A stretch of DNA of 64,000 nucleotides. Origin: Parcubacteria group bacterium. Lineage in GTDB: Bacteria > Patescibacteriota > Minisyncoccia > Moranbacterales > UBA2206. Numbering within the stretch: position 1 is the first letter of the stretch; the number at the start of each line of letters is the position of its first letter. The stretch lies in the NCBI GenBank assembly GCA_041674205.1, contig JBAYWF010000003.1:47221-111220 (forward strand). Direction: 5' to 3'. Positions 1 through 64,000 of the stretch are shown here, piece after piece. The notes beneath the pieces are model-generated. The model had not been told where the DNA came from, searched no databases, and saw nothing but the letters and a program-made list of their open reading frames with translations. The position numbers were made by a program, and so were the translations under genes.

Positions 1-43
1 TTTTTTCATATTTTTATTTAAATAATTTTTATCCTAGGAACGA

Positions 44-670
44 TTATTCAGCCGCGCCATCCTTCGCCTCGACTTTCTGTCCGCGCAAAGCTTGGATGTC
101 AGGCCGCACGGTCTTCAACATATAATTGCGGATGTCCGCCGCGTCAGCGCGTACGGTTTTCATCATAGCCCTAGCTTCAACCAATCCGCTCTTGAACTCG
201 CCATCAGACTGTCCACAAACCAGATTTTTCGTATCGCCTATCTTTGCGGCTTGCGCGGCATAGTCATCGGAAAATTTCTGGATTTTTTCCTTCAGCACCG
301 CCAAATCAGACTGGATTTTCGATACGTCATATCCCTTATCCTCCAATTTCGCCATAAATTTTGAAATTCTGTCCACCATATTGCCATAGACCGACATATG
401 CTTCTCTTTCCGATTCCCAATATTGGCGGATCCGTTATCGATCCTTTCCTGGATGCGGGCGCATCGTTGTTCGCGCGTCTCCTCCCGGTTCTGTTGCCTC
501 TCCTCTTTCCGATCTCCGATGGCGGTTTTTTTCTCCGCTCGCACTTCTTCCCTCTTTTCCTGCCTTGCCTGCCGATCCGGATTTTGCGTTACGACTTCCT
601 CCTGGGCGAAAGCCACGCCGGACATCGCCATTGAGGCGGCCACCAGCGAAACTAATAGGCTTCTTTTCAT
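44..670 (-). CDS. hypothetical secreted protein with charged Arg/Glu/Lys-rich region
   Basis: 208-aa ORF; N-terminus MKRSLLVSLVAASMAMSGVAFA resembles a Sec signal peptide; rest is low-complexity charged sequence; no catalytic motif recognised. Confidence 0.5.
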   Translation of the reverse strand: MKRSLLVSLVAASMAMSGVAFAQEEVVTQNPDRQARQEKREEVRAEKKTAIGDRKEERQQNREETREQRCARIQERIDNGSANIGNRKEKHMSVYGNMVDRISKFMAKLEDKGYDVSKIQSDLAVLKEKIQKFSDDYAAQAAKIGDTKNLVCGQSDGEFKSGLVEARAMMKTVRADAADIRNYMLKTVRPDIQALRGQKVEAKDGAAE

Positions 671-808
671 AATTTTGTTTTTTATCCGGCCGGACGACCG
701 CTTCGCGACGCCGACTGGATGATTTGTTTAATGATTATCTTTTTTGCCAGACGCACGCAAGTCCGCCCGGCAAACCCTGCCTATATGATAGCATAATCCC
801 AGCTCGGT

Positions 809-2155
809 TCAAACGCTTTTACCGCGCAGTCCGATCAGCTTTATCGTAAGCCAAATAACCAACACCCCGTCCGCGGCTATTCCTCCCAGCACCATCGCCC
901 AGGCGATGGAAAGGTACCCGAAACCGAAAAGGTAAACAAACAGATATGCCAGCGGGACCGCCACGAAAAATATCCTGACCAGGTTGGCTACCAATCCCGG
1001 AACTCCGGTTCCGATTCCCTGCAACGCCCGGGTAGCCGTCATCATAATCGCCATTAATGGAAAAGTCAGGACATCCACCCGCAGATACCCGCCGCCCAAC
1101 GCCAGCAGATTTTCATCCGCCGTGAAGATACGCAAAAAAATCTCCGGCCAAATGAAAAAAATGATCCCGATCGATGCGGAAAAAGCGGACGATATCCCAA
1201 TCGCGTACCAAACAATGTTCTTCAACAGATCATAGCGCTTAGCGCCGTAAAACATTCCGGTCAAGGTCAGCAGAGCGACGGAAAAACCGACGGGCAGCAG
1301 GATCGCCACGCTCTCCAGGCGCGAAACCAGTCCGAAAGATGCCACGTAGTCAGTGCCGAAATGGGCCATCAGCCTGTTCAAAAAAACCACATACATCGAA
1401 ATGAGCACTATCATAAAAGCCGACGGGACCCCGATGGAAAAGTTTTCCCGGATTATTTCCCAGGAAAAGCGAAAATAGAGCGGATCCAATTTGATATATG
1501 ATTTTTTCTTAAGATAATAGATGGAAACGACGAAGGCGGAAAAGGTGGCGATGAGCGTCGCCAACGCCGCCCCCAAAACTCCCAGATGGAAACCGTAGAT
1601 AAGGATCGGGTCCAAAATGATATTCACCGCCAGACTGAAAATCTGGATTTTCATCGACAACAAAGTATCGCCCTCGGAAGAAAATAGGCTGTCGATGGTG
1701 AAAGCTGGGAACATGAATAATGTCCCAATAAAAATGATCTGCAAATAACTGACTGCCAATTCCAAAACGTCCCCGGACGCTCCGAACAAAACCAGCGTCG
1801 GACGTAGAATAAAAAAACCTGAGGCGGAAACCACCAGAGCGGTGGCGACGGAAATCGCGACCGCGTGCAAGGCGGAATTTTCAGCCTTCACCTTGTCCTC
1901 AGCCCCTAAAAAACGCGCGACCATCGAACCCATTCCGGTGCTTATGCCGGAGTTGATCGCAATCAGGATAAAAAACAGCGGGGAGGCGAATGACAAAGCC
2001 GCGATAGCTTGAGCGCCCAGCCGGCCGACAAACGCGGTATCGGCTACGCTATAGGCCGTCTGGACCGCCATACTGACCAAGACCGGACCAGCCAGCACGA
2101 ACAAAGCCCTCTGGGGGCTGGCGATGAATTCCTTGAGACGGTTATTGTTTTCCAT
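809..2155 (-). CDS. MATE family multidrug/oligosaccharidyl-lipid efflux transporter
   Basis: 12-TM protein; N-terminal block LAGPVLVSMAVQTAYSVADTAFVGRLGAQAIAAL is typical of NorM/DinF MATE transporters; start moved to internal ATG (MENNNRLKE) at 2155. Confidence 0.85.
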   Translation of the reverse strand: MENNNRLKEFIASPQRALFVLAGPVLVSMAVQTAYSVADTAFVGRLGAQAIAALSFASPLFFILIAINSGISTGMGSMVARFLGAEDKVKAENSALHAVAISVATALVVSASGFFILRPTLVLFGASGDVLELAVSYLQIIFIGTLFMFPAFTIDSLFSSEGDTLLSMKIQIFSLAVNIILDPILIYGFHLGVLGAALATLIATFSAFVVSIYYLKKKSYIKLDPLYFRFSWEIIRENFSIGVPSAFMIVLISMYVVFLNRLMAHFGTDYVASFGLVSRLESVAILLPVGFSVALLTLTGMFYGAKRYDLLKNIVWYAIGISSAFSASIGIIFFIWPEIFLRIFTADENLLALGGGYLRVDVLTFPLMAIMMTATRALQGIGTGVPGLVANLVRIFFVAVPLAYLFVYLFGFGYLSIAWAMVLGGIAADGVLVIWLTIKLIGLRGKSV

Positions 2156-2218
2156 AATTGGATCATACCAAACAAAAAAGACCTTGCAAATATCATACAA
2201 AGTCTTTTTCGGAAAATT

Positions 2219-3535
2219 CTATTTTCTTTTTATTTCATCCATAGCTACCGGCATGAATTTTTTCAAAACTTCCGGAATCTTAATCGAACCGTCGGCTTGC
2301 TGGTGATTTTCCAAAATAGCGATAAATATCCGCGGGCTTGGCAAGGCAGTATTGTTCAGCATATAAACAAATTTCTTATTGCCTTCCTTATCGGAATATT
2401 TTACATTCAAACGACGCGCTTGCCAATCCGTAAAAATACTAGCCGACCCGGTTTCGCCATAACGACCGAGTCCCGGCATCCAAGCTTCAAGGTCATATTG
2501 GCGATATTTTCCAGCACCCAAGTCCCCCGTGCAAATTGCCAGTTGCCGATAGGGCAAGCCCAATTCCTCATGCATTTCACGGGAAATCGCTATCATTTCA
2601 TCTTGCAATTTCTCCGCTTCCCCATTGTCAGCTTCGCACAAAATGACTTGTTCCACTTTCATAAATTCATGCACGCGATACATACCCTTGGTGTCTTTGC
2701 CATAACTGCCGATTTCACTGCGATAACATTGCGAATAACCGCACAGCCGCATTGGCAATTGGTCTGCTTGCAAAACCTCGTCGGAATAATAAGCCAGCAA
2801 GGACGGTTCAGCTGTCCCGACCAAAAATTTATTATTCTTGCTGATTTCGCCGGTCACTTCTTTTTCAGAAGAGGCCACTTTATAAATCTCATCGATTTCT
2901 TGGTTATATTCCAAGCCTTTGAAATAGCCGCTGCCAAACAAAGAAAATTCTTTCACCAAAGTTGGTACGATCATCGGAGCATATCCCCTGACCATCATCT
3001 TGTTGATCGCATACATCATAAAACCCATCATCAAAGACACGCCTTCGTTCTTCACATAATAGCCCCGGTAGCCACCAACCTTCGCACCTCTTTCCAAATC
3101 AAGAATGTCCAAATCCTTGCCAAGCTGAATGTGGTCTTTTGGCGTGAAATCAAATTGCGGAACATTATCACTGCGATAGATTTCCACGTTATCATCTTCG
3201 CTTTTTCCGATCGGCGTATCGGAAGAAACGACATTCGGCACCCTAACCATCAAAGTTTCGAATTCATTTTTTATTTTTTTATATTCCGGTTCGACAGCGG
3301 CGATTTTTTCCTTGACTTTCTTGCCCTGTGCGATAACGATTGACTTATCGGCAGCGGATTTAATTTCTTCATTCAGCTTATTTTTTTCGCCGCTCAAACT
3401 TTCAATTTCCTGCAGCAATGCCACTCTTTTTTCGTCCAATACCAATAATGCATCCAGATCCAAATCTATACGCTTCTGAGCGATAACTTTTCTTATCTCT
3501 TCCGCATTTTCCCTGATGAATTTGATGTCCAACAT
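2219..3535 (-). CDS. serS: seryl-tRNA synthetase
   Basis: 438 aa; N-terminal coiled-coil arm MLDIKFIRENAEEIRK... then class II aaRS core; length and motifs match SerS. Confidence 0.95.
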   Translation of the reverse strand: MLDIKFIRENAEEIRKVIAQKRIDLDLDALLVLDEKRVALLQEIESLSGEKNKLNEEIKSAADKSIVIAQGKKVKEKIAAVEPEYKKIKNEFETLMVRVPNVVSSDTPIGKSEDDNVEIYRSDNVPQFDFTPKDHIQLGKDLDILDLERGAKVGGYRGYYVKNEGVSLMMGFMMYAINKMMVRGYAPMIVPTLVKEFSLFGSGYFKGLEYNQEIDEIYKVASSEKEVTGEISKNNKFLVGTAEPSLLAYYSDEVLQADQLPMRLCGYSQCYRSEIGSYGKDTKGMYRVHEFMKVEQVILCEADNGEAEKLQDEMIAISREMHEELGLPYRQLAICTGDLGAGKYRQYDLEAWMPGLGRYGETGSASIFTDWQARRLNVKYSDKEGNKKFVYMLNNTALPSPRIFIAILENHQQADGSIKIPEVLKKFMPVAMDEIKRK

Positions 3536-3605
3536 AAAATAATCCTTAGCTTTGTTATATTGCCTAGTCTATACCAGTTTTTTAAAAAAATCAAAAACAT
3601 CCGGA

Positions 3606-4235
3606 CTATGCACGCTTTTTCATAATGACCTTTCTATAGATGCCATATTTGGAAAAAAATTCCCGCATCAACATCGTGATTGAAAACGATACGCCGATCG
3701 CCAATTCGAAATTGAAAAACATCAAGGCATAGAAGGAAAACGCTCCGGCAAACGCCGCCATAATATACGTCGATTCATGTTTGAAAGCATAAGGCGTGTC
3801 GCCCATCACCGCGTCCCGGATCACACCCCCGCCGAATCCGGTCACCATACCCATAAAAACCGAAACGAGAAAGGCGATGATGCTCCAGGATGGATCAGCC
3901 GGAAAAAGATGCTTATGCGCGATGGAAGTCCCAATGATTACGAAGGTCGCCAAGCCGATAGAATCCAACAGACGGAACCAGGAATAACCTTTTTTGAAAA
4001 CATGCGGAACCGCATAGGTCGCCACCGAACCGAAAAATGCCACCAAGAGATAGTTCGAATCCTCCAGGTAGAAAAGCGGCACCCGGCCGATTGCCAGGTC
4101 GCGGAATGTCCCGCCTCCGACTGCCGTAATGGCGCCCAAAATGACCACACCGAAAATATTTAATTGCCTTCCCCTGGCCTTGAAAGCTCCGCCGATCGCA
4201 AAAGCCAAAGTTCCGAGAAGATCAAGATAATACAT
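3606..4235 (-). CDS. UPF0126/TRIC-like membrane protein (duplicated glycine-transporter domain)
   Basis: 209 aa polytopic membrane protein with two repeats of the G-rich UPF0126 helix (GTLAFAIGGAFKA ... GIGLATFVIIGTSIA). Confidence 0.65.
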   Translation of the reverse strand: MYYLDLLGTLAFAIGGAFKARGRQLNIFGVVILGAITAVGGGTFRDLAIGRVPLFYLEDSNYLLVAFFGSVATYAVPHVFKKGYSWFRLLDSIGLATFVIIGTSIAHKHLFPADPSWSIIAFLVSVFMGMVTGFGGGVIRDAVMGDTPYAFKHESTYIMAAFAGAFSFYALMFFNFELAIGVSFSITMLMREFFSKYGIYRKVIMKKRA

Positions 4236-4788
4236 ACTGGTTGAAAAAATTCACAAAATAAACCGCGGATGCGCCATAAACTATGCCCAGAATCGCGCCC
4301 GCTATCACATCGCCTGGATAATGCATCCCATTATGCAATCTGGCATAAGCCATAATCAAAGCCCAAACGGCGGCAACCGGCCAGACAGCCGGGAAAAAAT
4401 ATACGATAACCGACAGCGGAGCCAAATTGGCCGACATATGGCTTGATGGGAAAGATGAATCGCTGAGCATCCGGCCGATAGGAAAAATCTTGTCCGGATG
4501 GGCTATATAAGGCCGGATTTTATTGAAATATTTACGTAACAAACGCTTGAATATTCCTTCGGTGATAGCGAAATGCAAGCTGGCCGCCACTATCATAGTT
4601 ATCGATATGATTTTTCCGTTTTCCGCGAAGAAAAATACGGCGATCGTAGCCAATGTCCAAAAAACCGCCAGATACAACATCCGACTTACGAAATCCGTCA
4701 CACGGTCGACTGCCGTTCCCCGTCCCCACCGGTTAAAAAATTTTACGATATCCAATCCCATTTGTTTTATATTTTTTATATTAATCAA
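4222..4788 (-). CDS. PAP2 superfamily phosphatase (membrane)
   Basis: PAP2 signature motifs KxxxxxxRP (KIRPYIAHP), PSSH (FPSSHMS) and SRxxxxxHxxxD-like HYPGDVIAGAILG. Confidence 0.75.
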   Translation of the reverse strand: MINIKNIKQMGLDIVKFFNRWGRGTAVDRVTDFVSRMLYLAVFWTLATIAVFFFAENGKIISITMIVAASLHFAITEGIFKRLLRKYFNKIRPYIAHPDKIFPIGRMLSDSSFPSSHMSANLAPLSVIVYFFPAVWPVAAVWALIMAYARLHNGMHYPGDVIAGAILGIVYGASAVYFVNFFNQYVLS

Positions 4789-5770
4789 AAAATTTGATCA
4801 AATACCTTTTTGGTTGCAATTCCCGTTTTATTTCATCCTTCCATCCCGGTTCAATATCGGAAACCCTTTTTATTCCTCCGCCATACCGGCAAAGCGGATC
4901 GATAACCCTGGACTTGCAGTAGACTTCCGCGTCATAATCATCAGGATTGTTTTCATAGCCCTGGCTATTATTCAGATTTTTCCATAAAGAAGCCAGTCTC
5001 GCATCTCCAGCCAAGCGACGGTTTATTTTGCCGATGACTTCATCGTCCGTAGTGTATAAATCATCTTTCGTAACATAGCCCATATCCAAAGCATATCTCA
5101 AATAATCCCCTAGCCGGCGAAACATTACGGCACTCGTTATTCCGGAATAATAATTATCGTTCAGGATATGGAATAGTTGGGCATATCCATACGCCAAATC
5201 AAAATCCTTAATTATCCACTTCCCGTCCTGGACGATAAAGTTTTCCAAAATATTCCCAATTTTCCCCATATCCGCCACTTTATACGCCAGCAATCCCCGC
5301 AGGGAATAATCGATCCTATCGGCGCACAAATCAGGCAATTGGTTTTCCAAAAGCGGGAAATTTTTTTCATCCATAATATATCCCGCATCAAATCCGTATT
5401 TCTCCAAAATCTTAGGTATGCTTGAGTTTAGGACATATTCCGTGAAATAGTTGTCCTGGTGGTTTTGTTCTTTTTCCGAGCCTTCGGACAGGGCGTAATC
5501 TACCGCGTGGGAAAAAGCCGAATGGGACACATCATGGATCAATCCGGAGACCTGCTCCTCGATCGGCGCGCCGAATTTCCGCAATAACAGATATACTCCC
5601 ACTGAATGCTCAAACCGCGTATGTTTGCTGCCCGGGTGGTACGGTTCGAAGTAACCGGCCAAGCTGATTTCCTTCAGTCTTTGCAATTCGTAACTGTTTA
5701 TCAGCTCTAAAATCACCGGCTCATCGATCAGCGCTTGTCCGTAAATTTTATCTTGATAGACCATAACCAT
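4781..5770 (-). CDS. HD-domain phosphohydrolase (dNTP triphosphohydrolase-like, COG1078-type)
   Basis: HTRFEHSVGVYLL ... LIHDVSHSAFSH matches the H..H...HD metal-binding pattern of dGTPase/SAMHD1-like HD hydrolases. Confidence 0.7.
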   Translation of the reverse strand: MVMVYQDKIYGQALIDEPVILELINSYELQRLKEISLAGYFEPYHPGSKHTRFEHSVGVYLLLRKFGAPIEEQVSGLIHDVSHSAFSHAVDYALSEGSEKEQNHQDNYFTEYVLNSSIPKILEKYGFDAGYIMDEKNFPLLENQLPDLCADRIDYSLRGLLAYKVADMGKIGNILENFIVQDGKWIIKDFDLAYGYAQLFHILNDNYYSGITSAVMFRRLGDYLRYALDMGYVTKDDLYTTDDEVIGKINRRLAGDARLASLWKNLNNSQGYENNPDDYDAEVYCKSRVIDPLCRYGGGIKRVSDIEPGWKDEIKRELQPKRYLIKFFD

Positions 5771-5788
5771 TTTTTTACTTGTTGCTTG

Positions 5789-6460
5789 TTATATTATTCC
5801 TTTTATTTCCTGATTGAATCTCTTGAAAAAACCATGCATAAATTCCTGTCTTCCCTTAGCGATTTTTTTGCCTTCCTTGGTCAGGATTTTTTTATAAATA
5901 AATCTTAGTTTCTTATAATATTCCAAAAGCGACGAATCTTCCCTGGTATATGAATAGTCCTTGCCATCATCAGCTAATCTTTTTTCGTTTCCCGTATACA
6001 AATTGTTCGAACCGGCACTGCCAGCAAACAAGAAAGCGCGCGCAGCCCCGATCGCGCCGATTGAATCGATCTTATCCGCATCAAAAATAACTTTGGCTTC
6101 TAACGTTGTTGGTATATGGCTATTGCGGGAGCGATGCGCCTGGATGCAATGAAAAATATTTTCAATTTGATCCTGACTTAATTTATATTTTTTCAAAATA
6201 TCCTTCGAGATTTCCGCGCCTTTCTCCGCATGGCAAATCTTGCCTTTGTTGGCCATTTCTTCTTTGCGACCGATATCATGCAAAAGCGCGGCCGCTTCGA
6301 CGATGAACAAATCAGCTTTCTCTTTTTTACCGATATGCAACGCCAATGCCCGCACCCGCTCCACGTGCGTCCAATCATGGCAGCCGCTCGCTCCGACAAA
6401 ATATTTTTTGGCTTCGGTTTCGATTTTAGAAATCAATTCTTTTTTTTGAATCTTATCCAT
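5789..6460 (-). CDS. HD-domain metal-dependent phosphohydrolase
   Basis: HDWTHVERV ... LLHDIGR HD motif; 223 aa. Confidence 0.75.
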   Translation of the reverse strand: MDKIQKKELISKIETEAKKYFVGASGCHDWTHVERVRALALHIGKKEKADLFIVEAAALLHDIGRKEEMANKGKICHAEKGAEISKDILKKYKLSQDQIENIFHCIQAHRSRNSHIPTTLEAKVIFDADKIDSIGAIGAARAFLFAGSAGSNNLYTGNEKRLADDGKDYSYTREDSSLLEYYKKLRFIYKKILTKEGKKIAKGRQEFMHGFFKRFNQEIKGII

Positions 6461-6465
6461 ATAAT

Positions 6466-6828
6466 TTATTTTTTCACTTTTTTGGCCATCCGGCAGCCCC
6501 TCGCAAACTCCGCTTTCTCCATATTGAAAACTTCCAGCACTTTATATTTTCCTCTGGTCCACACTTCACCGTCTTGCATAAAATGCGTAACTTCCACCAA
6601 TTCCACGTTGGCCACCGGCTGGGAAAAAGATCCGCCCTTGTCCACAGTCTTGATCAAAGACACTTCGCCTTCAAACCAATAGATGCGTTGTTCTTTTTTG
6701 AGAAAATCATAAATTTTGCCGGCTTTCAATTTTTCCGGCACGCATTCCTCGCCTTTCCTTCTGCCTTTTTTGAACTCCGCGATATCGCGCAGCGCCAGAT
6801 CCGGATTGAATTCCACCTTGACACCCAT
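6466..6828 (-). CDS. hypothetical protein (possible small beta-barrel PUA/ASCH-like fold)
   Basis: 120-aa ORF in operon context between HD and PAP2 genes; no confident motif. Confidence 0.4.
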   Translation of the reverse strand: MGVKVEFNPDLALRDIAEFKKGRRKGEECVPEKLKAGKIYDFLKKEQRIYWFEGEVSLIKTVDKGGSFSQPVANVELVEVTHFMQDGEVWTRGKYKVLEVFNMEKAEFARGCRMAKKVKK

Positions 6829-6846
6829 AAAAAATTATTTGAATAT

Positions 6847-7395
6847 TTATTCTGATTCCCTGTCTTTAATATATCGCCTAACCAGATAAACCGCAACTTG
6901 CACGTAAATCAGGCCGAGCAACGCCCCGCCCAGGACATCCGACGGATAGTGCATACCGTTATGCATCCGGGAAAGTCCAGTCAGGACGGCGAACACGGCC
7001 ACGGCCTTCCAATATCTCCGGCAGAAATAGGCCAGCACGCCCAAAGTCGAAACTACGCTGGACATATGGTTGGATGGGAAAGAAGTGCTGACGCTCCGCG
7101 TTCCCAAAGGGGAAATTTCCTGGGGATACGCGATATATGGCCTCTCCCTCACTCCCAAATATTCGGGCACGACGACTTTTAAAAAACCTTCGCTGACGGA
7201 ATAATGCAAAGCCACGGAGACAAGAAGAGCTAAGATGAATTTGCGGAAATTGATTCTGTCCCCGGACAGACTGAACGATCCGGCCGCCAGGAACAGCGCG
7301 ATGAAAAGACCGTTATAACTGACGATGACCGAAAGCTGGTCGGCGACCGTCCCCCGCCCCAAATGGTTGAAAAATTCCGCGATTGCAAAATCCAT
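6847..7395 (-). CDS. PAP2 superfamily phosphatase (second paralog)
   Basis: KxxxxxxRP (RERPYIAYP), PSNH (FPSNHMSS), HYPSDVLGGALLG motifs. Confidence 0.75.
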   Translation of the reverse strand: MDFAIAEFFNHLGRGTVADQLSVIVSYNGLFIALFLAAGSFSLSGDRINFRKFILALLVSVALHYSVSEGFLKVVVPEYLGVRERPYIAYPQEISPLGTRSVSTSFPSNHMSSVVSTLGVLAYFCRRYWKAVAVFAVLTGLSRMHNGMHYPSDVLGGALLGLIYVQVAVYLVRRYIKDRESE

Positions 7396-7420
7396 CGATA
7401 AATAAACTATGGAGAAAAAA

Positions 7421-8020
7421 TTAAGATTTCAAATATTTTTCAATAAATTTTTTTATGCCGTTCGTCCGATGGCTTATCAGATCCAACTCCTCGTTGCTAA
7501 GCTCGGCGTAATTTTTGCCAAATCTTGTCACGTGCAATACCGGATCATAACCGAAGCCGTTATCGCCTTTCATCCCATCCACGCCATCCACGATAAAACC
7601 TTCGGTTGCGGTTTCCAAGAACCATTCTTCTTCGCTTTGCGGATCATAGGTCGCCACTACTCCGATATATCGGGCGCTGCGCTGATCCTTGGGAATACCC
7701 TTTAATCTCTCAAGCAACTTCAAGCATCTCTCATGATCGGTGCCCGCATGCCAACGCTTGGCATGGATGCCGGGCTCGCCACCCAGCGCGTCCACGAAAA
7801 GCCCCGTGTCATCCGCTATAGCCAATATCCCGGACATTTCCGCATATTCCCTGGCTTTCTTTTGGGCATTATGCAACAAATTATCACCGTCTTCCTCCAC
7901 ATCGAAATCGATGCCCACGTCGGACAAAGCCAAAACCTCGGCATCCACGCCTGATTCCCGAAAGACCCTTTTGTACTGCGCCAATTTATTCCGATTGTTC
8001 GTCCCAATTAAAATTTTCAT
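7421..8020 (-). CDS. rdgB: non-canonical purine NTP pyrophosphatase (ITPase, RdgB/HAM1 family)
   Basis: MKILIGTNNRNKLAQYK ... ADDTGLFVDALGGEPGIHAKRW is the Ham1/RdgB signature. Confidence 0.9.
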   Translation of the reverse strand: MKILIGTNNRNKLAQYKRVFRESGVDAEVLALSDVGIDFDVEEDGDNLLHNAQKKAREYAEMSGILAIADDTGLFVDALGGEPGIHAKRWHAGTDHERCLKLLERLKGIPKDQRSARYIGVVATYDPQSEEEWFLETATEGFIVDGVDGMKGDNGFGYDPVLHVTRFGKNYAELSNEELDLISHRTNGIKKFIEKYLKS

Positions 8021-8044
8021 ATTTTATCCATATCTCCGCGTTTT

Positions 8045-8512
8045 TTAAATCCACCCTAATTCTTGATACATTTCCTGGCTTGGAGGCGTAAGCGGAATAT
8101 TTTTCAAATCATTCTTCCTGACCCATTTCGCCTCCGCCAGATCATCGCCTGGCCGGAGCTCTCCATCCGCATAATCACATAAATATTCCAAAAAATAAAA
8201 ATGGATCATTTCTCCCTGTTTGCCGATAGCTTCACCTTGTCTTGGCTCGGAACGATATTCCGGAACGATATTCCGTATATTTTCAATTTCAATTCCTAAT
8301 TCTTCCTTTATTTCCCTTCTTAACTCATTTTTAAAATAAATATTTTCCAAATCACCTTTCGCATATAGCTCCTGCGCCAACTCAAAATCATTTGCGCCGC
8401 CGCCCGGAGTGTGCCAAACATCAGGATAAGGAGCGGCGCCCTTAGCCTTTTTACCCAGGATTATTTCATCCCCTTTCCGGACTATGCCGCAAACGATATA
8501 TCGATAATCCAT
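8045..8512 (-). CDS. Nudix hydrolase
   Basis: Nudix box GGGANDFELAQELYAKGDLENIYFKNELRREIKEELGIE (Gx5Ex7REUxEExGU). Confidence 0.85.
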   Translation of the reverse strand: MDYRYIVCGIVRKGDEIILGKKAKGAAPYPDVWHTPGGGANDFELAQELYAKGDLENIYFKNELRREIKEELGIEIENIRNIVPEYRSEPRQGEAIGKQGEMIHFYFLEYLCDYADGELRPGDDLAEAKWVRKNDLKNIPLTPPSQEMYQELGWI

Positions 8513-8516
8513 AGGG

Positions 8517-9965
8517 TTATTTTTCCTTCATCGCCGGGAAAATGACGGTTTCACGGATCGATTTATCCATCAGGAAAGAAAAGACCCGTTCGCTCATACC
8601 GAAACCGAAAGCCGGCGGCATGCCGATTTCCAAAGCTTCGACGAAATCGTCATCGATCATTTGCGCTTCAACATCTCCGGCTTCGCGCATTTCCATTTGC
8701 TGTTCGAATCTTCGCTTCTGATCGATTGGGTCATTAAGTTCCCCGAAAGCATTGCACAACTCGCTCTTGCCAGCCACTATTTGAAAACGCAAAACTTTCA
8801 TCGGATTTGCCGGATCGGTCTTGGCCAAAGGCGAAATCTCCAAAGGATGGCCTACCAAAAAACAAGGCTGGACCAATTTTTGCCTGACGGTTTTTTTGTA
8901 AAGCGTGTCAATCATACGCCCCTTGCCATAGCCCGGTTCGTATTTTATGCCCAATTCGTCCGCTTTCGCCCTCAATCCCTCCAAAGATACGTTTTGGCTC
9001 AAATTGATGCCTGTTTCTTTTTCAAATTCAGTAAAATAATCCACGATTGGAAAATCTTTTGACCAATCGACTTCCGCCCCTTCGTATTTATGGACATAAC
9101 CGCCCAAAACGTTGAAGGCGATTTCTTTGTATAATTTTTGCGCGAATTCCATTCCCTTGGACATATCGGAATAGGCCCAATAAAATTCCATATGGTCGAA
9201 TTCCTGCAGATGATCGCGGTCCATACCCTCATTGCGGAAAACGCGCCCGATTTCGAAGACCCGTTCATATCCGCCCACCAGAAGCCTTTTGAGCGGAAGC
9301 TCCAGCGAAATACGCAAATAAAAATCCTGATCCAAGGCATTGTGATGCGTCACGAACGGTTCAGCGTCAGCTCCGCCCGGAGTATGTTCGAACACTGAAG
9401 TTTGCACCTCCAAAAATCCTTCATCCACTAAATTTTTCCTGATAGTCTGCCAGAAAACGTTTTTCTTGCGGAACAGCTCCCGCGTTTCCGGATTGGCCAG
9501 CAGATCCAAATACCTTTTGCGCAACAGTTCTTCCTCATCCTTGATGCCGAAATGCTCGGTCGGAATCGGCCGCATATTTTTCGACAGCATCGTCCAGTCG
9601 TGGACCTCCAAAGTTTTCTCTTCCTGTTTGGTTTTGAAAAGCTTTCCGGTCACCTGCACGAAATCCCCCAGCTCGACGTTTTTGGCGAATAATTTATATT
9701 TCGCCTCATCGATATTGTTCTTATTCAAAAACAATTGGATCTTGCCTGAACCGTCTTCGATATGGGCGAAAGTCGAGCCGCCCATCGGCCGGAACGACCG
9801 CACGCGCCCCACCAAGGTCAGTTCTTTTTCCCCCAATCCGTCGAATTTATCCAGAGCCTCGGCATTGGCCATATCGCGCCGGGTTTTTTCCGGATAGGCT
9901 TCCATTCCGAACGCCCGAATATTGTTTAATTTGTCCAATTTTGTCTGCAGGATATCTTCCCTCAT
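8517..9965 (-). CDS. lysS: lysyl-tRNA synthetase (class II)
   Basis: 482 aa; N-terminal OB anticodon-binding domain then class II core with FEIGRVFRNEG motif 2. Confidence 0.95.
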   Translation of the reverse strand: MREDILQTKLDKLNNIRAFGMEAYPEKTRRDMANAEALDKFDGLGEKELTLVGRVRSFRPMGGSTFAHIEDGSGKIQLFLNKNNIDEAKYKLFAKNVELGDFVQVTGKLFKTKQEEKTLEVHDWTMLSKNMRPIPTEHFGIKDEEELLRKRYLDLLANPETRELFRKKNVFWQTIRKNLVDEGFLEVQTSVFEHTPGGADAEPFVTHHNALDQDFYLRISLELPLKRLLVGGYERVFEIGRVFRNEGMDRDHLQEFDHMEFYWAYSDMSKGMEFAQKLYKEIAFNVLGGYVHKYEGAEVDWSKDFPIVDYFTEFEKETGINLSQNVSLEGLRAKADELGIKYEPGYGKGRMIDTLYKKTVRQKLVQPCFLVGHPLEISPLAKTDPANPMKVLRFQIVAGKSELCNAFGELNDPIDQKRRFEQQMEMREAGDVEAQMIDDDFVEALEIGMPPAFGFGMSERVFSFLMDKSIRETVIFPAMKEK

Positions 9966-10107
9966 CGTAGTGTTTCACAATTAGTATTTAGCACCCGTCA
10001 TTGATTGAATTCTACCGTAAAGAGCGGATAAAATCAAATATGGCGTAAACAAAACCGGGCCTGGACATCGCCCTGGACCCGGTTTACGATTTCAAAAAAT
10101 AATCCGG

Positions 10108-10563
10108 TTATTTCACATCCAGAATCCTATATCTCACTTTACCGCCCGGCGTATCGATTTCAACCTCATCGCCTTTTTTCTTGCCGATGAACCCCTTGCC
10201 CAGCGGAGACTCGTTGGAAATTTTCATTTCCGCCGGACTGGCTTCGTTGGAACCGACGATTTGAAATTCCATATCAGACCCGTTGAAATGGACGATCACT
10301 TTCGATCCCATCTGTACAGAGTCCGTAGTCTGGTCGCGGGTCACCACAGTTACTTCCTTGAGCATAAAATCCAATTCGGCCACGCGCGCCTCGTTTTCCG
10401 CCTGTTGCCTCTTGGCTTCGCTATATTCGGCATTCTCGCTCAAATCACCCTGCTCTTTAGCCTCTTTGATAGCATTGGCGATTTCCTGACGCACCGTCGT
10501 CTTCCTATGCTCCAATTCCTCTTTGATTTTCTTTAAACCTTCTTCAGTTACGAATTTCACCAT
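10108..10563 (-). CDS. greA: transcription elongation factor GreA
   Basis: MVKFVTEEGLKKIKEELEHRK ... GDLSENAEYSEAKRQQ N-terminal coiled coil plus FKBP-like C-domain. Confidence 0.95.
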   Translation of the reverse strand: MVKFVTEEGLKKIKEELEHRKTTVRQEIANAIKEAKEQGDLSENAEYSEAKRQQAENEARVAELDFMLKEVTVVTRDQTTDSVQMGSKVIVHFNGSDMEFQIVGSNEASPAEMKISNESPLGKGFIGKKKGDEVEIDTPGGKVRYRILDVK

Positions 10564-10597
10564 ATCAATGTCATTAAAAAATTATCCTATGTTGCCT

Positions 10598-10626
10598 AAT
10601 AAAATTTACTGTCCTCGGGGGACAGT
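10598..10626 (-). terminator. intrinsic terminator candidate downstream of the PBP2 gene
   Basis: 7-bp stem ACTGTCC/GGACAGT with short loop, T-run following on the minus strand. Confidence 0.5.
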
Positions 10627-10708
10627 AATTTAAAATATCAAGACTATTATAACAGCTGTAAAATTATTGTCAATCCGGGCTTTTTCAGGCCTATCCAGGC
10701 CTCCCAAA

Positions 10709-12592
10709 CTACTTGCCGCGGTTGAAATAATAATCATACACTTCCTTGGTAACCGGCACTCCGGAAGAATGCCCTTCTCCGCCGCCTTCCGCGATGATAG
10801 CCAAAGCGATTTCAGGATTGTCATATGGAGCGAATGAAACGAACCAACCATGGGTTTTTCCTTCGCCTCCGAATTGCGCCGTGCCGGTCTTCCCCGCCAC
10901 CTCGACGGACAAATCCTTGAGTGGCTGGGCTGTTCCGTCAGTCACGGTCTTGCGCATACCTTCCCGGATAACCTGCATAACCGATTTATCGATAAAATCT
11001 TTTCTGATTATACTAGGATTAATATATTCGGATTGGCCGTCGCTCTTTTTAATTTGGCTGACTATCTTAGGAGAATACAATGTCCCGCCATTAGCCAGGG
11101 AGGCCGTGTAATTCGCCAATTGCAAAGGCGTAGCCGTTATATAACCCTGGCCAATTGAAGCGTGGTATGAATTACCGATAAACCATTTTTCCTTGAATTT
11201 ATCCGATTTCCACTGTTCGTCCGGAATGAATCCAGTTGACTCCCCAGGCAAATCGATGCCTGTCGGGCTGCCGAAACCGAAAAGATTGTCATACTTTTTC
11301 ATCCGGCCCATGCCCAGCCCGGCAATGTTGCCATAGCCGCCTCCTATGGAATAGAAAAAAATATCATTACTTTCCGCGATAGCCGTCCTGACATCGCTTG
11401 CGGCGTGCGCTTTCCAGTCACCAAACCGGAAAGTGCCAATATTGATGCTGCCGCCCATCCCATCGATGATTGTCGACGGGCTGATCGTACCTTCCGAAAG
11501 GGCGGCGGCGGCGATAGACATCTTTAAAGTCGATCCAGGAGGATATTCGCCGTCGACAGCCCGGTTCAGCAAAGGCAGGTCCTTGTCCGAAATGATAGCC
11601 TGATATTCGTCATTGGAAATCCCTCGCGCGAACAAGTTATTATCATAATTCGGAAAACTGACCATAGCCAGCACCCCGCCGTTCCTCGGATCGATGGCTA
11701 CGGCGGCGGCGGTCCGAGTACCGGTCGTTTCCAAGATATTCGCCATGCTGTCGTACAATTTTTTTTGCAATCCCGCGTCGATATTCAAGACCAGGTCATT
11801 CCCTGCTTGCGGATTGATGATGCCCAAATTCTTTTTCATATTTCCCATCGAATCGACTTCGACCTGTTTGGCACCGGGCACTCCGCGCAATTCTTTTTCA
11901 TATTTTTTTTCCAAAGCCGTTTTCCCGATATAGTCCGTCATGACATAGCTGGTATCACGGTTCATTTCCTCCCGGGTTATCTTGCCATCATAGCCGATAA
12001 TCGTAGAAAATATATTGCTATCCTCATAATTCCGGATGGCAGTATTATCCACCGATATCCCCGGCAAATCTTTGGCTTTTTCCGCTAGAAGCAAAGCTTG
12101 CTCCTGGGTGATATTTTCCGCCAATAGGATCGGATCGGATGATTTCCGATTCTGGCTCTCGATCGCAGTTTCCACATTCCCTTTTTCCAATTTCAAGATT
12201 TCCGCCACTTGCCCGGCTATCCCGATTCTCAGCCCAGGTTCATCCGGCAAATCGATTGGTACGATAACCGCATCGATACTCGGGATATTTCCGGCTAAAA
12301 CCTGTCCGCCCCGATCTAATATTTTTCCTCGCGGAGCTTTGATTACGATCGAGCGGATCCGATTACCTTTGGAAACATCCGAATAGTATCCGCCTTTGAC
12401 GATATCCAGATACGCCACCCTAGTCATCAAGGCTCCGATAAAAAAAATCATAACGAACCACAGGACATCGAGTCCTTGCCGCTTGAAAGGCGTTTCCATG
12501 ACCGCCTCCTCTTTTTCGGTAACGGTCATTATGGAATCTTCGATTTCCATCCCCTTAGCCATCCGCCGCCGATTGAAATACTGATCGAACAT
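10709..12592 (-). CDS. mrdA: penicillin-binding protein 2 (peptidoglycan D,D-transpeptidase)
   Basis: 627 aa, N-terminal TM anchor, STLK (SxxK) active-site motif, and KTGT; sits downstream of mreBCD. Confidence 0.9.
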   Translation of the reverse strand: MFDQYFNRRRMAKGMEIEDSIMTVTEKEEAVMETPFKRQGLDVLWFVMIFFIGALMTRVAYLDIVKGGYYSDVSKGNRIRSIVIKAPRGKILDRGGQVLAGNIPSIDAVIVPIDLPDEPGLRIGIAGQVAEILKLEKGNVETAIESQNRKSSDPILLAENITQEQALLLAEKAKDLPGISVDNTAIRNYEDSNIFSTIIGYDGKITREEMNRDTSYVMTDYIGKTALEKKYEKELRGVPGAKQVEVDSMGNMKKNLGIINPQAGNDLVLNIDAGLQKKLYDSMANILETTGTRTAAAVAIDPRNGGVLAMVSFPNYDNNLFARGISNDEYQAIISDKDLPLLNRAVDGEYPPGSTLKMSIAAAALSEGTISPSTIIDGMGGSINIGTFRFGDWKAHAASDVRTAIAESNDIFFYSIGGGYGNIAGLGMGRMKKYDNLFGFGSPTGIDLPGESTGFIPDEQWKSDKFKEKWFIGNSYHASIGQGYITATPLQLANYTASLANGGTLYSPKIVSQIKKSDGQSEYINPSIIRKDFIDKSVMQVIREGMRKTVTDGTAQPLKDLSVEVAGKTGTAQFGGEGKTHGWFVSFAPYDNPEIALAIIAEGGGEGHSSGVPVTKEVYDYYFNRGK

Positions 12593-12594
12593 AT

Positions 12595-13134
12595 TTATCT
12601 TTTTATCACTACCCGGTTATTTTGATAAGCGAAAATCTTGTCCAGTTTTTTAAGCGGCCAATACAGAATCGCGAATACGCCTAAATTATACAACAGTTTT
12701 AAAAAAAATCCCTGGCCAAAAAACTCCGGGATATGCCGGAATAATCCGCTTGGCTGCCCGTCTATTCCCGCAGCGAATCCGATAATCGCCTGATTAACCG
12801 TCGTTCCGACCAAAACCAGGATAATCAGCATAAAAAATTTCCAAGCGAACTGTGGTACCAGGAACCGCTTGCTAAGGGAATTTATGATGAAAGCCACCGC
12901 GACGAACGAGAACACGTTCAGTCCGACCGGCTGGAAAGACGCGATGTCCGCCATCAACCCGCCCAGGATCGCCCATTTCAAAACCGAATTGAAATCGGCC
13001 CGCGCTATCCAAACCATAATGATAATCAGCGTGACATCCGGAACCGACCGGCCCGTAAAAAAAATCGGCAAGAATGAGACCTGCACGATAGTCGCTAAAA
13101 AAAGAATCAGGCTGATTGCGATATTTTGCATCAT
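12595..13134 (-). CDS. mreD: rod shape-determining protein MreD
   Basis: 179-aa polytopic membrane protein immediately after mreC, overlapping it by 4 nt. Confidence 0.7.
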   Translation of the reverse strand: MMQNIAISLILFLATIVQVSFLPIFFTGRSVPDVTLIIIMVWIARADFNSVLKWAILGGLMADIASFQPVGLNVFSFVAVAFIINSLSKRFLVPQFAWKFFMLIILVLVGTTVNQAIIGFAAGIDGQPSGLFRHIPEFFGQGFFLKLLYNLGVFAILYWPLKKLDKIFAYQNNRVVIKR

Positions 13135-13940
13135 TGGTTTTTTACGGCAAAAACAAGATCCAGTTTTTGGTATCTTATCCTAGGTATCACGATGGCCTGC
13201 TGGAACAGCTTGTCAGGTGAAGCTTTTATTTCTTGGATCCGGCCGATCAGAAGACCTTTCGGAACTTCTCCGCCCAAACCGGAAGTTATGACCGTATCGC
13301 CTTCGTTCAAAGCGTCCGTCTGCGCCACCATATCCATAATCAGACCCAGTCCGTATGTCCCTTTGATCAACCCCCGGGCGCTGGTTTCAAGGTCGTTTAC
13401 ATTTACCGCGCTTTCGGAATCGGTCAGCAACCTGACCTTTGAACTGTCGGGACCGACCTCATCCACTTTCCCGACCAAAATCCCGTTGGAAACGATGACC
13501 GGCATACCAGTCCGGATCCCGTCCGAACCGCCCTTGCCGATCATCAGCCAACTGCCTAAGCCTTGCGGATCTTGGCCGATAACGAAACACGGTTCCAAAT
13601 CGAACTTATCCCTCGGCGCCAATTTCAATTGCTCGCGCAACATCTCATTTTCTTTCTTAGCTTCCTGCAGCGATACCACTTCGGAAACCAAAGAATCGTT
13701 TTCCCGTATCAGCCTTTCATTGTCGCTTTTCATTTCTCCGATCGAGCCTAGGAAAGAAAAAGTTTCATCCACGCCCCGGCCGAGCATATAGAAAGATTTC
13801 TGGAACGGATAGGCGACTTCTAAAAAAATAATCCTGACCGGATCGAATATCCCCTTCGGATTCCAAAAAACCAGCAAGAAACAAATTGCTGATATAATAA
13901 ATAATTTTATTATCTTGGATGAAAAATACTTTCTTGGCAC
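13131..13940 (-). CDS. mreC: rod shape-determining protein MreC
   Basis: N-terminal TM, coiled coil (LQEAKKENEMLREQLKLA), then beta-rich domains; follows mreB. Confidence 0.85.
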   Translation of the reverse strand: MPRKYFSSKIIKLFIISAICFLLVFWNPKGIFDPVRIIFLEVAYPFQKSFYMLGRGVDETFSFLGSIGEMKSDNERLIRENDSLVSEVVSLQEAKKENEMLREQLKLAPRDKFDLEPCFVIGQDPQGLGSWLMIGKGGSDGIRTGMPVIVSNGILVGKVDEVGPDSSKVRLLTDSESAVNVNDLETSARGLIKGTYGLGLIMDMVAQTDALNEGDTVITSGLGGEVPKGLLIGRIQEIKASPDKLFQQAIVIPRIRYQKLDLVFAVKNQ

Positions 13941-14026
13941 AATAAAAATTTTCAGTTTTAAATTTTAAATCAATTTAAAATTATCAAATTAATAAATTTT
14001 TAAAATTTCGTCATTCAGATTTCATT

Positions 14027-15112
14027 TTAAATCAATGATCTTTCATGTTGGTTTTCCATCAGCACGCCCTTCAAGGCTTCCAAATCCTCAAGGACGATAC
14101 CCGTACCGCGCACTACCGCCGTCAACGGATCCTCCATCATGCGCACCGGCATATCGGTCTGATCGGCTACCAGACGGTCCAAGCCGCGGATCAGGCTTCC
14201 GCCGCCTGCCAATATTATCCCGCGTTGCATGATGTCAGCCAGCAACTCCGGAGGGGTTTCTTCGATCGTTGATTTTATATTATTGACGACGATGCGGATC
14301 GAACGGGAAAGGGCTTCGCGCACTTGGGTATCGTCTATGATAATCTCTTTGGGCAAACCTGTCACCAAATCCCGGCCGCGCACCGGCATCTGCATCTTGT
14401 CTTTTAGCGGACAGGCACTACCGATGGCGATCTTGGTATCTTCAGCGGTTTTTTCCCCGATTAAAAGATTGAATTCATCCCGGCAATAGCGGATGATATC
14501 CTCGTTCATTTCATCTCCGGCGATACGCAAATTCCGCGAGGTCACCACTCCGCCCAATGAAATGACCGCGATGTCCGTCGTCCCGCCTCCGATATCCACG
14601 ATCATATTGCCTGCCGCGTCCTGCACCGGCAAACGGGCGCCGATCGCCGCCGCCATCGGTTCATCGATCAGATAGGCTTCACGCGCGCCGGCATTCATAG
14701 TCGCGTCAATCACCGCGCGTTTCTCGACTTCCGTCACGTCCGACGGTATGCCGATCACCACCCTTGGACGCGGAAATAAAGTGAAGCTGTCGCGATGGAC
14801 CTTGTCGATGAAATACTTAAGCATCTGTTCGGTCACTTCGAAATCACTCACGACGCCATCCACCAAAGGACGCGTCGCCACGATATGCCCGGGAGTTTTC
14901 CCGACCATTTTCTTCGCTTCTTTTCCGATCGCTAAAACTTGGCCGGTCTTTTTGTTAACCGCCACCACCGACGGTTCGTTGATAACGATCCCCTTGCCTT
15001 TGACATATACCAAAGTGTTCGCCGTACCCAAATCGATGCCGATATCCTTGGACAGATTGCCGAATATTTTGCCTGTCAGATCTTTGAATATATTTTTAAA
15101 TTTATTCCCCAT
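14027..15112 (-). CDS. mreB: rod shape-determining protein MreB (actin homolog)
   Basis: IGIDLGTANTLVYVKGKGIVINEPSVVAV actin-fold phosphate-1 motif; 361 aa. Confidence 0.95.
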   Translation of the reverse strand: MGNKFKNIFKDLTGKIFGNLSKDIGIDLGTANTLVYVKGKGIVINEPSVVAVNKKTGQVLAIGKEAKKMVGKTPGHIVATRPLVDGVVSDFEVTEQMLKYFIDKVHRDSFTLFPRPRVVIGIPSDVTEVEKRAVIDATMNAGAREAYLIDEPMAAAIGARLPVQDAAGNMIVDIGGGTTDIAVISLGGVVTSRNLRIAGDEMNEDIIRYCRDEFNLLIGEKTAEDTKIAIGSACPLKDKMQMPVRGRDLVTGLPKEIIIDDTQVREALSRSIRIVVNNIKSTIEETPPELLADIMQRGIILAGGGSLIRGLDRLVADQTDMPVRMMEDPLTAVVRGTGIVLEDLEALKGVLMENQHERSLI

Positions 15113-15305
15113 AATATGAAAACGAAATCCGTTCTTATTTAAGAATTTTTTGAATCAGGTTTGATTTTTCCCTCTTTCCAAGTCCGATGCCGGGCCGGAT
15201 TGCCCTTTCCAACTCCGACAGGCCTCTGTCTATCATACTTCACTAGGCATCCATTGTCAAAAACAAAAAACGGCCAACCCGAGCCGACCATTTCCCGATA
15301 AGATG

Positions 15306-16430
15306 CTATTTTATGAATTTAAACACATCCCGCAAGGTCACCGCTATCATCAAAAGTATCAGCAGCATAAAGCCAACCGTATGCATCGACTGTTCCGCTT
15401 TTTGGCTGATAGGACTGCCCTTGACCTTCTCAATCAAGATGAACATAATCCGTCCGCCATCCAAGGCCGGAATCGGCAACGCGTTGATTATAGCCAGATT
15501 TATGCTGAGCATCGCCGCAAATTGCAATATATGGACGAATCCCAGAGCCGCCACCTGCTTAGTCAGGATCGCGATACCGATCGGACCGGAAACATCCGCC
15601 CCAACTCCGTGTCCGGTAAAAATACTCGCCAAAATTCCACCCAGCGACACCAGGATTAATATCGTCAAATCATATACCGCGATCGCCCCCTTCCAAACAG
15701 CCTGATACGCCGGATATTTGACGACGACCGTCTGAACCAGACTGACTCCGATCACCCCTTGTCCGTCTTTTTCTTCAGGCGTCGCCCTTATCGGAATGAT
15801 TTCATCCCCCCGCTTGACATCAAAACCCACTTCTTTATTACTATTTATCTTGTTGAAATTTTGAAAATCGGATATGTTGCCGAACACGACCCGGCCATCG
15901 GACGATTTGATGATTTCGTCGCCGATTTTCAAGCCGGCCCTTTCCGCTGGCGATCCAGGCATAATCTGGCTGATTTGGATTTTCGAACCAGGCACGTCGG
16001 TTCCGGCGTTATAATCGATCGCCTCCGGCGCCCCGATCATCAGGCTAAGTGAAATAGCGAACCAGGCGAAAACCAGATTCATCACCACGCCAGCGGCCAA
16101 AATCTTAATCCTCGGCCAGGCTTTTTTAGCGGCAAAACTATCCGGTTCAGCCACGCCGCTTCCATCCTCACCTTTGATTTTCACAAAACCACCCAACGGT
16201 ATCCAATTGATCGAATAGACCGTATGCTTCGATTCGATATCTTTGTTCCCCCAAACGAACTTGAACTTGCCAGTTTCTTCATCCCGCACGAAACCGGCCA
16301 TCCGCGGAGGAAAACCAAAACCGAATTCATCCGCTTTGACTCCGTTCCGGCGAGCCGTTACGAAATGGCCGAGCTCATGCACGAAAATCAGGACACCCAG
16401 GATGACTATGAATAATATTATCGTTACCAT
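15306..16430 (-). CDS. rseP: RIP metalloprotease RseP (site-2 protease, M50 family)
   Basis: HELGHF HExxH in first TM, PDZ domain in middle, LDGG motif near C-terminus. Confidence 0.9.
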   Translation of the reverse strand: MVTIILFIVILGVLIFVHELGHFVTARRNGVKADEFGFGFPPRMAGFVRDEETGKFKFVWGNKDIESKHTVYSINWIPLGGFVKIKGEDGSGVAEPDSFAAKKAWPRIKILAAGVVMNLVFAWFAISLSLMIGAPEAIDYNAGTDVPGSKIQISQIMPGSPAERAGLKIGDEIIKSSDGRVVFGNISDFQNFNKINSNKEVGFDVKRGDEIIPIRATPEEKDGQGVIGVSLVQTVVVKYPAYQAVWKGAIAVYDLTILILVSLGGILASIFTGHGVGADVSGPIGIAILTKQVAALGFVHILQFAAMLSINLAIINALPIPALDGGRIMFILIEKVKGSPISQKAEQSMHTVGFMLLILLMIAVTLRDVFKFIK

Positions 16431-16447
16431 TTATTTTTTTAATCAGA

Positions 16448-17005
16448 TTAAACCGTCATTATTTCTTCTTCCTTTTTGACCCTGATTTCTTCCACTTTTT
16501 TGTTGTATTCGTCGATCGCTTCTTGCAATTTATCCTTGCCGGCAAATTTGTCGTCTTCACCCATCAATCCTTCTTTTTCCATTTTTTGGATTTCATCCCA
16601 AGCGTCCTCCCGCTGCTTGCGGATAGCGATCCGGGCATCCTCCGCTTTTTGATTCAGGACTTTTACCAAATCTTTTCTCCTTTCTTCGGTCAGGGCCGGA
16701 ATATTGATCCGGATAACCTGTCCGTCATTATTCGGATTTAAGTTTAATTGCGATTCGCGGATGGATTTCTCGATGCCTGCCAAACTGCCTTTGTCCCAAG
16801 GGGAAATCATAATAGTTCTCGGTTCCGGAACCGAAATGCTAGCCACTTGTTTCAAGGGTGATTTAGCGCCATAATAATCCACCATCAAGCCGTCCACCAT
16901 CGTCACTGAAGCCCGGCCGGTCCTCAATTGCCCCAACTCCTCTTTGAAATGTTCGATTGATTTCTCCAGTTCCGGTTGTTTTTTGTCGATTATCTCCTTA
17001 TACAT
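16448..17005 (-). CDS. frr: ribosome recycling factor
   Basis: 185 aa; MYKEIIDKKQPELEKSIEHFKEELGQLRTGRASVTMVDGLMVDYYG is canonical RRF. Confidence 0.95.
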   Translation of the reverse strand: MYKEIIDKKQPELEKSIEHFKEELGQLRTGRASVTMVDGLMVDYYGAKSPLKQVASISVPEPRTIMISPWDKGSLAGIEKSIRESQLNLNPNNDGQVIRINIPALTEERRKDLVKVLNQKAEDARIAIRKQREDAWDEIQKMEKEGLMGEDDKFAGKDKLQEAIDEYNKKVEEIRVKKEEEIMTV

Positions 17006-17035
17006 ATCGGTAATTATATAAAAATTATTATTTGG

Positions 17036-18091
17036 CTATTTTTTCCTCAAGCCTAGATATAGGACATCCGGCTCGGTCGAATATTTCATGACGCTGATAT
17101 TTTTCGTGGTTTGCAACTGGAAAGGGATCCAATTCACTCCGCCGTCCAGCGACTTATATGTCGCTTGCGCCGCCCCATATGCGATTTCATCCGAATTGGC
17201 CGGATTGATAGCCAGCGCTTTCACCGGAAAAGCGTTCGCGTCACCTAGCGGCTTCACCGTTTCCCAACTGGATCCGGCATCCTTGCTCCTGAATATCCCC
17301 GCCTGGCCGGCCGCATAAATCCAATTGGCGTTCAGCGGATCGGTTTCAATCACCCCGATACCATGGTTGACGGCATCATTTTCTATCCCTTCGATGGAAT
17401 TGCCGCCGTCCCTACTCCGCAGGATGCTGCCGCTTAACAGATTGAGATATAGCAGGTCGCTACTCGCGCTGTCAATCGCGATTTTCAAAACCGGACTGCT
17501 GGACGCGTAAATATTTTTCCAAGAAACTCCGGCGTCGACACTTTTGATTATTTGGTTGTCGCTCGTGGTGGCATACAAGATGCTGGGATTTTTTTTATCC
17601 AAAGCCAGGGAAATGACCAATGGTCCGTTGGAAGGAGCGGTATAGATTTCATTCCATTCATCGCCACCATTTATACTCTTGAATATTTTTCCCCGGTCCT
17701 GCCAAACTCCGCTCGCGTATATTACGCGGCTATCCGCCGGATCGATCGCCAATCCATAAGCTTTATCAGCTTCAAACGGGACAAGACTCCAATTATCCCC
17801 GGCATCATCGGTTTTCAAAATTCCATTCTTGAGTGTCCCGACCAGGATGCTTTTGGCATCAAACGGATTGGACGCCACACTGACGACATCCACCGCGTCC
17901 AAATTCACCGCTTCTCCGGTTTTACCTTTGAATTCCCAGCTTCGCCCCCCGTCAACCGATTTCAGGATACTGCTGCTTTTTATGGCGACAGGTTGCGCTT
18001 CCTTGACATCCGGTTCGGCCGGAGCCGAAGAACAGCCAGCTAAAGATATGGCTACGAAAGGCAACAATGCAAATATCAGATATTTATTCAT
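17036..18091 (-). CDS. BNR/Asp-box repeat lipoprotein (sialidase/Ycf48-like beta-propeller)
   Basis: start moved to MNKYLIFALLPFVAISLAGC (lipobox LAGC); at least six S-x-D-x-G-x-S/T-W Asp-box repeats (SVDGGRSW, SINGGDEW, SVDAGVSW, SKDAGSSW, SLDGGVNW). Confidence 0.75.
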   Translation of the reverse strand: MNKYLIFALLPFVAISLAGCSSAPAEPDVKEAQPVAIKSSSILKSVDGGRSWEFKGKTGEAVNLDAVDVVSVASNPFDAKSILVGTLKNGILKTDDAGDNWSLVPFEADKAYGLAIDPADSRVIYASGVWQDRGKIFKSINGGDEWNEIYTAPSNGPLVISLALDKKNPSILYATTSDNQIIKSVDAGVSWKNIYASSSPVLKIAIDSASSDLLYLNLLSGSILRSRDGGNSIEGIENDAVNHGIGVIETDPLNANWIYAAGQAGIFRSKDAGSSWETVKPLGDANAFPVKALAINPANSDEIAYGAAQATYKSLDGGVNWIPFQLQTTKNISVMKYSTEPDVLYLGLRKK

Positions 18092-18147
18092 TGAATTGAT
18101 TATAGCATAAAATACAAAAAATCCCACCCGGGGATTTTTATAACGTG

Positions 18148-18220
18148 TGCGCCCACCAAGACTCGAACTTGGGACCGTTTGCTTAAAAGGCAACTGCTCT
18201 ACCGACTGAGCTATGGGCGC
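18148..18220 (-). tRNA. tRNA-Lys (anticodon UUU)
   Basis: minus-strand sequence GCGCCCATAGCTCAGTCGGTAGAGCAGTTGCCTTTTAAGCAAACGGTCCCAAGTTCGAGTCTTGGTGGGCGCA folds as a cloverleaf (7-bp acceptor, GCTC/GAGC D-stem, CCAAG/CTTGG T-stem, TTCGAGT T-loop); anticodon loop CTTTTAA; no encoded CCA; one G-A mismatch at the top of the anticodon stem. Confidence 0.85.
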
Positions 18221-18351
18221 AAAATGACAATTTCAAAATTCAGATCTCAACCCTATATTTTAAATTTACTCAAAACAATAACTAGTTATCAAAAAGATAA
18301 CCTTTTGCCATTATAGCATCCTTTCCAAACCCGTCAATACTTCTTCCTATC

Positions 18352-18852
18352 TCAGCGGTTCAACCGCTTGTGGATGAAAAACATAAAGGCCATCGGGATG
18401 ATCATCCAAGCCAAATGGGCGTTTTCCGTGGCCAGATACCCATATGCCATCGGAGATACGTATTCCAGCGCCACGTTCTTGGGAGCCATCCATAAAACAA
18501 GGCTGAGTAAGAAAACCACTTCCAAAAAACTCATCACGAACACGCGCCACAAAAAACCGGAGCCTGATCCGGAAATATATATTTCAAACAATTGTTTGCT
18601 GATCAAGGTCAGGATTATGATGGCTGCTAAAAAGAAAACCAACTCATAGACATAATCCGTAAAGTATTTGGCGGGCACGCTCATCGTGACCGCGAAAGCC
18701 ACATAAATATTGATGAGGATCGTAATCAGCTTGTAACGCCCGATGAACATCCCGAAAACGAAACTCAGGATAGCAACCACGATAAACAAGGATATGTCCT
18801 GCGTCAATTGGGGCGACACGCCGAAACCCACTAATATTTTGCCGATATCCAT
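18352..18852 (-). CDS. hypothetical polytopic membrane protein
   Basis: 166 aa, 4-5 predicted TM helices; directly downstream of the SPFH gene (18-nt gap), probably co-transcribed. Confidence 0.5.
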   Translation of the reverse strand: MDIGKILVGFGVSPQLTQDISLFIVVAILSFVFGMFIGRYKLITILINIYVAFAVTMSVPAKYFTDYVYELVFFLAAIIILTLISKQLFEIYISGSGSGFLWRVFVMSFLEVVFLLSLVLWMAPKNVALEYVSPMAYGYLATENAHLAWMIIPMAFMFFIHKRLNR

Positions 18853-18868
18853 CGTTATGTTTTAATCT

Positions 18869-19660
18869 TTATTTGTTTAGGATATTTTCCTTTGCCATAA
18901 ACTGCCGGATGTCATTCACCGTCGACATAAATTGCGCCGGGAAAATGATAGTGGAATTTTTCTCCACGCTGATTTCCGCCATAGTCTGCAAGTTGCGCAA
19001 TTGCAACGCGATCGGATGGGCCGCCATCACATCCGCCGTCTCAGCCAGTTTCTGGCTGGCCAGCAATTCCCCTTCCGCCGCGATAATTTTGGCCCGCTTT
19101 TCCCTTTCCGCCTCGGCTTGTTTGGCCATCGCCCTTTGCATATTTTCCGGCAGCTCGATATCTTTGATTTCCACCACCGAAACGACTACGCCCCAAGGTT
19201 CGGTGCTGGCATCCAAGACCGCGCCGATTTCCTTATTGATCGCATCCCGCTCCGACAAGATTTCATCCAACTGGAAACGGCCGACGATGTTGCGCACGGT
19301 CGTCTGGGCTATCTGGTTGATGGCGTTCATCACGTCCGCGATCGCCACGATGCTTTTTTCCGCGTCCACGATCTTATAATAAGCCACTGCGGAAACGTCC
19401 ACTGAAACGTTATCCTTAGTGATAATTTTTTGAGCAGGGATCGGCAAAGTGATGGTTCGGAAGTCGATTTTCCGCATCTGATCGACATATGGAATGATCC
19501 AGTTCAAACCAGGCTGGCGGCTGGAAATTATTTTCCCGAAACGAAATACGACTCCGATTTCATATTGTTGCACCACCCGGAAACCAGGCAAGATGAAAAA
19601 CGCGAAAATTACAAGCAACAATGGGAATGAACCGGCGATGAACGCAATCATAAAATTCAT
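18869..19660 (-). CDS. SPFH/band-7 (stomatin-prohibitin) family protein
   Basis: N-terminal TM then RVVQQYEIGVVFRFGKIISSRQPGLNWIIPYVDQMRKIDFRTITLPIPAQKIITKDNVSVDVSAVAYYKIV SPFH domain. Confidence 0.9.
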   Translation of the reverse strand: MNFMIAFIAGSFPLLLVIFAFFILPGFRVVQQYEIGVVFRFGKIISSRQPGLNWIIPYVDQMRKIDFRTITLPIPAQKIITKDNVSVDVSAVAYYKIVDAEKSIVAIADVMNAINQIAQTTVRNIVGRFQLDEILSERDAINKEIGAVLDASTEPWGVVVSVVEIKDIELPENMQRAMAKQAEAEREKRAKIIAAEGELLASQKLAETADVMAAHPIALQLRNLQTMAEISVEKNSTIIFPAQFMSTVNDIRQFMAKENILNK

Positions 19661-19861
19661 TTAGTTTATTATGTTTTTATTATAGAACTATTTGCCGAAT
19701 AAACAAGGCGTCCTGATCCGGTTTTTGCAGTTAAAAAAATAGGAGCCGCACTTCCAGCTCAGCATTGCCGGCTGTCCTGGTTTTCAGGTGCACGCATATG
19801 GCACGAAATGGCTGTTTCCGAATACCCGCTAGCCATCTGTAGACGTTTTAGGTTTTCTATT

Positions 19862-20467
19862 TCAGGCACCGAACTCACCCTGGACAGCGGCCGGCTTTCT
19901 CCTGAAAAAACAAACACTCCAAACGCTGATATTCGCAACCAATATCACTGCCGGATATGCGATCGTCACAAGATTATAATCGGCGATAGAAATAATCGCC
20001 AGGACATTGATTGCCGCCATCATAAACCAAAAGGAGAGCGTTTCACTCCAAGGATCCGCGAAAGATTTCCTGATTGTCGGAGCATATCCCAATCCATCGA
20101 TAATCGCGACCATCAGCACCGCCAACAACGGGCTTTCCAACAGCCACCAGATGATGACAGCCAACAAGGCCGCGGCAAAGACGGCCGTATCGCCCCGGGT
20201 GATGTTTTTCGTGCCATACTTTAACGACAACAAACCGACTGCAGCGACTAAAACCGTGTCAGCGGCAAAACTGAAAGCCGCGTAGTTTCCGCCGCTATGC
20301 CAAATCGCCGTTGCCGCCGTCCCTTCCGTAATCACCCAGACCACCCAGGTGTATAGATGCGGTTTCGTCTTATTGCGGAAAATATCCCGGAAATACGGGA
20401 TATACGCATATACGGTCAAAGCCGTCGCGAGCAACGAAGCTGCTAATTTGAAATCCGGATTACCCAA
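19862..20467 (-). CDS. hypothetical integral membrane protein
   Basis: 201 aa, about 6 TM helices; no motif recognised. Confidence 0.45.
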   Translation of the reverse strand: MGNPDFKLAASLLATALTVYAYIPYFRDIFRNKTKPHLYTWVVWVITEGTAATAIWHSGGNYAAFSFAADTVLVAAVGLLSLKYGTKNITRGDTAVFAAALLAVIIWWLLESPLLAVLMVAIIDGLGYAPTIRKSFADPWSETLSFWFMMAAINVLAIISIADYNLVTIAYPAVILVANISVWSVCFFRRKPAAVQGEFGA

Positions 20468-20544
20468 TGCTTATTAGCGGAAAAATAATTAATTGCGCGT
20501 TATTTCCATATTGATCCGGGTTGCCCTCCTGTGCGCTGGCGCTA

Positions 20545-21366
20545 TCAGGACTTAGCTCCTTCACTCCGTGTATTTTTAATTATCTGGCTTAATTTTTTAT
20601 GCAATTCCTGAGAAGCCGCTAGGAATGTAAAATTATCCTCGGCCCTATCCAGATGATTTGCATAATCAATCGGATTTCCAAAAAAATCGGTATAAATTCC
20701 ACCTGCCTCTTCGATGACAACTTGCTGGGCGACATTATCCCAAATTTTGCTGGTGCGGTTCAGGAAAGCCCCATATTTTCCTTTGGCAACCATCGCCACA
20801 TCAAAAGCGCTGTTGCTTGTCCTGAGATTACGGATGTTTAAAACAATTTCCGCCAATAGTTCGCATTCGTTCCTCGTAAACTCCGGATTTTCTTGATGGC
20901 CATCGATACCGTATGCCACCAAAGAATTTTTCAAATCAGCCTCCCGGCTAATCACAATTTTTTCTCCGTTGCAATATGCGCCGTGGCCTTTTTCCGCGAC
21001 ATAGATTTCCGAATAACTCGGCAAGGCGATGCCACCCGCGACCGGCACATCGTCCTCCAGCAATCCGACCATTATCCCATACAAAGGGACTCCGCTGGCA
21101 AAATTGCTCGTGCCGTCGATTGGATCGACAACCCAAGTCAGATTGGATTTCTTATTTATGACTCCGGCTTCCTCATCGATGATATTATGCGTTGGAAACC
21201 GTTCTTGTATTTTTTCCACTATCGCTTGGCCGATTTTCAAATCAGTCTCCGTCAGAATCTGGTTATTATCCTCCATCTTCGCAACCCCGGACACCTTGCC
21301 GAAGCTATTCCTGGCTATCCCAGAAACCTCCTCTAAAATTTCAACTATGAAATCACCGTATCCCAT
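20545..21366 (-). CDS. inositol monophosphatase family protein (SuhB/CysQ-like), core-genome copy
   Basis: WVVDPIDGTSNFASGVPLYGIMVGL metal-binding motif; about 75% aa identity to the cassette copy at 39709-40515. Confidence 0.9.
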   Translation of the reverse strand: MGYGDFIVEILEEVSGIARNSFGKVSGVAKMEDNNQILTETDLKIGQAIVEKIQERFPTHNIIDEEAGVINKKSNLTWVVDPIDGTSNFASGVPLYGIMVGLLEDDVPVAGGIALPSYSEIYVAEKGHGAYCNGEKIVISREADLKNSLVAYGIDGHQENPEFTRNECELLAEIVLNIRNLRTSNSAFDVAMVAKGKYGAFLNRTSKIWDNVAQQVVIEEAGGIYTDFFGNPIDYANHLDRAEDNFTFLAASQELHKKLSQIIKNTRSEGAKS

Positions 21367-21413
21367 ATAATTAAAACTTAAATATTTACTCTTCCCTTAT
21401 ATATCGAAAACAC

Positions 21414-21683
21414 CTACTCCTGGACTCTTTCGTATCCGGTTTTTGCCAGCCATCGCTTGAAAGGTTCGGCCTTGGGAGAAGGGATTGATTGGATAATACG
21501 GAAAATTCCTTCTGTATTCGCACAATCAGTTTCACGCATTTTTCCATCAACAGCTAACATTTTCAACTGTAGACAAATTGTCGACGGTTCAAATCCATCC
21601 TCATCTTTTACTCTAATTTTCATCTTAAACCAATAATCACGAGAATTGACGCTGTCCGTAAGCGCCTCGACCACATCCACCAC
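21414..21683 (-). pseudogene. truncated Bro-N domain (phage antirepressor) fragment
   Basis: C-terminal half of a Bro-N domain (NTEGIFRIIQSIPSPKAEPFKRWLAKTGYE); in-frame stop two codons upstream of the Met, N-terminal half missing; sits in an AT-rich gene-poor stretch. Confidence 0.55.
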
Positions 21684-21944
21684 CGAAAACCACCATTCAC
21701 CCTAATAAATCTTCTTTCTGATCTCCTTGCCCTTAAAAATCACAATTTGAGTATTTTCCAATATATTATTTATTTTTTTCATATTTTTTTGTTAGCTTGC
21801 TATAGTGATATAATACCACTATACGCAGCTGGCTGTCAACTTATCTCAAAAAAATTCCGACTTTTGTTGCTTTTGAAAGGCTAAGTCGCGATTCAGCCGT
21901 TCAGTTTGAAGATTTAGTCCCGAGAACTAATCATAAAATCTGGG

Positions 21945-22226
21945 TTAAAATACACCGCCTTCGACGCCTTGGCTTTCAAGATATTCCTTCTCATTTTCAT
22001 TTATAAACAAAAAGGCATTGTGTTCATGGGTAATCATTCCACCGATCATCTCTCCACTTCTTTCAAAATAGCGGATACCCCTGTTTGCCTCAATTCTACG
22101 CCCAAACCAAGCGTTTGGCAAAATAAAAAAGCTGTCTCTCAGCTTTCGGTTAAAAAAATAAGGACCTGCCAATCGAACTAGACTGGCAGGTCTTGGAAAA
22201 GAAGGGCGGATCCCATAGTTGATCAA
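21945..22226 (-). CDS. hypothetical small protein (doubtful)
   Basis: 93-aa ORF in AT-rich noncoding-looking region; no motif; could be spurious. Confidence 0.2.
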   Translation of the reverse strand: MINYGIRPSFPRPASLVRLAGPYFFNRKLRDSFFILPNAWFGRRIEANRGIRYFERSGEMIGGMITHEHNAFLFINENEKEYLESQGVEGGVF

Positions 22227-22235
22227 GCGCGAATT

Positions 22236-22733
22236 CTACTTCTGCTGATTCAACTCTTCCTGCAACCTTTCATCCGCCGCTACGACATCCGCCGCAGCGT
22301 ATTGCCTGGCATCATGCAATCTGATAGCCACATTCTTGTCAGTCAGCGCTAAAATCTGAGCCGCCAAATAGGCTGCGTTTTTAGCCCCATTGATGGCTAC
22401 AGTAGCCACGGGCATACCTGGCGGCATTTGAACCGTAGAAAACAATGCATCTACTCCAGTCAAGGCCGATCCATCCAGAGGCACACCGATAACAGGTTTG
22501 ATCGTCTCGGCCGCCACCGCCCCAGCCAAATGGGCCGCCATACCCGCACCGCAAATGAAAATTTGACACCCCGCAGCTTCCATATCATCCACTAGCTGTC
22601 GGGTACGCTCAGGCGTGCGATGAGCGCTGGCTATATGCATTTTGCAACTGACCCCCAGTTGATCCAACACTTCCTTCGCCGGCAACATCTTTTTCTTGTT
22701 AGACTCACTCCCCATCAAAATCAACACTTTCAT
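22236..22733 (-). CDS. purE: N5-carboxyaminoimidazole ribonucleotide mutase (PurE family)
   Basis: MKVLILMGSESNKKKM...HRTPERT... canonical PurE; start moved to ATG at 22733, preceded by a perfect AGGAGG Shine-Dalgarno. Confidence 0.9.
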   Translation of the reverse strand: MKVLILMGSESNKKKMLPAKEVLDQLGVSCKMHIASAHRTPERTRQLVDDMEAAGCQIFICGAGMAAHLAGAVAAETIKPVIGVPLDGSALTGVDALFSTVQMPPGMPVATVAINGAKNAAYLAAQILALTDKNVAIRLHDARQYAAADVVAADERLQEELNQQK

Positions 22734-22960
22734 AAGCCACTTCCTCCTTTTGCACGCAGGCATTTAAGATTGAAAAACGGTAATCAAACACTTTGGTTAA
22801 ATTATCTCTTCTTTTCGATGCGGATCCCCTCCATTTTTAAGGTTCTAATAAAAAAACGGCTGCTCTCTTGAGCTTGTAGCGATTTTTCGTAAATTAAGCC
22901 TAGCTTATTGCCCGGCAAAAAGCAAGACTATCCAAGCACAGTATTGTAAATATTTTGAGA

Positions 22961-23002
22961 TGCAAAAAAAATTTAAACGGCCAAATCACGATCCAGCCGT
23001 TT
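22961..23002 (-). terminator. intrinsic terminator downstream of the Pif1-like helicase gene
   Basis: AAACGGC(14-nt loop)GCCGTTT stem followed by T8 on the minus strand. Confidence 0.55.
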
Positions 23003-23102
23003 AAAAAATATGGAAAAATCCGTTTGAGATGTCAGTTTGGAAAATCAAGTAGGCGCCGACTACGAACGCGGAAAAACAAAGTCAACATCCTGGCGCGACA
23101 CT

Positions 23103-24389
23103 TTATGCGGGCTTCTTTTTCAATTGTCCCAACTCAGTCAGGTTGCGGGCGTTGTTTCTTGAAGATTCGGCCAAGAGTTTGTCGAGAGCGAAGACTTTCG
23201 GATTGACTTGCAGGGCGCGGTCATTGATGCCCAAAAGTTTGATGCCGGCCAGCGTGCGGACGCGTGAAAGAGCGACATAGCCCATACCGTATTCGAAAGA
23301 TTTGCTGAGATCCATTTCCACCGCGTCCAAGGTCATACCCTGGCTTTTGTGGACGGTGATCGCCCACGCCAAGCGGAGCGGAATTTGCGAAACGGAAGCC
23401 AAAGATTCGTCGTTTTCTTCAATCATCCACTTCTCCGGCGTCGCCACGATGGCTTTGCCGGACACCGTTCGCACGATCGGCATCCCTTTCTTATCAAAGC
23501 CCTCCACTTCTCCCAAAGTGCCATTGACATAGCCGCGGTCAAAATTGTTTTTTACGAACATCACGATCGCACCTTTTTTAAGCGCTAAATTTTCCGGCGC
23601 CAGACACCCTTTCTTCACCGCGGCGACCAGATATACATTACCGCTCTCCGTCATCCGGAACAACTTGGCTTCGCTTTTTATTTTCGCCAATTCCGCGGCA
23701 TTGATGGCGTCCACATTGGCATTATGGGTGAAAAGCCGCGTCGGTCTGAGAGTGTTTTCGATTTCAATGTTAGTGCGCGAAATCAAAAGTTTCTTGGTTT
23801 TTTCGTCGCACGATCGGGTTCGGATGTCATTCAGGATTTTAAGCATCTCCCGATCCTCTTGGCGGTGCTGCTCTTCCAGATAACAAACCTTCGGATCCAT
23901 TTCCCGCCAGGCGTCGGATTCGATGACGAAGCGCGCTTCCTCTCTGAATTTGGTGACCGGCGGCAACTGGAAAAAATCCCCGCACAGGATGACTTGCAAT
24001 CCGCCGAAAGCCAGGAAAGGCTCTTTGAAACTTTTACAAATATTATTGACGATGTCCAACTGATGGGCGTGCAACATCGAGATTTCATCGATGATCAAGA
24101 CTTTGGTTTTTTTGAAGCGCTCTTGCTGATAACCTCTTTTTTTGAGCTTATCGAAATCAGCCTCGTTGAAAGTTTCACTGATGCCCATACCCGACCAACT
24201 GTGGATCGTCTGCCCGTCCATATGGGTGGCGGCGATGCCGGTGGAGGCCGTCACGGCCACTCCGATATTCCGGCTTTTGAGATAATCGATATATTGTTTC
24301 AAAAGATAGGTCTTGCCGGAGCCGGCCGGACCGGTCAAAAAGACATTATATCCGAGTTTAAGAATTTCAAGGGCGGTTTTTTGTTTCAT
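23103..24389 (-). CDS. Pif1/RecD-like SF1B DNA helicase
   Basis: Walker A LTGPAGSGKTYLL, AAA_30/PIF1 layout, 428 aa. Confidence 0.8.
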   Translation of the reverse strand: MKQKTALEILKLGYNVFLTGPAGSGKTYLLKQYIDYLKSRNIGVAVTASTGIAATHMDGQTIHSWSGMGISETFNEADFDKLKKRGYQQERFKKTKVLIIDEISMLHAHQLDIVNNICKSFKEPFLAFGGLQVILCGDFFQLPPVTKFREEARFVIESDAWREMDPKVCYLEEQHRQEDREMLKILNDIRTRSCDEKTKKLLISRTNIEIENTLRPTRLFTHNANVDAINAAELAKIKSEAKLFRMTESGNVYLVAAVKKGCLAPENLALKKGAIVMFVKNNFDRGYVNGTLGEVEGFDKKGMPIVRTVSGKAIVATPEKWMIEENDESLASVSQIPLRLAWAITVHKSQGMTLDAVEMDLSKSFEYGMGYVALSRVRTLAGIKLLGINDRALQVNPKVFALDKLLAESSRNNARNLTELGQLKKKPA

Positions 24390-24557
24390 CCCGCGCTGCT
24401 TTTCCAGTATGATTTATATTTCTAAATTATCCTGGAAAACATACAATAATTAATTCCCCGCCCATAGAACGGCTTTGCGACACGATCAATTTGGAAAACC
24501 AGCGCGGGATCCCATTCCTTCCAGTCCGCGCTCCCTTTCGCTTTTTCCATTGCGGAT

Positions 24558-25664
24558 CTAGATGCCTTGGTTTTTCAATTTTTCCAACAAATCTTTCTGT
24601 TCGCGGCTCAAGCTTTTCGGAACCTTGACCACCACCGTCACCAATTGGCTGCCCACGCCGCGGCCATTCAGTTCCGGCACGCCTTCACCCTTGACGCGGA
24701 AGACCTCGCCGGATTGCGTGCCAGCCGGAATTTTCAAAATCAAGCTGCCTTTGACGGTTTCGATTTCAATTTTACCGCCCAATGCCACCACGGAAAAAGG
24801 CACGGATTCGGTGCTCAAAATATCCTGGCCCTTGCGTTTGAATTTCCTATGCGGCAAGACGCGCAGATTGATATATAAATCGCCGGCTGGCGCGCCTTTC
24901 TCACCCGCCTCGCCCTGGCCTTGCATCGACATCGTCTGGCCATCGGCGATTCCGGCCGGTATATCCAATTGGATCTTTTGCTCCTCTTTGACCCTTCCGT
25001 CGCCTCCGCACTTGGAACATTTTTTCTCATAAATCTTGCCTTCCCCATGGCATTCTGGACATTCCGACACTTGCGAAAAACTGCCGAACAAACTGCGCCG
25101 CATCGTTTCCACCTGGCCTGAACCCTTGCAAGTCGGGCAAGTTTTCATATCGGCATGGGGTTCGCCGCCGGTGCCGTGGCAACGATCGCACGCTACCCGT
25201 TTATACAAATCCAAATTTTTTCTGATCCCGGTTACCATTTCCGCAAAAGTTATTTCCACATCCACCTGGATATCGGCGCCGCGCGAACGCCGGCGCGCCC
25301 GGGAACCGCCTCCGAAAATATTGGAAAAAATATCATCAAAACCTTCTCCGCCGAATTCAAAACCGCTGTTCTGTCCGCCGAAGCCTTGGAAGCCGGAAAA
25401 ATCAAAACCGCCGAAGCCTTGTCCGCCGAAGCCGTTGCCGGCGCCGCTGCCGCCTTCGAAAGTTTGTCCGAATTGGTCATACTGCTGGCGTTTGCTCTGA
25501 TCCGATAAAACCTGGTAGGCTTCATTTATCTCTTTGAACTTAGCTTCATCCCCGCCTGACTTATCCGGGTGGTGCTTATGCGCCAATTTCCGATAAGCCT
25601 TTTTGATTTCATCATCCGTCGCACCCTTGGAAACCCCTAAAATATCATAATAATTCTTCGCCAT
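24558..25664 (-). CDS. dnaJ: molecular chaperone DnaJ
   Basis: J-domain ([31 protein letters not shown]), G/F-rich linker, four CxxCxGxG zinc-finger repeats; start moved to MAKNYY (ATG 25664). Confidence 0.95.
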
Positions 25665-25765
25665 ATATTTTAAATACGCTTTATTCTTACCAATCCAATC
25701 TAGCACGGAAACAACAAATTAGCAATCCCTCATCAAGAGTGCTAAGGACTCGGTTCCAACTTCCC

Positions 25766-26833
25766 TCATTCGATAATCTCCATTTCAACCGGAACCCGTA
25801 TGATGCGTACCAATCCGGTCCTTCTGAAAATCCAAAATGCCGATCCAGCCAACAGAATCCAAATCGGACTCAAGGCCGAGCCTAAAGACAAAACCGTCAG
25901 GAACAATCCGATGGCCATTATGGCCGGCAGTGAAGATGTTTTCCCCGGAGCCACCGATTCCGAGCTGAAATATTGGTCGATTTTCCGGTTTACGATGCCC
26001 GAAAAAACATCCGCGATTTTTTCATCACCGGTCAGATCGCTACCGTAAATTTCTGAAAATTTACGCCTTCCTTCCTGCAAGATCAAGATTTGCTGTTCCC
26101 GCCCCAGTTCCACGCTGGTATTCGCGGCTTTTTTCAAAGTTTCATCTTTCAATATTTTCTTTTGCGCGTCCGTCAAACCAGGGTTGGATTTTTCAATCGC
26201 CTGATCGATCTGGATGTCCATAGCGCTCGAAATTACCACGTCATTCCCCTGCCCTTCCTGTATCTGCGATATGAATTGATCGACTGTCAACCCCTCCTGG
26301 CTGATATCCTTTAAATCCGGATTCAGCAACGTCAAAATTTTGGAAGTCAGATTTCCCGAAATTGAGCTTACGCGGAATTGCGGAACGATGCGGTCCGCGT
26401 CAAAATTTTTCGCCGAAGCGTAATATTGGCTGGCAATCATAAAAGAAACCGCCAACAGGACTAATGTGTTGCCGGCGCGGATGGATTTCCATAGGCTTAC
26501 CCAGATATTCAGTCGCACATCGTCCATTATCCTGGTTATCCCCCAAGCCAAAAAAACATAAGCCGCGAAAACCGCATTCAAATGTCCAAGGCTGTGCACG
26601 AAAATGAAACTCAACAAAATGGAAGCTGAAAACAGCCATTGCAATATTTCAGTCCGCTTGATAACGATGGCATTCAGATATGCCAGCACGAAGTAGGCCG
26701 AAAAGAAGCTTACTGGCACCGCCCAGATGCCAGCCCCCGGAACATTCACCGCCCGATCGACCGAACGCCAGGCCAGAAAAGAAACTATCAGAAAAAGAGC
26801 CGCCAAAACATATTTTAGGATTTTTGTTTTCAA
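25766..26833 (-). CDS. hypothetical membrane protein
   Basis: 355 aa; N- and C-terminal TM clusters around a hydrophilic central region; no motif. Confidence 0.45.
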   Translation of the reverse strand: MKTKILKYVLAALFLIVSFLAWRSVDRAVNVPGAGIWAVPVSFFSAYFVLAYLNAIVIKRTEILQWLFSASILLSFIFVHSLGHLNAVFAAYVFLAWGITRIMDDVRLNIWVSLWKSIRAGNTLVLLAVSFMIASQYYASAKNFDADRIVPQFRVSSISGNLTSKILTLLNPDLKDISQEGLTVDQFISQIQEGQGNDVVISSAMDIQIDQAIEKSNPGLTDAQKKILKDETLKKAANTSVELGREQQILILQEGRRKFSEIYGSDLTGDEKIADVFSGIVNRKIDQYFSSESVAPGKTSSLPAIMAIGLFLTVLSLGSALSPIWILLAGSAFWIFRRTGLVRIIRVPVEMEIIE

Positions 26834-26842
26834 ATTTGGGAA

Positions 26843-27292
26843 TTATTTATTAGAAAAACGATAGACATTCGTTTTGCGGCGCTCGAACCCGATCGACTGG
26901 TAGAGCTGGTTGGCGATTTTCCTCTGCGGCCGGCTGGTCAGATCGATATATTTCATCCCTAGGGCCCGGCTTTTATCCAAAAGGATCTGCATTATTTTCC
27001 GTCCCAACCCCTGGCCGCGGTATTCTTCATCAACAACGACATCTTCGATGCTGCCGCAAAAAGAAAATATTTTCCGAAGCGGTATCAATGTCCCCATACC
27101 GACCAGGACGTTTCCCTGGGCAGAATCGCGTATCGTCATTATTATCCCGGAATGCATGACCTCCTTGATTCTTCTATAATCCACCGCGGCAGCCTCCGGA
27201 TTTAATTGCTTCAGCAACCCGTTCACCGCCGAGATATCCGCCGCCTTGATATCGTTTTCCCCGATCAAAAATTTGGCTGGTATTTTTTTCAT
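26843..27292 (-). CDS. GNAT family N-acetyltransferase
   Basis: VDEEYRGQGLGRKIMQILLDKSRALG acetyl-CoA binding motif A (Q/RxxGxG/A). Confidence 0.85.
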   Translation of the reverse strand: MKKIPAKFLIGENDIKAADISAVNGLLKQLNPEAAAVDYRRIKEVMHSGIIMTIRDSAQGNVLVGMGTLIPLRKIFSFCGSIEDVVVDEEYRGQGLGRKIMQILLDKSRALGMKYIDLTSRPQRKIANQLYQSIGFERRKTNVYRFSNK

Positions 27293-27437
27293 CTTGTTTC
27301 CGGCTAAATATTAGCTTTGCCTGAATTCTACAATAAAATCACCGCACACACAAACGGCGGAATTCCGGGAAAATTAAAAGGGAGGCATCGGATGAATCCG
27401 ACCCTCCCTAGGTTGATCTTTCTGGGGCTGCCCTTTT

Positions 27438-27809
27438 TTACTTTTTAGGAATAAAATACAACAGCAGCTCCCCAATCCGGAGACTGGACGACATTCTATC
27501 CAGAAACTCTCCGAAATTGAGCTTTCCGCCTTCGCGCATTTCTAAGACATACTTATCAATGCGCCCCTCTGAGTCACGCTCTTCTTGGATTGAAAGTTTT
27601 ATCGACCTCGCAAAAGCGTCCTCTATTTCTTTTTGCAAAACGGAGATATCGTCCGTGAAAGAGTTCTCCACATTTAGGATAATTTTTACATCCATTCCCT
27701 GTGAAAAAATTTTAGCATACTTCATATTGCCATCGTTAAATATCACTCTGACATATCTGCCCTTAGGAGAATTAATATCTCCTTTCACTGTTGCCGTATT
27801 CATACGCAC
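27438..27809 (-). CDS. hypothetical protein
   Basis: 123-aa ORF, no motif recognised. Confidence 0.4.
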   Translation of the reverse strand: MRMNTATVKGDINSPKGRYVRVIFNDGNMKYAKIFSQGMDVKIILNVENSFTDDISVLQKEIEDAFARSIKLSIQEERDSEGRIDKYVLEMREGGKLNFGEFLDRMSSSLRIGELLLYFIPKK

Positions 27810-27899
27810 CCCCGTGCTGATAAATTTTTAAAAAACACTCTCATTAAGTAACTGTGATTTATACCGCAAAAAAACCTTCCTGTCAATAGGTACTACAAA

Positions 27900-28196
27900 T
27901 CAAAAGACACCTTCGGTCAAAAAACCGTAAAAGACGTACAAAAACGCGCAATTTTGCAGAATCAGCAAAGGGATCCCGATGATGAAATACCATTTCCGGG
28001 TTTTGTGGCGGAAAGCGAACATCCCGGCATAAACCCCGATACTGCCGAAAACCGTAGCCATAAAAAACAACAAGCCTTCGGAAATCCTTTCCGCGCCCGC
28101 TTTCCGCGAGTTGAGTTTGTCAAAAAGCATAATCAAAAAAGCGGCGGCGTTGATCGCTAGGAAGAAAATTATGACGCCTAGGGAAACGGGATCCAT
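27900..28196 (-). CDS. DUF1294-like small membrane protein
   Basis: 98 aa, two TM helices flanking KLNSRKAGAERISEGLLFFMATVFGSIGVYAGMFAFRHKTRKWYF, resembling the DUF1294 core. Confidence 0.55.
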   Translation of the reverse strand: MDPVSLGVIIFFLAINAAAFLIMLFDKLNSRKAGAERISEGLLFFMATVFGSIGVYAGMFAFRHKTRKWYFIIGIPLLILQNCAFLYVFYGFLTEGVF

Positions 28197-28210
28197 CGGA
28201 GTTGTTATAT

Positions 28211-30007
28211 TTATCTTTTTAGAACCGCCAAAAAAGCGTCCGACGGGATGCTTACGCGGCCGATGCTTTTCATTTTCTTTTTTCCTTTTTTCTGTTTTTC
28301 CAAAAGTTTCCTTTTACGCGTGATGTCCCCGCCATACAGTCCGCTGGTCACGTCCTTGCGGAAAGCCTGGATGCTTTCGCGCGCGATCACTTTGCCACCG
28401 ATAGTCGCCTGCAGGGCGATTAGAAAATTCTGTTTCGGAATCGAGTTCTTCAGCTTCTCCACGATCGCCTTGCCTTCCGAATTGGCCTTTTCCCTCGGCA
28501 CGATGCGCGAAAAAGCGTCGAATTTTTCCCCCGCCACCAGGATATCAAGTTTCACCAGGTCATTCGGCCGGTAATCCTTGATTTCATAATTCATCGAAGC
28601 ATATCCGGAAGAAGCGCTTTTCAAATCATCATGCAGATTGGTGATGACATCCGTCAAGGGGCAATCGAACGTCAAGATGATCCGCTCACTGTCGATATAT
28701 TCCGTATTCGAATATTGCGCCCGCGTATTGCGCATCACTTCCATAATCGAACCCAGATACGCGGCTGGCGAAATGATGTCCAGCTTGGCATAGGGTTCAT
28801 ATATATTGTCGATCACCGACGCGTCCGGCATTTCGGTAGCGGAATAAATTTTTATCCGTTCAGTTTTCCCTTTTATTTCCACTTCATACACGACGCTCGG
28901 CGTGGTGATGGTCGGACTGATTTCAAATTCCCGCTCCAGCCTGGATTGGATGATTTCCAAATGCAGCATCCCCAGGAACCCGCAACGGAAACCGCGCCCC
29001 AAGGCCTGGCTCGACTCCGGCTCGAATTCAAAGGCCGCGTCATTGAGCTTCAACTTGTCCAAGGCGTCGCGCATAAAATTGTAGTCGTCGCCCTCGATCG
29101 GATAAAAAGAAGCATACACCATCGGCGTCACTTTCTTGTAGCCTGGCAAACTTTCCACCTTGCCGCGGTACCCGGCCAAGGTGATCGTATCGCCCACCCG
29201 GCAATATTCCACGCTTTTGAAACCGGTAGCCAGATAGCCGATATCGCCGGCCGTCAGATTGCCTATCTTTTGCATATCCGGTTTGAAATAACCCACTTCC
29301 ACCACATCGCTGTCGGCCATTCCCGCCATCATCGCCACTTTGTCATCACGTTTCACACTGCCATCCAACACCCGCACATACGCCACCACGCCTTTGTACG
29401 TATCGTATTTCGAATCGAAAATAAGCGCCCGCAACGGTTTGCCGGCATCGCCCTTCGGATACGGTATGGTCTTGACGATTTCTTCCAAGAGTTTGTCCAC
29501 GCCCAAACCGGTTTTGCCGGAAACTTCAAAAATATCTTCTTCTTTGCAACCCAGGACATGGATGATTTCTTTCTTCACTTTCGGCGCGTCGGCGTTCGGC
29601 AAATCCACCTTATTGACCACGGGAATGATTTCCAAACCTTGCTCGATGGCCAGATACAGATTGGACAAGGTCTGTGCCTGCACGCCCTTGGTCGCATCCA
29701 CCAGAAGCACCGCGCCCTCCACCGCCGCCAAAGACCGCGAAACCTCGTAGCCGAAATCCACGTGTCCCGGCGTATCAATCAGGTTCAAGACATATTTTTC
29801 GCCGTTGAGTTCGTAATCCATCCGCACCGGCTGCAGCTTGATGGTGATGCCGCGCTCCCGCTCCAAATCCATCTGATCCAAGAGTTGCGCCTTCATATTC
29901 CTTTGTTCCACGGTGTGGGTCAGCTCTAAAAGCCGATCCGAAAGGGTCGACTTGCCGTGGTCTATGTGGGCGATGATACAGAAATTCCTAACGTTCTTTT
30001 GGCTCAT
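28211..30007 (-). CDS. lepA: elongation factor 4 (LepA)
   Basis: MSQKNVRNFCIIAHIDHGKSTLSDRLLE ... 598 aa translational GTPase with LepA C-terminal domain. Confidence 0.95.
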   Translation of the reverse strand: MSQKNVRNFCIIAHIDHGKSTLSDRLLELTHTVEQRNMKAQLLDQMDLERERGITIKLQPVRMDYELNGEKYVLNLIDTPGHVDFGYEVSRSLAAVEGAVLLVDATKGVQAQTLSNLYLAIEQGLEIIPVVNKVDLPNADAPKVKKEIIHVLGCKEEDIFEVSGKTGLGVDKLLEEIVKTIPYPKGDAGKPLRALIFDSKYDTYKGVVAYVRVLDGSVKRDDKVAMMAGMADSDVVEVGYFKPDMQKIGNLTAGDIGYLATGFKSVEYCRVGDTITLAGYRGKVESLPGYKKVTPMVYASFYPIEGDDYNFMRDALDKLKLNDAAFEFEPESSQALGRGFRCGFLGMLHLEIIQSRLEREFEISPTITTPSVVYEVEIKGKTERIKIYSATEMPDASVIDNIYEPYAKLDIISPAAYLGSIMEVMRNTRAQYSNTEYIDSERIILTFDCPLTDVITNLHDDLKSASSGYASMNYEIKDYRPNDLVKLDILVAGEKFDAFSRIVPREKANSEGKAIVEKLKNSIPKQNFLIALQATIGGKVIARESIQAFRKDVTSGLYGGDITRKRKLLEKQKKGKKKMKSIGRVSIPSDAFLAVLKR

Positions 30008-30118
30008 ATAGTCTCCATCTTAGCCTAGAATCGGAGAATAATCAAGGATTTGGGACAAGCGGATCGGAATAATCTTTAAAGCTTAACTTCCCTGCGCATA
30101 TTACGGTTTTTTTATCTT

Positions 30119-31219
30119 TTATTTTTCAACACGCTTTAAAACTTTGACAATCCCCGCATATGCGTCGACTTCTATCAAATCCCCATCATGCAGGACTTGG
30201 GTCGCATTCTTAGTGCCCACGATACAAGGAATATTGAATTCCCGAGATACGATGGCGGCGTGGGAAAGCATGCCACCCTGGTTGGTGACTATGGCAGCTG
30301 CTTTTTTGCAAGCCATCATCAATTCCGGTCCGGTTGTCTCGACAATCAATATTTGTCCGCTTGCCATCGAACCTATGATTTCAATCCTTTCATTCTCATC
30401 CACGTCAAGAATATCGCTTTTGAGAACCTTTGCCGTTCCGCGAACCCTGCCCTTATTCGCGATATGGCCAACGATAGTGTTTTCTCCTGTTTTATCTTCC
30501 ATATTCCGTATGATTTTTTTAGCATCTTCGCCAAATAAAATCCGCATTTTATTATCAAGGAAGATTGCGACATAAGCTGTCCGCCTATCCCCTAATTGCT
30601 TCTGAACGACTTTTTCACCTTTAAAAAGCAGCAGGACCTCTTCAATGGAATAAAGTTGCAGGTCATTGGACGGTACGGTAAATTTTTTTGAAAGCTTGGC
30701 TATAAGCCTATGGAAATAACTGCTTTTTTCAAAAGACATCCTATTGATGAATCCCTTGGCTCTCAATCTGAAATCTCCAAAATCACCGAAGTTTTTTTCA
30801 ATATTGTTTTGCGCCCCATCGGCATAAAAAAATTCAGTTTTGGAATAAAAGAAATAAAACTGGGCTACGAGTTCTAGAAATTTTTTAACATCCTCCTGTT
30901 TTATATTTTGAGTTTCGATTTCCAACGTGTTTTTGAAGAAAATTTCCGATCTTTCCATATATTCCTCGAAGTTTTTTCTAAATCGTCCTATATCCGGTTT
31001 GCTTTTATAAAATCTCCCGCCTTCGCTAAGGGCAAGTCCTAGTTTTTGTTTGGAAATATATCTATCAAGTGTTTCGCCATCGAAAACCGCCAACAGATCC
31101 ATTGATCGGTAAAACTCAGAAAACAGCTCGAGCCCTAAAAAATAAGGCGCGCTGACTTTCCCGCCAAAAAGCCTTTGATAATTATCAAGGTCTATTTTAT
31201 TAATATTTTTTTCAACCAT
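30119..31219 (-). CDS. PEP-utilising enzyme mobile (phosphohistidine swivel) domain protein with uncharacterised N-terminal domain
   Basis: C-terminal about 90 aa ILIVETTGPELMMACKKAAAIVTNQGGMLSHAAIVSREFNIPCIVGTKNATQVLHDGDLIEVDAYAGIV is a PEP-utiliser swivel domain with the phospho-carrier His; N-terminal about 270 aa unassigned; AT-rich. Confidence 0.7.
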   Translation of the reverse strand: MVEKNINKIDLDNYQRLFGGKVSAPYFLGLELFSEFYRSMDLLAVFDGETLDRYISKQKLGLALSEGGRFYKSKPDIGRFRKNFEEYMERSEIFFKNTLEIETQNIKQEDVKKFLELVAQFYFFYSKTEFFYADGAQNNIEKNFGDFGDFRLRAKGFINRMSFEKSSYFHRLIAKLSKKFTVPSNDLQLYSIEEVLLLFKGEKVVQKQLGDRRTAYVAIFLDNKMRILFGEDAKKIIRNMEDKTGENTIVGHIANKGRVRGTAKVLKSDILDVDENERIEIIGSMASGQILIVETTGPELMMACKKAAAIVTNQGGMLSHAAIVSREFNIPCIVGTKNATQVLHDGDLIEVDAYAGIVKVLKRVEK

Positions 31220-31257
31220 ATATGAATATCATTAAAAAAAATAATCGTTTTTGTATT

Positions 31258-31695
31258 TTAGTTGTTAGCATTTGCCAGATAATCGCCTATGATTATTTTA
31301 TGATCAAACGCAAGTTCGTCCGGCAAGCCATCCAGCGGAAACCATTCGTATCCAAGGGCGTCATCACCGGCTTTTGGACTGCCTGAAATTGTCACAGCAT
31401 ATGCCATATCTATGACTTGTTTGGGATGCCTATTCGGTTTGCCGTAAACCCCGATAAGCTTGATCGACTCGACTGCGACGCCTAATTCCTCTTTGACTTC
31501 CCTTATGACGGATTCCTCCGTCGATTCATCCCATTCCACATATCCGCCAGGCAAAGCCCAAAAACCTTTGAACGGATTCGCGCCTCTCTTGATAAATAAA
31601 ATCCTATCATCTTTTATGATGACCGCGTCAATCGAAACGCCTCGATTGTTGAAGCGACCGCATTCAGGACATTGTTCATCGTTTGATAATTCCAT
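31258..31695 (-). CDS. Nudix hydrolase with N-terminal CxxC zinc ribbon
   Basis: CPECGRF ... GFWALPGGYVEWDESTEESVIREVKEELGV Nudix box. Confidence 0.85.
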   Translation of the reverse strand: MELSNDEQCPECGRFNNRGVSIDAVIIKDDRILFIKRGANPFKGFWALPGGYVEWDESTEESVIREVKEELGVAVESIKLIGVYGKPNRHPKQVIDMAYAVTISGSPKAGDDALGYEWFPLDGLPDELAFDHKIIIGDYLANANN

Positions 31696-31726
31696 TTTGT
31701 TTAAATAAAAATTATAGATTCGCAGA

Positions 31727-31987
31727 TCACAGAAACCAGTAATTGATGATGCCGAACGTGGTTATAATGGTAAAAATAATCGTCGTAATCAAAATCCCGA
31801 TTTGCCCGGCTTGTTTCCAGGCCTTCCATGATGAATATAGCCAAAACGGCTGGGCAAGCAAATTCATTATTAATCCATATTCCGGAAATTTTAACGAAGT
31901 CGCTATTTGCGCGCCGATAGTCAATCCGGGAAGGGCGAATTGGGCGACCTTATTGAATAATTTTCCTTTTGTTGCCGCTTCGTTCAT
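31727..31987 (-). CDS. small hypothetical membrane protein
   Basis: two TM helices; start moved to MNEAATKG (31987) because an attC-like L'/R' motif occupies the upstream part of the longer ORF. Confidence 0.4.
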   Translation of the reverse strand: MNEAATKGKLFNKVAQFALPGLTIGAQIATSLKFPEYGLIMNLLAQPFWLYSSWKAWKQAGQIGILITTIIFTIITTFGIINYWFL

Positions 31988-32157
31988 AAAATTTTTTAAA
32001 AATATTTTGTCTGACGCATCTGCATATCTGAAGTTTAATCCCGACTTTATCACCCAAATCTTAACATGATTAGGGACGCTTGTTAATAGACTGATTTGGA
32101 ATATTCACCAGGCTACGGGATTAAATTCAGGTGGAGCCATTAAGAATTTTAGCTTTT

Positions 32158-32570
32158 TTATATTTCGTTTTCTATGTTTCTAAAATAATTTTTTGCCTCC
32201 AACAATGATAAATTTTCTACCATATTTGATTTATTGACCCATTTAGCTTTAACGATGTCTTTAGCCGTAGGATGGATATGTTCTTGCTCGGATTTGAAAA
32301 GAAACATATAAGTATCGATAATGACCGGATTATCGTTAGCTGCTCGTCTCTTGTAGTTGGGCAATGTTTTTATCAAGGTCAGCTTTTTAATTCCTGCTTC
32401 TTCATAAATTTCCCGTTTCGCCGCATCAATGATATCTTCACCTTTTTCAATGCCTCCTTTTGGAAATCCCAAGCATCAACATCTTTCATTAAAACTAAAA
32501 CGACTTGATTTTTATTATTTACAACTATTCCTCCAGCACTATCAATTATTTTATAGTCGGTTTCATTCAT
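32158..32570 (-). pseudogene. Nudix hydrolase interrupted by a -1 frameshift in a G-run
   Basis: ORFs 32379-32570 and 32158-32472 together encode ...VLVLMKDVDAW | GFPKGGIEKGEDIIDAAKREIYEEAGIK; restoring one G in the GGG run at about 32468-32470 gives a contiguous Nudix box. Confidence 0.7.
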
Positions 32571-32707
32571 AGAGATTGATAAAAATTTGGGTGAAAGAAA
32601 TTTATCCTCTTGATTATTATTTCCCGAAAGCGAAAAAAAGTTTAGATCAAGATGGATTCCTATAACCGCGTATACAGGTGTTATGCGCTGTCGTAATTTT
32701 TTTCGTG

Positions 32708-33157
32708 TTAAAGCAGCCCCTCATTGATTAACTGGAATGATGATTTGCCGGTATGCTTTTTCGTAATCACCTCGCCTGGGTTTTTCAAAATGTCTTTTAT
32801 ACGATCGACTTGTTTTGGTGAAGTATTGCGTGGGATGTCCTTAAAGGCAAAATATTTTATTTTATCAGCCTCTGGATTCAGAACGATTTCTCCGCCGATG
32901 ACTTTGCAGATGTATTGGAACACAATCTCATCCTTATCTGGCTTGCTGTATACGCCTGTTAGCCGCTCAACAACCGTGTTGAATCCAGTCTCTTCTTTTA
33001 CCTCTCGAACGACGCATTCCCAAGGTGTCTCACCATGTTCAAGGGTGCCTCCGGGGAGATTCCACAAATCGCAATCAGTCCTATGGCAAAATAAAATACG
33101 GTTTTCATCGTCGAATATAGCCGCGAATACGCCAATTGTGAAAGTCGGTTTGGACAT
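32708..33157 (-). CDS. Nudix hydrolase
   Basis: WNLPGGTLEHGETPWECVVREVKEETGF Nudix box. Confidence 0.85.
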   Translation of the reverse strand: MSKPTFTIGVFAAIFDDENRILFCHRTDCDLWNLPGGTLEHGETPWECVVREVKEETGFNTVVERLTGVYSKPDKDEIVFQYICKVIGGEIVLNPEADKIKYFAFKDIPRNTSPKQVDRIKDILKNPGEVITKKHTGKSSFQLINEGLL

Positions 33158-33190
33158 TGTTTATTAGATAAAAAATTACGATCACATACA

Positions 33191-33340
33191 ACGTATGCGC
33201 ATCATCCGAAGTTGCACCATGGATTATTGATTAAATTTGTTAATATCGCTTTACTTGATTATATCACTAAACTTGCCATTTCGTCAGCGCAATTTGAGAG
33301 AAGAAATTTTGCACTCCTTGAAATATAATTACGCAAAATT
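33191..33340 (-). repeat. conserved about 150-bp intergenic module (copy 1), shared with 39503-39651; carries a promoter-like TGACGA-18-TATAAT on the minus strand
   Basis: about 85-90% identity to the 39503-39651 copy over GAAGTTGC.C..TGGATTA.TTGATTA.TTTGTTAATATCGCTTTACTTGATTATATCACTAAACTTGCC.TTTCGTCAGCGCAATTTG. Confidence 0.8.
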
Positions 33341-33403
33341 CCTGACTCGTCGTAACTATCATTAAATCGAAATCTGGACGTAGCCTAATAAGCTGTTTTG
33401 TAA

Positions 33404-34024
33404 CTATTTATTTTTGGCGATTAAAAAAATAATTCCCGTGTTTACATATTCTTGTATGGGATTTTCTTCAAGGACAAAATCCAGTATCTCAAATTTATGC
33501 TCAGAAAGCATGTCTTTTATTTCTTTTTCGCAGTAGTAAGAATAGAATTTTTTTGCGTTATCATATCTGTCGTCCGTGATTACTTTTTCGCCACTGCCTT
33601 TTTTTAAATTTATATATAATACGCCACTGGCTTTAAGCACCCTTTTCATTTCCTTCAGTGCTTTTAAGGCATCAACTTTATTCAGATGCAATAATGTGGC
33701 GCTGCACCAGACGCCATCGAACGATTTGTTCTTAAAATTTAAATCTAACATATTCATCACATGGAACTTGGCATCTGGGACGGATGATCGGGCTTTATCG
33801 ATCATTTTTTGAGAAAGGTCGATTCCAGTCGTAACGTATTTGTTAGAAGCAAAAAAATCCGTATCGCGACCAAAGGCGCAACCGATATCCAAAACGCTTC
33901 CATTTTTAGGCAGATACGAAATGAATTTGTCGAGCCAATCTTTGTTTTGCAAGTTCGTCGTGTTTTTAATGTATTCGTCGACATTTTGATCGTAGAAATT
34001 AATAGTATTTTTAATATAATCCAT
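33404..34024 (-). CDS. class I SAM-dependent methyltransferase
   Basis: motif I VLDIGCAFGRD and methyltransferase type-11 spacing. Confidence 0.85.
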   Translation of the reverse strand: MDYIKNTINFYDQNVDEYIKNTTNLQNKDWLDKFISYLPKNGSVLDIGCAFGRDTDFFASNKYVTTGIDLSQKMIDKARSSVPDAKFHVMNMLDLNFKNKSFDGVWCSATLLHLNKVDALKALKEMKRVLKASGVLYINLKKGSGEKVITDDRYDNAKKFYSYYCEKEIKDMLSEHKFEILDFVLEENPIQEYVNTGIIFLIAKNK

Positions 34025-34393
34025 AGATAATTACAAAAAGTTTATTGAGCGGAACCAGATATGCGGCGTTATGCGATGTGGCAAAAGCCGACTCCGATAA
34101 GAAAAAATTGGAAGATTGATTAAAAGTCGGGCTCTCTCTTCAAGTTTTTGCTACTTCTTTATTATATATCAACAGAAGAAAAGGGCAAAAATTCGGGTAA
34201 AAAATGAAATTCAAGTCCAGAAAATACAAGAGGGAATTTCATTTTTTCCTCATATTCGGTGTTGTGCGATGTAAATTTTTTATCTCAATATTTATTGAAC
34301 TAAACTCTGTTTTATTACTAAGAAAATTTGATTTTTGTTTTGGATTTTGGGCAGATGGGTCAGGGGTGAATGCCCAAAATTCAAAACTCCTTA

Positions 34394-35026
34394 TTAAGTT
34401 TTGTTCATCAATCTCAATATTTCCTTTGGGTTATTTGCCACCCTTGTATTACCAACCATACTTTTATCAAGTCCCCAGCCATAATCTACTAATATAATAT
34501 TATCATCATTTATACCAGCTTTTTTTGAAACTTCGTAATCAATAGCTCTATCGCCTATGGATACGATTTCATCTGATGAATAGTTATTCTCTTGTATCAA
34601 ACCTATCATCATATCGCTCTTGCGGGTTTTTTGGTCTGCTCCGCAATAAATTTTTTCGAATAAAATTGTTAGGCCAAATTTTTCTATTTTAGGCAGAATT
34701 TCATTACTATGGGAAGCAGACACCAGATATAATTTATATTTTGTAGCAAGCTCCTTTATCACATTTTCTATATCCTCAAAAACACCATGCTCCATTTTGA
34801 CAATTTCTCTTAAATAAATAGAATTGGCTTCTTCAAAATCTTTCTCTTGGATGCCTAAATTTTTCAAACACTCTTTGTAATTATAGCCATAAACAACCCT
34901 AAATTCTTCCAATGTTTTTGGGCAAGAAACTTTGAAGCGCCTACAAATCATTTTATAAACTTCAAAGACGCTCACAAAAGAGTCTATTATCACACCGTCA
35001 TAATCAAATATAATCGCTTTTATCAT
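34394..35026 (-). CDS. HAD-IA family hydrolase (phosphatase)
   Basis: MIKAIIFDYDGVIIDS motif I DxD, motif II S/T, C-terminal GDRAIDYEVSKKAGI motif IV. Confidence 0.85.
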   Translation of the reverse strand: MIKAIIFDYDGVIIDSFVSVFEVYKMICRRFKVSCPKTLEEFRVVYGYNYKECLKNLGIQEKDFEEANSIYLREIVKMEHGVFEDIENVIKELATKYKLYLVSASHSNEILPKIEKFGLTILFEKIYCGADQKTRKSDMMIGLIQENNYSSDEIVSIGDRAIDYEVSKKAGINDDNIILVDYGWGLDKSMVGNTRVANNPKEILRLMNKT

Positions 35027-35167
35027 AAAAAATACAAATTAAATAGTTTACGTAGCCTCAGCGGAGAAAACACCTTTTCCCCCTCTATAAATAAATTAAA
35101 AATCAAATTTTCTGTCCTTAATTAAATCACAAATCTAAAAATTACCACCAAGATAAAAAAATTATTT

Positions 35168-35244
35168 CGCCGAACGTTTCGCAATATCCGACGTTCGCCT
35201 TAGCGAATGTGGCTTTAGCCCTTGCGGATATTGAGTGTTAGCTG
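35168..35244 (-). repeat. attC-like palindromic site (R'' CAGCTAAC - AC - L'' TCAATATCCGC ... L' GCGAATATCCGAC-like ... R' GTTCGGCG)
   Basis: 9-bp L''/L' complementarity CAATATCCG/CGGATATTG, inner palindrome CGAACGT/ACGTTCG; lies between the IMPase-3 and HAD cassettes. Confidence 0.55.
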
Positions 35245-35329
35245 ATGTATTAAAAATTCTTTTCGCTTTTGTCGTTAGACAAAAGATTTAATTGGGGCAA
35301 ATTTATTTTTTTAATCCTTCCGCTGTGTT

Positions 35330-36157
35330 TTATTTCTTTACAATTCCCAACAACTGCTTAACAATTTTAGCGTTACCTGCAACATAATCTCCTTCATAAA
35401 CATCGCATTCTTTTCCGTCTAAATTAGTCATTATCGCACCGGCTTCAGCGGCAATAAGGCTGCCGGCTGCAACATCCCATGGTTTTTGTTTCAATCTGAT
35501 TAAACCGTCAATTCGACCGCATGCCAAATAACAAAACTCGGCAGCCATTCCACCTTTTCCAAATGTTTCATCAACAATGTGGGTGCTGTCGTAAAATCCA
35601 AAATATTTAACATTGGGAATTGAATTCATTATTCTTTTATCAAGTCCACCAATTTCATCATCTTCACTTCCAGGATAAGTTGAGTAAGTTATAATTGCTT
35701 TTGATAAATCATAGGCTTTGCTTGTGTGTATAGGTTCATTGTTTAAGGTTGCGCCCTTTCCTTTCTCAGCAACAAACATTTCATCTGTTTTTGGTAAATA
35801 GATGACTCCCAAAATAATTTCGCCTTTATATTCTAGCCCAATGGACACCGAAAAAGTATTTCGCTTAGCAATGTAGTTATTTGTACCATCAATTGGATCA
35901 ATAATCCATTTATATTCTGAAATTAACACACTTTTACCTAGTTCTTCACCTAAAAAAGCATGCTTGGGAAAAGATACTTTAATTATTTCAACAATTTTTT
36001 GTTCTGATGCTCTGTCTATTTTTGTTGTCGGATTAGCATGTACGTCATATTGAATTTCGTCAGATTTTACATTGTCAATATTTTCCATCAAAAATCTTCC
36101 AGCTTCTTTGGCTGCTTTTATTGCGGTTTGTCTGAGATTGTTTTCGTTGTTTGTCAT
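35330..36157 (-). CDS. inositol monophosphatase family protein (third, divergent paralog)
   Basis: WIIDPIDGTNNYIAKRNTFSVSIGL metal-binding motif; 275 aa. Confidence 0.85.
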   Translation of the reverse strand: MTNNENNLRQTAIKAAKEAGRFLMENIDNVKSDEIQYDVHANPTTKIDRASEQKIVEIIKVSFPKHAFLGEELGKSVLISEYKWIIDPIDGTNNYIAKRNTFSVSIGLEYKGEIILGVIYLPKTDEMFVAEKGKGATLNNEPIHTSKAYDLSKAIITYSTYPGSEDDEIGGLDKRIMNSIPNVKYFGFYDSTHIVDETFGKGGMAAEFCYLACGRIDGLIRLKQKPWDVAAGSLIAAEAGAIMTNLDGKECDVYEGDYVAGNAKIVKQLLGIVKK

Positions 36158-36228
36158 GGCCTTGGATTAAAAAAATAAATTTGCCTAGATTGAATGCCCG
36201 CTAAGGCCGAAAATAATTTTTTAATATT

Positions 36229-36357
36229 TCAGCTAACGTATCCAAATATCTGAAGTTTGCTGGAGTGTAACGAAAGCAAATTTGGGAGAGAAAATTTTTC
36301 TTACCTTTGAAATTTAAAAGTGAAAAATTTTTGAACCAGATATTTGGTGTTGTCTGA
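36229..36357 (-). repeat. attC-like site (R'' CAGACAAC - AC - L'' CCAAATATCTG - 78-nt centre - L' CAGATATTTGG - ATAC - R' GTTAGCTG)
   Basis: perfect 11-bp L''/L' inverted repeat about 85 nt apart; R boxes fit RYYYAAC/GTTRRRY loosely; stop codon of upstream Nudix 12 nt before R''. Confidence 0.65.
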
Positions 36358-36386
36358 TGTTTTGTCTGCCGTCGTTTTTAAAATCA

Positions 36387-36833
36387 CTAAGCCGCCCAGC
36401 CGAACTCGCCATAATGCACATTCTTGTTAATATTCTCTAGGGCAAGTTTTACTTCTGGTAAAATGTTGTTCGGAAGACCGTCCATATTATACCATTTAAG
36501 CTCGTCACATTTATCAAGTTCCATATTGGTAATATTACCAGCCCATTTTTCAGTACGAAGATAAATATCAAAATATTCGCGATCAGATGCTAATCGATGC
36601 ATAACATGAACCACCTCGAGGTCTTCCGGACTTACCTTAATCCCAGCTTCTTCACTGGCTTCTCGGATAATGCATTGTTTCGTTGTTTCACCACCATCAA
36701 GATGTCCTGCCACCAAGCTATAATTGCCGTCTTGATAGCCAGTGTTGAAGCGTCTGAGAAGTAAAACTTGCCCGTCCTTAATCAGCACAAGGTAGGCGGC
36801 GACGTATGGTTTAAATCTTTCTTTATCAGACAT
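36387..36833 (-). CDS. Nudix hydrolase
   Basis: GNYSLVAGHLDGGETTKQCIIREASEEAGIK Nudix box. Confidence 0.85.
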   Translation of the reverse strand: MSDKERFKPYVAAYLVLIKDGQVLLLRRFNTGYQDGNYSLVAGHLDGGETTKQCIIREASEEAGIKVSPEDLEVVHVMHRLASDREYFDIYLRTEKWAGNITNMELDKCDELKWYNMDGLPNNILPEVKLALENINKNVHYGEFGWAA

Positions 36834-36869
36834 AGTAATGTTGGATTATTAATTAGGCTGACAAAATTT

Positions 36870-37094
36870 CAGATAACGATTAAGAATATCTGAAGTCCTG
36901 CGCTTTTGCTTCTATGCACAAAATCTTAAATATTCCTGACATTTTGTTAATTTTATTATACCCCAAATTACAGCAAAACTGAAAAGCGCGGGATCTGCCT
37001 GCCTGCCTGCCGGTAGGCAGGGGAGAGAAAAATCTATCCCCCTTTTAGTTTTAATTGTGGTAAATTTTTAGAACCTCATATTTGGTGTTCTGCG
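36870..37094 (-). repeat. attC-like site (degenerate; R'' CGCAGAAC ... R' GTTATCTG) with internal GC hairpin CCTGCC/GGCAGG
   Basis: same ACATC-R''-AC-L'' ... L'-spacer-R'-AAA layout as neighbouring sites but weaker L pairing. Confidence 0.45.
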
Positions 37095-37102
37095 ATGTTT
37101 AA

Positions 37103-37624
37103 TTAAGCGGCTTTTAACAACCGCAACATTTTTGTAGGCCATTCAGTATTGCCCCGTTCTATTTCTTCGTGGAAAAATTTTATCATGAGCTGTTTTGGCT
37201 CGTCGGAAAAATCACAATGCTCAATTTCAGGCCAAACTTCTTTATACCACAATCCAATATTGTCATGGCGTAAATTGCACGCACCGCCGTTTGGATCGCG
37301 TTCAATAAACAAAATCCGATTTATATGGTTAGTGACTGAAGCACCAAGACACTGGATGCAAGGCTCAAGCGTACTGTAAAGAGAAATAGCCTTACCATGC
37401 TTCCAAGCTTCACTCAAAAGCTGACTATTTTTTATTATCAAACTATTTTCAGCATGATTGACGAAGGATTTTTGTTTATTGATTTCGTTGCCAGCAGTGT
37501 CAACGATTTTTTCATCAATAGCCAAAACAGCACCCACGGGATAATTGCCAGCCTTGTAAGTTTCACGGGCAATACTGATGGCCGCCTCAAAACATTGTTT
37601 ATCAAATAGACTTAATTCTTTCAT
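37103..37624 (-). CDS. CMP/dCMP-type zinc deaminase family protein
   Basis: HAENSLI (HxE) and TLEPCIQC (PCxxC) zinc-binding motifs of the cytidine/deoxycytidylate deaminase fold. Confidence 0.75.
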   Translation of the reverse strand: MKELSLFDKQCFEAAISIARETYKAGNYPVGAVLAIDEKIVDTAGNEINKQKSFVNHAENSLIIKNSQLLSEAWKHGKAISLYSTLEPCIQCLGASVTNHINRILFIERDPNGGACNLRHDNIGLWYKEVWPEIEHCDFSDEPKQLMIKFFHEEIERGNTEWPTKMLRLLKAA

Positions 37625-37691
37625 GAGATGTAGCTTAATTCAATTTCACTTAACGTTTAGGAATATCAGAAGTTTTTGGCTCTCTTTATTA

Positions 37692-38297
37692 TTATTTGGG
37701 ACACTTTTCGTAGAATACCTTAAAACTTTTTTCTTCGCCATATTTCGTACTCATGCCATTGAGCAATTTTTGAAGGTCTATATCGAAAAATTTTCTATGC
37801 GAATAAGCAGGGTCGCCAAGCGTAACAACAACATTTTTATTTTTTACAGTGACAGAATCTACCACGCAGCTATGGCCATAATTGACCCCGCTTCCAGGTT
37901 TAGCGTAAGCAGCCATGTTAAACGAAACAATAATGTCATTACCAGCTTTTAAGTTTTCGCATAGAAAATTTTTTATGTCGCCTATCTTCGAAGGGTAATG
38001 ACGCTCAACAGCCAGAGATATTTTATGCTTCTTCAAAAATTGCGGTATTTTATAGACCCACGTGCCATAGCCAAGTCTGTCTTGCGGCAGTTTTCCCGCA
38101 ACTTTCATTTTTATATTGAACAATCGTTGATCTTCTGGGGCAATAACAACGCCCAAATCTTTGGCCATTTCATCCTGCGAAATCAAATTCAACCCGCGGC
38201 GCAACATTACCCATTGAATACAGCAAGGCAAGCAACAATATTTTTGCTGGGTAAGCGGGATATAACTTGGCATTATGCGGACTTTATTTGTTGTCAT
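37692..38297 (-). CDS. putative papain-fold cysteine peptidase (C39-like)
   Basis: candidate catalytic Cys in LTQQKYCCLPCCIQWV (Gln upstream as oxyanion residue) and His in NYGHSCVVDSV, resembling the C39 HFVVL motif; weak. Confidence 0.35.
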   Translation of the reverse strand: MTTNKVRIMPSYIPLTQQKYCCLPCCIQWVMLRRGLNLISQDEMAKDLGVVIAPEDQRLFNIKMKVAGKLPQDRLGYGTWVYKIPQFLKKHKISLAVERHYPSKIGDIKNFLCENLKAGNDIIVSFNMAAYAKPGSGVNYGHSCVVDSVTVKNKNVVVTLGDPAYSHRKFFDIDLQKLLNGMSTKYGEEKSFKVFYEKCPK

Positions 38298-38394
38298 AAA
38301 ATTCCCTGGATAATAATTTCAAAATCTGAAGCGTGCAGCATTTTAATGGGACGTAGTGGGATCAGATTACCATATCCTGCGATACAAGCCTATT

Positions 38395-38799
38395 TTAACT
38401 CTCAACTTCTCGCAGGAACTCTTTTAGAGGTTCTACTATGTCGGTCAAATCGACATATTCAATGATTTTATCAGCGACCCCCTTGGCAGTGTCCCGAAGC
38501 TGGACCCCTTTATTGATTATTATGATGATCTTTTTGCCGGCACCAAAGGCGATTCCCGCCTCAAGAGCCCGTCCGGTAGATGAGGTTGATAGGTCGATCA
38601 ATAAAGCATCGCACTCAAGGACTTCTTCCTTGGCGCGATCCATCAATTCCCGTGGATCATAAAACATCTTTTGATAATTTTCAACGTCACGGATAAAACA
38701 AAAGTCATCGAACCCGGCTTCTTTTACCAAGTTGCACAAGTTTTCTATTTCGGATTTATTTTCACCCTCTTTGAAGGGGGCGGTGATAAAAATTTTCAT
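38395..38799 (-). CDS. nucleoside 2-deoxyribosyltransferase-like (PF05014/DUF4406-type Rossmann) protein
   Basis: N-terminal KIFITAPF (cf. KIYLAGPF) and C-terminal DALLIDLSTSSTGRALEAGIAFGAGKKII with the conserved Glu. Confidence 0.6.
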   Translation of the reverse strand: MKIFITAPFKEGENKSEIENLCNLVKEAGFDDFCFIRDVENYQKMFYDPRELMDRAKEEVLECDALLIDLSTSSTGRALEAGIAFGAGKKIIIIINKGVQLRDTAKGVADKIIEYVDLTDIVEPLKEFLREVES

Positions 38800-38827
38800 A
38801 GCGAGAGAGTTAAAAATAGACTTATTT

Positions 38828-38916
38828 CACATAACGTTTCTCGATATCCGACGTTTCAATGAAGTGAAACGAATTGAAATGTGGCTTTAGTCCTCGCGGA
38901 TATTGAGTGTTAGATG
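38828..38916 (-). repeat. attC-like site (R'' CATCTAAC with embedded TAA stop - AC - L'' TCAATATCCGCG ... inner hairpin CGTTTCA/TGAAACG ... L' CGGATATCGA - GAAAC - R' GTTATGTG)
   Basis: R'' is a perfect RYYYAAC; L''/L' 9-bp complementarity; stop codon of Nudix 38910-39488 lies inside R''. Confidence 0.65.
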
Positions 38917-39461
38917 ATGTTTTTGTGTGACACTATTCCACTTAGATATAATAACAATGGCATCAGAGAAGTGCCATCACTAATCTCATTATTAGCGATC
39001 AGTTCTTTTACTTCACTTAATGAAAGCCAATGGATTTCCTTGACTTCGTCTGTGTCGATTTCGGCCTGCTCGCCAGTTTCAACATTACCTAAAATTATGT
39101 GAACATTTTGATTCGACATTCCGTTCGAAGGATTGTAAGAGTAAAGAAGTTTTAATGCCCTCGCTTTAAAACCAACTTCCTCCATTACTTCTCGTTCAGC
39201 GGCTAATAAAATATCTTCACCATTTTCAACGCCACCAGCAGGCAATTCCCATTCAATCTTTTGCGTGGTATAGCGCAAAGACTTGATAAAACAAATTTCG
39301 CTTTTGGCGTTTAGCAATAATACGGCTATTGACTCCTTCGGGTAATCAAGTTGATGATATTTTTCTATAATTTTTCCAGAAGGCATTAAAACTTTGTCGA
39401 TATATAGATTTATCCATTGGCTTTCATAGATTGGTTTTCGATCTAATCGTTTTGGTAGCAT
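38910..39461 (-). CDS. Nudix hydrolase (ADP-ribose pyrophosphatase-like)
   Basis: WELPAGGVENGEDILLAAEREVMEEVGFK Nudix box; start set to ATG MLPKRL (39461); longer ORF begins with GTG at 39488. Confidence 0.85.
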   Translation of the reverse strand: MLPKRLDRKPIYESQWINLYIDKVLMPSGKIIEKYHQLDYPKESIAVLLLNAKSEICFIKSLRYTTQKIEWELPAGGVENGEDILLAAEREVMEEVGFKARALKLLYSYNPSNGMSNQNVHIILGNVETGEQAEIDTDEVKEIHWLSLSEVKELIANNEISDGTSLMPLLLYLSGIVSHKNII

Positions 39462-39496
39462 ATATTTATAATTTAGAGAGTGTCGCACAAAAATTT

Positions 39497-39681
39497 CATC
39501 TAACGTATCGGCACATGCGAAGTTGCGCCGTGGATTAATTGATTATTTTGTTAATATCGCTTTACTTGATTATATCACTAAACTTGCCGTTTCGTCAGCG
39601 CAATTTGGGTTAAAAAAAATTTGCATTCCTTATAAAATCTAATTGCGCAAATTTTTTGAACCGCATGTGCCGTGTTATCGG
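39497..39681 (-). repeat. attC-like site containing the conserved promoter module (R'' CCGATAAC - AC - L'' GGCACATGCG ... L' CGCATGTGCC - GATAC - R' GTTAGATG)
   Basis: perfect 10-bp L''/L' complementarity with a sequence unlike the L boxes of other sites (covariation); R' is a perfect GTTRRRY. Confidence 0.65.
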
Positions 39682-39708
39682 ATGTAAAATTTTTTTAATT
39701 CACTTTTA

Positions 39709-40515
39709 TCAAATAGATTGGGATTTAACAACCTCCAATAACTTTGCATGCAGGGCTGGAGACGACGCAAGAAAGGTGAAATTGTCTTGTGGTTGAGAAA
39801 GGGCATTTGAATAATCAATCGTATTTCCGAAAAAATCTGTATAAATTCCGCCCGCTTCCTCAATAATTATCTGCTGGGCAACATTATCCCATATTTTGCT
39901 CGTGCGATTTAAAAAAGCACCATAATTTCCTTTGGCTACCATAGCAATATCAAAAACACTATTACTGCTTCTTAAGTTTCTAATATTCAAAACTATTTCA
40001 GCTAGCAGCGCACACTCATCTCTTGTAAACTTCGGATTTTCTTGGTGACCATCAATTCCATACGCTACAAGCGCTTTTTTCAAATCGCCTTCTTTGGTAA
40101 TGCAGATTTTTTCGGAATTACAATATGCTCCTTGCCCTTTCTCGGCCACATAAATTTCGGAAAAGTTTGGCAAAGCTAGTCCACCAGCAATCGGAACATT
40201 ATTTTTTAACAATCCAAGCATTATCCCGTACAGCGGCGTTCCGTTGGCGAAGTTGCTAGTGCCGTCAATTGGATCAATGACCCATGTAAAAACTGACTTT
40301 TTATCAATCACTCCAGCTTCCTCATCAATGATGTTATGCTCCGGAAATTTGGCTTGGATTTTTCCAATCAATAATTTACCGATTTCTAAGTCAGTTTCCG
40401 TAAGTACCTGATTATTATCATCTTCCTTGGTGATGCCAGCAACTTTGCCAAAACTTTTTCTTGCAACGTCAGAAGCTTCTTTCAGAGATTGAGTAATGAA
40501 ATCCTTGTATTCCAT
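39709..40515 (-). CDS. inositol monophosphatase family protein, cassette-borne paralog of 20545-21366
   Basis: WVIDPIDGTSNFANGTPLYGIMLGL; lower GC than the core copy; flanked by 35-bp inverted repeats 39672-39708 / 40521-40556. Confidence 0.9.
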   Translation of the reverse strand: MEYKDFITQSLKEASDVARKSFGKVAGITKEDDNNQVLTETDLEIGKLLIGKIQAKFPEHNIIDEEAGVIDKKSVFTWVIDPIDGTSNFANGTPLYGIMLGLLKNNVPIAGGLALPNFSEIYVAEKGQGAYCNSEKICITKEGDLKKALVAYGIDGHQENPKFTRDECALLAEIVLNIRNLRSSNSVFDIAMVAKGNYGAFLNRTSKIWDNVAQQIIIEEAGGIYTDFFGNTIDYSNALSQPQDNFTFLASSPALHAKLLEVVKSQSI

Positions 40516-40548
40516 AATGTTAAAAAAGTGAATTAAAAAAATTTTATT

Positions 40549-40633
40549 TCCGATAACTCGTTTATGCGCGAAATTTGTTTCGTATAATGCTCGATAATTT
40601 GTTTGTTATGCTAAATTATTGCGCGTTATCCGG
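40549..40633 (-). repeat. attC/attI-like boundary site between murJ and first cassette (CCGGATAAC ... GTTATCGG)
   Basis: R''-like CCGGATAAC-GC-GCAATAATTT and R' GAGTTATCGG separated by about 70 nt, immediately after the murJ stop. Confidence 0.4.
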
Positions 40634-40689
40634 ATTTATTTTAATCCCTAAAACTTGCCTGCCGCTTTTTTCTAGAGTATGTACATCTG

Positions 40690-42339
40690 TCACATCCGAC
40701 TCACTTCATCCGTGCTTTCTAAAATGACTTTATTGCCTTTGAATATCTTGCGGGTCAGGGAATTTCTGAACAAGACGTATTCTTCCAGCTTCAAGAAATG
40801 GCTGATGCCGGTAAAAATCACGAATCCCAGGGCCAGCGGAACGGTCAATTGGGTGAAAACTCCCAAAAAAGTATCCAAATCGACCACCGAAGCGACCGCG
40901 TATTTCGCGCCTTGTATCCCGAGGCCGGCCGCGAAGGAAGCGAAAGCGATTTTCGATACCGACAGGATGATGTTTTTATCATCCAAACTCTCGAAGCGAG
41001 CGCGCAAGAAAAAAAGTAACAGCATCATCTGCACCACGTTGGCCAAAGAAAACGCGATCGCCAAACCGACGATCTGGACGCGGCCGATGAGCATTATGAC
41101 CGCCAGGATATTCACGGCCTCCGTAGCGATGGCGATATAGAAAGGGGTCTTGGTGTCTTGCAAGGCATAGAACGAACGGGCCAGGAGCTGCACCGCGCTT
41201 TGCGCGAACAGGCTGAGCGCCAAGATGCCCAAACATTGGAAGGTCAGGATCGTATCGTTCCAATCGAATTTTCCGGCTCCCAACACGACCCGCACGATCT
41301 GCGCCCGCAAGACGACCATAAACACACTGAGTGGGATGACGAAAAACATTATCTGGCGGAAAGTTTCCGAAAAAGCCCTTATGAAATTTTCCTTCTCGTC
41401 ACGCGCGGCATACGTTGACAAGACGGGAAAAACCGCGATAGCGAAAGATATCCCGAACACGCTGAGCGGCACGCTGGCCAAGTTTTGGGAAAAATTGAAC
41501 ACCGCCAAACTGCCGGCGGCCAGCGTCGAAGCGAAGACCGTGATCACCATCAGATTGAACTGGTTGATCGCGATGCCGGTCATCCGCGGCAGCATCAGGG
41601 TGAAAACCTTGCGCACATTCCGGTTTTGCCAGGCCGCCGCCAATCCCCATCGGTGGACATAGCCCAATTTCCGCACCGTCGTATATTGCAGGACCATATG
41701 CATCAAGGCGCCGAAGACCACGCCCCACGCCAGCCCGATCGGCCCCATCAGCCGGACAAACACGGTGATGCCCAGAATGATGCCGATATTATACAGGAGC
41801 GGCGCGATCGAATACACTAGAAAATGTTTCATCGAAGTCAGGACACCACCCATAATCCCGCTGACACCCAATAAAATCGGGCTTAAGAACATTATCCTGG
41901 TAAACAGGACCGCGCTTTCCATCTTTTCCGGGGAAAAACCCGGAGTGATGATCCGCATCAAAAGCGGCGCGGCGATCGCACAGGCCAGCGAAATGATGAT
42001 GATTAAAAACAAAGACAGGTTCATAATCCCGTTGGTCAGCCGCCAAGCTTCGTCATTATCCCCGTCCTTGCTTCGCAATCCGGTGAAAACCGGAATGAAA
42101 GCGGCGCTCATCGAACCCAGGATAAGCAAGCTATAAATCAGATCCGGAATCCGGAAGGCCGCATAATAGACATCCAGCGTGTCCCCCGCTCCGAAATTCG
42201 AAGCCAGCAGGCGATCGCGCACAAGCCCGAGCAGATTGCTCACAAGGCCCGCGACCGTGATTACGAAAGCCGCCGAAATGACCGATTCGGTCGGCCGGGA
42301 TTTCAATATGAAATTAGCTTTGAAAATTTTATCCATCAT
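40690..42339 (-). CDS. murJ: lipid II flippase MurJ (MviN)
   Basis: 549 aa, 14 TM; N-terminal SAAFVITVAGLVSNLLGLVRDRLLASNFGAGDTLDVYYAAFRIPDLIYSLLILGSMSAAFIPVF is canonical MurJ. Confidence 0.9.
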   Translation of the reverse strand: MMDKIFKANFILKSRPTESVISAAFVITVAGLVSNLLGLVRDRLLASNFGAGDTLDVYYAAFRIPDLIYSLLILGSMSAAFIPVFTGLRSKDGDNDEAWRLTNGIMNLSLFLIIIISLACAIAAPLLMRIITPGFSPEKMESAVLFTRIMFLSPILLGVSGIMGGVLTSMKHFLVYSIAPLLYNIGIILGITVFVRLMGPIGLAWGVVFGALMHMVLQYTTVRKLGYVHRWGLAAAWQNRNVRKVFTLMLPRMTGIAINQFNLMVITVFASTLAAGSLAVFNFSQNLASVPLSVFGISFAIAVFPVLSTYAARDEKENFIRAFSETFRQIMFFVIPLSVFMVVLRAQIVRVVLGAGKFDWNDTILTFQCLGILALSLFAQSAVQLLARSFYALQDTKTPFYIAIATEAVNILAVIMLIGRVQIVGLAIAFSLANVVQMMLLLFFLRARFESLDDKNIILSVSKIAFASFAAGLGIQGAKYAVASVVDLDTFLGVFTQLTVPLALGFVIFTGISHFLKLEEYVLFRNSLTRKIFKGNKVILESTDEVSRM

Positions 42340-42343
42340 AAAT

Positions 42344-44746
42344 TTATCTTTGCGTGAACGCGGCGCCTACGAATTTATCCGTCTTGAGATCGGATTCGAT
42401 TTTTATATTATTATTTTCCCGCCTGACCTTTTCCGGATAATTCCAAACCATCTTATAGTTGTCCGGATAGGCGATTTCCGCCGTGAACGCGCTGCCCAAG
42501 CTGCCGGCTTGTTTTTGGGCCAAAAGCGAATACGTGTCCGCCGGTTTGCCTGCACCATCCATACTGAGTTTGAACGGCAACAGATATTTATATTTTATGA
42601 CCACCGTTTCTTGCGGACTGACATAGACCCAGTTGGCAAAAACGGTCTTGCCCGAATCCGCATAAATCCTGGTTCCGCTTTCTTCATCGATTTCCAGCGA
42701 ATCCTCCTCCATCCGCACTTGGGCGTCTTGTTTGAAAGCCAAAGCGCGGTAATCCAAAGGCGGCGTGTCGTATTCGCGCGTCTGCCCCTCAGCTGAAAGC
42801 AAGACGGAGCCTTCCGGGACATAGACCCGCATATAATCCGCGTTGACTTTATTCCACCAATCATGTTCCAAACTGCCTCCCCTATGATGGCGAGTTACGG
42901 TCAAGGTGTCAACCACCGATCCGTCCGGTTGGATTTCCGCCTGATGCTCGATTTTTTCATCGACCACCCCGTCCGTTTTATACCCGTTGATATTCGTATT
43001 GACCACGCTCACATAATCCTTTTGCGTATCCAATATCTCGCCCGACCAGCCCTGCCCGGATAATACTTTTTCAATTTCATAATTTTTGGAATAAATCAAA
43101 ATTTGTTTTTCATCCAAACTCTCCGACAAGACGTCCATAGTCCGGGCGATATCGGAAAAATTCCTGGCGTTGAAAAGTTTGTCCAAAATTTTCGGCGCCA
43201 GATCGGCCAAAATCTGTTTGGGCTTGTTCAGCTCCTTATCATAGTCCACCTCCACTTCGTATTGGATCTTTTCTATGAAATTGTCCTTATCCACCGTCAC
43301 GCCGTATTCCGGCAACTCGATAGGCCCGGTGATTTCCAGCATCTTTTGCATCACGGTCGGCGTCATCGCGATCACGCCGTCCACGGTCGGACCGCCGGTC
43401 TTCTCATAGAACCAGGCGGCCTTCTCAGCCGACTTGGGAAAATCCGGAAACCAATTGCTGTCATGCAAACTCCAAGCCGCCGAAATTTTCTGGATCGGCA
43501 CCGGCGGAATGACTTTTTCCCGCAGCTGGCCGTCCGGATTATATATCCCGTCGATAAAAAATTTCCTCACGTTGCCATTGGAAATATCCAGCACTCCATA
43601 GGTGCCGATGAAACCTCCCGTAGCGCGCATCTCCTGGTTGTTTTGGAAAAGAAACAGGTATTTGCGCATCCCGTTACCGCCCAGCACATCCGTAAAAATC
43701 TGGCTGTTGCCGATAAATTCAGCCAAGAAAAGGTTCGTTTCCGGCAGCTGGCTTTTCAATTCGACAAATTGCGCCTGGCGATCTTCGGGAATATCGTCAA
43801 GATTGACCTTGTCCAAATTATCCTGGACATCCTGCATCAAGATGGAAATTTCTTTCAAATTCTTGTCAGTATCCTGGAATATCCGCAAAAAAGACACGGT
43901 CGGACCGGCATCGCCAGCCAACGGATTCTTGATCGCGTCCAGCGACTGCATAATCCCGCTAGCCAAAATTCCAATCCGGGAAACGTCCTTCCCGACCTGG
44001 GCGATATGGTCGCCGGAGGAAATTTTTGAAAAAAACGGGATGAACCGGGAGGTTTCGACCAAGATTCCGCCCAGACTGTTTATGTCCTGGGATATTTTCC
44101 CGAATTTATCATAGGCCTGGCTGAATTCCAAAGAAGATTTTTGGAAATCACGCCCGGCGATGCCGTCCCTGGCCATAGCCAGATCCGCATACGCATCCTG
44201 TCCGATACCTAAAACATCTTTCTTGACCCCCATGCCCTTATTGAAAAAACCCGTACCCGCGATTACCAAAAATATGGCCGCCGCCACTCCCGCGAAAGAA
44301 AAAAATACTTTTTTATATCGCCGGCTAGGGACATCCTTTTTTTGATCGTGCGCACCGGAAAATACCGTCCGCTTGGCCGCCGCACCCCCGGCATAATCCG
44401 CAAAAATCCGGTCCGGTCCGGCCGCCAAAAAACGCGGTTCGACATTCCTTTTGATTCCTATCTTTACGGCGCCATCCGGAACGGCCGGATGTTCCGGCAC
44501 GTTTTTTTCCCGCCGGACAGGCGCCGGCCGCGATATGGCGCTCCCAGGACGCCGGATATCCCCGAAAGTTGTCCGCCTGGCGGCACCATCCCGGAACATT
44601 CGCGATTGCGAATCAGAGCCTGCCGTCTTTCCAGCCATTCCCATCGGCGAACCGCCGGTTTGGTTAGCCGGCCGGACATCCGACATCCGAAGATTTATTT
44701 TATTTCCCCCCGTCCAGGAACGGGTTTTATTTTTGTTTTCCATCAA
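42344..44746 (-). CDS. DUF4012-like membrane-anchored protein with Arg/Gly-rich cytoplasmic N-terminus
   Basis: 800 aa; single TM near residue 170; motif NNQEMRATGGFIGTYG resembles the DUF4012 NxELRxTGGFIGSY core; sits upstream of glycosyltransferases. Confidence 0.55.
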   Translation of the reverse strand: MMENKNKTRSWTGGNKINLRMSDVRPANQTGGSPMGMAGKTAGSDSQSRMFRDGAARRTTFGDIRRPGSAISRPAPVRREKNVPEHPAVPDGAVKIGIKRNVEPRFLAAGPDRIFADYAGGAAAKRTVFSGAHDQKKDVPSRRYKKVFFSFAGVAAAIFLVIAGTGFFNKGMGVKKDVLGIGQDAYADLAMARDGIAGRDFQKSSLEFSQAYDKFGKISQDINSLGGILVETSRFIPFFSKISSGDHIAQVGKDVSRIGILASGIMQSLDAIKNPLAGDAGPTVSFLRIFQDTDKNLKEISILMQDVQDNLDKVNLDDIPEDRQAQFVELKSQLPETNLFLAEFIGNSQIFTDVLGGNGMRKYLFLFQNNQEMRATGGFIGTYGVLDISNGNVRKFFIDGIYNPDGQLREKVIPPVPIQKISAAWSLHDSNWFPDFPKSAEKAAWFYEKTGGPTVDGVIAMTPTVMQKMLEITGPIELPEYGVTVDKDNFIEKIQYEVEVDYDKELNKPKQILADLAPKILDKLFNARNFSDIARTMDVLSESLDEKQILIYSKNYEIEKVLSGQGWSGEILDTQKDYVSVVNTNINGYKTDGVVDEKIEHQAEIQPDGSVVDTLTVTRHHRGGSLEHDWWNKVNADYMRVYVPEGSVLLSAEGQTREYDTPPLDYRALAFKQDAQVRMEEDSLEIDEESGTRIYADSGKTVFANWVYVSPQETVVIKYKYLLPFKLSMDGAGKPADTYSLLAQKQAGSLGSAFTAEIAYPDNYKMVWNYPEKVRRENNNIKIESDLKTDKFVGAAFTQR

Positions 44747-45867
44747 ACTTTATTCGAGTATATTGCTAAAGTTTCCTCGGCCATTTTTTTCCAGCTATAT
44801 TTCTTAGCCTGGACATAGCCCTTCCCGATCAATTCGTCCCGCAATCCCGCGTCGCTGACGATTCTCCGCATCGCTTCAGCCATCGCCCCGACATCCTTGC
44901 CGTCAAAAAAATGCGCGCTCCCGCCCAAGACTTCCCGCATACAAGGATGATCCGAGGATATGACCGGCACGCCCTTGGACATCGCCTCGAGCGGCGGCAA
45001 ACCGAACCCTTCGTATAAAGATGGAAAAACATTGGCGACCGAGCGATGGAACAGAGTGTCCAATTCGTAATCCGAAACATCCGAAAGGAAAATGATATCT
45101 TCCGCCTGATGTTTCCTAACCGATTTCCGCAACTGCCCGTAAAAATAGTCGTCCTTGCCCACCAACACCAACTGGAAATCTTTTTTTTCTCCGAACGCCC
45201 GGGTGAAAGCCAACACCAGCCTGTCCAGGTTTTTATGCGGATACGCGTTGCCGACATAAATCAGATACGGCTTTATTATACCATATTCTTGCAAAATTTC
45301 CTGGCCATTTCTCCGGCTGAACATACAGAAATCCTCGCACGCTTCATAGGTCACGGTTATTTTATTTTCGACGGACCGGCCGTATTTTTTCACGACGTCA
45401 TCTTTGGTAAATTGCGAAATGGCGATGATATTTTCCGCCCGCATTATCGCCGCCCGAATGACCAGCAGGTACGCGAAAAACTTCACCCGGTAGAAAACCG
45501 GATGCAGCGTGCTGTTTTTGACGGTGGGAAAATGCACCAGCGTCAAATCATGGATAGTCACGATGAATTTTTTGAAATATAACAAAGGGACGTTGAAGTG
45601 GGGAAAATGCATCAGATCCAATCCATACCTGCGCACCATCAGCGGGAAAAATAATTGTTCCCTGAAAGTATACCACCGGTAATCCGCCAAGACTTTTTTG
45701 AAGTTCGGATTCTTAGGCTGGTATTCCTCGAAATTTTCCCGTTGGAGGAAAATCCAATATTCATTGGCCGGATCTATTTTTTCCAAATTCTCCACCAGCT
45801 TCTGGGTATAGCGCCCCAAGCCCTTTTGCCTTATGCCGAAAAAACGCGCGTCGATTCCGATTTTCAT
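44743..45867 (-). CDS. glycosyltransferase family 4
   Basis: EGFGLPPLEAMSKGVPVISSD EX7E motif of GT-B retaining GT4 enzymes. Confidence 0.85.
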   Translation of the reverse strand: MKIGIDARFFGIRQKGLGRYTQKLVENLEKIDPANEYWIFLQRENFEEYQPKNPNFKKVLADYRWYTFREQLFFPLMVRRYGLDLMHFPHFNVPLLYFKKFIVTIHDLTLVHFPTVKNSTLHPVFYRVKFFAYLLVIRAAIMRAENIIAISQFTKDDVVKKYGRSVENKITVTYEACEDFCMFSRRNGQEILQEYGIIKPYLIYVGNAYPHKNLDRLVLAFTRAFGEKKDFQLVLVGKDDYFYGQLRKSVRKHQAEDIIFLSDVSDYELDTLFHRSVANVFPSLYEGFGLPPLEAMSKGVPVISSDHPCMREVLGGSAHFFDGKDVGAMAEAMRRIVSDAGLRDELIGKGYVQAKKYSWKKMAEETLAIYSNKV

Positions 45868-45946
45868 AGCCTAATTATACCACCAAAAACGGCTTGGGAC
45901 TATGCGCGCAAAAACCGAAACCAGGAATTCCGGCCTATGCCGGCTC

Positions 45947-47110
45947 CTACAGTTTATGGATCATCTTCAAAAAATCTTCCGCGGTCCTCAACCAGTTGAA
46001 ATTCCTGGCCTGGGCCAGGCCTTTGCCGACAAGATCATCACGCAATCCGCTGCCTGCCAGCACTTCTTTCATCGCCCGGTATAATTCATCCGGCTTGTGC
46101 GGATCGACCATAATCCCCCCTTTGCCGACGATTTCCGGCAATGAAGAATTGTTCGATGTGATGACCGGCACCCCGCAAGCCATCGCTTCAAGCGGCGGAA
46201 AACCGAAACCCTCGAAAATCGACGGATAGACGAAGAGCGAAGCCAGGTTCATCACGAATTCCTTATCCTCTTCATCGATGAATTTCGCGACTATTATTTT
46301 GTCCCGGTACCGGGAAGCGTTGATTTCGGCGAATATCTCCCCGTTCAGCCAGCCGTCCGATCCCGCGATGACCAATCTGTATTTCGCGATTTCCTCCTGA
46401 TTGGCGTCCGACGCGTCCCGTTGCAATTGGTTATAGGCCGCGATGATGGCCGCGATGTTCTTTCTCGGCTCGATCGTTCCTAAAAAAAGGATAAACTTGT
46501 AGGGCAAGCCGTATTTTTCCTTGACGCGGACCAGCTCGCCGTTATTGCGGTCCAAGACCTTGAATTTTTCCGAAAGGCCGCTATGGGCCGCCCGGATTTT
46601 TTCCGGCTTGATCCGGAAGAGGTTCGCGACGTCTTGCGCCGTAGAATCGGAAACCGCGATGACCCTGTCGGCCCGCCGGCACATTTTCTGCGGATTTATG
46701 AAGACGTGCCATAATCTTCTTTTCCAGGAAAAAGTTTCGGGATATCTGGCGAAAGACAAGTCGTGGATAGTCAAAATCAATTTGGTTTTCCGGCTCACGC
46801 TGCCGAAGATGATATTGGGCATAAAAAAAATATCCGCCCCTCCGATCATTTTGTCTATCTTCGGCCAGTCCAGATACCAAAACAGGAAATTCAAAAGTTT
46901 GTTCGGCCAAGCGAACCTTTTCAGGCTGACATTCGGAAATTCCTTGATCCAGGAAAAATCGACCGCCTCGGATCTGAACGAATTGAAAAAAAGCACATAT
47001 TCGTTGCGCGTATCAAGCTTGAACAGGTTAGTCAAAAGATTGAAGGTATATTCCTCCACCCCGGTATTCCTTCCTTGCGTCAAACATCGAACATCGATTC
47101 CGATCCGCAT
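45947..47110 (-). CDS. glycosyltransferase family 4
   Basis: EGFGFPPLEAMACGVPVITSNNSSLPEIV; start moved to MRIGIDVRCL (47110). Confidence 0.85.
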   Translation of the reverse strand: MRIGIDVRCLTQGRNTGVEEYTFNLLTNLFKLDTRNEYVLFFNSFRSEAVDFSWIKEFPNVSLKRFAWPNKLLNFLFWYLDWPKIDKMIGGADIFFMPNIIFGSVSRKTKLILTIHDLSFARYPETFSWKRRLWHVFINPQKMCRRADRVIAVSDSTAQDVANLFRIKPEKIRAAHSGLSEKFKVLDRNNGELVRVKEKYGLPYKFILFLGTIEPRKNIAAIIAAYNQLQRDASDANQEEIAKYRLVIAGSDGWLNGEIFAEINASRYRDKIIVAKFIDEEDKEFVMNLASLFVYPSIFEGFGFPPLEAMACGVPVITSNNSSLPEIVGKGGIMVDPHKPDELYRAMKEVLAGSGLRDDLVGKGLAQARNFNWLRTAEDFLKMIHKL

Positions 47111-47145
47111 AAGCCTGCAGTTTAAAGATAAATGCCGTCCGGTTT

Positions 47146-47751
47146 TTATTCCAAATAGTGTTTCAACATCACCGCCCAAAATCCAAGGAAAATCCCCAAG
47201 GCCGCCGATGCCAAAAGGATGGCCAGCGCGCCGATCCGATCCTGGATGATGACCGGATCCTGCGCCACGATTTCAAACCAAGCGGCCTCGTTCTGCTTCT
47301 TGTTCAGCAGTTTGATGTTTTTCGTGATGGTTTCCGGTATCGCCGCGGAAATTTTTTCCGCCGATTTTCCATCTTTCGCGGAAAAAGAAACCGCTACGAT
47401 TTGCGCGGAAAGCTTCTCCGCCGTGAAACTTTTGGCCAGCCGGCGCATAGTGAAACTATCCGTCCCGATTCCGGCTTTCCCATAGATATCCACCACGGTC
47501 CGCGGATTTTTCAGCCACTCCACGACGGTTTCGGCGAATTTTTCATCGGCCTGCAAGCGGTAGAAATCATCATAGCGGTAATCGGCGGTCTGTTGGATGC
47601 CGCCGCGGGTGATGTTGAGCGCCAGCGAAGCTGAATATGAAACCGGGCGCAAAGCGAAATACGCGAAACTGCCCAGCACGATCACGATGATCACGCCGAA
47701 AAACAATCCGCCATTCTTCCTGAAAATTTTGAAATATTCTTTCAGTTCCAT
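47146..47751 (-). CDS. Wzz-like polysaccharide chain-length determinant (co-polymerase) protein
   Basis: N-terminal TM after MELKEYFKIFRKNGGLFFGVIIVIVL, periplasmic segment, C-terminal TM; Wzz-type topology. Confidence 0.6.
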   Translation of the reverse strand: MELKEYFKIFRKNGGLFFGVIIVIVLGSFAYFALRPVSYSASLALNITRGGIQQTADYRYDDFYRLQADEKFAETVVEWLKNPRTVVDIYGKAGIGTDSFTMRRLAKSFTAEKLSAQIVAVSFSAKDGKSAEKISAAIPETITKNIKLLNKKQNEAAWFEIVAQDPVIIQDRIGALAILLASAALGIFLGFWAVMLKHYLE

Positions 47752-47802
47752 ATTTTTATTTAAATATTGATAATCCCTCTGGACCGGCAGGAATCCCGAA
47801 AC

Positions 47803-48906
47803 TCAATTCGATTCTTTGAATTTCCCGTATTCACTCTCTATATATTCCTTTATTCTAGCCTTAAAAAGGCTTTTGTCAAATTTCTCGGCCTGCGCACGGA
47901 TATAGGCCGGATCATAGTCGGCATCATTGAATTTGCCGATCGCCTCGACGATGGCTGGCACGGTCTGTTCTTCAAAAAACAAGCCCATTTTCCCCTCTTC
48001 TATATGTTCCGGGATATCACCCCCGCGGAAAGCGATTATCGGACGGCCTGAAGCCATCGCTTCGATAGCCACTATGCCGAAATCCTCCTCTTGCGGGAAA
48101 ATGAACGCCCGGCACTGCGCATAATATCCGGGCAATTCTTCGTCCGAAACGCGCCCTAGGAATTCGATATTGCCTTCCGCCATTTCTTTCAATTTCTGAT
48201 ATTCCGGACCCCGGCCGATTATCTTCAACTGCAAGCCCGTCCGGTTGAAAGCCTGGACCACGAGATCCAATTTTTTGTACGCCATAAACCGTCCGACCAG
48301 GAGGAAATAGTCCCCGCGCTCCGCGCTGGTATAAAATCTCGTGATATCGATTGGCGGATTGATTACCGCGGAATCCCTTTTATAATATTTTTTTATCCTG
48401 CGCGCGATGAAATTGGAATTGGCGATAATCTTGTCCGGCCGATCGGCGCTGACACGGTCCCATATCCGGACATAGTTCATCACCAGCGGTATGAACCTTT
48501 TTATAATCGAAGGGAAATAGAAATCTTCGGTATATTTCTGGCAATCATCCCAAGCGAAACGCATCGGGGTGTGCATATAACAGACGTGCAGCGTTTCCGG
48601 ACCGGTGATGATGCCTTTGGCGAAACTGGATGAATCCGACAAGACGACATCATAGCCGGAAAAATCGAACTGTTCGATGGCCATCGGCATAAATTGCGGA
48701 AAAACCCGGTGCTTCTTCCGGGAAAACGGGATGTTCTGCAAAAAAGACGTCCGGATGTCCTTGCCTTCGAAAAAACCGTGCATCAGTTTTTTGTCATAGA
48801 CCAAGGTGTGGATCGGAGCGTCCGGAAAAACCTCCGTGAAACATTCCAGAACCTTTTCCGCCCCTCCGACTTGGACCAGATAATCGTGAACCAGTGCGAT
48901 TTTCAT
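47803..48906 (-). CDS. glycosyltransferase family 4
   Basis: MKIALVHDYLVQVGGAEKVLE N-terminus and EDFGIVAIEAMASGRPIIAF EX7E motif; start moved to 48906. Confidence 0.85.
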   Translation of the reverse strand: MKIALVHDYLVQVGGAEKVLECFTEVFPDAPIHTLVYDKKLMHGFFEGKDIRTSFLQNIPFSRKKHRVFPQFMPMAIEQFDFSGYDVVLSDSSSFAKGIITGPETLHVCYMHTPMRFAWDDCQKYTEDFYFPSIIKRFIPLVMNYVRIWDRVSADRPDKIIANSNFIARRIKKYYKRDSAVINPPIDITRFYTSAERGDYFLLVGRFMAYKKLDLVVQAFNRTGLQLKIIGRGPEYQKLKEMAEGNIEFLGRVSDEELPGYYAQCRAFIFPQEEDFGIVAIEAMASGRPIIAFRGGDIPEHIEEGKMGLFFEEQTVPAIVEAIGKFNDADYDPAYIRAQAEKFDKSLFKARIKEYIESEYGKFKESN

Positions 48907-48970
48907 ATTTGTTGAATTCGTCGCGATCGACTTTTTCCGAGAGCCGGTGTTTGATTTCAATAACTTCATC

Positions 48971-49156
48971 TTAAACCCGTGAAGGCCTTCTGTTGACTTC
49001 GGCTAGTTTCAATTTCATTCCGCCGATAACTTCCAATATCAAATCGACCTTTTCTGTCAGGCCGGCACATTGCTCGATAGCGATCGCGCCTTGGCTTTTT
49101 ATCTCCTCAAACATCGCCAAGATATGATCTTCCGGATAATTTTTCTTACTTTTCAT
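48971..49156 (-). CDS. small hypothetical protein
   Basis: 61-aa ORF between the GT4 and histidine-kinase genes; no motif. Confidence 0.3.
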   Translation of the reverse strand: MKSKKNYPEDHILAMFEEIKSQGAIAIEQCAGLTEKVDLILEVIGGMKLKLAEVNRRPSRV

Positions 49157-49285
49157 GTTTTTTATTCCTATCTCTCAGCGATTTTCATGAATCAATTATA
49201 CTTCTTTCAAATTTCGATGTCAATCAGCCAAAAAACCCGGAAAAAATTCCGGGTCCGGTCCGGTTTTTCCATTCCGGCAAGCGGA

Positions 49286-51127
49286 TCATCCGACCTGCTT
49301 TGCGATTTCTTTCGGGGTTATGATCGGCAGTTCCACGATGAATTGCGAACCTTTACCTTCGCCTTCCGACTCCACCCAGATGCGCCCGCCGTTGCCTTCG
49401 ATGAAGCCTTTGCACAGATACAAACCCAGTCCGGTGCCGCCGGCATTCAGGCGGCTGGTATCCAAGCCTCTCGAAAATTTAGCGAAAAGATGCGGGATTT
49501 CCTCTTTGGGAATGCCGATGCCGGTATCGGAAATGGTGATCCTGACCACCGGCCCGCTGATGTTTATGCTTTTTTCCTCCGGATTGCTGGTGACTGGCGG
49601 GACATAGCCGGATTTTTCCGCCTGTGTCAGAGCCAAGGTGACGCCGCCCGCCGGGCAATATTTCACCGCGTTATCCACCAGATTGGAAACCGCCTCGCGG
49701 ATGACCTTGCCGTCGATGGTGAGCTCCGGCAATGGGGTTTCCGGTTTTTCATATTTCAAATACAGGCCGTTATCCTTGGCTTTGATGAACAAGGTGTCCA
49801 TCACCTCCTGGCAGAGGTCTTCGATTTTCCATTTGGCGAAATCATATTTCATACCGCCGGATTCGATTTTGGAAGCGGCGAAAAGATCCTCGATCAAAAG
49901 ACCCATATTCTTGATGACAGTCAGGGTTTTGCCCAGCGCGTCCTTCTGCCCGGAAGATATTTCCCCATAGGAGCCTTCTTCGACCATCGACACATACCCC
50001 CGGATGCTGGTAAGCGGTCCGCGCAGGTCATGGGAAGCTCTCGCGATGAAGTCGGTTTTGGCCTGGTCGAGTTTTTTGAGTTCGACGTTAGCTACCGCCA
50101 GTTTGTCGGAAGTTTTCTGCAACTCGTCTTTCTTTTCTCCGAGTTCTTTGTTGGCGATGAACAGTTTCACGTTCTTGACGTTGATCTCCCGGTTGGCGGT
50201 TTGCAGTTCTTCCTTCTGTTCCACTTCTTTCTTGACCGATTTGATGAGATAGTAGCCGAAGACAAAAGACAAAAACAAAGTGATGCCGGTCAGGACCCGG
50301 TTGGTGTTGTTCCTGATAAAAGCGAATTGGGAAGCGATCAGGATGACCTGGGTGGCCACTAAGGCCTGGGCTCCCAGGAGCTTGATGTTGAAAGCTTTGA
50401 ATTTAACGATGAGGTATCCAAGGAAAAGAATGAAAACTGTCATTCCAAATAAGCCATATTGTTCAATCTCAAAAGCATACAGATAACCTTTTTCATCAAG
50501 ATAGCTAGCTAGAAATCCCGCAATAAAAAAAGAAAGGAAAAATAATAATAATCCTATAGAAGCATACCTAATTTTTTTCCTTTCATCTCCCCACGCTTTT
50601 CGATAGCCAAAAAAAGAAAAAATTATAGTTAAAAAAGCAAAGAATAATTCCAAAAAAAATATATAATAATCATAGATTTTTACAATCCCCGGACCAACCA
50701 TTGGCTCACAAATAGGCATATAAAATCCACTAGAATTTTTCAAATTAAACAAAATCGCCGGCATAATTATCATAGCTAGAAATATTTTAAATCCAATATT
50801 AATATCCTTTTTGTTGATAAAAACATAGATAAAATAAAAACACAAAAGAAAAAGCAAGGGATCTAAAATTCCAAGCAGAGACCAGAAAAACATAATCAAA
50901 CTACTATCCACATTTGTCCAAATAATAAGATTGAAAAATGTCCACAAGAAAAAAACAGCTGAAAGGGACAAAAGAATTTTACTCGCCAAATTCCTACTTC
51001 TATAAAAAACAAAAAAACCAAATAGCAAAGCAATCAATGCTGTTGGGATATGTGAGTAGTATAAAAGATGCGGAACTGAGTTAGAAAAAACTAAATATAA
51101 TGGAGCAGGTATGTCAGTACAAAACAT
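49286..51127 (-). CDS. sensor histidine kinase with large polytopic N-terminal membrane domain
   Basis: HisKA H-box ASHDLRGPLTSIRGYV; HATPase_c N/G1/G2 boxes (DNAVKY, DTGIGI, GGTGLGL); about 10 N-terminal TM helices; no response regulator adjacent. Confidence 0.85.
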   Translation of the reverse strand: MFCTDIPAPLYLVFSNSVPHLLYYSHIPTALIALLFGFFVFYRSRNLASKILLSLSAVFFLWTFFNLIIWTNVDSSLIMFFWSLLGILDPLLFLLCFYFIYVFINKKDINIGFKIFLAMIIMPAILFNLKNSSGFYMPICEPMVGPGIVKIYDYYIFFLELFFAFLTIIFSFFGYRKAWGDERKKIRYASIGLLLFFLSFFIAGFLASYLDEKGYLYAFEIEQYGLFGMTVFILFLGYLIVKFKAFNIKLLGAQALVATQVILIASQFAFIRNNTNRVLTGITLFLSFVFGYYLIKSVKKEVEQKEELQTANREINVKNVKLFIANKELGEKKDELQKTSDKLAVANVELKKLDQAKTDFIARASHDLRGPLTSIRGYVSMVEEGSYGEISSGQKDALGKTLTVIKNMGLLIEDLFAASKIESGGMKYDFAKWKIEDLCQEVMDTLFIKAKDNGLYLKYEKPETPLPELTIDGKVIREAVSNLVDNAVKYCPAGGVTLALTQAEKSGYVPPVTSNPEEKSINISGPVVRITISDTGIGIPKEEIPHLFAKFSRGLDTSRLNAGGTGLGLYLCKGFIEGNGGRIWVESEGEGKGSQFIVELPIITPKEIAKQVG

Positions 51128-51169
51128 TTATATTTTTACCTTTAAATAATTAAGTTTCAAATTATTATA

Positions 51170-51667
51170 TTATACATTCATGTATTTTTTATTTTTTTTG
51201 AAATATTCTGGATTTTTCCAATCATTGCCCGTAATTATCTTGCGGCAATTCTTTGATCCACAAAGACAGGGCATCTTATATTCCGGGTCAGTCACTGAAA
51301 ATCCATAGTCATGCGTTAGTTCTTCTCCAGATTTAACATTCTTTATTAAAATCAAACTTCCTTTTTTGTCGTATCCCATATTTGGTTCACAACTATGATT
51401 ACCGAGCCATGCTATCGGCATATAATTCATATTGGGAACTGCATAAAAACCATCTTGGACTTGAGTCCCAAAATGGCCTACAACTTCTTTTGTTATTCTG
51501 TCTAATTTTTCATATACATCCTTACCAAAAAACTTATCAGAATATGAGAAATCATGATCTATAATAATTGTACCTTTTTTTAATGATCTTAAGGCAAACA
51601 AACCTGCTTCACCAGGAAGCATTTTTGATGGCTTAACTCCTATTATTACAGGGGGGAATTTAAACAT
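51170..51667 (-). CDS. SET-domain protein (putative protein-lysine methyltransferase)
   Basis: GLFALRSLKKGTII, NHSCEPN, ELTHDYG and post-SET CLCGSKNCRK are the four SET-domain signature blocks. Confidence 0.8.
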   Translation of the reverse strand: MFKFPPVIIGVKPSKMLPGEAGLFALRSLKKGTIIIDHDFSYSDKFFGKDVYEKLDRITKEVVGHFGTQVQDGFYAVPNMNYMPIAWLGNHSCEPNMGYDKKGSLILIKNVKSGEELTHDYGFSVTDPEYKMPCLCGSKNCRKIITGNDWKNPEYFKKNKKYMNV

Positions 51668-51671
51668 ATTA

Positions 51672-52454
51672 TTATTTTATTAATTTAATTTTTAGATTAA
51701 AATTATTCGCACAATCAATTATATGTTTATTTACACCTGGCGGATAACTCCACCAATAAAAATCCTCATCATCAGTTTGATCTTCCGGATATAAACGCAC
51801 TATCAATGGCCTTAACCCAAATTCTTTCTCCACTCTTTCAATATTCGGCAAAACTATCTTTTCCACAAATCCAGCTTCTCCTTTTTCCCTGTCATCGAAA
51901 GAAAAAGTCTCAAACAAAATTCCGTGAGCAATCAGATGAAGCATCGTGTAATAATAATAACCTGAAACATCTTGAACTTTTTTTCTCCATTCCGGATTGT
52001 CATATATTTCCATTTCATAGCCGGAAATTTTGCAAAGATTGTGATGGAAATCAACCAGTTTTTCTCCATTTTTCAAAACACACTCATTCAATTTCTTTTT
52101 TTCATTCGTATGGAAATCCATCACATCGACAGTCGCTTTTTCGCCATTTTCCAATGTCACACGCAAACGCCCAAGCCCTTTCTTTTCTTCATTAAAAGAA
52201 ACGAAAATATCCTCGCTCTCCTCCCAAGCCAATGGCTCCGCCCCGACATATTTGGCGCATTGGTAGAGAAACACAAAACCATTATCTGGCGAAGCGACTT
52301 GCCGGTTCAAAACCGCCCTCGGCATATCTTTAAAGGGCGGCAAGAACTTATCCCCCAACTCCTCCTCGATCCTCTTCCTCAGCTCGACATCCGCCCAGCG
52401 TTTTTTCAGTTCTTCCCTGGCTTCGTCCAAGGACACATAGATACCATCCGCCAT
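51672..52454 (-). CDS. hypothetical protein, co-transcribed upstream partner of the SET-domain gene
   Basis: 260 aa, 4-nt gap to the SET gene, no motif recognised. Confidence 0.5.
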   Translation of the reverse strand: MADGIYVSLDEAREELKKRWADVELRKRIEEELGDKFLPPFKDMPRAVLNRQVASPDNGFVFLYQCAKYVGAEPLAWEESEDIFVSFNEEKKGLGRLRVTLENGEKATVDVMDFHTNEKKKLNECVLKNGEKLVDFHHNLCKISGYEMEIYDNPEWRKKVQDVSGYYYYTMLHLIAHGILFETFSFDDREKGEAGFVEKIVLPNIERVEKEFGLRPLIVRLYPEDQTDDEDFYWWSYPPGVNKHIIDCANNFNLKIKLIK

Positions 52455-52575
52455 AATTTTACCCTTAAGATTTTCCGCTTTTTATGATTCCATTATACCA
52501 CAAACCCCCGGAATTGATAAAAGACACCGCGACCCGCGCGATGCCTTTTTTTTGTTGCCATATATATATGAGCTC

Positions 52576-53484
52576 TCACTTTTTGTGGTCTATCTTGAAG
52601 CTCGGCGAGGTAACGGAAACCTTGGGAAATTCATTGACCGTGATGCGGATTTTAGCCTTGTCCGTATCTTTTTTGATGATATCACGGAAAGGCTTGTCCT
52701 CCATATCCCAGCCCTTGGTTCCGTCGTTTTTTGTTGAAGATGCCAAGGTATACCAGCTTCCTCCCCCATTCAAGGAATATTCGATCTTGACCGTGGTGCT
52801 TTTGGGGACATTGGTCGTGTCCCAATCGATCGAATGTTCGCGATCGGTTTTCCAGGTGCCGCCGACCGGATCCTTGATGACGATTGACATCTTGGGCGGA
52901 GGCGGAACATATTTCTTGACCGTGAGATTGGCATATTCGTCAGTGTCATCCCTGTTAGAAATATATTTCTGGCCGCTGTCATGACTGATGATTTTGGCAT
53001 AGATATAATACTCGCCCAAATCATCAGGAGTCCGCAAAGGTTCTCCGTCCGAATCTTCGGTTTTCCGGTCTTGTAACATTTCGCCGCCTTGGATTTCATC
53101 GATCCAATCGGAAGCGATGTATTCATCATCACTATCACCGAAGATATAGTCACGAGACCTGTAATAACTGGTTTCCACATCCCTGGCTGGATCGTCTCCG
53201 GTATTTTCCAGTTCGATATGGATATGATAGCGGACGTCCGGCTCCTTAGACAGCTGGTGCTCGGAATAGCGATTACTGTCATCGGAGAGTTCAAGGTGCT
53301 TGACTTTGACGCGGGCGTCAGAAGCGCAATCATCTTCTCCGCCACATTCAGCATCAGGATTTTTTCCGATATCCCACAATAGCTGCCTTACCTCCTGATT
53401 AAGATTGTTTGCCCAGACGTTAGGAACGTTAAACGAAGCAAACAGCAACACGAAAACCATATGACCAACGAAACGTTTTAGCAT
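52576..53484 (-). CDS. hypothetical secreted acidic protein
   Basis: start moved to MLKRFVGHMVFVLLFASFNVPNVWA (signal peptide) preceded by GAGGAGG; Asp/Glu-rich. Confidence 0.5.
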   Translation of the reverse strand: MLKRFVGHMVFVLLFASFNVPNVWANNLNQEVRQLLWDIGKNPDAECGGEDDCASDARVKVKHLELSDDSNRYSEHQLSKEPDVRYHIHIELENTGDDPARDVETSYYRSRDYIFGDSDDEYIASDWIDEIQGGEMLQDRKTEDSDGEPLRTPDDLGEYYIYAKIISHDSGQKYISNRDDTDEYANLTVKKYVPPPPKMSIVIKDPVGGTWKTDREHSIDWDTTNVPKSTTVKIEYSLNGGGSWYTLASSTKNDGTKGWDMEDKPFRDIIKKDTDKAKIRITVNEFPKVSVTSPSFKIDHKK

Positions 53485-53540
53485 TTTTCCTCCTCGAATC
53501 AATTCTGATTTGATTTTTTGTCATATCCGCTACATAGCCA

Positions 53541-53933
53541 TTATGGTATCGGGACGAATTTAACTCTGTACAACACAGGCAATATCCGCTGCAAAATGCT
53601 TGAGATTTGCGGATAACGCTCCAATATGTAGACAGGGAGGCCTGTGTTTTCAAGCAGATTGCAGAAATGACAGGCAACCTCAGGATCGACTCCTTGCGTA
53701 TTGAAAGCCTTTTTTGCTTCCCAAGCCTGGATTGGAGTAAATTTAACTATTTCAGAGCCTGGGATTGATAGATATACTTGGGATTTCTCTTCCACCCAGG
53801 AACGCATCCTATCCATTGAATTGCAGTCGAAGCATTCACATTCAGGCTCTCCAGGATTGTATTTATCCCAAAAAATGACACACACCGAATTGCTTCCCTT
53901 ATCGAACCAAAAAATCACATGAACATTCGACAC
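53541..53933 (-). CDS. hypothetical Cys-rich protein
   Basis: 130-aa ORF with CECFDCNSMD and CHFC motifs. Confidence 0.35.
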   Translation of the reverse strand: MSNVHVIFWFDKGSNSVCVIFWDKYNPGEPECECFDCNSMDRMRSWVEEKSQVYLSIPGSEIVKFTPIQAWEAKKAFNTQGVDPEVACHFCNLLENTGLPVYILERYPQISSILQRILPVLYRVKFVPIP

Positions 53934-54125
53934 TTCTAGACCGCTTTATACAGAAAAAAAATGTCGATTAAAATGCAAAGCGTATGGAATTTCCGTACCA
54001 GGAAAACAACCCGGTGCATTTTTCATTCGTGTAATAGTATGAGACTCGACTCCATCTTTAACATCGTATTCGTTAGATAAATGTGGAGTTTCTCCAAGAT
54101 AACCCTCGTAGTCATTTAGACTATA

Positions 54126-54350
54126 TCAATTATCTGGCATATGCTTCTTTCTCAATTCATCAAACTTATTCCAGAAATCATCCGGATCACAGTTTGAATC
54201 TTGGGATATGTCTTGAATTTTTTTAGCAAGATCATTCAGAAGATTAGGCATCATGCCATCATTACTCGAACTTGAAAACGCATTAATCGCCATTGCAAGT
54301 CCACAAAAAAACAGACCAACCGTAAAAATCAATACCTTTCCTAGCCTCAT
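54126..54350 (-). CDS. small secreted protein
   Basis: 74 aa, signal peptide MRLGKVLIFTVGLFFCGLAMA. Confidence 0.4.
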   Translation of the reverse strand: MRLGKVLIFTVGLFFCGLAMAINAFSSSSNDGMMPNLLNDLAKKIQDISQDSNCDPDDFWNKFDELRKKHMPDN

Positions 54351-54382
54351 TTCTTTCGTCTCCTTCTTTGAATCGATTGATT

Positions 54383-55069
54383 TTAATCCAGCTCACCTTT
54401 AGTTTCCAAGCCGAATCTGCCTCTTAGATATTCAATGAAAACATCCTCCTTGCCAATATCATCATAATATTCAACAGCAATCACATAATGTTGCCAACCT
54501 CCGACCCAAAAACGCATTATGATTCCCATCCTGGAATATTCAATGCTGCCCATATCCTCTTCGAATTGCCCTTCGAGAAGTCCTATTGTTTCATGATTTT
54601 TGAATTTTTCCGACATGATTTGCAAATATGAAATGGAAACACGACCTTTTGGATTGTTGTCTGATAAGTTTTCTGGCACTCCAAACAGATCCTCCCTCCT
54701 TTTTCTTATTTTATACACATCATATCCGTGCAATTGCATTGATGATTCTTTTCTATACAAAGAAACCTCGATGCCAATCTTCTTGAAAAAATCAATAAGC
54801 ATTTGGATATTAATTTCTCGCGAATTATATCTGACACCTATTATATCTTTTCCAAAATTATTCAATTTTTCTACAAAGAAAATTTCATAGATACTTTTTG
54901 GCATCCTCATATTATCCGGTACCCAACAAAGAAAAACATCATGAATAAATTTGCCCAGGGATCCATACTCCTCTATAATCTCCGCCTTGACCGACAAAAC
55001 CTCGAAACCTTCCGGAGCAAATGCCTCACTCCAAAATCCAATTTTATTTGATTCAGTACATATCTTCAT
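54383..55069 (-). CDS. hypothetical protein
   Basis: 228-aa ORF, no motif. Confidence 0.45.
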   Translation of the reverse strand: MKICTESNKIGFWSEAFAPEGFEVLSVKAEIIEEYGSLGKFIHDVFLCWVPDNMRMPKSIYEIFFVEKLNNFGKDIIGVRYNSREINIQMLIDFFKKIGIEVSLYRKESSMQLHGYDVYKIRKRREDLFGVPENLSDNNPKGRVSISYLQIMSEKFKNHETIGLLEGQFEEDMGSIEYSRMGIIMRFWVGGWQHYVIAVEYYDDIGKEDVFIEYLRGRFGLETKGELD

Positions 55070-55190
55070 ACGTTTTCTCCCGATGTGTTAGTTATTATCC
55101 TCTATTCAGAGCTTACTTGACCGGTATTAGATTGTCAAAGGATAACGGGGTCAGGAGCCTTTTTTATGGGCAGGTAATCAGGGTCAGGAT

Positions 55191-55325
55191 CTTTTTAAGC
55201 CGTCCTCCTTGTTTTAGCGTTGAAATCAGACCTAGTTTTTTAACTATCTTTTTTATCCAACTATCATCCCCGAATGGCCGGTTTTTTTAATGGAATATCC
55301 GGTTGTTTCAATTTTTTCTTATTCA
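55191..55325. repeat. about 135-bp direct repeat, copy A (partner at 57831-57965)
   Basis: about 92% identity over ...TTTTAAGCCGTCC.CCTTGTTTTAGCGTTGAAATCAGACCTAGTTTTT.A.CTATCTTTTTTATCCAACTATCAT...GGAATATCCGGTTGTTTCAATTTTTTCTT. Confidence 0.85.
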
Positions 55326-55528
55326 CCTTTTTGTTTTTTGCATAATTTTTATTTGAATAAAAGGCACCTGACCCCATTGTTTCGGAAGATTCAATCTTAG
55401 GAGCTAACCTTCGGGATTAGAGCTATATACATTTGACAGAAAAAGACTGGAAGTGTTACATTACGCTTAATATTACTTTCTTATTAACACGCTATGCCTT
55501 GTTTAACCCGTGTCCTAAAAAATAAAAT

Positions 55529-56536
55529 ATGTTAAGCAAGAAAAATGGATTCAACTCTAATGTAACTTTCGAGCGAATATCCTCTTTGACAAAATATCAG
55601 GTCACAAAAAAAATTGGCGTGCGACGTGATGAGTTGGCTTTTTCGGAAGCTATTGAGCTTGCTAAAGATATTACGGAATATCAAAACCAACTGCGATCTA
55701 TCGGAATTCCAATTCCACCAATCGACGAACTGGATGTAAAATACTTTCCAGAAACTGAAAAAGCTTCAATCGCCCTTTTAACACCTTGGGCTGGCGAAGA
55801 TGTTGAGTCAGTTATTCTTTCATTAGATACGGAACAAGACAAAAAAACAATAGAGTGGATTATAAAAGAAATGTGCCGTATAACATTACTAGCCTGCACC
55901 AAAAGAACAAAGGATGGGGAGTTATCTGTCGGCATTGACGCAAAGACAAATAATTTCACTGTAGCAATAGACAATTCCGGCAGGCGGACTATGTCTTATG
56001 TCGATCAATATCCTCCCCACTATTGGAAAAATGGAGTGCCTCTTTTGGAGTGGGTACCCCTAAAATCCCCTCTTGGCAAAGAATTGAATCGATTTAAATA
56101 TTTTGACTGGCGCGGTGTTTTTCTGACGCTAACATCCCAGTTGTGCCGAATTAGCCCATCGCTTAAAAAACAAGTGGAAGTAATCGCCCTTGATGAATTC
56201 AAGAAATGTTTCGCAGAATCTGAATTTAAAGAGTTCCATAATCAATTCATCGAGCTTCCTTGGATTATTTTCCGTAAAATGTTAGAAAAAAATAAATTAA
56301 CCCAAGCTGAACAGATAATTATGCAGTGCGTTTATGATAAAGTATTTGGCGTCAGATATAGCTTCTACACGCTTCGTGAAATAGCATTGGAGATGGCTAT
56401 GCGTCAATTAATTTCCCTGGATGAATTGCATAAATTATTTTTTGATTTATATTTTGAAGATGAAGAGTTTATGCCAGAACGATGGAAAAGCATCCAGGAA
56501 CGATTGTGTCGATTCGTTAGACGCCCCCTCCCATAA
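55529..56536 (+). CDS. hypothetical protein
   Basis: 335-aa ORF, one of only three plus-strand genes; no motif. Confidence 0.5.
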   Translation: MLSKKNGFNSNVTFERISSLTKYQVTKKIGVRRDELAFSEAIELAKDITEYQNQLRSIGIPIPPIDELDVKYFPETEKASIALLTPWAGEDVESVILSLDTEQDKKTIEWIIKEMCRITLLACTKRTKDGELSVGIDAKTNNFTVAIDNSGRRTMSYVDQYPPHYWKNGVPLLEWVPLKSPLGKELNRFKYFDWRGVFLTLTSQLCRISPSLKKQVEVIALDEFKKCFAESEFKEFHNQFIELPWIIFRKMLEKNKLTQAEQIIMQCVYDKVFGVRYSFYTLREIALEMAMRQLISLDELHKLFFDLYFEDEEFMPERWKSIQERLCRFVRRPLP

Positions 56537-56569
56537 GTTAGAATTAATTTTTAAATTTACTAAATATCT

Positions 56570-57034
56570 ATGGCAAACTACATAAAATGGATCCGGGAAA
56601 GAGTTGGTCACGACCCGATAATACTAAACGCTTCTGCAGCCTTTGTTCTGAATGATGAAAATCAAGTTCTTTTATTGCGCCGCTCTGATCGCAATGAAGA
56701 AGTTTGGGGAGTGCCAGGCGGCATGATGGAAATAGGTGAATCAGCGGAGGATACGATGAAACGAGAAGTATTGGAAGAAACAGGGCTAAACGTAAAAGTT
56801 GAAAAATTTCTTGGAGCCTATACTAAAGACAGGTTTGACTCTTACCCGAATGGGGACAGGGCATATGTGATCCTTTTTGTTTTTGTGTGCCGCGTGATCG
56901 ATGGGGCACCTATCGCTAATAATGAAGAGGCGGCGGAACTGCGCTACTTTGATCCAGATAATTTTCCATCAACCTTCAGACATAAACAAGTTTTGGAAGA
57001 TTATAAATCCAACTTAAGCGGAATAATCAGATAA
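56570..57034 (+). CDS. Nudix hydrolase
   Basis: WGVPGGMMEIGESAEDTMKREVLEETGL Nudix box. Confidence 0.85.
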   Translation: MANYIKWIRERVGHDPIILNASAAFVLNDENQVLLLRRSDRNEEVWGVPGGMMEIGESAEDTMKREVLEETGLNVKVEKFLGAYTKDRFDSYPNGDRAYVILFVFVCRVIDGAPIANNEEAAELRYFDPDNFPSTFRHKQVLEDYKSNLSGIIR

Positions 57035-57065
57035 AGATAATTAAAAACAATTCTATATAAATAAA

Positions 57066-57107
57066 ATGAGCTTTGGTTGTCATACCAAAGCTCATCACTT
57101 TTCTTCC
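57066..57107. terminator. bidirectional intrinsic terminator between convergent Nudix and NMNAT-like genes
   Basis: perfect 12-bp stem ATGAGCTTTGGT/ACCAAAGCTCAT, 6-nt loop, T-rich tracts on both sides. Confidence 0.7.
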
Positions 57108-57112
57108 CCATT

Positions 57113-57721
57113 TTAAAATGATTGTTCTTGCTTGGTACGGTAGACTTCTTCCATCCTAGCCGGACCATTGATTCGCAAGAAAACTTCATAAGCTCCCTGT
57201 GGAATAAATTCTTTCCACGATTCTCCGCCTTCCATAACCTTTTTTATGATTCTTGCATTATGCAGTTTAAAAGGAGGAGAAACGGATTCATAATTTCGTC
57301 CTAGGAGCTCTGGAAATATCTTACCTCTCAACGCGTCAATACTTGCGTCGCCATCTTTTTTTTCTGGCCGTACAATCATGAATTCCGCAGGAGGATATCT
57401 CACGTTGAATTCTTTATCAAAGTACGGTCTTTTTGAAATATCACAGCTGATACGATGGTTCAGCTTACGACCTACTGTCCAGGCGTCCCACATCTCCTTT
57501 ACCTCATTGGGTGTAAAAGGATTTTTGCCTGGCGCATAAGATGTTTTTTCCGATGCTTTAATGTACTCCTCCCACCTTCCGATATCGAACCATTCTGGTT
57601 TTGGCGTGTTGTATACTACGCATATAGTAACAAATTGCCATTTATTGAGAATGGTCTCTACCGTACAAACATGGGCAATCGTGGGAGGCTGAAAGCGTCC
57701 CTGAAACAAAGCGTATTTCAT
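57113..57721 (-). CDS. cytidylyltransferase-like nucleotidyltransferase (NMN/NaMN adenylyltransferase NadM-like)
   Basis: N-terminal ALFQGRFQPPTIAH fits the GxFxPxHxGH nucleotidyltransferase motif of NadM-type NMNATs. Confidence 0.55.
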   Translation of the reverse strand: MKYALFQGRFQPPTIAHVCTVETILNKWQFVTICVVYNTPKPEWFDIGRWEEYIKASEKTSYAPGKNPFTPNEVKEMWDAWTVGRKLNHRISCDISKRPYFDKEFNVRYPPAEFMIVRPEKKDGDASIDALRGKIFPELLGRNYESVSPPFKLHNARIIKKVMEGGESWKEFIPQGAYEVFLRINGPARMEEVYRTKQEQSF

Positions 57722-57821
57722 TGATCCTCCTTTGTGTTTTGGGGAAGAAGGTGGATATTTAAAGTATTATATGTTTGCCTATAGTTGTCAATATGACGTT
57801 TGATTCTAAAAAATAATGGGG

Positions 57822-58049
57822 TTAAGCATATTTTTTAAGCCGTCCCCCTTGTTTTAGCGTTGAAATCAGACCTAGTTTTTCAGCTATCTTTTTTATCCAA
57901 CTATCATTTACGAATAGCCGGCCTTTTTTAATGGAATATCCGGTTGTTTCAATTTTTTCTTCTTCATTTTTTTTGCAAAGTATTCCGAGGTATTCCTGCC
58001 ATAACCGAAGCTTAGCATGTTTTTTACGGCATCTGACCTCTTTATTCAA
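57822..58049 (-). CDS. small ORF whose 3' end lies in direct-repeat copy B (doubtful)
   Basis: 75-aa ORF; homologous frame in copy A is disrupted. Confidence 0.2.
   Translation of the reverse strand: MNKEVRCRKKHAKLRLWQEYLGILCKKNEEEKIETTGYSIKKGRLFVNDSWIKKIAEKLGLISTLKQGGRLKKYA
57831..57965. repeat. about 135-bp direct repeat, copy B
   Basis: see copy A at 55191-55325. Confidence 0.85.
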
Positions 58050-58080
58050 TCGGGGTGCTATGGCATGTTTTGACTGGAAT

Positions 58081-58110
58081 GAAGCGAAAAACCGGTTTTA
58101 GCCGGTTTTT
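58081..58110. terminator. intrinsic terminator after the coiled-coil repeat gene
   Basis: AACCGG TTTTAG CCGGTT hairpin with T-runs on both strands. Confidence 0.5.
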
Positions 58111-58126
58111 TTGAAGTTTACGTTTT

Positions 58127-58648
58127 CTATTTAGCTCTTGCCAACACCAGTTTTTCCAGCTTGACCAATCTTTTCTCAAAAGCCTCCATCTTCTCCGTTT
58201 GATCGATTTTTCCAAGATTCTTTTTCATCTCTTTGAACTCAGATTTCAGATACCGGATCTCGTCATCGATATTGAAGAGATATTCTTTAACCACCTTGAA
58301 GTTTTCATTGGTTTGATCGCGAAATTCAAACAATCCCTTGAAATTTTCATTGGTTTGATCGCGAAATTCAAACAATCCCTTGAAATTTTCATTGGCTTGA
58401 TCGCGAAATTCAAACAATCCCTTGAAGTTTTTGCTTGTCTCATTCCTGAATTCAACCATCTCTCCTTTGAATTCCACAAATTCTTCATTATTGTCATCTA
58501 TTTTTTTATTCAAAGAAGAAAACTGCTCCAAAACCAAAACCAGCTTGGAATTCATATCTTCCAGAACGACGGTCTGCTGATCGCGTTTTGTTTTTTCGAT
58601 TTTCTTTTTCATGCTCCATATTTTAACAAATCGCCTCTGGACAGTCAA
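58127..58648 (-). CDS. coiled-coil protein with tandem 14-aa repeats
   Basis: NFKGLFEFRDQ(A/T)NE repeated 3.5 times, encoded by 42-bp tandem DNA repeats at 58294-58446. Confidence 0.5.
   Translation of the reverse strand: MTVQRRFVKIWSMKKKIEKTKRDQQTVVLEDMNSKLVLVLEQFSSLNKKIDDNNEEFVEFKGEMVEFRNETSKNFKGLFEFRDQANENFKGLFEFRDQTNENFKGLFEFRDQTNENFKVVKEYLFNIDDEIRYLKSEFKEMKKNLGKIDQTEKMEAFEKRLVKLEKLVLARAK
58294..58446 (-). repeat. 42-bp tandem repeat, about 3.6 copies, in-frame within CDS 58127-58648
   Basis: GAAATTCAAACAATCCCTTGAAATTTTCATTGGTTTGATCGC repeated near-perfectly. Confidence 0.9.
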
Positions 58649-58805
58649 ACTTCCGGTTTGAGCCGGTTCTCAGGCATAATTTTCAGGCGGATAATTGGAG
58701 CCAGGCGCCGCAACCTGCGCGATGCCTTGGGAATACCTCCTCATAACAAAGCTTTCTTTTTTTGGCCATTGTTGTTATATTGATTCTATTATTGATAATT
58801 ACCCA

Positions 58806-59294
58806 ATGGAGAAAAACATCATTAAAATCGCCATCGTTATCCGCGACAAAGAAAACCCGGAAAATGTCCTTCTCATTAAGGAAAAGGTTGAAAAAAGCAG
58901 CGTTGCGAAATGGAATATTATAAAAGGAACTTGCGAGACGCAGAAAGAGGATATTTTTGAGGCAGCCGTAAGAGAATGCTTCGAGGAAGCGTCGGTCCAT
59001 ATCAGGATAGAATCTTCCTTGGGCTGTTTTTTTGTTTCAAAAGAAGATGGGTCAACCAGCATCCAATTCAATTTTCTGGCAAGCATCGGCTCGGGGAATA
59101 TCGGAATCCAGGATAAAAATTTCCAAAAGAAGCTAGGTGAAAACATATCGGAAGTGCGATGGTTCGACAAATCAGAAATAGCTGGAATGGATGACTCTGA
59201 ATTTGTTTCACCCCGCACGAAACTTCTTCTCGACAATTGGATGAACGGCCGGACATATCCGCTGGACAGCATATCCGTTATGGAAGAAAAGTAG
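58806..59294 (+). CDS. Nudix hydrolase
   Basis: GTCETQKEDIFEAAVRECFEEASV Nudix box; start moved to MEKNIIKIAIVIR (ATG 58806). Confidence 0.8.
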   Translation: MEKNIIKIAIVIRDKENPENVLLIKEKVEKSSVAKWNIIKGTCETQKEDIFEAAVRECFEEASVHIRIESSLGCFFVSKEDGSTSIQFNFLASIGSGNIGIQDKNFQKKLGENISEVRWFDKSEIAGMDDSEFVSPRTKLLLDNWMNGRTYPLDSISVMEEK

Positions 59295-59381
59295 GAAAAA
59301 AATTATCCTCAAAGGCTGAAGATGTTCAGTCACAACTGTCCGAAATATCCACCGCCATATTTAAAGCACTTTCGGAATATA

Positions 59382-59774
59382 TCACACCCTTTCAAATTCC
59401 TCCTTTATCCATTCCGGGTAAACGCCTTCCAGGACCATATTCTTGTCGATCCAACCATATCCCGTATGTTCGCCGCTCAACTTCAATTCGCCGCCGGCAT
59501 ATTTAGCCAAGAAAGTTATGCCTACCAGATGCAAACCGTCTTTCACGAAACCCCATACTCGCGAAGGACGCCCTATTTCGATATTGATACCCAATTCTTC
59601 CCTGACTTCCCTTTTCAAACTTTCTTCCGCGCTTTCGCCGAATTCCATCCTGCCGCCCGGGATATCGATCCCATTGGGATTTATTTCTTCGGTTCCGCTT
59701 TTATACAAAACCAGATATTTCCCGTCATCGTTTTTTATCAACGCTTTCGTGGCAACGCCGAATTTTCTTTCCAT
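59382..59774 (-). CDS. Nudix hydrolase
   Basis: IPGGRMEFGESAEESLKREVREELGI Nudix box. Confidence 0.85.
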   Translation of the reverse strand: MERKFGVATKALIKNDDGKYLVLYKSGTEEINPNGIDIPGGRMEFGESAEESLKREVREELGINIEIGRPSRVWGFVKDGLHLVGITFLAKYAGGELKLSGEHTGYGWIDKNMVLEGVYPEWIKEEFERV

Positions 59775-59813
59775 TTTTTATTCTAAACCGTTTTAACGCG
59801 GATATTTTTTTAT

Positions 59814-60512
59814 TTATAACTTCCTTTTCAAATACGCATCGATTTCTTTTTCAAAAAAATCAGCCACCTCGGCAAGCGTCGCCGGCTCGATCATTTGCGT
59901 TCCATCAATTTCCGTATTTGAAATATCCTGGGTGTATAGGAGCTGCGCCAAAAAAAGCTTTTCATTGAACAATTCCCCATATGCCTCACTTGATTTTTGC
60001 ACGATATCTTCAAGTTTCGTGATTCTCTTTTTCAAAATCACATACAAATCGACGTAGTCCCGCCAAGCGTTTCGCCTATTCATAGCGTAGGCTTTAGTAA
60101 GCGCCACGCCAAGCGAGGAAATAATCCGCAAAGGGGCATCCGGAAATTCAAGCACGTATTTTTCCAAATCAAAAGGATAGAAAATAAAAGATATTTTTAT
60201 ATCATATTCCGTTATAAACGTGAATTCGTCAGCATTGTTCACTAGCACCTCTTTAACGCGCATTTCTTTTTTAATTTTTGCCGGAAAAGACGCCGGGATT
60301 TCCTTGGCACAAAAAATATCAAAATCATAGGACACCCGATGGCCTAATTGAAGAGCCAGCGCCGTTCCGCCCGATAGATAGCCCAAGGAGCGGAAAGTTG
60401 AAAGTTTTTGAAAAATATTTTCCCTTTCCTGATCAAGGATTTCGAGGTGGAGTTTTTCCATATATGTTTTTAATATATTGCTGGCCGTTTTTGACTTTGA
60501 CACCCAAAACAT
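59814..60512 (-). CDS. AbiEii/AbiGii-family nucleotidyltransferase toxin (DUF1814)
   Basis: YLSGGTALALQLGHRVSYDFDIF matches the GGTAL...R.S.D.D(F/I) core of AbiEii toxins; 232 aa; true start may be the internal MEKLHLEIL. Confidence 0.65.
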   Translation of the reverse strand: MFWVSKSKTASNILKTYMEKLHLEILDQERENIFQKLSTFRSLGYLSGGTALALQLGHRVSYDFDIFCAKEIPASFPAKIKKEMRVKEVLVNNADEFTFITEYDIKISFIFYPFDLEKYVLEFPDAPLRIISSLGVALTKAYAMNRRNAWRDYVDLYVILKKRITKLEDIVQKSSEAYGELFNEKLFLAQLLYTQDISNTEIDGTQMIEPATLAEVADFFEKEIDAYLKRKL

Positions 60513-60744
60513 GTTCGAATAGGTGCAGGACGGACGGCGCGTAGATACCCTTGGCAGGTATTTGGAATTCTTGGCTTATCACATCCCGACCATATTTTTG
60601 AAAAAGTTTCCGCACATCCCGCATCGATCCCAAAGCCAGCGTTTGATGGATAATCAAATGGCGATCCTTGGAAAAATCCAAAACGGCTTCGTTTTTTTTC
60701 AGAAACCAAAAAAGCTTATCCACCTTTAATTTAAGTGCTTCCAT
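60433..60744 (-). CDS. hypothetical small protein, candidate cognate antitoxin of the AbiEii-like gene
   Basis: 103-aa ORF immediately upstream of and overlapping the toxin gene; no motif. Confidence 0.35.
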   Translation of the reverse strand: MEALKLKVDKLFWFLKKNEAVLDFSKDRHLIIHQTLALGSMRDVRKLFQKYGRDVISQEFQIPAKGIYAPSVLHLFEHVLGVKVKNGQQYIKNIYGKTPPRNP

Positions 60745-60794
60745 ACTCGTATATTAGCACAAAACAAGCCAAAAATCAAATCAAAAAGCGCTTT

Positions 60795-62099
60795 TTACAA
60801 CCAGCCTAATTTTTCCAAAAACTCCCGGTCTTTCTTGACGAATTTCATCCCGATATCGGACCGGTAGAACATTTTCGGGATGACGATTTGGTTTATCAGG
60901 TCATAGGTCTTGTCGCGGGCTTCCTCGATCGTTTTTCCGGAACCGGTCACGTGGAGCACGAAGCCTGTCTTGCCAGAAATGTAGTGTTTATCCTGCCCAT
61001 CTTCTTTTTTCCGGGAAACCTCTTCCAAATGGATATGTTTCCAATCATTTTCGTCGAAAGTGTCTTTGAAATTGATTTCCAAACCTTGCGAGGAATATTT
61101 CTGCACGTTCACTTCATATGGGAACGGCGGCACCGCCACCAAGGCCACGATCCCGTATTCCTTTTTGTATTTCAAATCATAGGGCTGGCCGTCCGCGATG
61201 GCTTTCAGGAATTTCCCCCAGGGCGACAGGTGCAGTTCGTCCTGCAATTGCAAAGCTGGAAAACCGAAACGCGCCGTCAATTCCAGCGGATGGGCGCCAT
61301 CTTCGTTGATGATGCAATTGACATCTACATCCCCGCGGAAATTGCCTTTGATCAAAGCCGGTTTCAACTTGTCCAGCAGTTCCTTGAACAGCCGGTTATC
61401 TTCATTGTCGTCATACCACATCAATGTCCCCATCTCGAAAGTTTTCGGCCCGAGATTGCCATTGAACAGCCCCTTGTGTTCGAAGTTGATTTCGATCGGA
61501 CCCGCCCAGTCGGTGCCGTTGAAGTAGCGTCCCACGCCGACTTCCACCCCTTTGACTTTTTTCTGCAAATCGATCGACGCGCATTCTTCCCGGTTGTTTT
61601 CATTGTAATTCCGGAGCATCGAAACGACATCCTTCCCGCTTTTCAAACGCCCGACATAGTTGAAAGTCTTGTCGATGTGGCCGTTTTGTTTGACGACCCA
61701 AGGCCCTTCGTTTTTCTGGACGAAACCGATCACCTCCTCGACACTGCCGAAATTGGTGGACGGGATGATGTTGACTTCGGAAAGGGAGAGGATCTTTTGC
61801 CCGTATTGGCGGTCGTGCTCCAGCCGGTCGCCCATCGCGCTGCCGCCGACCACCGAATAGCCCTTGGCCCGCAAATCGTCCTGGATTTGGCCGAACCCGA
61901 CGCAATCGAACACGATGAGTCCGTCGCTCCCCACCCAGCCCAGCTCGGATTCCCAGTCAGCTATTTTTTCCAACATCCCGTCATAAGCGTGGGCATATTC
62001 CGCCTCTTCGATGAAAATTTTCACTTGGTTCCCCTCTTGTTGCAAACGATAGGCCAGATCGGCGCCGGAAAAATCTTTGGATATTAACAATACGTTCAT
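60795..62099 (-). CDS. PurD-like ATP-grasp protein (phosphoribosylamine-glycine ligase family, divergent)
   Basis: 434 aa; N-terminus MNVLLIS... and C-terminus VTGSGKTIEEARDKTYDLINQIVIPKMFYRSDIG parallel PurD, but the GGREHA substrate loop is replaced by KDFSGADLA. Confidence 0.65.
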   Translation of the reverse strand: MNVLLISKDFSGADLAYRLQQEGNQVKIFIEEAEYAHAYDGMLEKIADWESELGWVGSDGLIVFDCVGFGQIQDDLRAKGYSVVGGSAMGDRLEHDRQYGQKILSLSEVNIIPSTNFGSVEEVIGFVQKNEGPWVVKQNGHIDKTFNYVGRLKSGKDVVSMLRNYNENNREECASIDLQKKVKGVEVGVGRYFNGTDWAGPIEINFEHKGLFNGNLGPKTFEMGTLMWYDDNEDNRLFKELLDKLKPALIKGNFRGDVDVNCIINEDGAHPLELTARFGFPALQLQDELHLSPWGKFLKAIADGQPYDLKYKKEYGIVALVAVPPFPYEVNVQKYSSQGLEINFKDTFDENDWKHIHLEEVSRKKEDGQDKHYISGKTGFVLHVTGSGKTIEEARDKTYDLINQIVIPKMFYRSDIGMKFVKKDREFLEKLGWL

Positions 62100-62124
62100 A
62101 AGGATATTTTTAAAAATTTGATTA

Positions 62125-63042
62125 TCAGAAATTCATACTGAGGAAAACCGCGCCTTCGACGATGAGGCCGATAGCCAGGATCTTGTGCGCCAATCCAACG
62201 GCCGTCATCGACTCCCGGCCCAGTTTCGGAAAAAACAAGGTTAGTAGGATGCCGAATAGGAAAACGAAGGCCGGCTGGAACCCGTTGACCGTCATTACCA
62301 GCGCGATCGGCGCCAGCAGGGTCGCATAGGCGAAAACTCCGTCGGCCACGACGAAAATTATCTCATTGAACGCGTTCAGCGACATCACGCCCCAGCTGTT
62401 CATCCGAAGAACCTGCAGAAATTGCTTGCGATAGGATGAAATTGAAAAATACAGGATCGCGCCCAACAGCACGCTTCCGAAAAAGTCCCAAAAAATCGAA
62501 GTCCAGAAACCGTCCTCCACCGCGATCATTTTGAAAATCACCCCGCCGACCGCATAGAGGAATGAGGCCAACAGCATTAGCGCGGCCACTCTTTTTTTGA
62601 ATTTGAGCTTGCCTTCGATGAAATTCAGCGACAAGATGATCGTGCCGGCGATTATCAATCCGCAAGAAATTATTTGGGCGAGCGTCAAGGTTTCTCCCAG
62701 GAAAAAATAGCCCAGGATAAAACCGAAAATCGGGATGGTCTGGTAGTATGGGATGACGATCGAAGCTTCGTCGTCCTGCAAGGCTTTGAAATACAAAATG
62801 ATGCAAACCACCGTCAGCATCCCGTTCAAAGTCAGCACCGCGATCGTCGTCAAATCCAGGGAAAAAACTCCCGGATCGATAAAATAGATTATCGGCAGGG
62901 TCACGACCGAAAACAAAGACGAAAAAAGGATGAGCGCGCCCGATTCGCCGCCTTTGAAATATTTCTCGATCAGATATTTATCGATGTGGTTGGAAACGGC
63001 ATACAATACCGGACCGACGAGAGCGATGAGAAACCAGCTCAT
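62125..63042 (-). CDS. EamA/DMT superfamily transporter
   Basis: 10-TM protein with duplicated EamA-like halves; start moved to MSWFLIALVG (63042). Confidence 0.75.
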   Translation of the reverse strand: MSWFLIALVGPVLYAVSNHIDKYLIEKYFKGGESGALILFSSLFSVVTLPIIYFIDPGVFSLDLTTIAVLTLNGMLTVVCIILYFKALQDDEASIVIPYYQTIPIFGFILGYFFLGETLTLAQIISCGLIIAGTIILSLNFIEGKLKFKKRVAALMLLASFLYAVGGVIFKMIAVEDGFWTSIFWDFFGSVLLGAILYFSISSYRKQFLQVLRMNSWGVMSLNAFNEIIFVVADGVFAYATLLAPIALVMTVNGFQPAFVFLFGILLTLFFPKLGRESMTAVGLAHKILAIGLIVEGAVFLSMNF

Positions 63043-63133
63043 AGATATATAGCAAAAAGGTCTTAACACTCAAATATTACCACATCCAAGCCAAAACATC
63101 AAAATAAAAAAGGCTTGCCGGAATCCGACCGCG

Positions 63134-64000
63134 CTATAAATATTTCTTTCCCTTCAATCTCTCCGGCAGATAGTCTTGTCCGGCATCCTCGGGATTTTCA
63201 AAATCCGGGGTATATTTGTAGTTTTTGCCGTAGTCCAAGTCCTTCATCAGCTTTGTCGGCGCATTGCGCAGATGGATCGGCACCGGTTCGGCAGGAAAAT
63301 CTTTCGCGTCCTGCCTGGCTTTTTCATAGGCGACATACAGGGCGTTGCTTTTTTTCGATTTGGCCATATACACCGCCGCCTGCGCCAGGTTCACTCCGCA
63401 CTCCGGCATCCCGATATAGCGGCAGGCATCATAGGCGCTGATGGCCTGCTCCAGCGCGAATGAATTGGCGATGCCAATGTCTTCGGAAGCGAAACGGATG
63501 ATCCTTCGCGACACATAGAGCGGATCTTCCCCGCCCTCCAGCATCCGCGCCAGCCAATACAAGGCGGCGTCCGCGTCGCCGCCGCGCATACTTTTGTGCA
63601 AAGCCGAAATTATATTATAGTGTTGTTCCCCCGCCCGGTCATAGAGCAGGCTGGTTTTTTGCAAGGCTTCCTTGATTTCGTTTTTCCCGATCATTATCTT
63701 TCCGATCGCATCTTTTTTTCCGATCGATGCTGCCAGTTCCAAGACATTCAACGCCGTGCGCGCGTCACCATTGGAAAGTCCGGCCAGAAAATCCAAATCC
63801 TCTTCCGCGATCCCTATCTTCATTTTTCCCAAACCCCGCTCTTTGTCCGCCAGCGCCCGGACGGCCAATTTTTTCACATCCGCCGCCTCCAGCGGTTCCA
63901 AAACGAAAACCCGGGTCCGCGACAAAAGCGCGTGGTTGACTTCGAAGCTCGGGTTTTCCGTGGTCGCGCCAATCAAAATCAAAGTACCGTCTTCCACATA
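63134..64000 (-). CDS. rarA: replication-associated recombination protein A (RarA/MgsA AAA+ ATPase), C-terminal portion; continues beyond window
   Basis: MgsA_C helical domain SALHKSMRGGDADAALYWLARMLEGGEDPLYVSRRIIRFASEDIG; ORF open at the window edge. Confidence 0.85.
   Translation of the reverse strand, partial: YVEDGTLILIGATTENPSFEVNHALLSRTRVFVLEPLEAADVKKLAVRALADKERGLGKMKIGIAEEDLDFLAGLSNGDARTALNVLELAASIGKKDAIGKIMIGKNEIKEALQKTSLLYDRAGEQHYNIISALHKSMRGGDADAALYWLARMLEGGEDPLYVSRRIIRFASEDIGIANSFALEQAISAYDACRYIGMPECGVNLAQAAVYMAKSKKSNALYVAYEKARQDAKDFPAEPVPIHLRNAPTKLMKDLDYGKNYKYTPDFENPEDAGQDYLPERLKGKKYL

Follow-up and report, generated by a model that had tools for sequence, protein, structure and literature searches.

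The intergenic repeat that occurs twice in the 64-kb stretch of DNA analysed here (the window) is probably an attC-like CPR cassette site whose stem-b loop holds an outward sigma-70-type promoter for the next cassette. The host of the array is a Parcubacteria/Moranbacteria (CPR) genome, and the bacteria whose mobile cassettes are separated by such sites are uncultivated and live in groundwater. Both copies lie inside the cassette array and none is found elsewhere in the 64 kb. Copy B is a functional-looking site of the first cassette, and copy A is a recombination-dead relic in which the promoter part has been kept.

A cassette array in a low-GC island

The array is located in an island of 33-40% GC between murJ and lepA, flanked by DNA of 45-50% GC. 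These two genes are only 45 nt apart in a close relative without the island (GCA_030679995.1). The island comprises a PEP-utilising gene fragment and the cassette array, and includes the following features.

30047..40689, minus strand: low-GC island of 10.6 kb, between murJ and lepA
39709..40515, minus strand: inositol-monophosphatase (IMPase) gene, first cassette, owner of site B (PF00459, E 2.6e-49)
39498..39685, minus strand: copy B, intact attC-like site that closes the first cassette (IMPase) at its 3' end
38911..39462, minus strand: NUDIX hydrolase gene of 183 aa, second cassette, downstream of copy B (PF00293, E 1.2e-18)
38833..38911, minus strand: short attC-like site with a 10-bp L stem and 1 nt / 4 nt geometry, promoter core absent
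36871..37098, minus strand: long attC-like site whose L stem is imperfect and whose core differs
36235..36351, minus strand: attC-like site that has hairpin a, CCCAAATT and ACTTC in common with copy B
35173..35239, minus strand: short attC-like site, from the site detector
34161..34272, minus strand: truncated site with R''-L'', hairpin a and a core, L'-R' arm absent
33186..33345, minus strand: copy A, relic site behind a methyltransferase gene
32708..33157, minus strand: NUDIX hydrolase gene downstream of copy A (PF00293, E 9.9e-21)

The intergenic repeats had been read as attC-like sites of a cassette array, and their R boxes, L stem and crossover at GTT bear this out. In the stretch from 31.9 to 40.6 kb, clean sites number at least 4 and decayed ones about 5, and they are co-oriented. 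A search of the whole window for tyrosine recombinase homologues returned none at E up to 1e-5, and the window array is therefore of the CALIN type (two or more co-oriented attC, no integrase nearby), provided that one counts the sites as attC. Enzymes of nucleotide metabolism (NUDIX, IMPase, deaminase, HAD) abound in the cassettes. The IMPase gene lies between 34-nt inverted repeats at 40524-40557 and 39674-39707. For the NUDIX gene at 38.9k, the public gene call has the start at ATG 39462 instead of GTG 39488.

The two copies of the repeat

Alignment of 39502-39651 with 33190-33337 by blastn gave 85.6% identity over 153 aligned nt, in agreement with the earlier claim of about 150 bp shared by two sites at 85-90% identity. 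A repeat finder reported 87% over 104 ungapped nt, with a start-to-start spacing of 6311 nt, and in the MAFFT alignment the cores of copies A and B differ by one mismatch (CAAATTGCGCTGACGAAAyGGCAAGTTTAGTGATATAATCAAGTAAAGCGATATTAACAAA). Searches of the 64-kb window with nhmmer and blastn returned these two copies only (E 5e-53 and 1.4e-52; next match E 0.6).

What the original prediction described as a 150-bp module inserted in two sites is actually the central part of one site family of about 190 nt, and corresponds to hairpin a, stem b and the stem-b loop. Its statement that the other sites lack the module holds for the core sequence, but both module flanks are present in the site at 36235-36351, and other cores, also with TATAAT, occupy the corresponding position in the sites at 36871-37098 and 34161-34272. 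The site at 36235-36351, which gave a weak nhmmer match to the left flank, is devoid of the core because its stem-b loop is merely 15 nt long. The core of 36871-37098 contains GGTATAAT (36955-36962) followed by ATTAACAAAAT, and that of 34161-34272 contains TTGCCC-16-TATAAT at 34188-34161. A five-way MAFFT alignment of the long sites of the window was too noisy for use.

Copy B aligns over its full length with 45 other unique copies. In copy A, hairpin a and stem b with its loop are kept along with an L'-R' arm of variant sequence, unrelated sequence stands in place of the R''-L'' arm, and there is no fold (z +0.93). The NUDIX proteins encoded downstream of the two copies share the NUDIX box only, and the upstream genes are unrelated; since the two proteins are only 40% identical over 40 aa, duplication of a cassette does not account for the repeat. 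Neither of two small ORFs in the module is conserved, be it the 6-codon MASLVI on the gene strand or a 7-codon ORF on the opposite strand; copy B has ACG instead of ATG, and both were dropped.

Architecture of the site

Copy B is laid out as ACATC, R'', L'', hairpin a, stem b with its loop, L', spacer and R'.

39674..39685, minus strand: ACATC and R'' (CGATAAC, RYYYAAC type)
39661..39672, minus strand: L'' arm (CGGCACATGCGG), pairs with L' at 39509-39520
39614..39657, minus strand: hairpin a (AAAAAATTTGC...GCAAATTTTTT), last bases of the loop AAGGAAT
39523..39603, minus strand: stem b, in which TTGCGCTG at 39596-39603 pairs with CGGCGCAA at 39523-39530
39498..39508, minus strand: spacer ATAC and R' (GTTAGAT), crossover point at GTT

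The fold of copy B is a long hairpin that includes a three-way junction (z -4.4 for the minus strand, -4.0 for the plus strand), and the site detector recovered this copy with 11 bp in the L stem. In the consensus fold the L stem has 12 contiguous pairs and is bulge-free; an example of an arm pattern for the site family is AACACGGCACATGCGGTTC ... CTTCGCATGTGCCGA. Conservation across copies reaches 100% for ACATC, 99.6% for AACAC, and 0.95-1.0 for the arms and stem b; none of the 46 unique copies departs from AAC and GTT. The stem of hairpin a covaries among copies (UA/CG 23:14, UA/GC 20:16, GC/UA/AU 37:4:2). Stem b consists of 8 consensus pairs around an unstructured loop of about 65 nt, which forms the core of the module described originally. 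Other site types preserve stem b via different sequences, e.g. TTCGCTTTTC/GAAAAGCGAA, and the short sites have the same architecture with a loop of 4-15 nt at the stem-b position. Site length ranges from 49 to about 297 nt at constant arm geometry, with a branched terminal structure.

The boxes RYYYAAC and GTTRRRY recur in 126 co-oriented sites. The spacer between R and L boxes is strongly asymmetric (A vs GATAC/ATAC): 98 of the 112 unique sites have 1 nt on the R''-L'' arm and 3-5 nt on the L'-R' arm. The two or three extrahelical bases that define the R''-L'' arm in PMC2727003 were not found with a detector that disallowed bulges. The four variable R'' bases of copy B are complementary to the 5' end of its own cassette (GTTATCGG from 40552), and AGAT of its R' is complementary to R'' of the next site at 38.9k. 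A search of the window at gathering thresholds, and of 16 related loci, against Rfam 15 (group II introns and riboswitches included) matched tRNA only, and no credible Rfam match was obtained for 31-41 kb at E up to 10.

Distribution of the site family and cassette boundaries

Members of the site family, of about 170-195 nt, come from 3 reference MAGs and from about 70 metagenome contigs, with whole-site homologues at loci L001, L003 and L004 and at about 70 metagenome loci. Matches at L002, L058, L061, L064 and L069 are due to chance, as is the single GC-rich match from a viral contig scan. The copies are about 80-100% identical overall. They sit behind at least 42 different upstream genes and ahead of at least 36 different downstream contexts. 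The analogy originally drawn with VCRs, where one site type accompanies many cassettes, holds. The conserved block extends from ACATC-R'' through R', and the flanks are unrelated. Over 405 kb of loci, 126 sites are co-oriented and 16 are reverse.

In 25 of 43 pairs, R'' of the next site is a perfect complement of the 4 nt that follow GTT; for R'' of the same site the count is 4 of 43, and 6.8% would be expected at random. Similarity ends 0 nt past GTT in 26 of the 33 pairs with a common left flank. With an upstream flank of 100% identity, identity of the site is likewise 100% and similarity stops at GTT (L010/L019); with a downstream flank of 100% identity, identity of the site is only 85-87%. 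The site is co-inherited with the upstream gene, so that the promoter would be part of cassette N and would drive cassette N+1. The idea that a cassette carries its own promoter has to be modified accordingly: the element would serve the following cassette.

An inverted-cassette model, in which the site is owned by the downstream gene, was considered because the extra spacer bases are on the "wrong" arm. The complementarity test is unable to separate it from the upstream-owner model; co-inheritance favours the upstream gene, although informative pairs are few. Flank-linkage counts (52 upstream-only pairs vs 1 downstream-only) were discarded as inflated by a shared 3'-UTR element, and site identity in those pairs was 0.82 against a background of 0.80.

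A second conserved structured element is frequent in the 3' UTR directly upstream of the site. A coding reading of the 125-nt 3'-UTR element was ruled out on account of compensatory pair changes in its stem.

A promoter-like element in the stem-b loop

The loop of both window copies harbors a promoter-like element on the gene strand.

39593..39598, minus strand: -35-like CTGACG of copy B, 4/6 matches, overlaps the 5' strand of stem b
39569..39577, minus strand: extended -10 TGATATAAT of copy B, TATAAT at 39574-39569
33258..33287, minus strand: promoter-like element of copy A, CTGACG at 33282-33287 and TGATATAAT at 33258-33266

Each copy has CTGACG, an 18-nt spacer and TGATATAAT, an extended -10 with TG two bases 5' of TATAAT. 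A promoter scan placed the minus-strand -10 hexamers at 39574-39569 and 33263-33258 with an 18-nt spacer, exactly as first reported. The promoter consensus score is 10/12 overall (perfect -10, -35 4/6, spacer 18). The element points, as had been proposed, to downstream genes that are both NUDIX, about 100 nt from ATG 39462 for copy B and about 95 nt from ATG 33157 for copy A. Transcription is predicted to start about 7 nt past TATAAT, at about 39561-39565 (B) and near 33251 (A).

Conservation of the element was assessed in 61 copies, collected with a metagenome pattern that forced the -35 region, left the -10 free, and samples promoter-destroyed, arm-intact copies with bias. TGATATAAT is present in 50 of these 61 copies, and T1, A2 and T6 are preserved in 61/61, all 11 variants included. 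The mean majority fraction is 0.986 for the extended -10 vs 0.838 for the rest of the loop, and the 9-nt -10 window tops all 31 other loop windows (their maximum 0.92). Several columns just after the -10 vary freely (0.37-0.63). The stretch of about 40 nt after the -10 is also fairly conserved (0.84), including TAATCAATAATCC, which is common to a second module type; a promoter alone does not account for this conservation. The second module type has TAAAAT only and no convincing -35. As the whole site is highly conserved, the -10 conservation could be partly hitch-hiking, in a family that would be young and fast-spreading.

The word TGNTATAAT occurs 11 times in the window vs 2.5 +/- 1.75 expected (4.4-fold), and 0/100 shuffles reach that number. 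The gene strand has nine of these occurrences; several of the 11 are intergenic, upstream of genes or tRNA. A host promoter-like site upstream of a tRNA reads TTGACG-16-TGCTATAAT, and reverse-oriented cassette genes in L012, L035 and L073 have TTGACR-17-TATACT. Promoter-like matches as such are not enriched across the region (41 vs 33 +/- 6, promoter scan). In 44 of 51 contexts, a same-strand ORF has its start within 250 nt of R'. Among independent long site types, TAnAAT is found in the forward direction in 9/13 cases and in reverse in 2/13, and L036 has the same arms with a different loop, still with TGTGATATAAT. In about 10 copies the arms are broken or hybrid and the promoter part is intact.

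From these sequence features we infer that the site has promoter activity, and most likely it supplies an outward promoter for the next cassette. The proposed unit would be a site at the cassette 3' end with an R box, a 1 nt vs 4 nt spacer, a 12-bp L stem and a three-way junction, whose stem-b loop promoter (CTGACG-18 nt-TGATATAAT) would face out of the site, toward the next cassette. RNA polymerase would start about 7 nt past TATAAT and transcribe any cassette recombined in downstream. Arrays might thus be expressed from promoters travelling in recombination sites, beyond a platform promoter alone. A point against this mechanism is that the 5' UTR would include the L'-R' arm.

Alternative explanations for the conserved loop

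The core might be functionless, with a chance TATAAT that merely looks conserved in a young family spreading by site-specific recombination. The overall identity of the copies (about 80-100%), the conservation of arms and stem b at 0.95-1.0 and the regional count of promoter-like matches agree with this, and AT-rich horizontally acquired DNA often mimics -10 elements (PMC11014356). Still, we consider it unlikely: the columns after the -10 are free when the extended -10 is at 0.986, all 11 variants spare T1, A2 and T6, unrelated cores at the same position hold TAnAAT mostly in the forward direction, and TGNTATAAT is a rare, enriched word in the genome. It is distinctly unlikely that the loop is instead a recognition or architecture element of recombination (for the XerA-like recombinase, a host factor or strand choice) with an incidental likeness to a promoter. 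Most sites in the same arrays (49-130 nt) are loop-free yet have the cassette-boundary signature, copies with dead arms retain the core, and the best-conserved unforced stretch is exactly TGnTATAAT. These facts must be set against the need for another asymmetry determinant in sites without extrahelical bases, the tendency of module sites to be near the recombinase gene, and the conservation of the loop past the -10 (TTAACAAATTTAATCAATAATCC), which is partly common to the second module type.

Hairpin a and stem b covary, and for two consensus pairs (25/180 and 101/171) the gene strand gives G-U where the opposite strand would give A-C, as would fit a functional RNA kept by selection, be it a leader, a small RNA starting from the -10 or a structured 3' UTR. 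The conserved region past the -10 and the structured 3'-UTR element often found directly upstream point the same way, and such an RNA would be partly compatible with the promoter explanation. As the explanation of what selection keeps, it is nevertheless very unlikely, given a loop devoid of consensus structure, strands that fold about equally well, boundaries that are recombination boxes and crossover points instead of transcript ends, and the outcome of the Rfam search even at E up to 10. The poorest prospects are those of a MITE-like non-autonomous transposon with an outward promoter that inserts between genes, which we regard as highly improbable. Small size, terminal inverted repeats, many copies in many genomes behind unrelated genes and an outward promoter-like motif are all features of the repeat that a MITE could have. 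The original prediction had taken copies at many unrelated loci as the sign of a generic MITE; the copies found are in co-oriented arrays, with both window copies inside one, and there is no signal of target-site duplication, as flanking direct repeats number 18 vs 18.4, 12 vs 9.7 and 4 vs 4.5 in a permuted control. Moreover, the copies are co-oriented with neighbouring sites of the same R/L geometry (126 vs 16), their boundary bases obey the integron rule, and they adjoin a divergent tyrosine recombinase.

Comparison with known systems

In integron theory, cassettes are promoterless and their expression declines with distance from Pc. A site that doubles as a conserved promoter would, if true, be a simple answer to how long arrays remain expressed, and expression units would be reshuffled along with the sites.

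The sites described here resemble VCRs and other attC sites of sedentary chromosomal integrons in being imperfect palindromes that combine RYYYAAC...GTTRRRY boxes with an L stem and a variable, branched terminal structure. They also share with VCR attC sites the presence of one site per cassette ORF, behind the ORF, the crossover at GTT, the complementarity of the cassette 5' end to its own R'', and a high-identity site type common to many unrelated cassettes. In most attC sites G follows AAC on the bottom strand (PMC2727003), and the same is true of the present sites. Extrahelical bases, which give strand choice in classical attC sites (PMC2727003), are absent from R''-L'' here; the asymmetry is that of a 1-nt vs 4-nt spacer, on the opposite arm, whereas the spacer of classical attC sites is roughly symmetric. 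Further differences from VCR attC sites are the conserved three-way junction, the CCCAAATT and ACTTC motifs, the promoter-like element in the terminal loop, the CPR host, and an associated recombinase that lacks the IntI-specific domain.

Internal promoters are known from Vibrionaceae superintegrons, where they drive downstream cassettes independently of Pc (PMC11014356), and one transcription start has been mapped inside the attC of cassette F2 (Blanco et al. 2024, PMC11014356). Those promoters are specific to individual cassettes, within whose bodies they lie, and may in part be due to spurious AT-rich initiation (PMC11014356), whereas here one extended -10 motif lies within the site itself, in about 60 copies and behind at least 42 genes. 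The group IIC-attC intron offers another precedent, as its Pout is an outward sigma-70-type promoter for the following cassette, inside attC (Leon et al. 2010, PMC3001079). That intron is a retro-element of about 2 kb in the bottom strand, whereas the present promoter would be in the native loop of the site, of about 65 nt, and there is no intron RNA (no Rfam group II match) and no reverse transcriptase here.

Neisseria Correia elements are likewise short palindromic intergenic repeats able to create promoters for their neighbours; they transpose with TA duplications and are not known from recombinase-linked co-oriented arrays. The literature that we searched, whose incomplete coverage leaves room for an earlier description, contained no account of such arrays in these phyla.

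Recombinase and attI-like sequence

Related arrays are associated with a divergent tyrosine recombinase that, judged from profile and pairwise alignments, is XerA-like and lacks the IntI-specific domain. The recombinase homologue is upstream of and divergent from the module at 16/16 loci holding one, at a distance of 0.47-3.3 kb. The array-linked recombinases are 273-280 aa long and have the SAM-like N-domain PF13495. On TIGR02249 the recombinase scores 224 bits vs a cut-off of 265, split in two stretches, and it aligns to IntI4 / VchIntIA in two blocks that skip residues 182-240. In the VchIntIA structure (2a3v) these residues correspond to the region of the IntI-specific additional domain. 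The best full-length matches are of the XerA type (NF040815 above cut-off; PDB 4a8e, E 1.3e-44). The array-linked recombinases are thus like IntI (VchIntIA, PDB 2a3v) in being tyrosine recombinases with an IntI-type SAM-like N-domain, encoded divergently from the array, and unlike it in their best matches, which are to the archaeal XerA type (PDB 4a8e, 5hxy).

We tentatively raise the possibility that CPR bacteria of the Parcubacteria/Moranbacteria have a distinct integron lineage, characterized by a XerA-like recombinase without the IntI-specific domain, bulge-free three-way-junction attC-like sites and, for some site families, evolution into portable promoters. In such a lineage expression would come from promoters that move with the sites, often in the first one to three cassettes, in place of a fixed Pc, and each such cassette would bring a switch for its downstream neighbour. 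The IntI-specific domain is the part of the integrase that reads extrahelical bases. Here, a natural variant pairs a recombinase without this domain with sites without extrahelical bases, a pairing that makes testable which features cassette recombination and strand choice truly require. If true, this would extend integron-like gene capture to reduced CPR genomes.

The sequence AATTCGCATATAAnnAGTTATCGGAAAT is conserved before the first cassette in L001, L005, L012 and L073, where it adjoins the recombinase gene. A similar sequence in the window, a candidate attI, is found at the murJ-proximal start of the array.

40546..40572, minus strand: attI-like sequence TTCGCGCATAAACGAGTTATCGGAAAT, which resembles AATTCGCATATAAnnAGTTATCGGAAAT

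A cassette array between murJ and lepA

In the close relative GCA_030679995.1 (Candidatus Moranbacteria; locus L080, 9956-10000), murJ and lepA are separated by 45 nt, and the window therefore carries a 10.6-kb island at this position. The entire array and a PEP-utilising-domain gene are absent from that relative. The LepA of the window is MFA7209100.1, and its 90% cluster mates are 'Candidatus Moranbacteria'. The following features were located.

30047-40689, the island
30119-31219, PEP-utilising-domain gene
31258-40515, minus strand, array of about 13 small co-oriented genes
33190-33337, minus strand, copy A of the module (relic)
39498-39685, minus strand, copy B (complete site)
36235-36351, site with the same architecture and a stem-b loop of 15 nt
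36871-37098, 34161-34272, 32.6k, 32.0k and 37.6k, decayed sites, as is copy A
40546-40572, sequence resembling the attI-like sequence of related loci

The array genes include five NUDIX and two IMPase genes, and one apiece for a HAD protein, a methyltransferase, a deaminase, a C39-like peptidase and an Ndt-like protein. The GC content of the array is 33-38%, compared with 45-50% in its flanks. Its intergenic regions contain imperfect palindromes that read, on the gene strand, ACATC-RYYY-AAC-A-[L'']...[L']-nnAC-GTT-RRRY-GAAAT. Four clean sites of the array were picked up by a site detector (AAC, 1 nt, stem of at least 9 bp, 3-5 nt, GTT), and they share a 1-nt/4-nt geometry. No recombinase gene is encoded within the 64-kb window.

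A 34-nt inverted repeat, 40524-40557/39674-39707, lies on both sides of the first cassette (IMPase) and extends the R box. This IMPase gene is 74% identical over 300 nt (39805-40104/20656-20955) to the core-genome IMPase gene (20545-21366), which is also present in GCA_030679995.1; the pair may hint at recruitment of cassette genes from the host lineage.

Two copies of a non-coding unit

The original prediction described two look-alike stretches of about 150 bp, 6 kb apart, each with cTGACGa, an 18-nt spacer and TATAAT on the minus strand and a Nudix gene downstream. This observation stands, and its interpretation is supported in part and extended here. Using blastn, 39502-39651 aligns with 33190-33337 at 85.6% identity over 153 nt, and a repeat finder gives 104 ungapped nt at 87% with a copy spacing of 6311 nt. 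MAFFT alignment revealed near-identity in the core (CAAATTGCGCTGACGAAAyGGCAAGTTTAGTGATATAATCAAGTAAAGCGATATTAACAAA) and about 75-80% identity in the outer parts. The promoter scan returned the same hexamers at the same coordinates, CTGACG, 18-nt spacer and TATAAT at 39598-39569 and 33287-33258 (minus strand), and TG precedes the -10 in both copies, giving the extended -10 TGATATAAT. A count of copies by nhmmer and blastn found these two and no third in the 64-kb window. The downstream genes are NUDIX hydrolases in both cases, their proteins having only the NUDIX box in common (40% over 40 aa), and the upstream genes, a methyltransferase and an inositol monophosphatase, are unrelated. The repeat is thus a discrete non-coding unit, and its being part of a duplicated gene is ruled out.

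The module is the inner part of an attC-like site family

A 20-mer of the core led to three reference MAGs, L001, L003 and L004 (L002 being a chance match), and a degenerate pattern with the -35 region fixed and the -10 left free led to 74 metagenome loci, about 70 of them genuine. These loci have no DNA in common with the window beyond the site. The conserved block of the alignment runs from ACATC-R'' to R', with conservation collapsing beyond both ends. Therefore the 150 bp, which had been taken for a module inside attC-like sites, form the interior of an attC-like site that belongs to a single family with a length of about 170-195 nt; the attC-like character itself holds. The family occurs in at least 42 different upstream and at least 36 different downstream gene contexts.

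The consensus fold of 46 unique copies comprises an L stem of 12 bp without bulges, a hairpin a with compensatory changes (UA/CG 23:14, UA/GC 20:16, GC/UA/AU 37:4:2) and an 8-bp stem b. The core is the loop enclosed by stem b, unstructured and about 65 nt long. The same architecture (GGTTC, hairpin a, CCCAAATT, stem b, ACTTC) is found in other site types of the arrays, with different stem sequences and stem-b loops of 4 nt to more than 80 nt. A stable fold is predicted for copy B (z -4.4 and -4.0) but not for copy A (z +0.93), in which the R''-L'' arm is missing and L' is a variant.

Two invariant pairs of the consensus, columns 25/180 and 101/171, are G-U on the gene strand (46/46 and 45/46) and A-C mismatches on the complementary strand (window 39661/39520 region). 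The end of the hairpin-a loop has a conserved, Shine-Dalgarno-like AAGGWGT. Some loci (L070 805, L032, L078 657, L017/L051; L025/L050, L038, L048, L031) harbor hybrid sites, with L'' of one type opposite L' of another, or sites cut short on one side immediately beyond the promoter part, which suggests homologous exchange in the shared central region or site decay in inactive arrays.

Behavior as cassette recombination sites

The detector, applied to related loci totalling 405 kb, found 126 sites co-oriented with the module versus 16 in the opposite orientation. Of 43 pairs of consecutive sites, 25 show perfect complementarity between the 4 variable nt that follow GTT and the 4 nt preceding AAC in the next site; with R'' of the same site, 4 of 43 do (random expectation 6.8%). 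Complementarity with the next site's R'' is the integron cassette rule. Among copies with a common left flank, similarity ends 0 nt past GTT in 26 of 33 pairs. L010 and L019 are 100% identical in left flank and site, with unrelated right flanks, while L042/L045 and L073/L074 have 100% identical right flanks and sites of only 85-87% identity. These few informative pairs show that site and upstream gene are inherited together. No target-site duplication was found around the site copies.

A tyrosine recombinase homologue is present in 16 loci (about ten distinct contexts), in all 16 upstream of the module and divergent from it, at 0.47-3.3 kb. An attI-like sequence is conserved at the start of the first cassette in related loci; in the window, copy B belongs to the first cassette past the sequence that resembles it. 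Among 13 loci whose upstream flank extends for 3.5 kb or more, 9 have the module no farther than 3.3 kb from the recombinase gene, a redundant and biased estimate. This position would fit a role as the array's effective promoter.

The integrase-proximal cassettes of L012 (2700-2760), L035 (4540-4590) and L073 (10900-10950) contain a small reverse-oriented gene with a canonical promoter of its own, TTGACR-17-TATACT; the module-bearing site directly follows this gene and faces the rest of the array.

Probable promoter function of the core

Judged from its sequence, the core probably functions as a promoter, a reading we favor with some reserve. It combines a perfect extended -10 with a -35 matching at 4/6 positions at 18 nt. 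TGATATAAT occurs in 50 of 61 real copies, the -10 being unforced by the search pattern, and the 11 variants (TGGTATAAT, TTATATAAT, TGATACAAT, TGATATGAT, TGATACTAT, TGCTATAAT, TAATATAAT) all keep T1, A2 and T6. The whole site family is highly conserved, which counts against this reading. The mean majority fraction is 0.986 in the 9-nt extended -10 window, above all of the other 31 loop windows (maximum 0.92, mean 0.838). The 9 nt directly after it are the most variable stretch of the loop, although the loop after the -10 is also fairly conserved. Also against a promoter, the -35 is weak and was itself forced by the search pattern, and promoter-like matches are not enriched in the region (41 vs 33 +/- 6).

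TGNTATAAT occurs 11 times in the window versus 2.5 +/- 1.75 expected (11 reached in 0 of 100 shuffles), 9 times on the gene strand, and comparison of coordinates with the ORF list places five of the nine non-module matches between genes, ahead of a co-oriented gene or the tRNA. TTGACG-16-TGCTATAAT stands upstream of the tRNA and TTGACR-17-TATACT upstream of the reverse-oriented cassette genes of L012, L035 and L073, so the sigma-70 consensus appears valid in these organisms. A co-oriented ORF starts within 250 nt past R' in 44 of 51 contexts. Other long site types have different cores in the same place, with TAnAAT forward in 9/13 versus reverse in 2/13; examples in the window are TTGCCC-16-TATAAT (34161-34272) and GGTATAAT (36871-37098). 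L036 retains TGTGATATAAT in a different loop between the same arms, and in some ten copies, copy A among them, the arms are truncated or hybrid but the promoter part is kept.

Further intergenic gene-strand TGNTATAAT sites are found at 45874-45882, 52492-52500, 10646-10654, 18099-18107 and 18310-18318. One such site lies only 7 nt upstream of start codon 45867, where the mRNA could be leaderless.

Comparison with integrons

Among the closest known systems are the VCR-type attC sites of chromosomal integrons. The array-linked recombinases (273-280 aa) pass the NCBIfam XerA/'integron integrase' model (227 bits, cut-off 220) and do not pass TIGR02249 (224, cut-off 265, with the match split in two). 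Their residues 15-184 and 201-277 align to 9-181 and 241-317 of VchIntIA (2a3v); since the alignment skips between these blocks, about 43 aa are missing in the region of the IntI-specific domain, which we take to lie within the skipped part of 2a3v. No extrahelical bases were found on the R''-L'' arm, in the consensus fold or in the bulge-free detector sites, and the sole asymmetry is a spacer of 1 nt versus 4 nt on the other arm. Sites without extrahelical bases would fit a recombinase without the IntI-specific domain. Extrahelical bases on this arm belong to the attC definition (PMC2727003).

The other closest counterparts are gene-less cassettes with promoters, with occasional start sites inside attC (PMC11014356), and group IIC-attC introns, which bring outward promoters (PMC3001079). 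A native, conserved promoter in an attC-like site family was not found in the searchable literature, whose coverage is incomplete. The variant with a putative promoter in the site occurs in a CPR integron-like system whose recombinase lacks the IntI-specific domain and whose sites lack extrahelical bases.

In one context from seven samples (L017, L018, L040, L051, L059, L063, L071), the recombinase gene is split over two frames (145 + 99 aa) and is probably a pseudogene.

Other conserved elements

A second conserved non-coding element, about 125 nt long, is found after the stop codon of some cassette genes and ahead of the R'' in the site that follows (window 34273-34393, minus strand; L005 6513-6640; also L017, L027, L066, L009, L016, L011 and L054). 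It comprises TAAGGAGTTTTGA and a 9-bp hairpin with the conserved loop ATTCACCCCTRACCCCTCT, followed by an A-rich tract. Its stem covaries (TTTTGGGCA/TGCCCAAAA, AAAAAAGGA/TCCTTTTTT, TTTTGGCCA/TGGCCAAAA), and it is joined to unrelated genes exactly at their stop codons. An Rfam search with this element gave no match.

Outside the array, a plus-strand attC-like palindrome (55144-55381; 15-bp L stem, 1-nt/4-nt geometry) is located near a NUDIX gene (56570-57034). A 140-nt repeat (55192-55332/57832-57973, 91-94% identity) precedes two minus-strand ORFs without Pfam match (54383-55069 and 57113-57721) at a distance of about 110-120 nt. Finally, an ORF harbors four copies of a 42-nt tandem repeat (58252-58458, 70-98% identity), and an AbiEii-family toxin gene is found at 59814-60512.

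Follow-up and report, generated by a model that had tools for sequence, protein, structure and literature searches.

The closest described relatives of the locus analysed here are sedentary chromosomal integrons and the clusters known as CALIN, which consist of at least two attC sites with no integrase nearby. In these systems, co-oriented cassettes with a single ORF are each followed by an imperfectly palindromic site of the form R''-L''...L'-R', with an invariant AAC/GTT, a loop that varies and a spacer that is unpaired and asymmetric, and the 5' end of a cassette is cognate to its own R''. Class 1 cassettes have G|TT junctions, and their first 7-12 nt are complementary to their own ORF-proximal R'' region. 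Integron integrases (IntI) are defined in current practice partly by an additional domain, which aids recognition of the folded attC and, in VchIntIA, makes the contacts to extrahelical attC bases. Another arrangement is that of the pdif (Xer) modules of Acinetobacter plasmids, in which inverted Xer-family sites of alternating orientation bracket genes. The IntI-specific domain sits around patch III (Messier and Roy 2001, cited in PMC9668308), and specific contacts of VchIntIA with extrahelical attC bases have been reported (PMC5027507). Archaeal integrons, which were described in metagenome-assembled genomes outside the classical phyla and have lineage-specific attC, possess IntIs that retain this domain (Ghaly et al. 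2022, PMC9668308). Our literature search, which was limited in coverage, found no paper on integrons in Patescibacteria or the candidate phyla radiation.

The gene that concerns us, which encodes a protein of the inositol-monophosphatase (IMPase) family in a Parcubacteria group bacterium, probably belongs, as a cassette, to an integron-type array of a Moraniibacteriota chromosome, and the inverted-repeat arms around it would be the outer-stem halves of a hairpin recombination site. The features on which the argument depends are given below in coordinates of the window (the whole stretch of DNA that was analysed, 64 kb), with scores for attC-like sites from R1, a covariance model built from the array's own sites.

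20545-21366, minus strand: backbone IMPase paralog, 273 aa (Pfam 5.2e-53)
28211-30007, minus strand: lepA, a core gene, downstream border of the island (Pfam; 97% identical to the copy in the sister genome L005)
30064-40688, minus strand: low-GC island, with the cassette array and a distal PEP-utilizer/NUDIX pair (GC profile; junction alignment)
35161-35251, minus strand: attC-like site of the third IMPase cassette (R1 73.6 bits)
35330-36157, minus strand: third, distant IMPase-family cassette (Pfam 9.4e-57; 30% identical)
36223-36363, minus strand: attC-like site of the NUDIX cassette 36387-36833 (R1 103.7 bits)
36863-37101, minus strand: attC-like site of the deaminase cassette 37103-37624 (R1 127.3 bits)
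38821-38923, minus strand: attC-like site of the NUDIX cassette 38910-39488 (R1 85.2 bits)
39490-39688, minus strand: the IMPase cassette's own attC-like site (R1 160.6 bits on the minus vs 18.5 on the plus strand)
39504-40556, minus strand: entire IMPase cassette of 1053 nt, probably bounded by TT (40556) and G (39504)
39569-39598, minus strand: promoter-like site in the attC loop, directed toward the next cassette (consensus match only)
39674-39707, minus strand: 3' arm (extension 39707-39686, ACATC 39685-39681, R'' box CGATAAC 39680-39674)
39709-40515, minus strand: cassette ORF, 268 aa, IMPase family (Pfam PF00459, 2.6e-49)
40524-40557, minus strand: 5' arm (R' box GTTATCG 40557-40551, GAAAT 40550-40546, 22-nt extension 40545-40524)
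40543-40640, minus strand: short attC-like site upstream of the IMPase cassette (R1 51.7 bits, E = 3.6e-8)
40690-42339, minus strand: murJ, a core gene, upstream border of the island (Pfam MurJ 1.9e-88; 94% identical to the L005 copy)

The island is ~10.6 kb long, its ends (~30064 and ~40688) fall within the murJ-lepA spacer, and its GC content is 32-41% against 45-53% in the backbone. In the sister Moraniibacteriota genome (L005), murJ (298-1944) is followed by lepA (1993-3786) with nothing in between, i.e. not only the IMPase cassette, whose presence in sister genomes the original prediction had proposed to check, but the entire island is missing from this syntenic locus. Alignment of the junctions revealed at the island ends neither an attC-type junction or crossover nor a target duplication, and Pfam revealed no transposase in the island. 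Neither a homolog of tyrosine recombinases (tblastn, Pfam) nor an attI-like motif was found across the 64 kb, i.e. the window array is integrase-less. Rfam detected a single tRNA in the window and no family for the attC-like sites, while PADLOC returned matches to generic NUDIX and methyltransferase domains only, which leaves a role in defence unsupported.

Within the window, R1 matches are confined to the island and to the minus strand, on which every island ORF and site lies, and at least seven sites are found across 33207-40640. These sites are looped hairpins of 70-240 nt, which are oriented (their scores are 104 vs 23 bits on the two strands) and have the architecture of attC, with paired R''/R' (AAC...GTT), paired L''/L', an unpaired spacer that is asymmetric (1 nt vs 4 nt) and a variable loop. 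They also covary: 10 of the 11 pairs of the L box, which is an unbroken 11 bp, have changed on both sides (24 sites, nine sources), 92% of the cells in the site alignment are paired vs 24-33% in slid controls, and the L-box covariation score is 0.416 vs 0.118 in shuffles, none of 500 shuffles reaching the observed value. On the arm opposite L'', a TT bulge is conserved in 13 of 22 sites, with GTT:AAC next after it. The IMPase cassette's own site (39490-39688) comprises R'' (39680-39674), L'' (39672-39662), a long loop homologous to that of the copy in the related locus L072, L' (39519-39509), an unpaired 4-nt spacer (39508-39505) and an R' box, GTTAGAT (39504-39498), of which TTAGAT is already part of the next cassette. 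At the other end of the cassette, it is the R' box of the 40543-40640 site that provides the G in the G|TT junction. The extent given above for the cassette is deduced from the cognate R'/R'' relation described below and from the attI-like junctions GTA|GTT-NNNN of four related loci (L072, L084, L087 and L082).

The cassettes, each with a single ORF and its own attC-like site, are co-oriented, and some of their loops contain promoter-like sites. With at least two such sites and no integrase nearby, the array qualifies as a CALIN according to R1, which is not IntegronFinder's curated model, and it resembles sedentary integrons further in its low GC and in the presence of a pseudogenised cassette. 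A strict inverted-repeat scan demanding that R'' and R' pair within the same site detected no sites; R'' in this array pairs with the upstream R', which is informative in itself. A relaxed scan detected four, and the remaining sites came from the covariance model.

As for the arms, 39674-39707 on the plus strand matches 40524-40557 on the minus strand to give a 34-nt inverted repeat with two mismatches, which was equalled in none of 100 shuffles and which lengthens to 44 nt at 86%. The arms that had been noticed in the sequence are thus real, but their positions were 1-3 nt off, and the ~35-bp hairpin left after taking out the ORF, which had been described as perfect, is paired at 32 of 34 positions. 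The left arm does lie 1 nt from the stop codon, but the strict right arm stops 8 nt, not 5 nt, before the ATG. In both arms, the outermost 12 nt form a recombination box, in which GTT-NNNN-GAAAT is paired with ACATC-NNNN-AAC, and the inner 22 nt are a cassette-specific lengthening of the stem beyond it. The two repeat positions that had been read as variable correspond to a conserved AA/TG mismatch within the box, at arm positions 10-11. The repeats therefore bracket the gene, as proposed, but they are not a device special to it, since box halves with an extension are found in most cassettes of the family.

Pairing between cognate cassette ends is indeed general in this family. The 5' end of a cassette (TT and the following 4 nt) fits its own R'' and not that of a neighbour, with 2.9/4 matches for the NNNN of cognate R boxes vs 1.7/4 for non-cognate ones (p = 3e-4, 14 independent cassettes). 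The pairing continues at positions 13-24, where cognate ends match at 8.9/12 and non-cognate ends at 4.0/12 (p = 1.4e-6, 14 cassettes), a sum attained in none of 20000 permutations; in gapped local comparison, cognate ends score 8.5-29 and non-cognate ones no more than 10. The extension is missing in three of the 14. L084 and L087 offer additional examples of cognate ends (the other cassettes of the window have no close homologs among the compared loci). These position-window counts replace an X-drop score begun at position 1, in which the conserved mismatch at positions 10-11 made the repeats look weaker than they are. In a control set of nine class 1 cassettes (aadA1, catB3, blaVIM-1 and others), which share the G|TT junction and the complementarity of the first nucleotides, cognate pairing ends at ~position 12, and positions 13-24 match at 2.56/12 vs a background of 2.86/12 (p = 0.70). 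The contrast with sedentary integrons, i.e. 20-35 nt of cognate end pairing here vs ~7-12 nt, is controlled for the extension by these class 1 cassettes only. The array also departs from sedentary integrons in its 12-nt box (ACATC-NNNN-AAC/GTT-NNNN-GAAAT) with a fixed 2-nt mismatch, in which NNNN is free and not RYYY. When the IMPase cassette's own site was folded as DNA together with its cognate 5' end, one continuous stem was obtained (-59.6 kcal/mol, z = -9.2), vs -38.8 kcal/mol (z = -2.85) for the array context.

These properties suggest how the arms might arise. In the excised circle, they would be contiguous with the attC-like site and would form with it one long stem, composed of the 22-bp extension, the 12-bp R box with its conserved mismatch, the asymmetric unpaired spacer and the 11-bp L box. 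Crossover would take place at G|TT, deep within this stem (both the strand and the cleavage position are assumed by analogy), so that after integration the far portion of one arm (TT-NNNN-GAAAT and the extension) would sit at the ORF's 5' end and its partner at the 3' end. Burial of the crossover within the stem would thereby leave the integrated gene bracketed by inverted repeats. The predicted join in the circular cassette is ...L'-spacer-G|TT-NNNN-GAAAT-extension, which for the IMPase cassette would read ...GCCGATACG|TTATCGGAAATAAAATTTTTTT. The extension may be kept because it stabilises the site in its folded state once the cassette is excised (and single-stranded or extruded), or because it helps to draw the two flanking sites close to each other. 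Arm conservation is also compatible with a sequence-specific role of the extension, in which covariation amounts to one clear compensatory change, the arms being otherwise largely conserved.

The enzyme that would act on such sites can be sought in six related loci (L072, L084/85, L087, L093 and L082), where the arrays adjoin a tyrosine recombinase that is IntI-like and divergent. In related loci, the first cassette comes after an attI-like sequence that is conserved, GTTYGTTTATANGTA|GTT, and the cassettes in this first place are perfect end matches in L072, L084 and L087; the layout of a complete integron (divergent recombinase and attI-like site) is present in L072, L084, L087, L093 and L082, and absent from the window. 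The best solved relative of the recombinase is VchIntIA (PDB 2a3v), to which it matches in two segments (query 13-188 on chain 6-184, and query 202-278 on chain 241-317), and its identity to IntI1 is 34-39%, with alignment gaps of ~31 and ~12 residues. It thus shares with IntI the catalytic residues R146, K171, H277, R280, H303 and Y312 (IntI1 numbering), which are invariant in the alignment, and the C-terminal SPLD motif, but is without ~43 residues of the additional domain, unlike IntI1 and the archaeal enzymes. The integron integrase model TIGR02249 gives it 237 bits, under the 265-bit cut-off, whereas it passes the cut-off of the NCBIfam XerA model (250.8 vs 220 bits). We infer that this recombinase acts on the attC-like sites. 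Both its missing domain and its Patescibacterial host set these loci apart from sedentary integrons.

The cassette itself has evidently travelled. The same IMPase gene with the same arms is found in at least eight other contigs with differing neighbours, and in L072, L001, L121, L119, L003 and L117 this ORF, again with these arms, follows differing upstream sites; in L072 as in the window, the ORF and its downstream site have been inherited together. With attC-like sites around it, an empty locus in L005 and many contexts elsewhere, the evidence supports the mobile cassette that the original prediction had made of the gene, and the scenario of a syntenic gene universally present in relatives without repeats does not apply, because L005 is empty and the contexts vary.

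Five other explanations of the arms were considered. They might act in RNA, the leader pairing with the region just after the stop codon, so that each cassette would be closed off as a stem-loop within a polycistronic transcript; this could serve to stabilise the mRNA, to control initiation of translation or to allow processing of the RNase III type. We regard this as unlikely. It is true that the arms reach the start and stop codons (the ATG is even included in the HIT cassette of L072), that they are conserved far above synonymous sites and that RNA parameters give the same stem. However, the outer 12 nt of the arms are the recombination box common to all sites, in the circular form the extension is contiguous with both this box and the stem of the L box, the arm mismatches are C-A and T-T rather than G-U compatible, and the NUDIX cassette at 38910 has its 3' arm within coding sequence. 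It is likewise improbable that the arms are the functionless remains of a long palindrome (an empty cassette) that existed beforehand and took up an ORF, although the hairpin restored by ORF removal, a non-coding flank that is almost wholly arms and arm sequences that differ cassette by cassette speak for it. Between the window and L001, the arms differ at only 3 of 68 positions (an A4T7 to A5T6 change is found in both arms) while pS is 0.39, and synonymous sites have diverged by 39-56%, so that purifying selection or repeated correction would be needed to keep them near-unchanged; moreover, no empty-cassette precursor bearing these arms was found.

A pdif-like alternative, in which double-strand Xer-type modules are moved by an Xer-like enzyme without hairpin folding, seems quite unlikely to us, even though the recombinase is accepted by the XerA model and lacks the additional domain, site orientation alternates around ORFs and loops as in pdif modules, and an inner GTT:AAC lies next to the L box. 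Here inverted partners covary, L''/L' within each site and 5'/3' ends within each cassette, and such compensation, which speaks for the need of a folded strand, argues against independent double-strand sites. Site scores are strand-dependent, the sites are looped hairpins, the best solved relative of the enzyme is an integron integrase, and the layout, in which a dedicated recombinase gene points away from an attI-like site and from cassettes of one orientation, is that of an integron. A small transposon or MITE carrying the gene between terminal inverted repeats, which a single gene directly flanked by a 34-nt repeat brings to mind, was rejected as extremely improbable: there is neither a target-site duplication beside the arms nor a transposase, the outer repeat ends coincide with the R boxes of adjacent hairpin sites, arms differ in every other cassette, and this repeat pair occurs once in the window, at the 39709-40515 gene. 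We give hardly any credence to the idea that the backbone gene was duplicated in place long ago and that the repeats are incidental, which the resemblance of two paralogs lying 19 kb apart might suggest, since it is contradicted by the empty sister locus and by a cassette clade common to other genomes and contexts, and does not fit the difference in GC3 between the copies.

Returning to the cassette reading, the gene itself has a history of its own. Its product matches PF00459 with 168.6 bits (cut-off 27) and reaches the cut-off of none of the NCBIfam equivalogs SuhB, HisN, CysQ and FBPase/IMPase (the best, HisN, gives 155 vs 275 bits), an exact-protein look-up found no match, and dN/dS against other cassette copies is 0.06-0.11. 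Its paralogy with the backbone gene stands, at values slightly under the ~75% (protein) and ~70% (DNA) first proposed: 193/265 residues, i.e. 73%, in BLASTP and 68.5% of nucleotides. Its GC content is island-like as noted earlier (38.7%, GC3 34%, vs 45.0%, GC3 49%, for the backbone copy). The cassette copy is old, because synonymous sites between the two are saturated (pS 0.86). A phylogeny, which had been proposed as a check, supports the cassette clade (bootstrap 98.5%), which joins first a gene that another Patescibacterium carries outside any cassette (L004, 73.5%) and has no resolved placement relative to the backbone copy and its L005 ortholog (82% identical, syntenic, with a conserved upstream region). 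The saturation and this grouping leave unsupported the idea that the cassette was copied from the backbone gene.

If confirmed, these findings would mean that integron-type gene capture reaches the candidate phyla radiation, and that shuffling of cassettes for salvage and housecleaning enzymes would offer a direct route of metabolic adaptation for tiny-genome, host-dependent organisms. The cassette enzymes are NUDIX, HAD, HIT, IMPase and deaminase proteins (nucleotide/phosphate 'housecleaning'). We propose tentatively, and with slightly more doubt than conviction, that Patescibacteria have an integron-like capture lineage, with a domain-less IntI relative, a 12-bp box with a fixed mismatch, a crossover 25-35 bp deep in the stem, which would place every cassette between long inverted repeats of its own, and housecleaning cassettes from the phylum's own pool. 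Its recombinase, which could be an Xer-IntI intermediate or a secondarily reduced IntI, would go unnoticed under current definitions, or its array be scored as integrase-less. The missing domain poses the question of how (i) the folded site and (ii) the correct strand are recognised, for which two features are candidates, the mismatch fixed in the box and the long stem that is specific to each cassette. A cassette gene nested among non-cassette Patescibacterial relatives is also a concrete case for the question of cassette origin.

Two further observations concern the array. The third, more divergent IMPase gene had been correctly recognised at 35330-36157 and has bracketing repeats of its own (35237-35263/36211-36237 and 35286-35317/36164-36195). 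The promoter-like site at 39569-39598 consists of CTGACG, an 18-nt spacer and a TG-extended TATAAT, and the same module is found at 33258-33287 and in L072.

The reverse complement of 39674-39707 (+) is found at 40524-40557 over 34 nt with 2 mismatches (44 nt at 86% under looser criteria), a repeat pair seen in 0/100 dinucleotide-preserving shuffles, and its two arms enclose a minus-strand ORF (39709-40515) of the inositol-monophosphatase (IMPase) family (Pfam, 2.6e-49), which reaches none of the NCBIfam equivalog cut-offs. The original prediction correctly described a repeat around this gene, with coordinates a few bases off, but the hairpin that it considered perfect has 2 mismatches in 34 nt. 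Each arm consists of three segments, from the outside in:

Outer 7 nt: GTTATCG, the R' box of the upstream attC-like site, and CGATAAC, the R'' box of the one that belongs to the cassette itself.
Next 5 nt: GAAAT in one arm and ACATC in its partner, motifs kept in nearly all sites.
Inner 22 nt (the extension): peculiar to the IMPase cassette.

Given this conservation of GAAAT and ACATC, the two repeat positions previously taken for variable represent a fixed 2-nt mismatch, not noise.

The gene, the island-like low GC of which was rightly noticed, belongs to an island between murJ and lepA (32-41% GC at ~30000-41000, as against 45-53% around it). Every island ORF is on the minus strand, the products are small enzymes (4 intact NUDIX hydrolases, a methyltransferase, a HAD phosphatase, 2 IMPases, a deaminase and others) and each intergenic region carries, on that strand, an imperfect palindrome ordered as follows:

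Minus strand: ACATC-NNNN-AAC, 1 nt, 11-nt L'', loop of 30-200 nt, L', 4 nt, GTT-NNNN-GAAAT.

A covariance model derived from 6 window sites and 2 sites of one related locus matches, within the window, only the island and only its minus strand, the same sites scoring 74-161 bits on the minus and 12-23 bits on the plus strand. Among 24 sites from 9 sources, 92% of cells are paired (24-33% with slid partners) and two-sided changes occur in 10/11 L-box pairs; the covariation score is 0.416, compared to 0.118 for shuffles, 0/500 of which reach the observed value. These palindromes are hairpin sites, both structured and oriented, that are built like integron attC sites. In 13/22 sites (alignment A2, window and loci), GTT(C) follows the L box on the 5' arm and AAC-TT precedes it on the 3' arm, which yields a conserved 2-nt TT bulge and 3 more base pairs; this bulge is possibly the counterpart of the extrahelical bases, though on the other arm.

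In integrons, crossover at G|TT makes the opening bases of a cassette agree with its own R''. For 14 independent cassettes (7 of the window, the other 7 from 4 further loci), the NNNN of the R box matches at 2.9/4 positions between cognate ends and 1.7/4 between non-cognate ends (p = 3e-4), and this pairing extends well inwards, to positions 13-24 (8.9/12 versus 4.0/12, p = 1.4e-6, 0/20000 permutations) and 25-36 (5.4/12 versus 3.6/12, p = 1.4e-3). Gapped local alignment scores are 8.5-29 for cognate ends, the highest non-cognate score being 10. Further loci provide more examples, among them the first cassette of L084, with ends GTTAAGTGAAATTTTTCAAAATCC and GTTAAGTGATGTTTTTCAAAATCC, and the first cassette of L087, with cognate pairing over ~35 nt. 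The IMPase repeat is therefore the longest instance of a property that is general to this cassette family. In contrast, 9 class 1 cassettes from 2 plasmids, used as a control, show clear cognate pairing at positions 4-12 but only background at positions 13-24 (2.56 versus 2.86, p = 0.70). Among the cassettes tested, the long extension sets this family apart from class 1.

Neither a recombinase nor an attI-like motif was found in the 64-kb window, and the array is of the integrase-less (CALIN) type. In the related locus L072, a 280-aa tyrosine recombinase is encoded divergently, ~100 nt ahead of the first cassette, with relatives in 30 metagenome loci; among those at 61-76% identity, all loci that extend far enough upstream carry attC-like sites on the divergent side, and these loci have a common first-cassette junction motif, GTTYGTTTATANGTA|GTT-NNNN-GAAAT. 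Among solved structures, the L072 protein is best matched by the Vibrio integron integrase (2a3v, 2.3e-49), in a split alignment in which ~43 residues of IntI region 185-240 have no counterpart; the alignment with IntI1 has the same gap, the C-terminal SPLD motif and all catalytic residues being kept. The additional domain is cited as a defining feature of IntI, kept even in archaeal integrons (PMC9668308), and by that criterion the array-associated recombinases are not IntI members. The system is laid out like an integron and appears to work like one. Its interest lies less in a single IMPase gene than in what the repeats reveal about a cassette family with a long split stem, a fixed box mismatch and a reduced integrase; a search of a limited collection of literature turned up neither integrons of Patescibacteria nor IntI-like recombinases that accompany arrays and lack the additional domain.

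In a sister Candidatus Moraniibacteriota genome (L005), syntenic with the window at 83-99% protein identity over 19 genes, lepA lies 48 nt after murJ and the entire island is absent. The island junctions are just past the murJ stop codon and ~55 nt ahead of lepA. The cassette IMPase occurs with the same arms in five related loci (L121, L001, L119, L072 and L003, 83-93% identity), and in three more (L117, L002 and L114) a single arm or a remnant accompanies it; the upstream site is different at each of these occurrences. The downstream sites of the window and L072 have a long homologous loop in common, with the L box changed on both strands; the ORF therefore moves together with its downstream site, just as integron cassettes do. 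L002 (924-4889) comes from a Moraniibacteriota genome that is less closely related. Here too an array abuts the murJ 3' end, in the opposite orientation, and its last member is the same IMPase cassette, the 3' arm and own site of which are lost. This may reflect repeated use of the murJ 3' flank as a location or, instead, an inversion of the array.

As for the origin of the gene, its predicted paralogy with the backbone IMPase (20545-21366) is borne out by 73% protein (BLASTP) and 68.5% nucleotide identity, as is the existence of a more divergent third member (35330-36157, 30% identical). The data do not establish it as a copy of this genome's backbone gene, synonymous sites being saturated between the two (pS 0.86) and the nearest gene in the tree lying elsewhere. 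GC3 is 34% in the cassette and 49% in the backbone copy. In neighbour-joining trees, which lack resolution at the deeper nodes, the cassette copies fall into a single clade (98.5% bootstrap), and the sequence closest to it is a non-cassette gene from another Patescibacterium (L004, 73.5%); the backbone gene groups with the ortholog of L005 (99.5%). The cassette gene stems from the Patescibacterial pool of the IMPase family. Close relatives are also present in ordinary chromosomal contexts: L114 6001-6807 (88% identical, with a remnant of the 5' arm only and no attC-like site) could be a domesticated cassette, and L004 9987-10787 (78% identical, no arms) a pre-capture gene. The flanks of the backbone gene (18869-20467 and 21400-22800), which contain 2 ORFs without Pfam matches and PurE (22236-22763), have no counterpart in L005. 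Five loci with a Patescibacteria-type IMPase (L072, L003, L006, L001 and L007), most of which also bear cassette arrays, are titled 'uncultured Gammaproteobacteria', 'Melioribacteraceae' or 'Bacteroidales', labels that look unreliable.

Site structure, cognate stems, presence/absence polymorphism, many cassette contexts and recombinase association are established by the data; the array-associated recombinase would recombine attC-like sites at G|TT. When the cognate 5' end was attached to the cassette's own site to mimic the excised-circle junction, folding as DNA produced a single continuous stem made of the extension, the R box with a bubble, the spacer and the L box, at -59.6 kcal/mol (z = -9.2), versus -38.8 kcal/mol (z = -2.85) for the same site in array context. 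Most simply described, the crossover point would be 25-35 bp inside the hairpin, rather than ~6 bp, and integration would cut the outer stem in two, leaving one half on each flank of the ORF. The extension would be kept for stabilising the folded site once the cassette is excised, or for aligning the two sites that flank a cassette.

RNA parameters give the same folding picture, and the probability that pairing of the arms acts in RNA is low to modest. A similar, low to modest, weight goes to the arms being a relic of cassette formation; they differ at 3/68 positions between the window and L001, whereas synonymous sites differ by 39%, and dN/dS among cassette IMPase copies is 0.06-0.11; gene and arms are both under constraint. 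The L072 recombinase scores above the NCBIfam XerA cut-off and below that for integron integrases, and a double-strand mechanism of the Xer-module kind is again of low to modest likelihood. Readings of the repeat as part of a transposon and of the gene as an in-place duplication are contradicted by the data.

Outside the island, the window has other low-GC stretches (31-40% GC) at 50000-52000 and 54000-60000, in which no attC-like sites were detected and which contain several ORFs without Pfam matches, together with:

51170-51667, SET-domain protein.
56570-57034 (+), NUDIX gene.

Within the island but next to lepA, 30119-31695 contains a NUDIX gene and the gene of a 366-aa protein with a PEP-utilizer mobile domain; no attC-like site goes with them, and the pair is missing from the sister genome along with the array. 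A frameshifted NUDIX gene at ~32100-32600 (-), with its N-terminal part in one frame and its NUDIX box (GGIEKGEDIIDAAKREIYEEAGI) in another, is flanked by left and right attC-like half-sites and is therefore a decaying cassette. The methyltransferase ORF (33404-34024) is between an attC-like left half (~34050-34085) and right half (~33160-33190) with roughly complementary L boxes, and is either inside the loop of one site or between two sites each lacking a half. Finally, two attC-like loops of the window (33203-33306 and 39514-39617) and the homologous L072 site (~10860-10990) have in common a ~104-nt module (87% identity) that contains the palindrome AATTGCGCAATT and a promoter-like site with a TG-extended -10 (39598-39569 and 33287-33258, minus strand), aimed at the next cassette.

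Follow-up and report, generated by a model that had tools for sequence, protein, structure and literature searches.

The SET gene in the window, by which we mean the whole 64-kb stretch of Parcubacteria-group DNA that was analysed, lies between a gene for a 260-aa protein of an undescribed family, here called the partner, and a gene for a membrane histidine kinase, and the three genes look from their sequence signals like one operon. In related genomes the usual neighbour of the partner is the kinase, not SET. We lean towards the reading that SET is a third, facultative part of a conserved module found in Parcubacteria/Moranbacteria-type CPR bacteria, in which it would tune endogenous signalling. 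An intracellular signalling role of SET is more likely than a role as a host effector. No paper in the literature searched connects SET domains to CPR/Patescibacteria or to histidine kinases, and HisKA_7TM, the domain type to which the kinase is related, is only mentioned in censuses. Against that literature, the occurrence of a SET enzyme within a sensor-kinase operon is new and the partner family is undescribed.

Gene layout and operon signals

The first-pass annotation had described two genes on the same strand separated by 4 nt, and this layout stands, with the partner gene as the upstream one (Table 1). The annotation missed the histidine kinase gene on the same strand immediately downstream. 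Upstream of the partner gene are a promoter-like sequence and a hairpin followed by a U-run, and none of 200 shuffled sequences was equally stable in the fold computation. This hairpin would end the upstream gene for a secreted protein and insulate the partner–SET–kinase operon. A terminator-like hairpin is placed 32 nt past the kinase stop codon, and after it comes a consensus promoter that would serve the next genes. AAGGGT or AAAGGT is located ahead of both the partner and kinase genes, whereas no Shine-Dalgarno-like AAGG was found in the junction sequence before the SET start. This suggests translational coupling to the partner, and SET is probably translated in this way. Since there are a terminator and a promoter upstream and a terminator downstream, the region looks like one operon in the order promoter, partner, SET coupled across the 4-nt junction, kinase and terminator. 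Co-transcription of SET with a 260-aa partner, as proposed earlier, is supported by these signals.

Table 1. Positions of the genes, predicted signals and compositional segments of the locus in the window
Feature	Position	Strand	Description
Partner gene	52454→51672	minus	260 aa; from the ORF list; most upstream of the three genes
SET gene	51667→51170	minus	165 aa; SET and post-SET methyltransferase
Histidine kinase gene	51127→49286	minus	613 aa; starts 42 nt past the SET gene
Partner–SET junction, TAAT	51668..51671	minus	4 nt between the partner TAA stop and the SET ATG
Promoter-like TTATCA-17-TATAAT with extended -10 TG	52492..52520	minus	10/12 matches; upstream of partner
Hairpin followed by U-run	52519..52549	minus	-17.3 kcal/mol, z = -5.5; upstream of partner
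Terminator-like hairpin ACCCGGAA-UUUU-UUCCGGGU followed by UUUUU	49230..49254	minus	centroid structure
Consensus promoter TTGACA-17-TATAAT	49223-49195	minus	12/12 matches; for the next genes
Low-GC3 tract, ~1.75 kb	50400..52150		sharply bounded; 150-nt GC profile and GC3
Partner codons 1-100			GC3 0.60
Partner codons 101-260			GC3 0.30
SET			GC3 0.26
Kinase codons 1-240			GC3 0.26
Kinase codons 241-613			GC3 0.68
Ten other window genes of normal composition, outside AT-rich islands			GC3 0.56-0.70
AT-rich stretch	52.5-60.7 kb		secreted proteins, NUDIX, AbiEii toxin
PurD-like and EamA genes	60795-63069		~8 kb from the module

The SET, partner and kinase proteins

Judged from its sequence, the SET gene encodes a genuine minimal SET plus post-SET methyltransferase. 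In the Pfam scoring that the first-pass annotation had proposed as a check, the protein gave a significant score of 36.8 bits (E=5.6e-9) against PF00856, whose gathering score is 22.4 bits, and the match covers the whole model (positions 2-105 of 105). In a phmmer search of PDB, the best match was the SET domain of KMT2D (5.2e-13, residues 21-148), followed by KMT2A SET domains at ~1e-11 and by ASH1L, SETD2 and BurB at ~1e-6. All the motifs named before are present, namely GEAGLFA (GxG), NHSCEPN, ELTHDYG (ELxxDY) and the post-SET CLCGSKNC (CxCxxxxC), and the protein has the features of the SET (β-clip/pseudoknot) fold. Among 120 SET homologues, N90, H91, C93, E116, C134, C136 and C141 are invariant, so that the post-SET Zn cluster (C134, C136 and C141 together with C93 of NHSC) is found in 120/120; N96 (118/120) and D120 (119/120) are near-invariant, and position 121 is Y or W throughout, being Y in 36 of the 38 close homologues. 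SET looks active as a methyltransferase, and it would be predicted to transfer methyl groups from SAM to a lysine. An identical protein in a Parcubacteria-group MAG bears the NCBI name 'SET domain-containing protein-lysine N-methyltransferase'.

The closest known family is KMT2/MLL-Set1, with ~30% identity over residues 21-148. Both have NHSC, which gives the fourth Zn-binding Cys, ELxxDY and CxCxxxxC. However, the window protein is a stand-alone 165-aa protein that has no WIN, FYRN/C or PHD modules and no WRAD partners, and its genomic partner is a kinase-linked Rossmann protein, not chromatin machinery. Position 119, which we take to align with the Phe/Tyr product-specificity switch, is His in the window protein and varies among homologues. 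Bacterial SET proteins had been called rare in the first-pass annotation. They are not especially rare; SET genes are present in >500 bacterial genomes, are widespread in bacteria and are probably of prokaryotic origin (2014 review, PMC3980110), and 228 homologues of the window protein were detectable. The protein itself is a new but ordinary member of this known family. SET, the partner and their fusion had no matches among PADLOC and PHROGs profiles, which give no support to a defence or phage origin of SET or the partner.

The partner, with 260 aa, is acidic and cytoplasmic and belongs to an unnamed family. At the sequence level nothing significant was found in Pfam, NCBIfam, PDB, PADLOC or PHROGs; phmmer found nothing in PDB, and a profile search of PDB gave 0 matches at E≤10. 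The statement that it has no recognisable domain thus stands at the sequence level and fails at the fold level, where the model has a class-I-aaRS/HUP-like Rossmann fold with an N-terminal helical hairpin. Structurally, it comes closest to class I LysRS, to BshC, which is a putative cysteine ligase, and to TyrRS. The similarity is moderate with modest scores, and Foldseek of the model against PDB found nothing at E≤0.001, with TM <0.32. Class I aaRS and BshC, which are HUP-class Rossmann proteins, share no sequence-profile similarity with the partner, and their HIGH and KMSKS motifs are missing from it. After β1, HIGH (or T/HxGH) is absent and there is no conserved His/Gly pattern; the loop sequence is SPDNGF for subfamily A and xPNxEF for subfamily B. 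After the last strand, the KMSKS loop is likewise absent, and the region after β5 is YPxxQxxEDFYWWxYPP, which contains no lysines. No glycine-rich nucleotide loop was found in the partner. The lack of HIGH and KMSKS makes ATP-dependent activation of the class I type by the partner unlikely. Two other identities were considered. The only signal in Pfam, to Polβ-NTase, was below threshold (13.9 bits vs GA 26.9) and was discarded because the fold result gives it no backing, and the model has no close likeness to the cyclodipeptide synthase fold.

Nine polar residues are conserved among 357 members (E15, R19, E78, D82, N88, K91, H137, Y167 and E182). Active sites of Rossmann-type proteins sit at the C-terminal ends of β-strands, and several of these residues are at such positions in the partner model; the conserved acidic, basic and aromatic residues look active-site-like. 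The 208 close homologues are all annotated 'hypothetical' and are mostly from Parcubacteria or Moranbacteria. An exhaustive profile search, with clustering at 50% identity, collected 804 clusters, of which 664 have E≤1e-10. The partner represents an undescribed large family with a recognisable fold class.

The kinase has ~7-9 N-terminal TM helices, a coiled coil, HisKA (47.1 bits) and HATPase_c (87.1 bits), according to a TM scan and Pfam. HisKA_7TM (PF16927) matches residues 29-248 weakly (E=0.73), and the orthologue in locus L034 is above the cut-off of this family (36.8 bits vs GA 28.6). The N-terminal domains of the kinases are homologous, with phmmer values of ~1e-30 to 1e-95 for full-length orthologues and weaker ones for end-truncated sequences. 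With CheY and OmpR as phmmer queries, the 64-kb window gave no receiver domain. A receiver domain was found in 1 of the first 32 fetched loci (L025), and in L033 two receiver-domain genes follow the kinase.

Related loci, fusions and the low-GC tract

We collected loci from species-representative genomes and JGI metagenomes and scored their ORFs with profiles, which gave 61 distinct loci with a full-length partner. The kinase could be evaluated in the 40 loci having ≥1 kb of sequence downstream of the partner, and it was counted as orthologous if both the TM and catalytic regions matched. An orthologous kinase is downstream of the partner on the same strand in 28 of these 40 loci. The pairing is kept where partner identity falls to 36-45%, and it is also seen in the divergent subfamily B (L034). 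The SET gene is within 400 nt of the partner in 14 of the 61 loci, downstream in 9 and upstream in 5. SET is thus missing from about three quarters of the partner loci, which indicates that it is dispensable for the core function. Tandem partner paralogues are found in 11 loci. In all loci examined for the close SET subfamily (the window, L001, L033, L036, L037 and the P0393 contig), SET is beside an orthologous kinase, and in L036 an LPG_synthase_C/DUF2156 protein takes the place of the partner beside SET and the kinase. A distant SET in L038 (40% identity) adjoins neither the partner nor the kinase. Inserts other than SET, namely additional partner paralogues, small ORFs and a TyrRS-C-like domain, are also seen between partner and kinase, and this position may be a permissive insertion site. 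Genes for an EamA transporter and a PurD-like ATP-grasp ligase are found repeatedly near the partner; genes for secretion systems or DNA-binding proteins do not recur around the related loci.

SET and the partner are also fused. At least eight clusters (P0335, P0390, P0393, P0394, P0399, P0485, P0349 and P0366), with 34-69% identity, encode the partner and then SET in one polypeptide. The SET portion of P0335 is a clear orthologue of the window SET, and the fusion in L033 (P0394) is an uninterrupted ORF at the DNA level. The gene context was looked up for two fusions, P0394 (in L033) and P0393, and in both the kinase comes next. The fusions, together with the adjacency in 14 loci, support a functional link between SET and the partner. 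An AF2 model of a natural partner–SET fusion has two well-folded domains and a disordered linker at 270-286. There is no confident inter-domain packing in this model, and with a pTM of 0.62 and such a linker no partner–SET interface can be claimed. The model indicates tethering rather than a defined rigid complex. As the fusions elsewhere run through a flexible linker, we infer that SET works tethered to the partner. GNAT acetyltransferases are fused or adjacent to the partner in other genomes, and in three fusion clusters (P0263, P0315 and P0364) the GNAT domain comes first. In one cluster (P0242, L035) the partner is followed by a TyrRS C-terminal tRNA-binding-like module. A deletion artefact was ruled out for this fusion, because the kinase still follows and the synteny is canonical.

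The composition of the window locus points to how SET was gained. The low-GC3 tract spans partner codons ~100 to 260, the whole of SET and kinase codons 1 to ~240, and foreign composition is limited to SET and the adjoining halves of the two flanking genes (Table 1). Because the tract edges are inside the partner and kinase genes, import by homologous recombination is indicated. On the simplest reading of the composition, a segment from a lower-GC relative carrying partner–SET–kinase would have replaced the resident region, and SET would have reached this genome by recombination anchored in the partner and kinase genes. We looked for the donor by segment-wise identity to 119 homologues, and in none was the identity within the tract markedly above that in the flank; the N-terminal segment is more conserved overall (0.63 vs 0.50). 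The first-pass annotation placed the pair in AT-rich island 2. The low-GC region is not simply this island; it is a sharply bounded tract whose limits fall inside the two genes that flank SET. In other genomes, the PurD-like and EamA genes are directly upstream of the partner, while in the window they are displaced, so the AT-rich stretch in between is an insertion beside the module and not the module's home. In these bacteria the partner and kinase genes belong to the syntenic core and are not cargo of an island. The tract illustrates cleanly how a streamlined genome can gain an accessory gene through homology of the flanking genes.

Proposed role of SET in the module

In the mechanism that we propose, the core of the module would be the ~260-aa aaRS/HUP-like partner and the HisKA_7TM-type membrane kinase directly downstream. 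SET would methylate a lysine of an endogenous component of the pathway, which might be the partner, the kinase or the downstream target of the kinase, and this methylation would tune signalling. One candidate methyl-acceptor is K91 of the partner; this residue is invariant with or without SET in the locus, so a catalytic or ligand-binding role fits at least as well. GNAT may be an alternative lysine modifier in other lineages. We infer the physical partnership, the endogenous protein target and the regulatory role of SET from the layout, fusions and conservation described above. CheR/CheB, the USP domain of KdpD and the HisRS-like domain of GCN2 might be compared with the module as functional analogies only, as homology to them was not found; CheR belongs to the class I Rossmann methyltransferases and modifies glutamates, whereas the window protein is a SET methyltransferase of the lysine type.

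Small-molecule or aminoacyl chemistry is the main alternative, although an unlikely one. The partner, as a degenerate class-I-aaRS-like enzyme, would bind or activate an amino acid or use an aminoacyl-tRNA, and SET, or GNAT in other genomes, would methylate or acylate the amine of the bound substrate or product. The outcome, for example a methylated amino acid, an aminoacyl-lipid or a modifier of the envelope, would be sensed or regulated by the kinase. The structural neighbours of the partner and its active-site-like residues are consistent with this, as are the GNAT fusions and the replacement of the partner in L036 by LPG_synthase_C/DUF2156, which has an aminoacyl-tRNA-dependent transferase fold. 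A partner without HIGH and KMSKS, whose structural scores are modest, argues against it. The TyrRS-C module in the relative in L035 also speaks for such chemistry, but it is a single cluster, and the EamA and PurD-like genes that recur nearby, which speak for it too, may reflect inherited gene order. BurB, a SET enzyme that acts on a small molecule (PMC12542666), provides a precedent. However, this methionine S-methyltransferase (PDB 9l4t) works in a secondary-metabolite or DMSP pathway, whereas the window SET is beside a kinase, and it matches the window SET only in the C-terminal half and more weakly than the KMT2 protein lysine methyltransferases.

The first-pass annotation held that the pair could target DNA-binding proteins of a host or of its own cell. 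In this reading SET would be secreted or injected to methylate host proteins (histones or nucleoid proteins), or would methylate DNA-binding proteins of the bacterium itself, and the partner would be a chaperone or specificity factor. We consider this very unlikely. The lineage is of the episymbiont type and the protein is basic (pI 9.0), both of which suit an effector. No Sec signal peptide and no TM segment was found by hydropathy scan in SET, the partner or their fusions. Secreted proteins are encoded just upstream, but a predicted strong terminator divides them from the operon, and SET forms part of a module of cytoplasmic partner and kinase, into which it is fused in other genomes; genes for secretion systems or DNA-binding proteins do not recur in the neighbourhood. 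Known hosts of CPR bacteria are mostly bacteria, which have no histones, and this also argues against such a role. The view draws on precedent as well. For the characterised bacterial SET proteins of the review, namely Chlamydia NUE, Legionella RomA/LegAS4, Burkholderia BtSET and B. anthracis BaSET, the assays used histones or host chromatin, and in archaea the chromatin protein MC1-α is methylated in vitro by Gö1-SET of M. mazei (PMC3980110). These are small prokaryotic SET proteins like the window SET. They are secreted effectors or chromatin-protein methylases, some of them with ankyrin or secretion determinants, whereas the window SET has no secretion signal in the hydropathy scan, lies within a two-component-type operon and has relatives fused to a novel cytoplasmic domain. 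Thus, our analysis found no sign to support either the host effector or the nucleoid-protein methylase that was proposed.

Finally, it is highly improbable that SET merely hitch-hiked into a recombination-permissive slot beside a partner and kinase that work without it: its presence in a minority of partner loci and on either side of the partner, the other inserts in the slot and the foreign composition of the tract would fit, but the independent fusion clusters, at least eight in number, argue for selected physical coupling, chance adjacency is roughly estimated at <1/61 loci (1-2 copies in an ~800-gene genome), the 4-nt junction suggests coupled translation, and so many fusion clusters, together with strictly conserved catalytic residues, would hardly be expected if the association were pure accident.

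Within the favoured reading of SET as a facultative component of the partner and kinase module, one elaboration is that the partner is a sensory or enzymatic domain derived from class I aaRS and not recognised before. It would couple amino-acid, aminoacyl-tRNA or nucleotide status to the 7TM kinase in auxotrophic CPR bacteria, and lysine methylation by SET or acetylation by GNAT, acting on the partner or the kinase, would add a layer of adaptation or tuning. This elaboration is distinctly doubtful as it stands. If true, it would be a prokaryotic analogue of GCN2-type aaRS-like sensing with chemotaxis-like covalent adaptation, and the first case of a SET methyltransferase devoted to signal transduction in bacteria.

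To our knowledge, almost nothing is known of signalling and host sensing in CPR bacteria. Prokaryotic SET proteins are usually discussed as effectors on host chromatin; here SET is apparently part of a sensor-kinase module and would have an endogenous, non-chromatin target. The partner belongs to an unnamed family of 804 clusters that has no Pfam entry and a confidently modelled aaRS-like fold, and it is the companion of a 7TM kinase. The module provides a testable entry point with three small soluble parts, namely the partner, SET and the cytoplasmic domain of the kinase.

Composition and flanks of the module

The three-gene module of partner (260-aa protein), SET protein and histidine kinase lies in a compositionally uneven part of the window (table). 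GC3 calculated by gene segment revealed a sharp mosaic across the module genes; it drops near codon 100 of the partner gene from about 0.6-0.7 to about 0.26-0.30 and rises again around codon 240 of the kinase gene. The resulting low-GC3 tract looks like an import by homologous recombination, and segment-wise identity against 119 homologues found no donor lineage for it. Upstream, an AT-rich stretch separates the module from its usual upstream neighbours, a PurD-like gene and an EamA gene. Besides the genes listed, the stretch contains several ORFs without a Pfam match, and it appears to be an inserted accessory island. It was also observed that a second, larger AT-rich region of the window has a GC content of 0.32-0.41 vs about 0.47-0.52 elsewhere and contains numerous short ORFs. 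On its downstream side, the operon is directly followed by a gene cluster for cell-envelope polysaccharide, which is preceded by a perfect consensus σ70-type promoter.

Positions of features in the window and in related loci (L numbers)
Feature	Sequence	Positions	Remark
Larger AT-rich region	window	30000-41000	
Polysaccharide cluster	window	40690-48969	three GT4 glycosyltransferases, Wzz-like protein, DUF4012 protein, MurJ flippase
σ70-type promoter	window	49195-49223	
Low-GC3 tract	window	50400-52150	
AT-rich stretch	window	52500-60750	
Signal-peptide protein	window	52576-53502	in AT-rich stretch
Small secreted ORF	window	54126-54350	in AT-rich stretch
NUDIX gene	window	56570-57034	in AT-rich stretch
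AbiEii toxin-like gene	window	59814-60512	in AT-rich stretch
PurD-like gene	window	60795-62099	c2 family
EamA gene	window	62125-63069	
Tandem partner paralogues	L002	5001-7370	
Region with LPG_synthase_C/DUF2156 protein in partner's position	L036	2892-6170	Paceibacterota genome
P0242, partner with fused C-terminal module	L035	5001-6302	

Recurrent neighbours, SET fusions and taxonomic spread

The PurD-like (GARS) ATP-grasp gene recurs as a neighbour of the module in 12 related loci, and in L012 and L023 a formyltransferase-domain gene lies alongside it. De novo purine synthesis is generally thought to be absent from the group of organisms carrying this gene. The SET subfamily of the window is also found fused to FRG (PF08867) and DUF4760 (PF15956) domains (proteins P0495 and P0492/P0497) and, in a Kryptoniota MAG, to an unannotated N-terminal region (P0490). 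The partner is carried by contigs whose MAGs are labelled Bdellovibrionales, Lentisphaerae, Desulfuromonadales, Dechloromonas and Geobacter (L013, L021, L023, L024 and L031). Either the family is present outside CPR or these contigs were mis-binned. The kinase is mostly absent from these loci, being present only in L013.

Partner variants and aminoacyl-tRNA synthetase genes

The partner is duplicated in tandem in 11 of the 61 loci (L002, L014, L015, L021, L040, L042, L049 and others), where two or three successive paralogues are followed by the kinase. L036 instead has an LPG_synthase_C/DUF2156 protein (76.6 bits) in the place of the partner. The fold of this protein is that of an aminoacyl-tRNA-dependent transferase, and its gene is followed by those for SET and the orthologous kinase and then by an HD_4 (RelA/SpoT-like) gene and CysRS. 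P0242, a partner homologue seen as a single cluster, has a fused C-terminal module (SYY_C-terminal, 27.2 bits) resembling the tRNA-binding C-terminus of TyrRS, and its locus keeps the canonical order of PurD-like, EamA, partner and kinase genes. Furthermore, many related loci, namely L001, L002, L003, L010, L028, L036 and the contig of the partner–SET fusion P0393, carry genes for aminoacyl-tRNA synthetases (PheRS, ArgRS, TyrRS, HisRS, CysRS and ValRS) no more than about 5 kb from the module. This proximity may be above what is expected by chance for small genomes.
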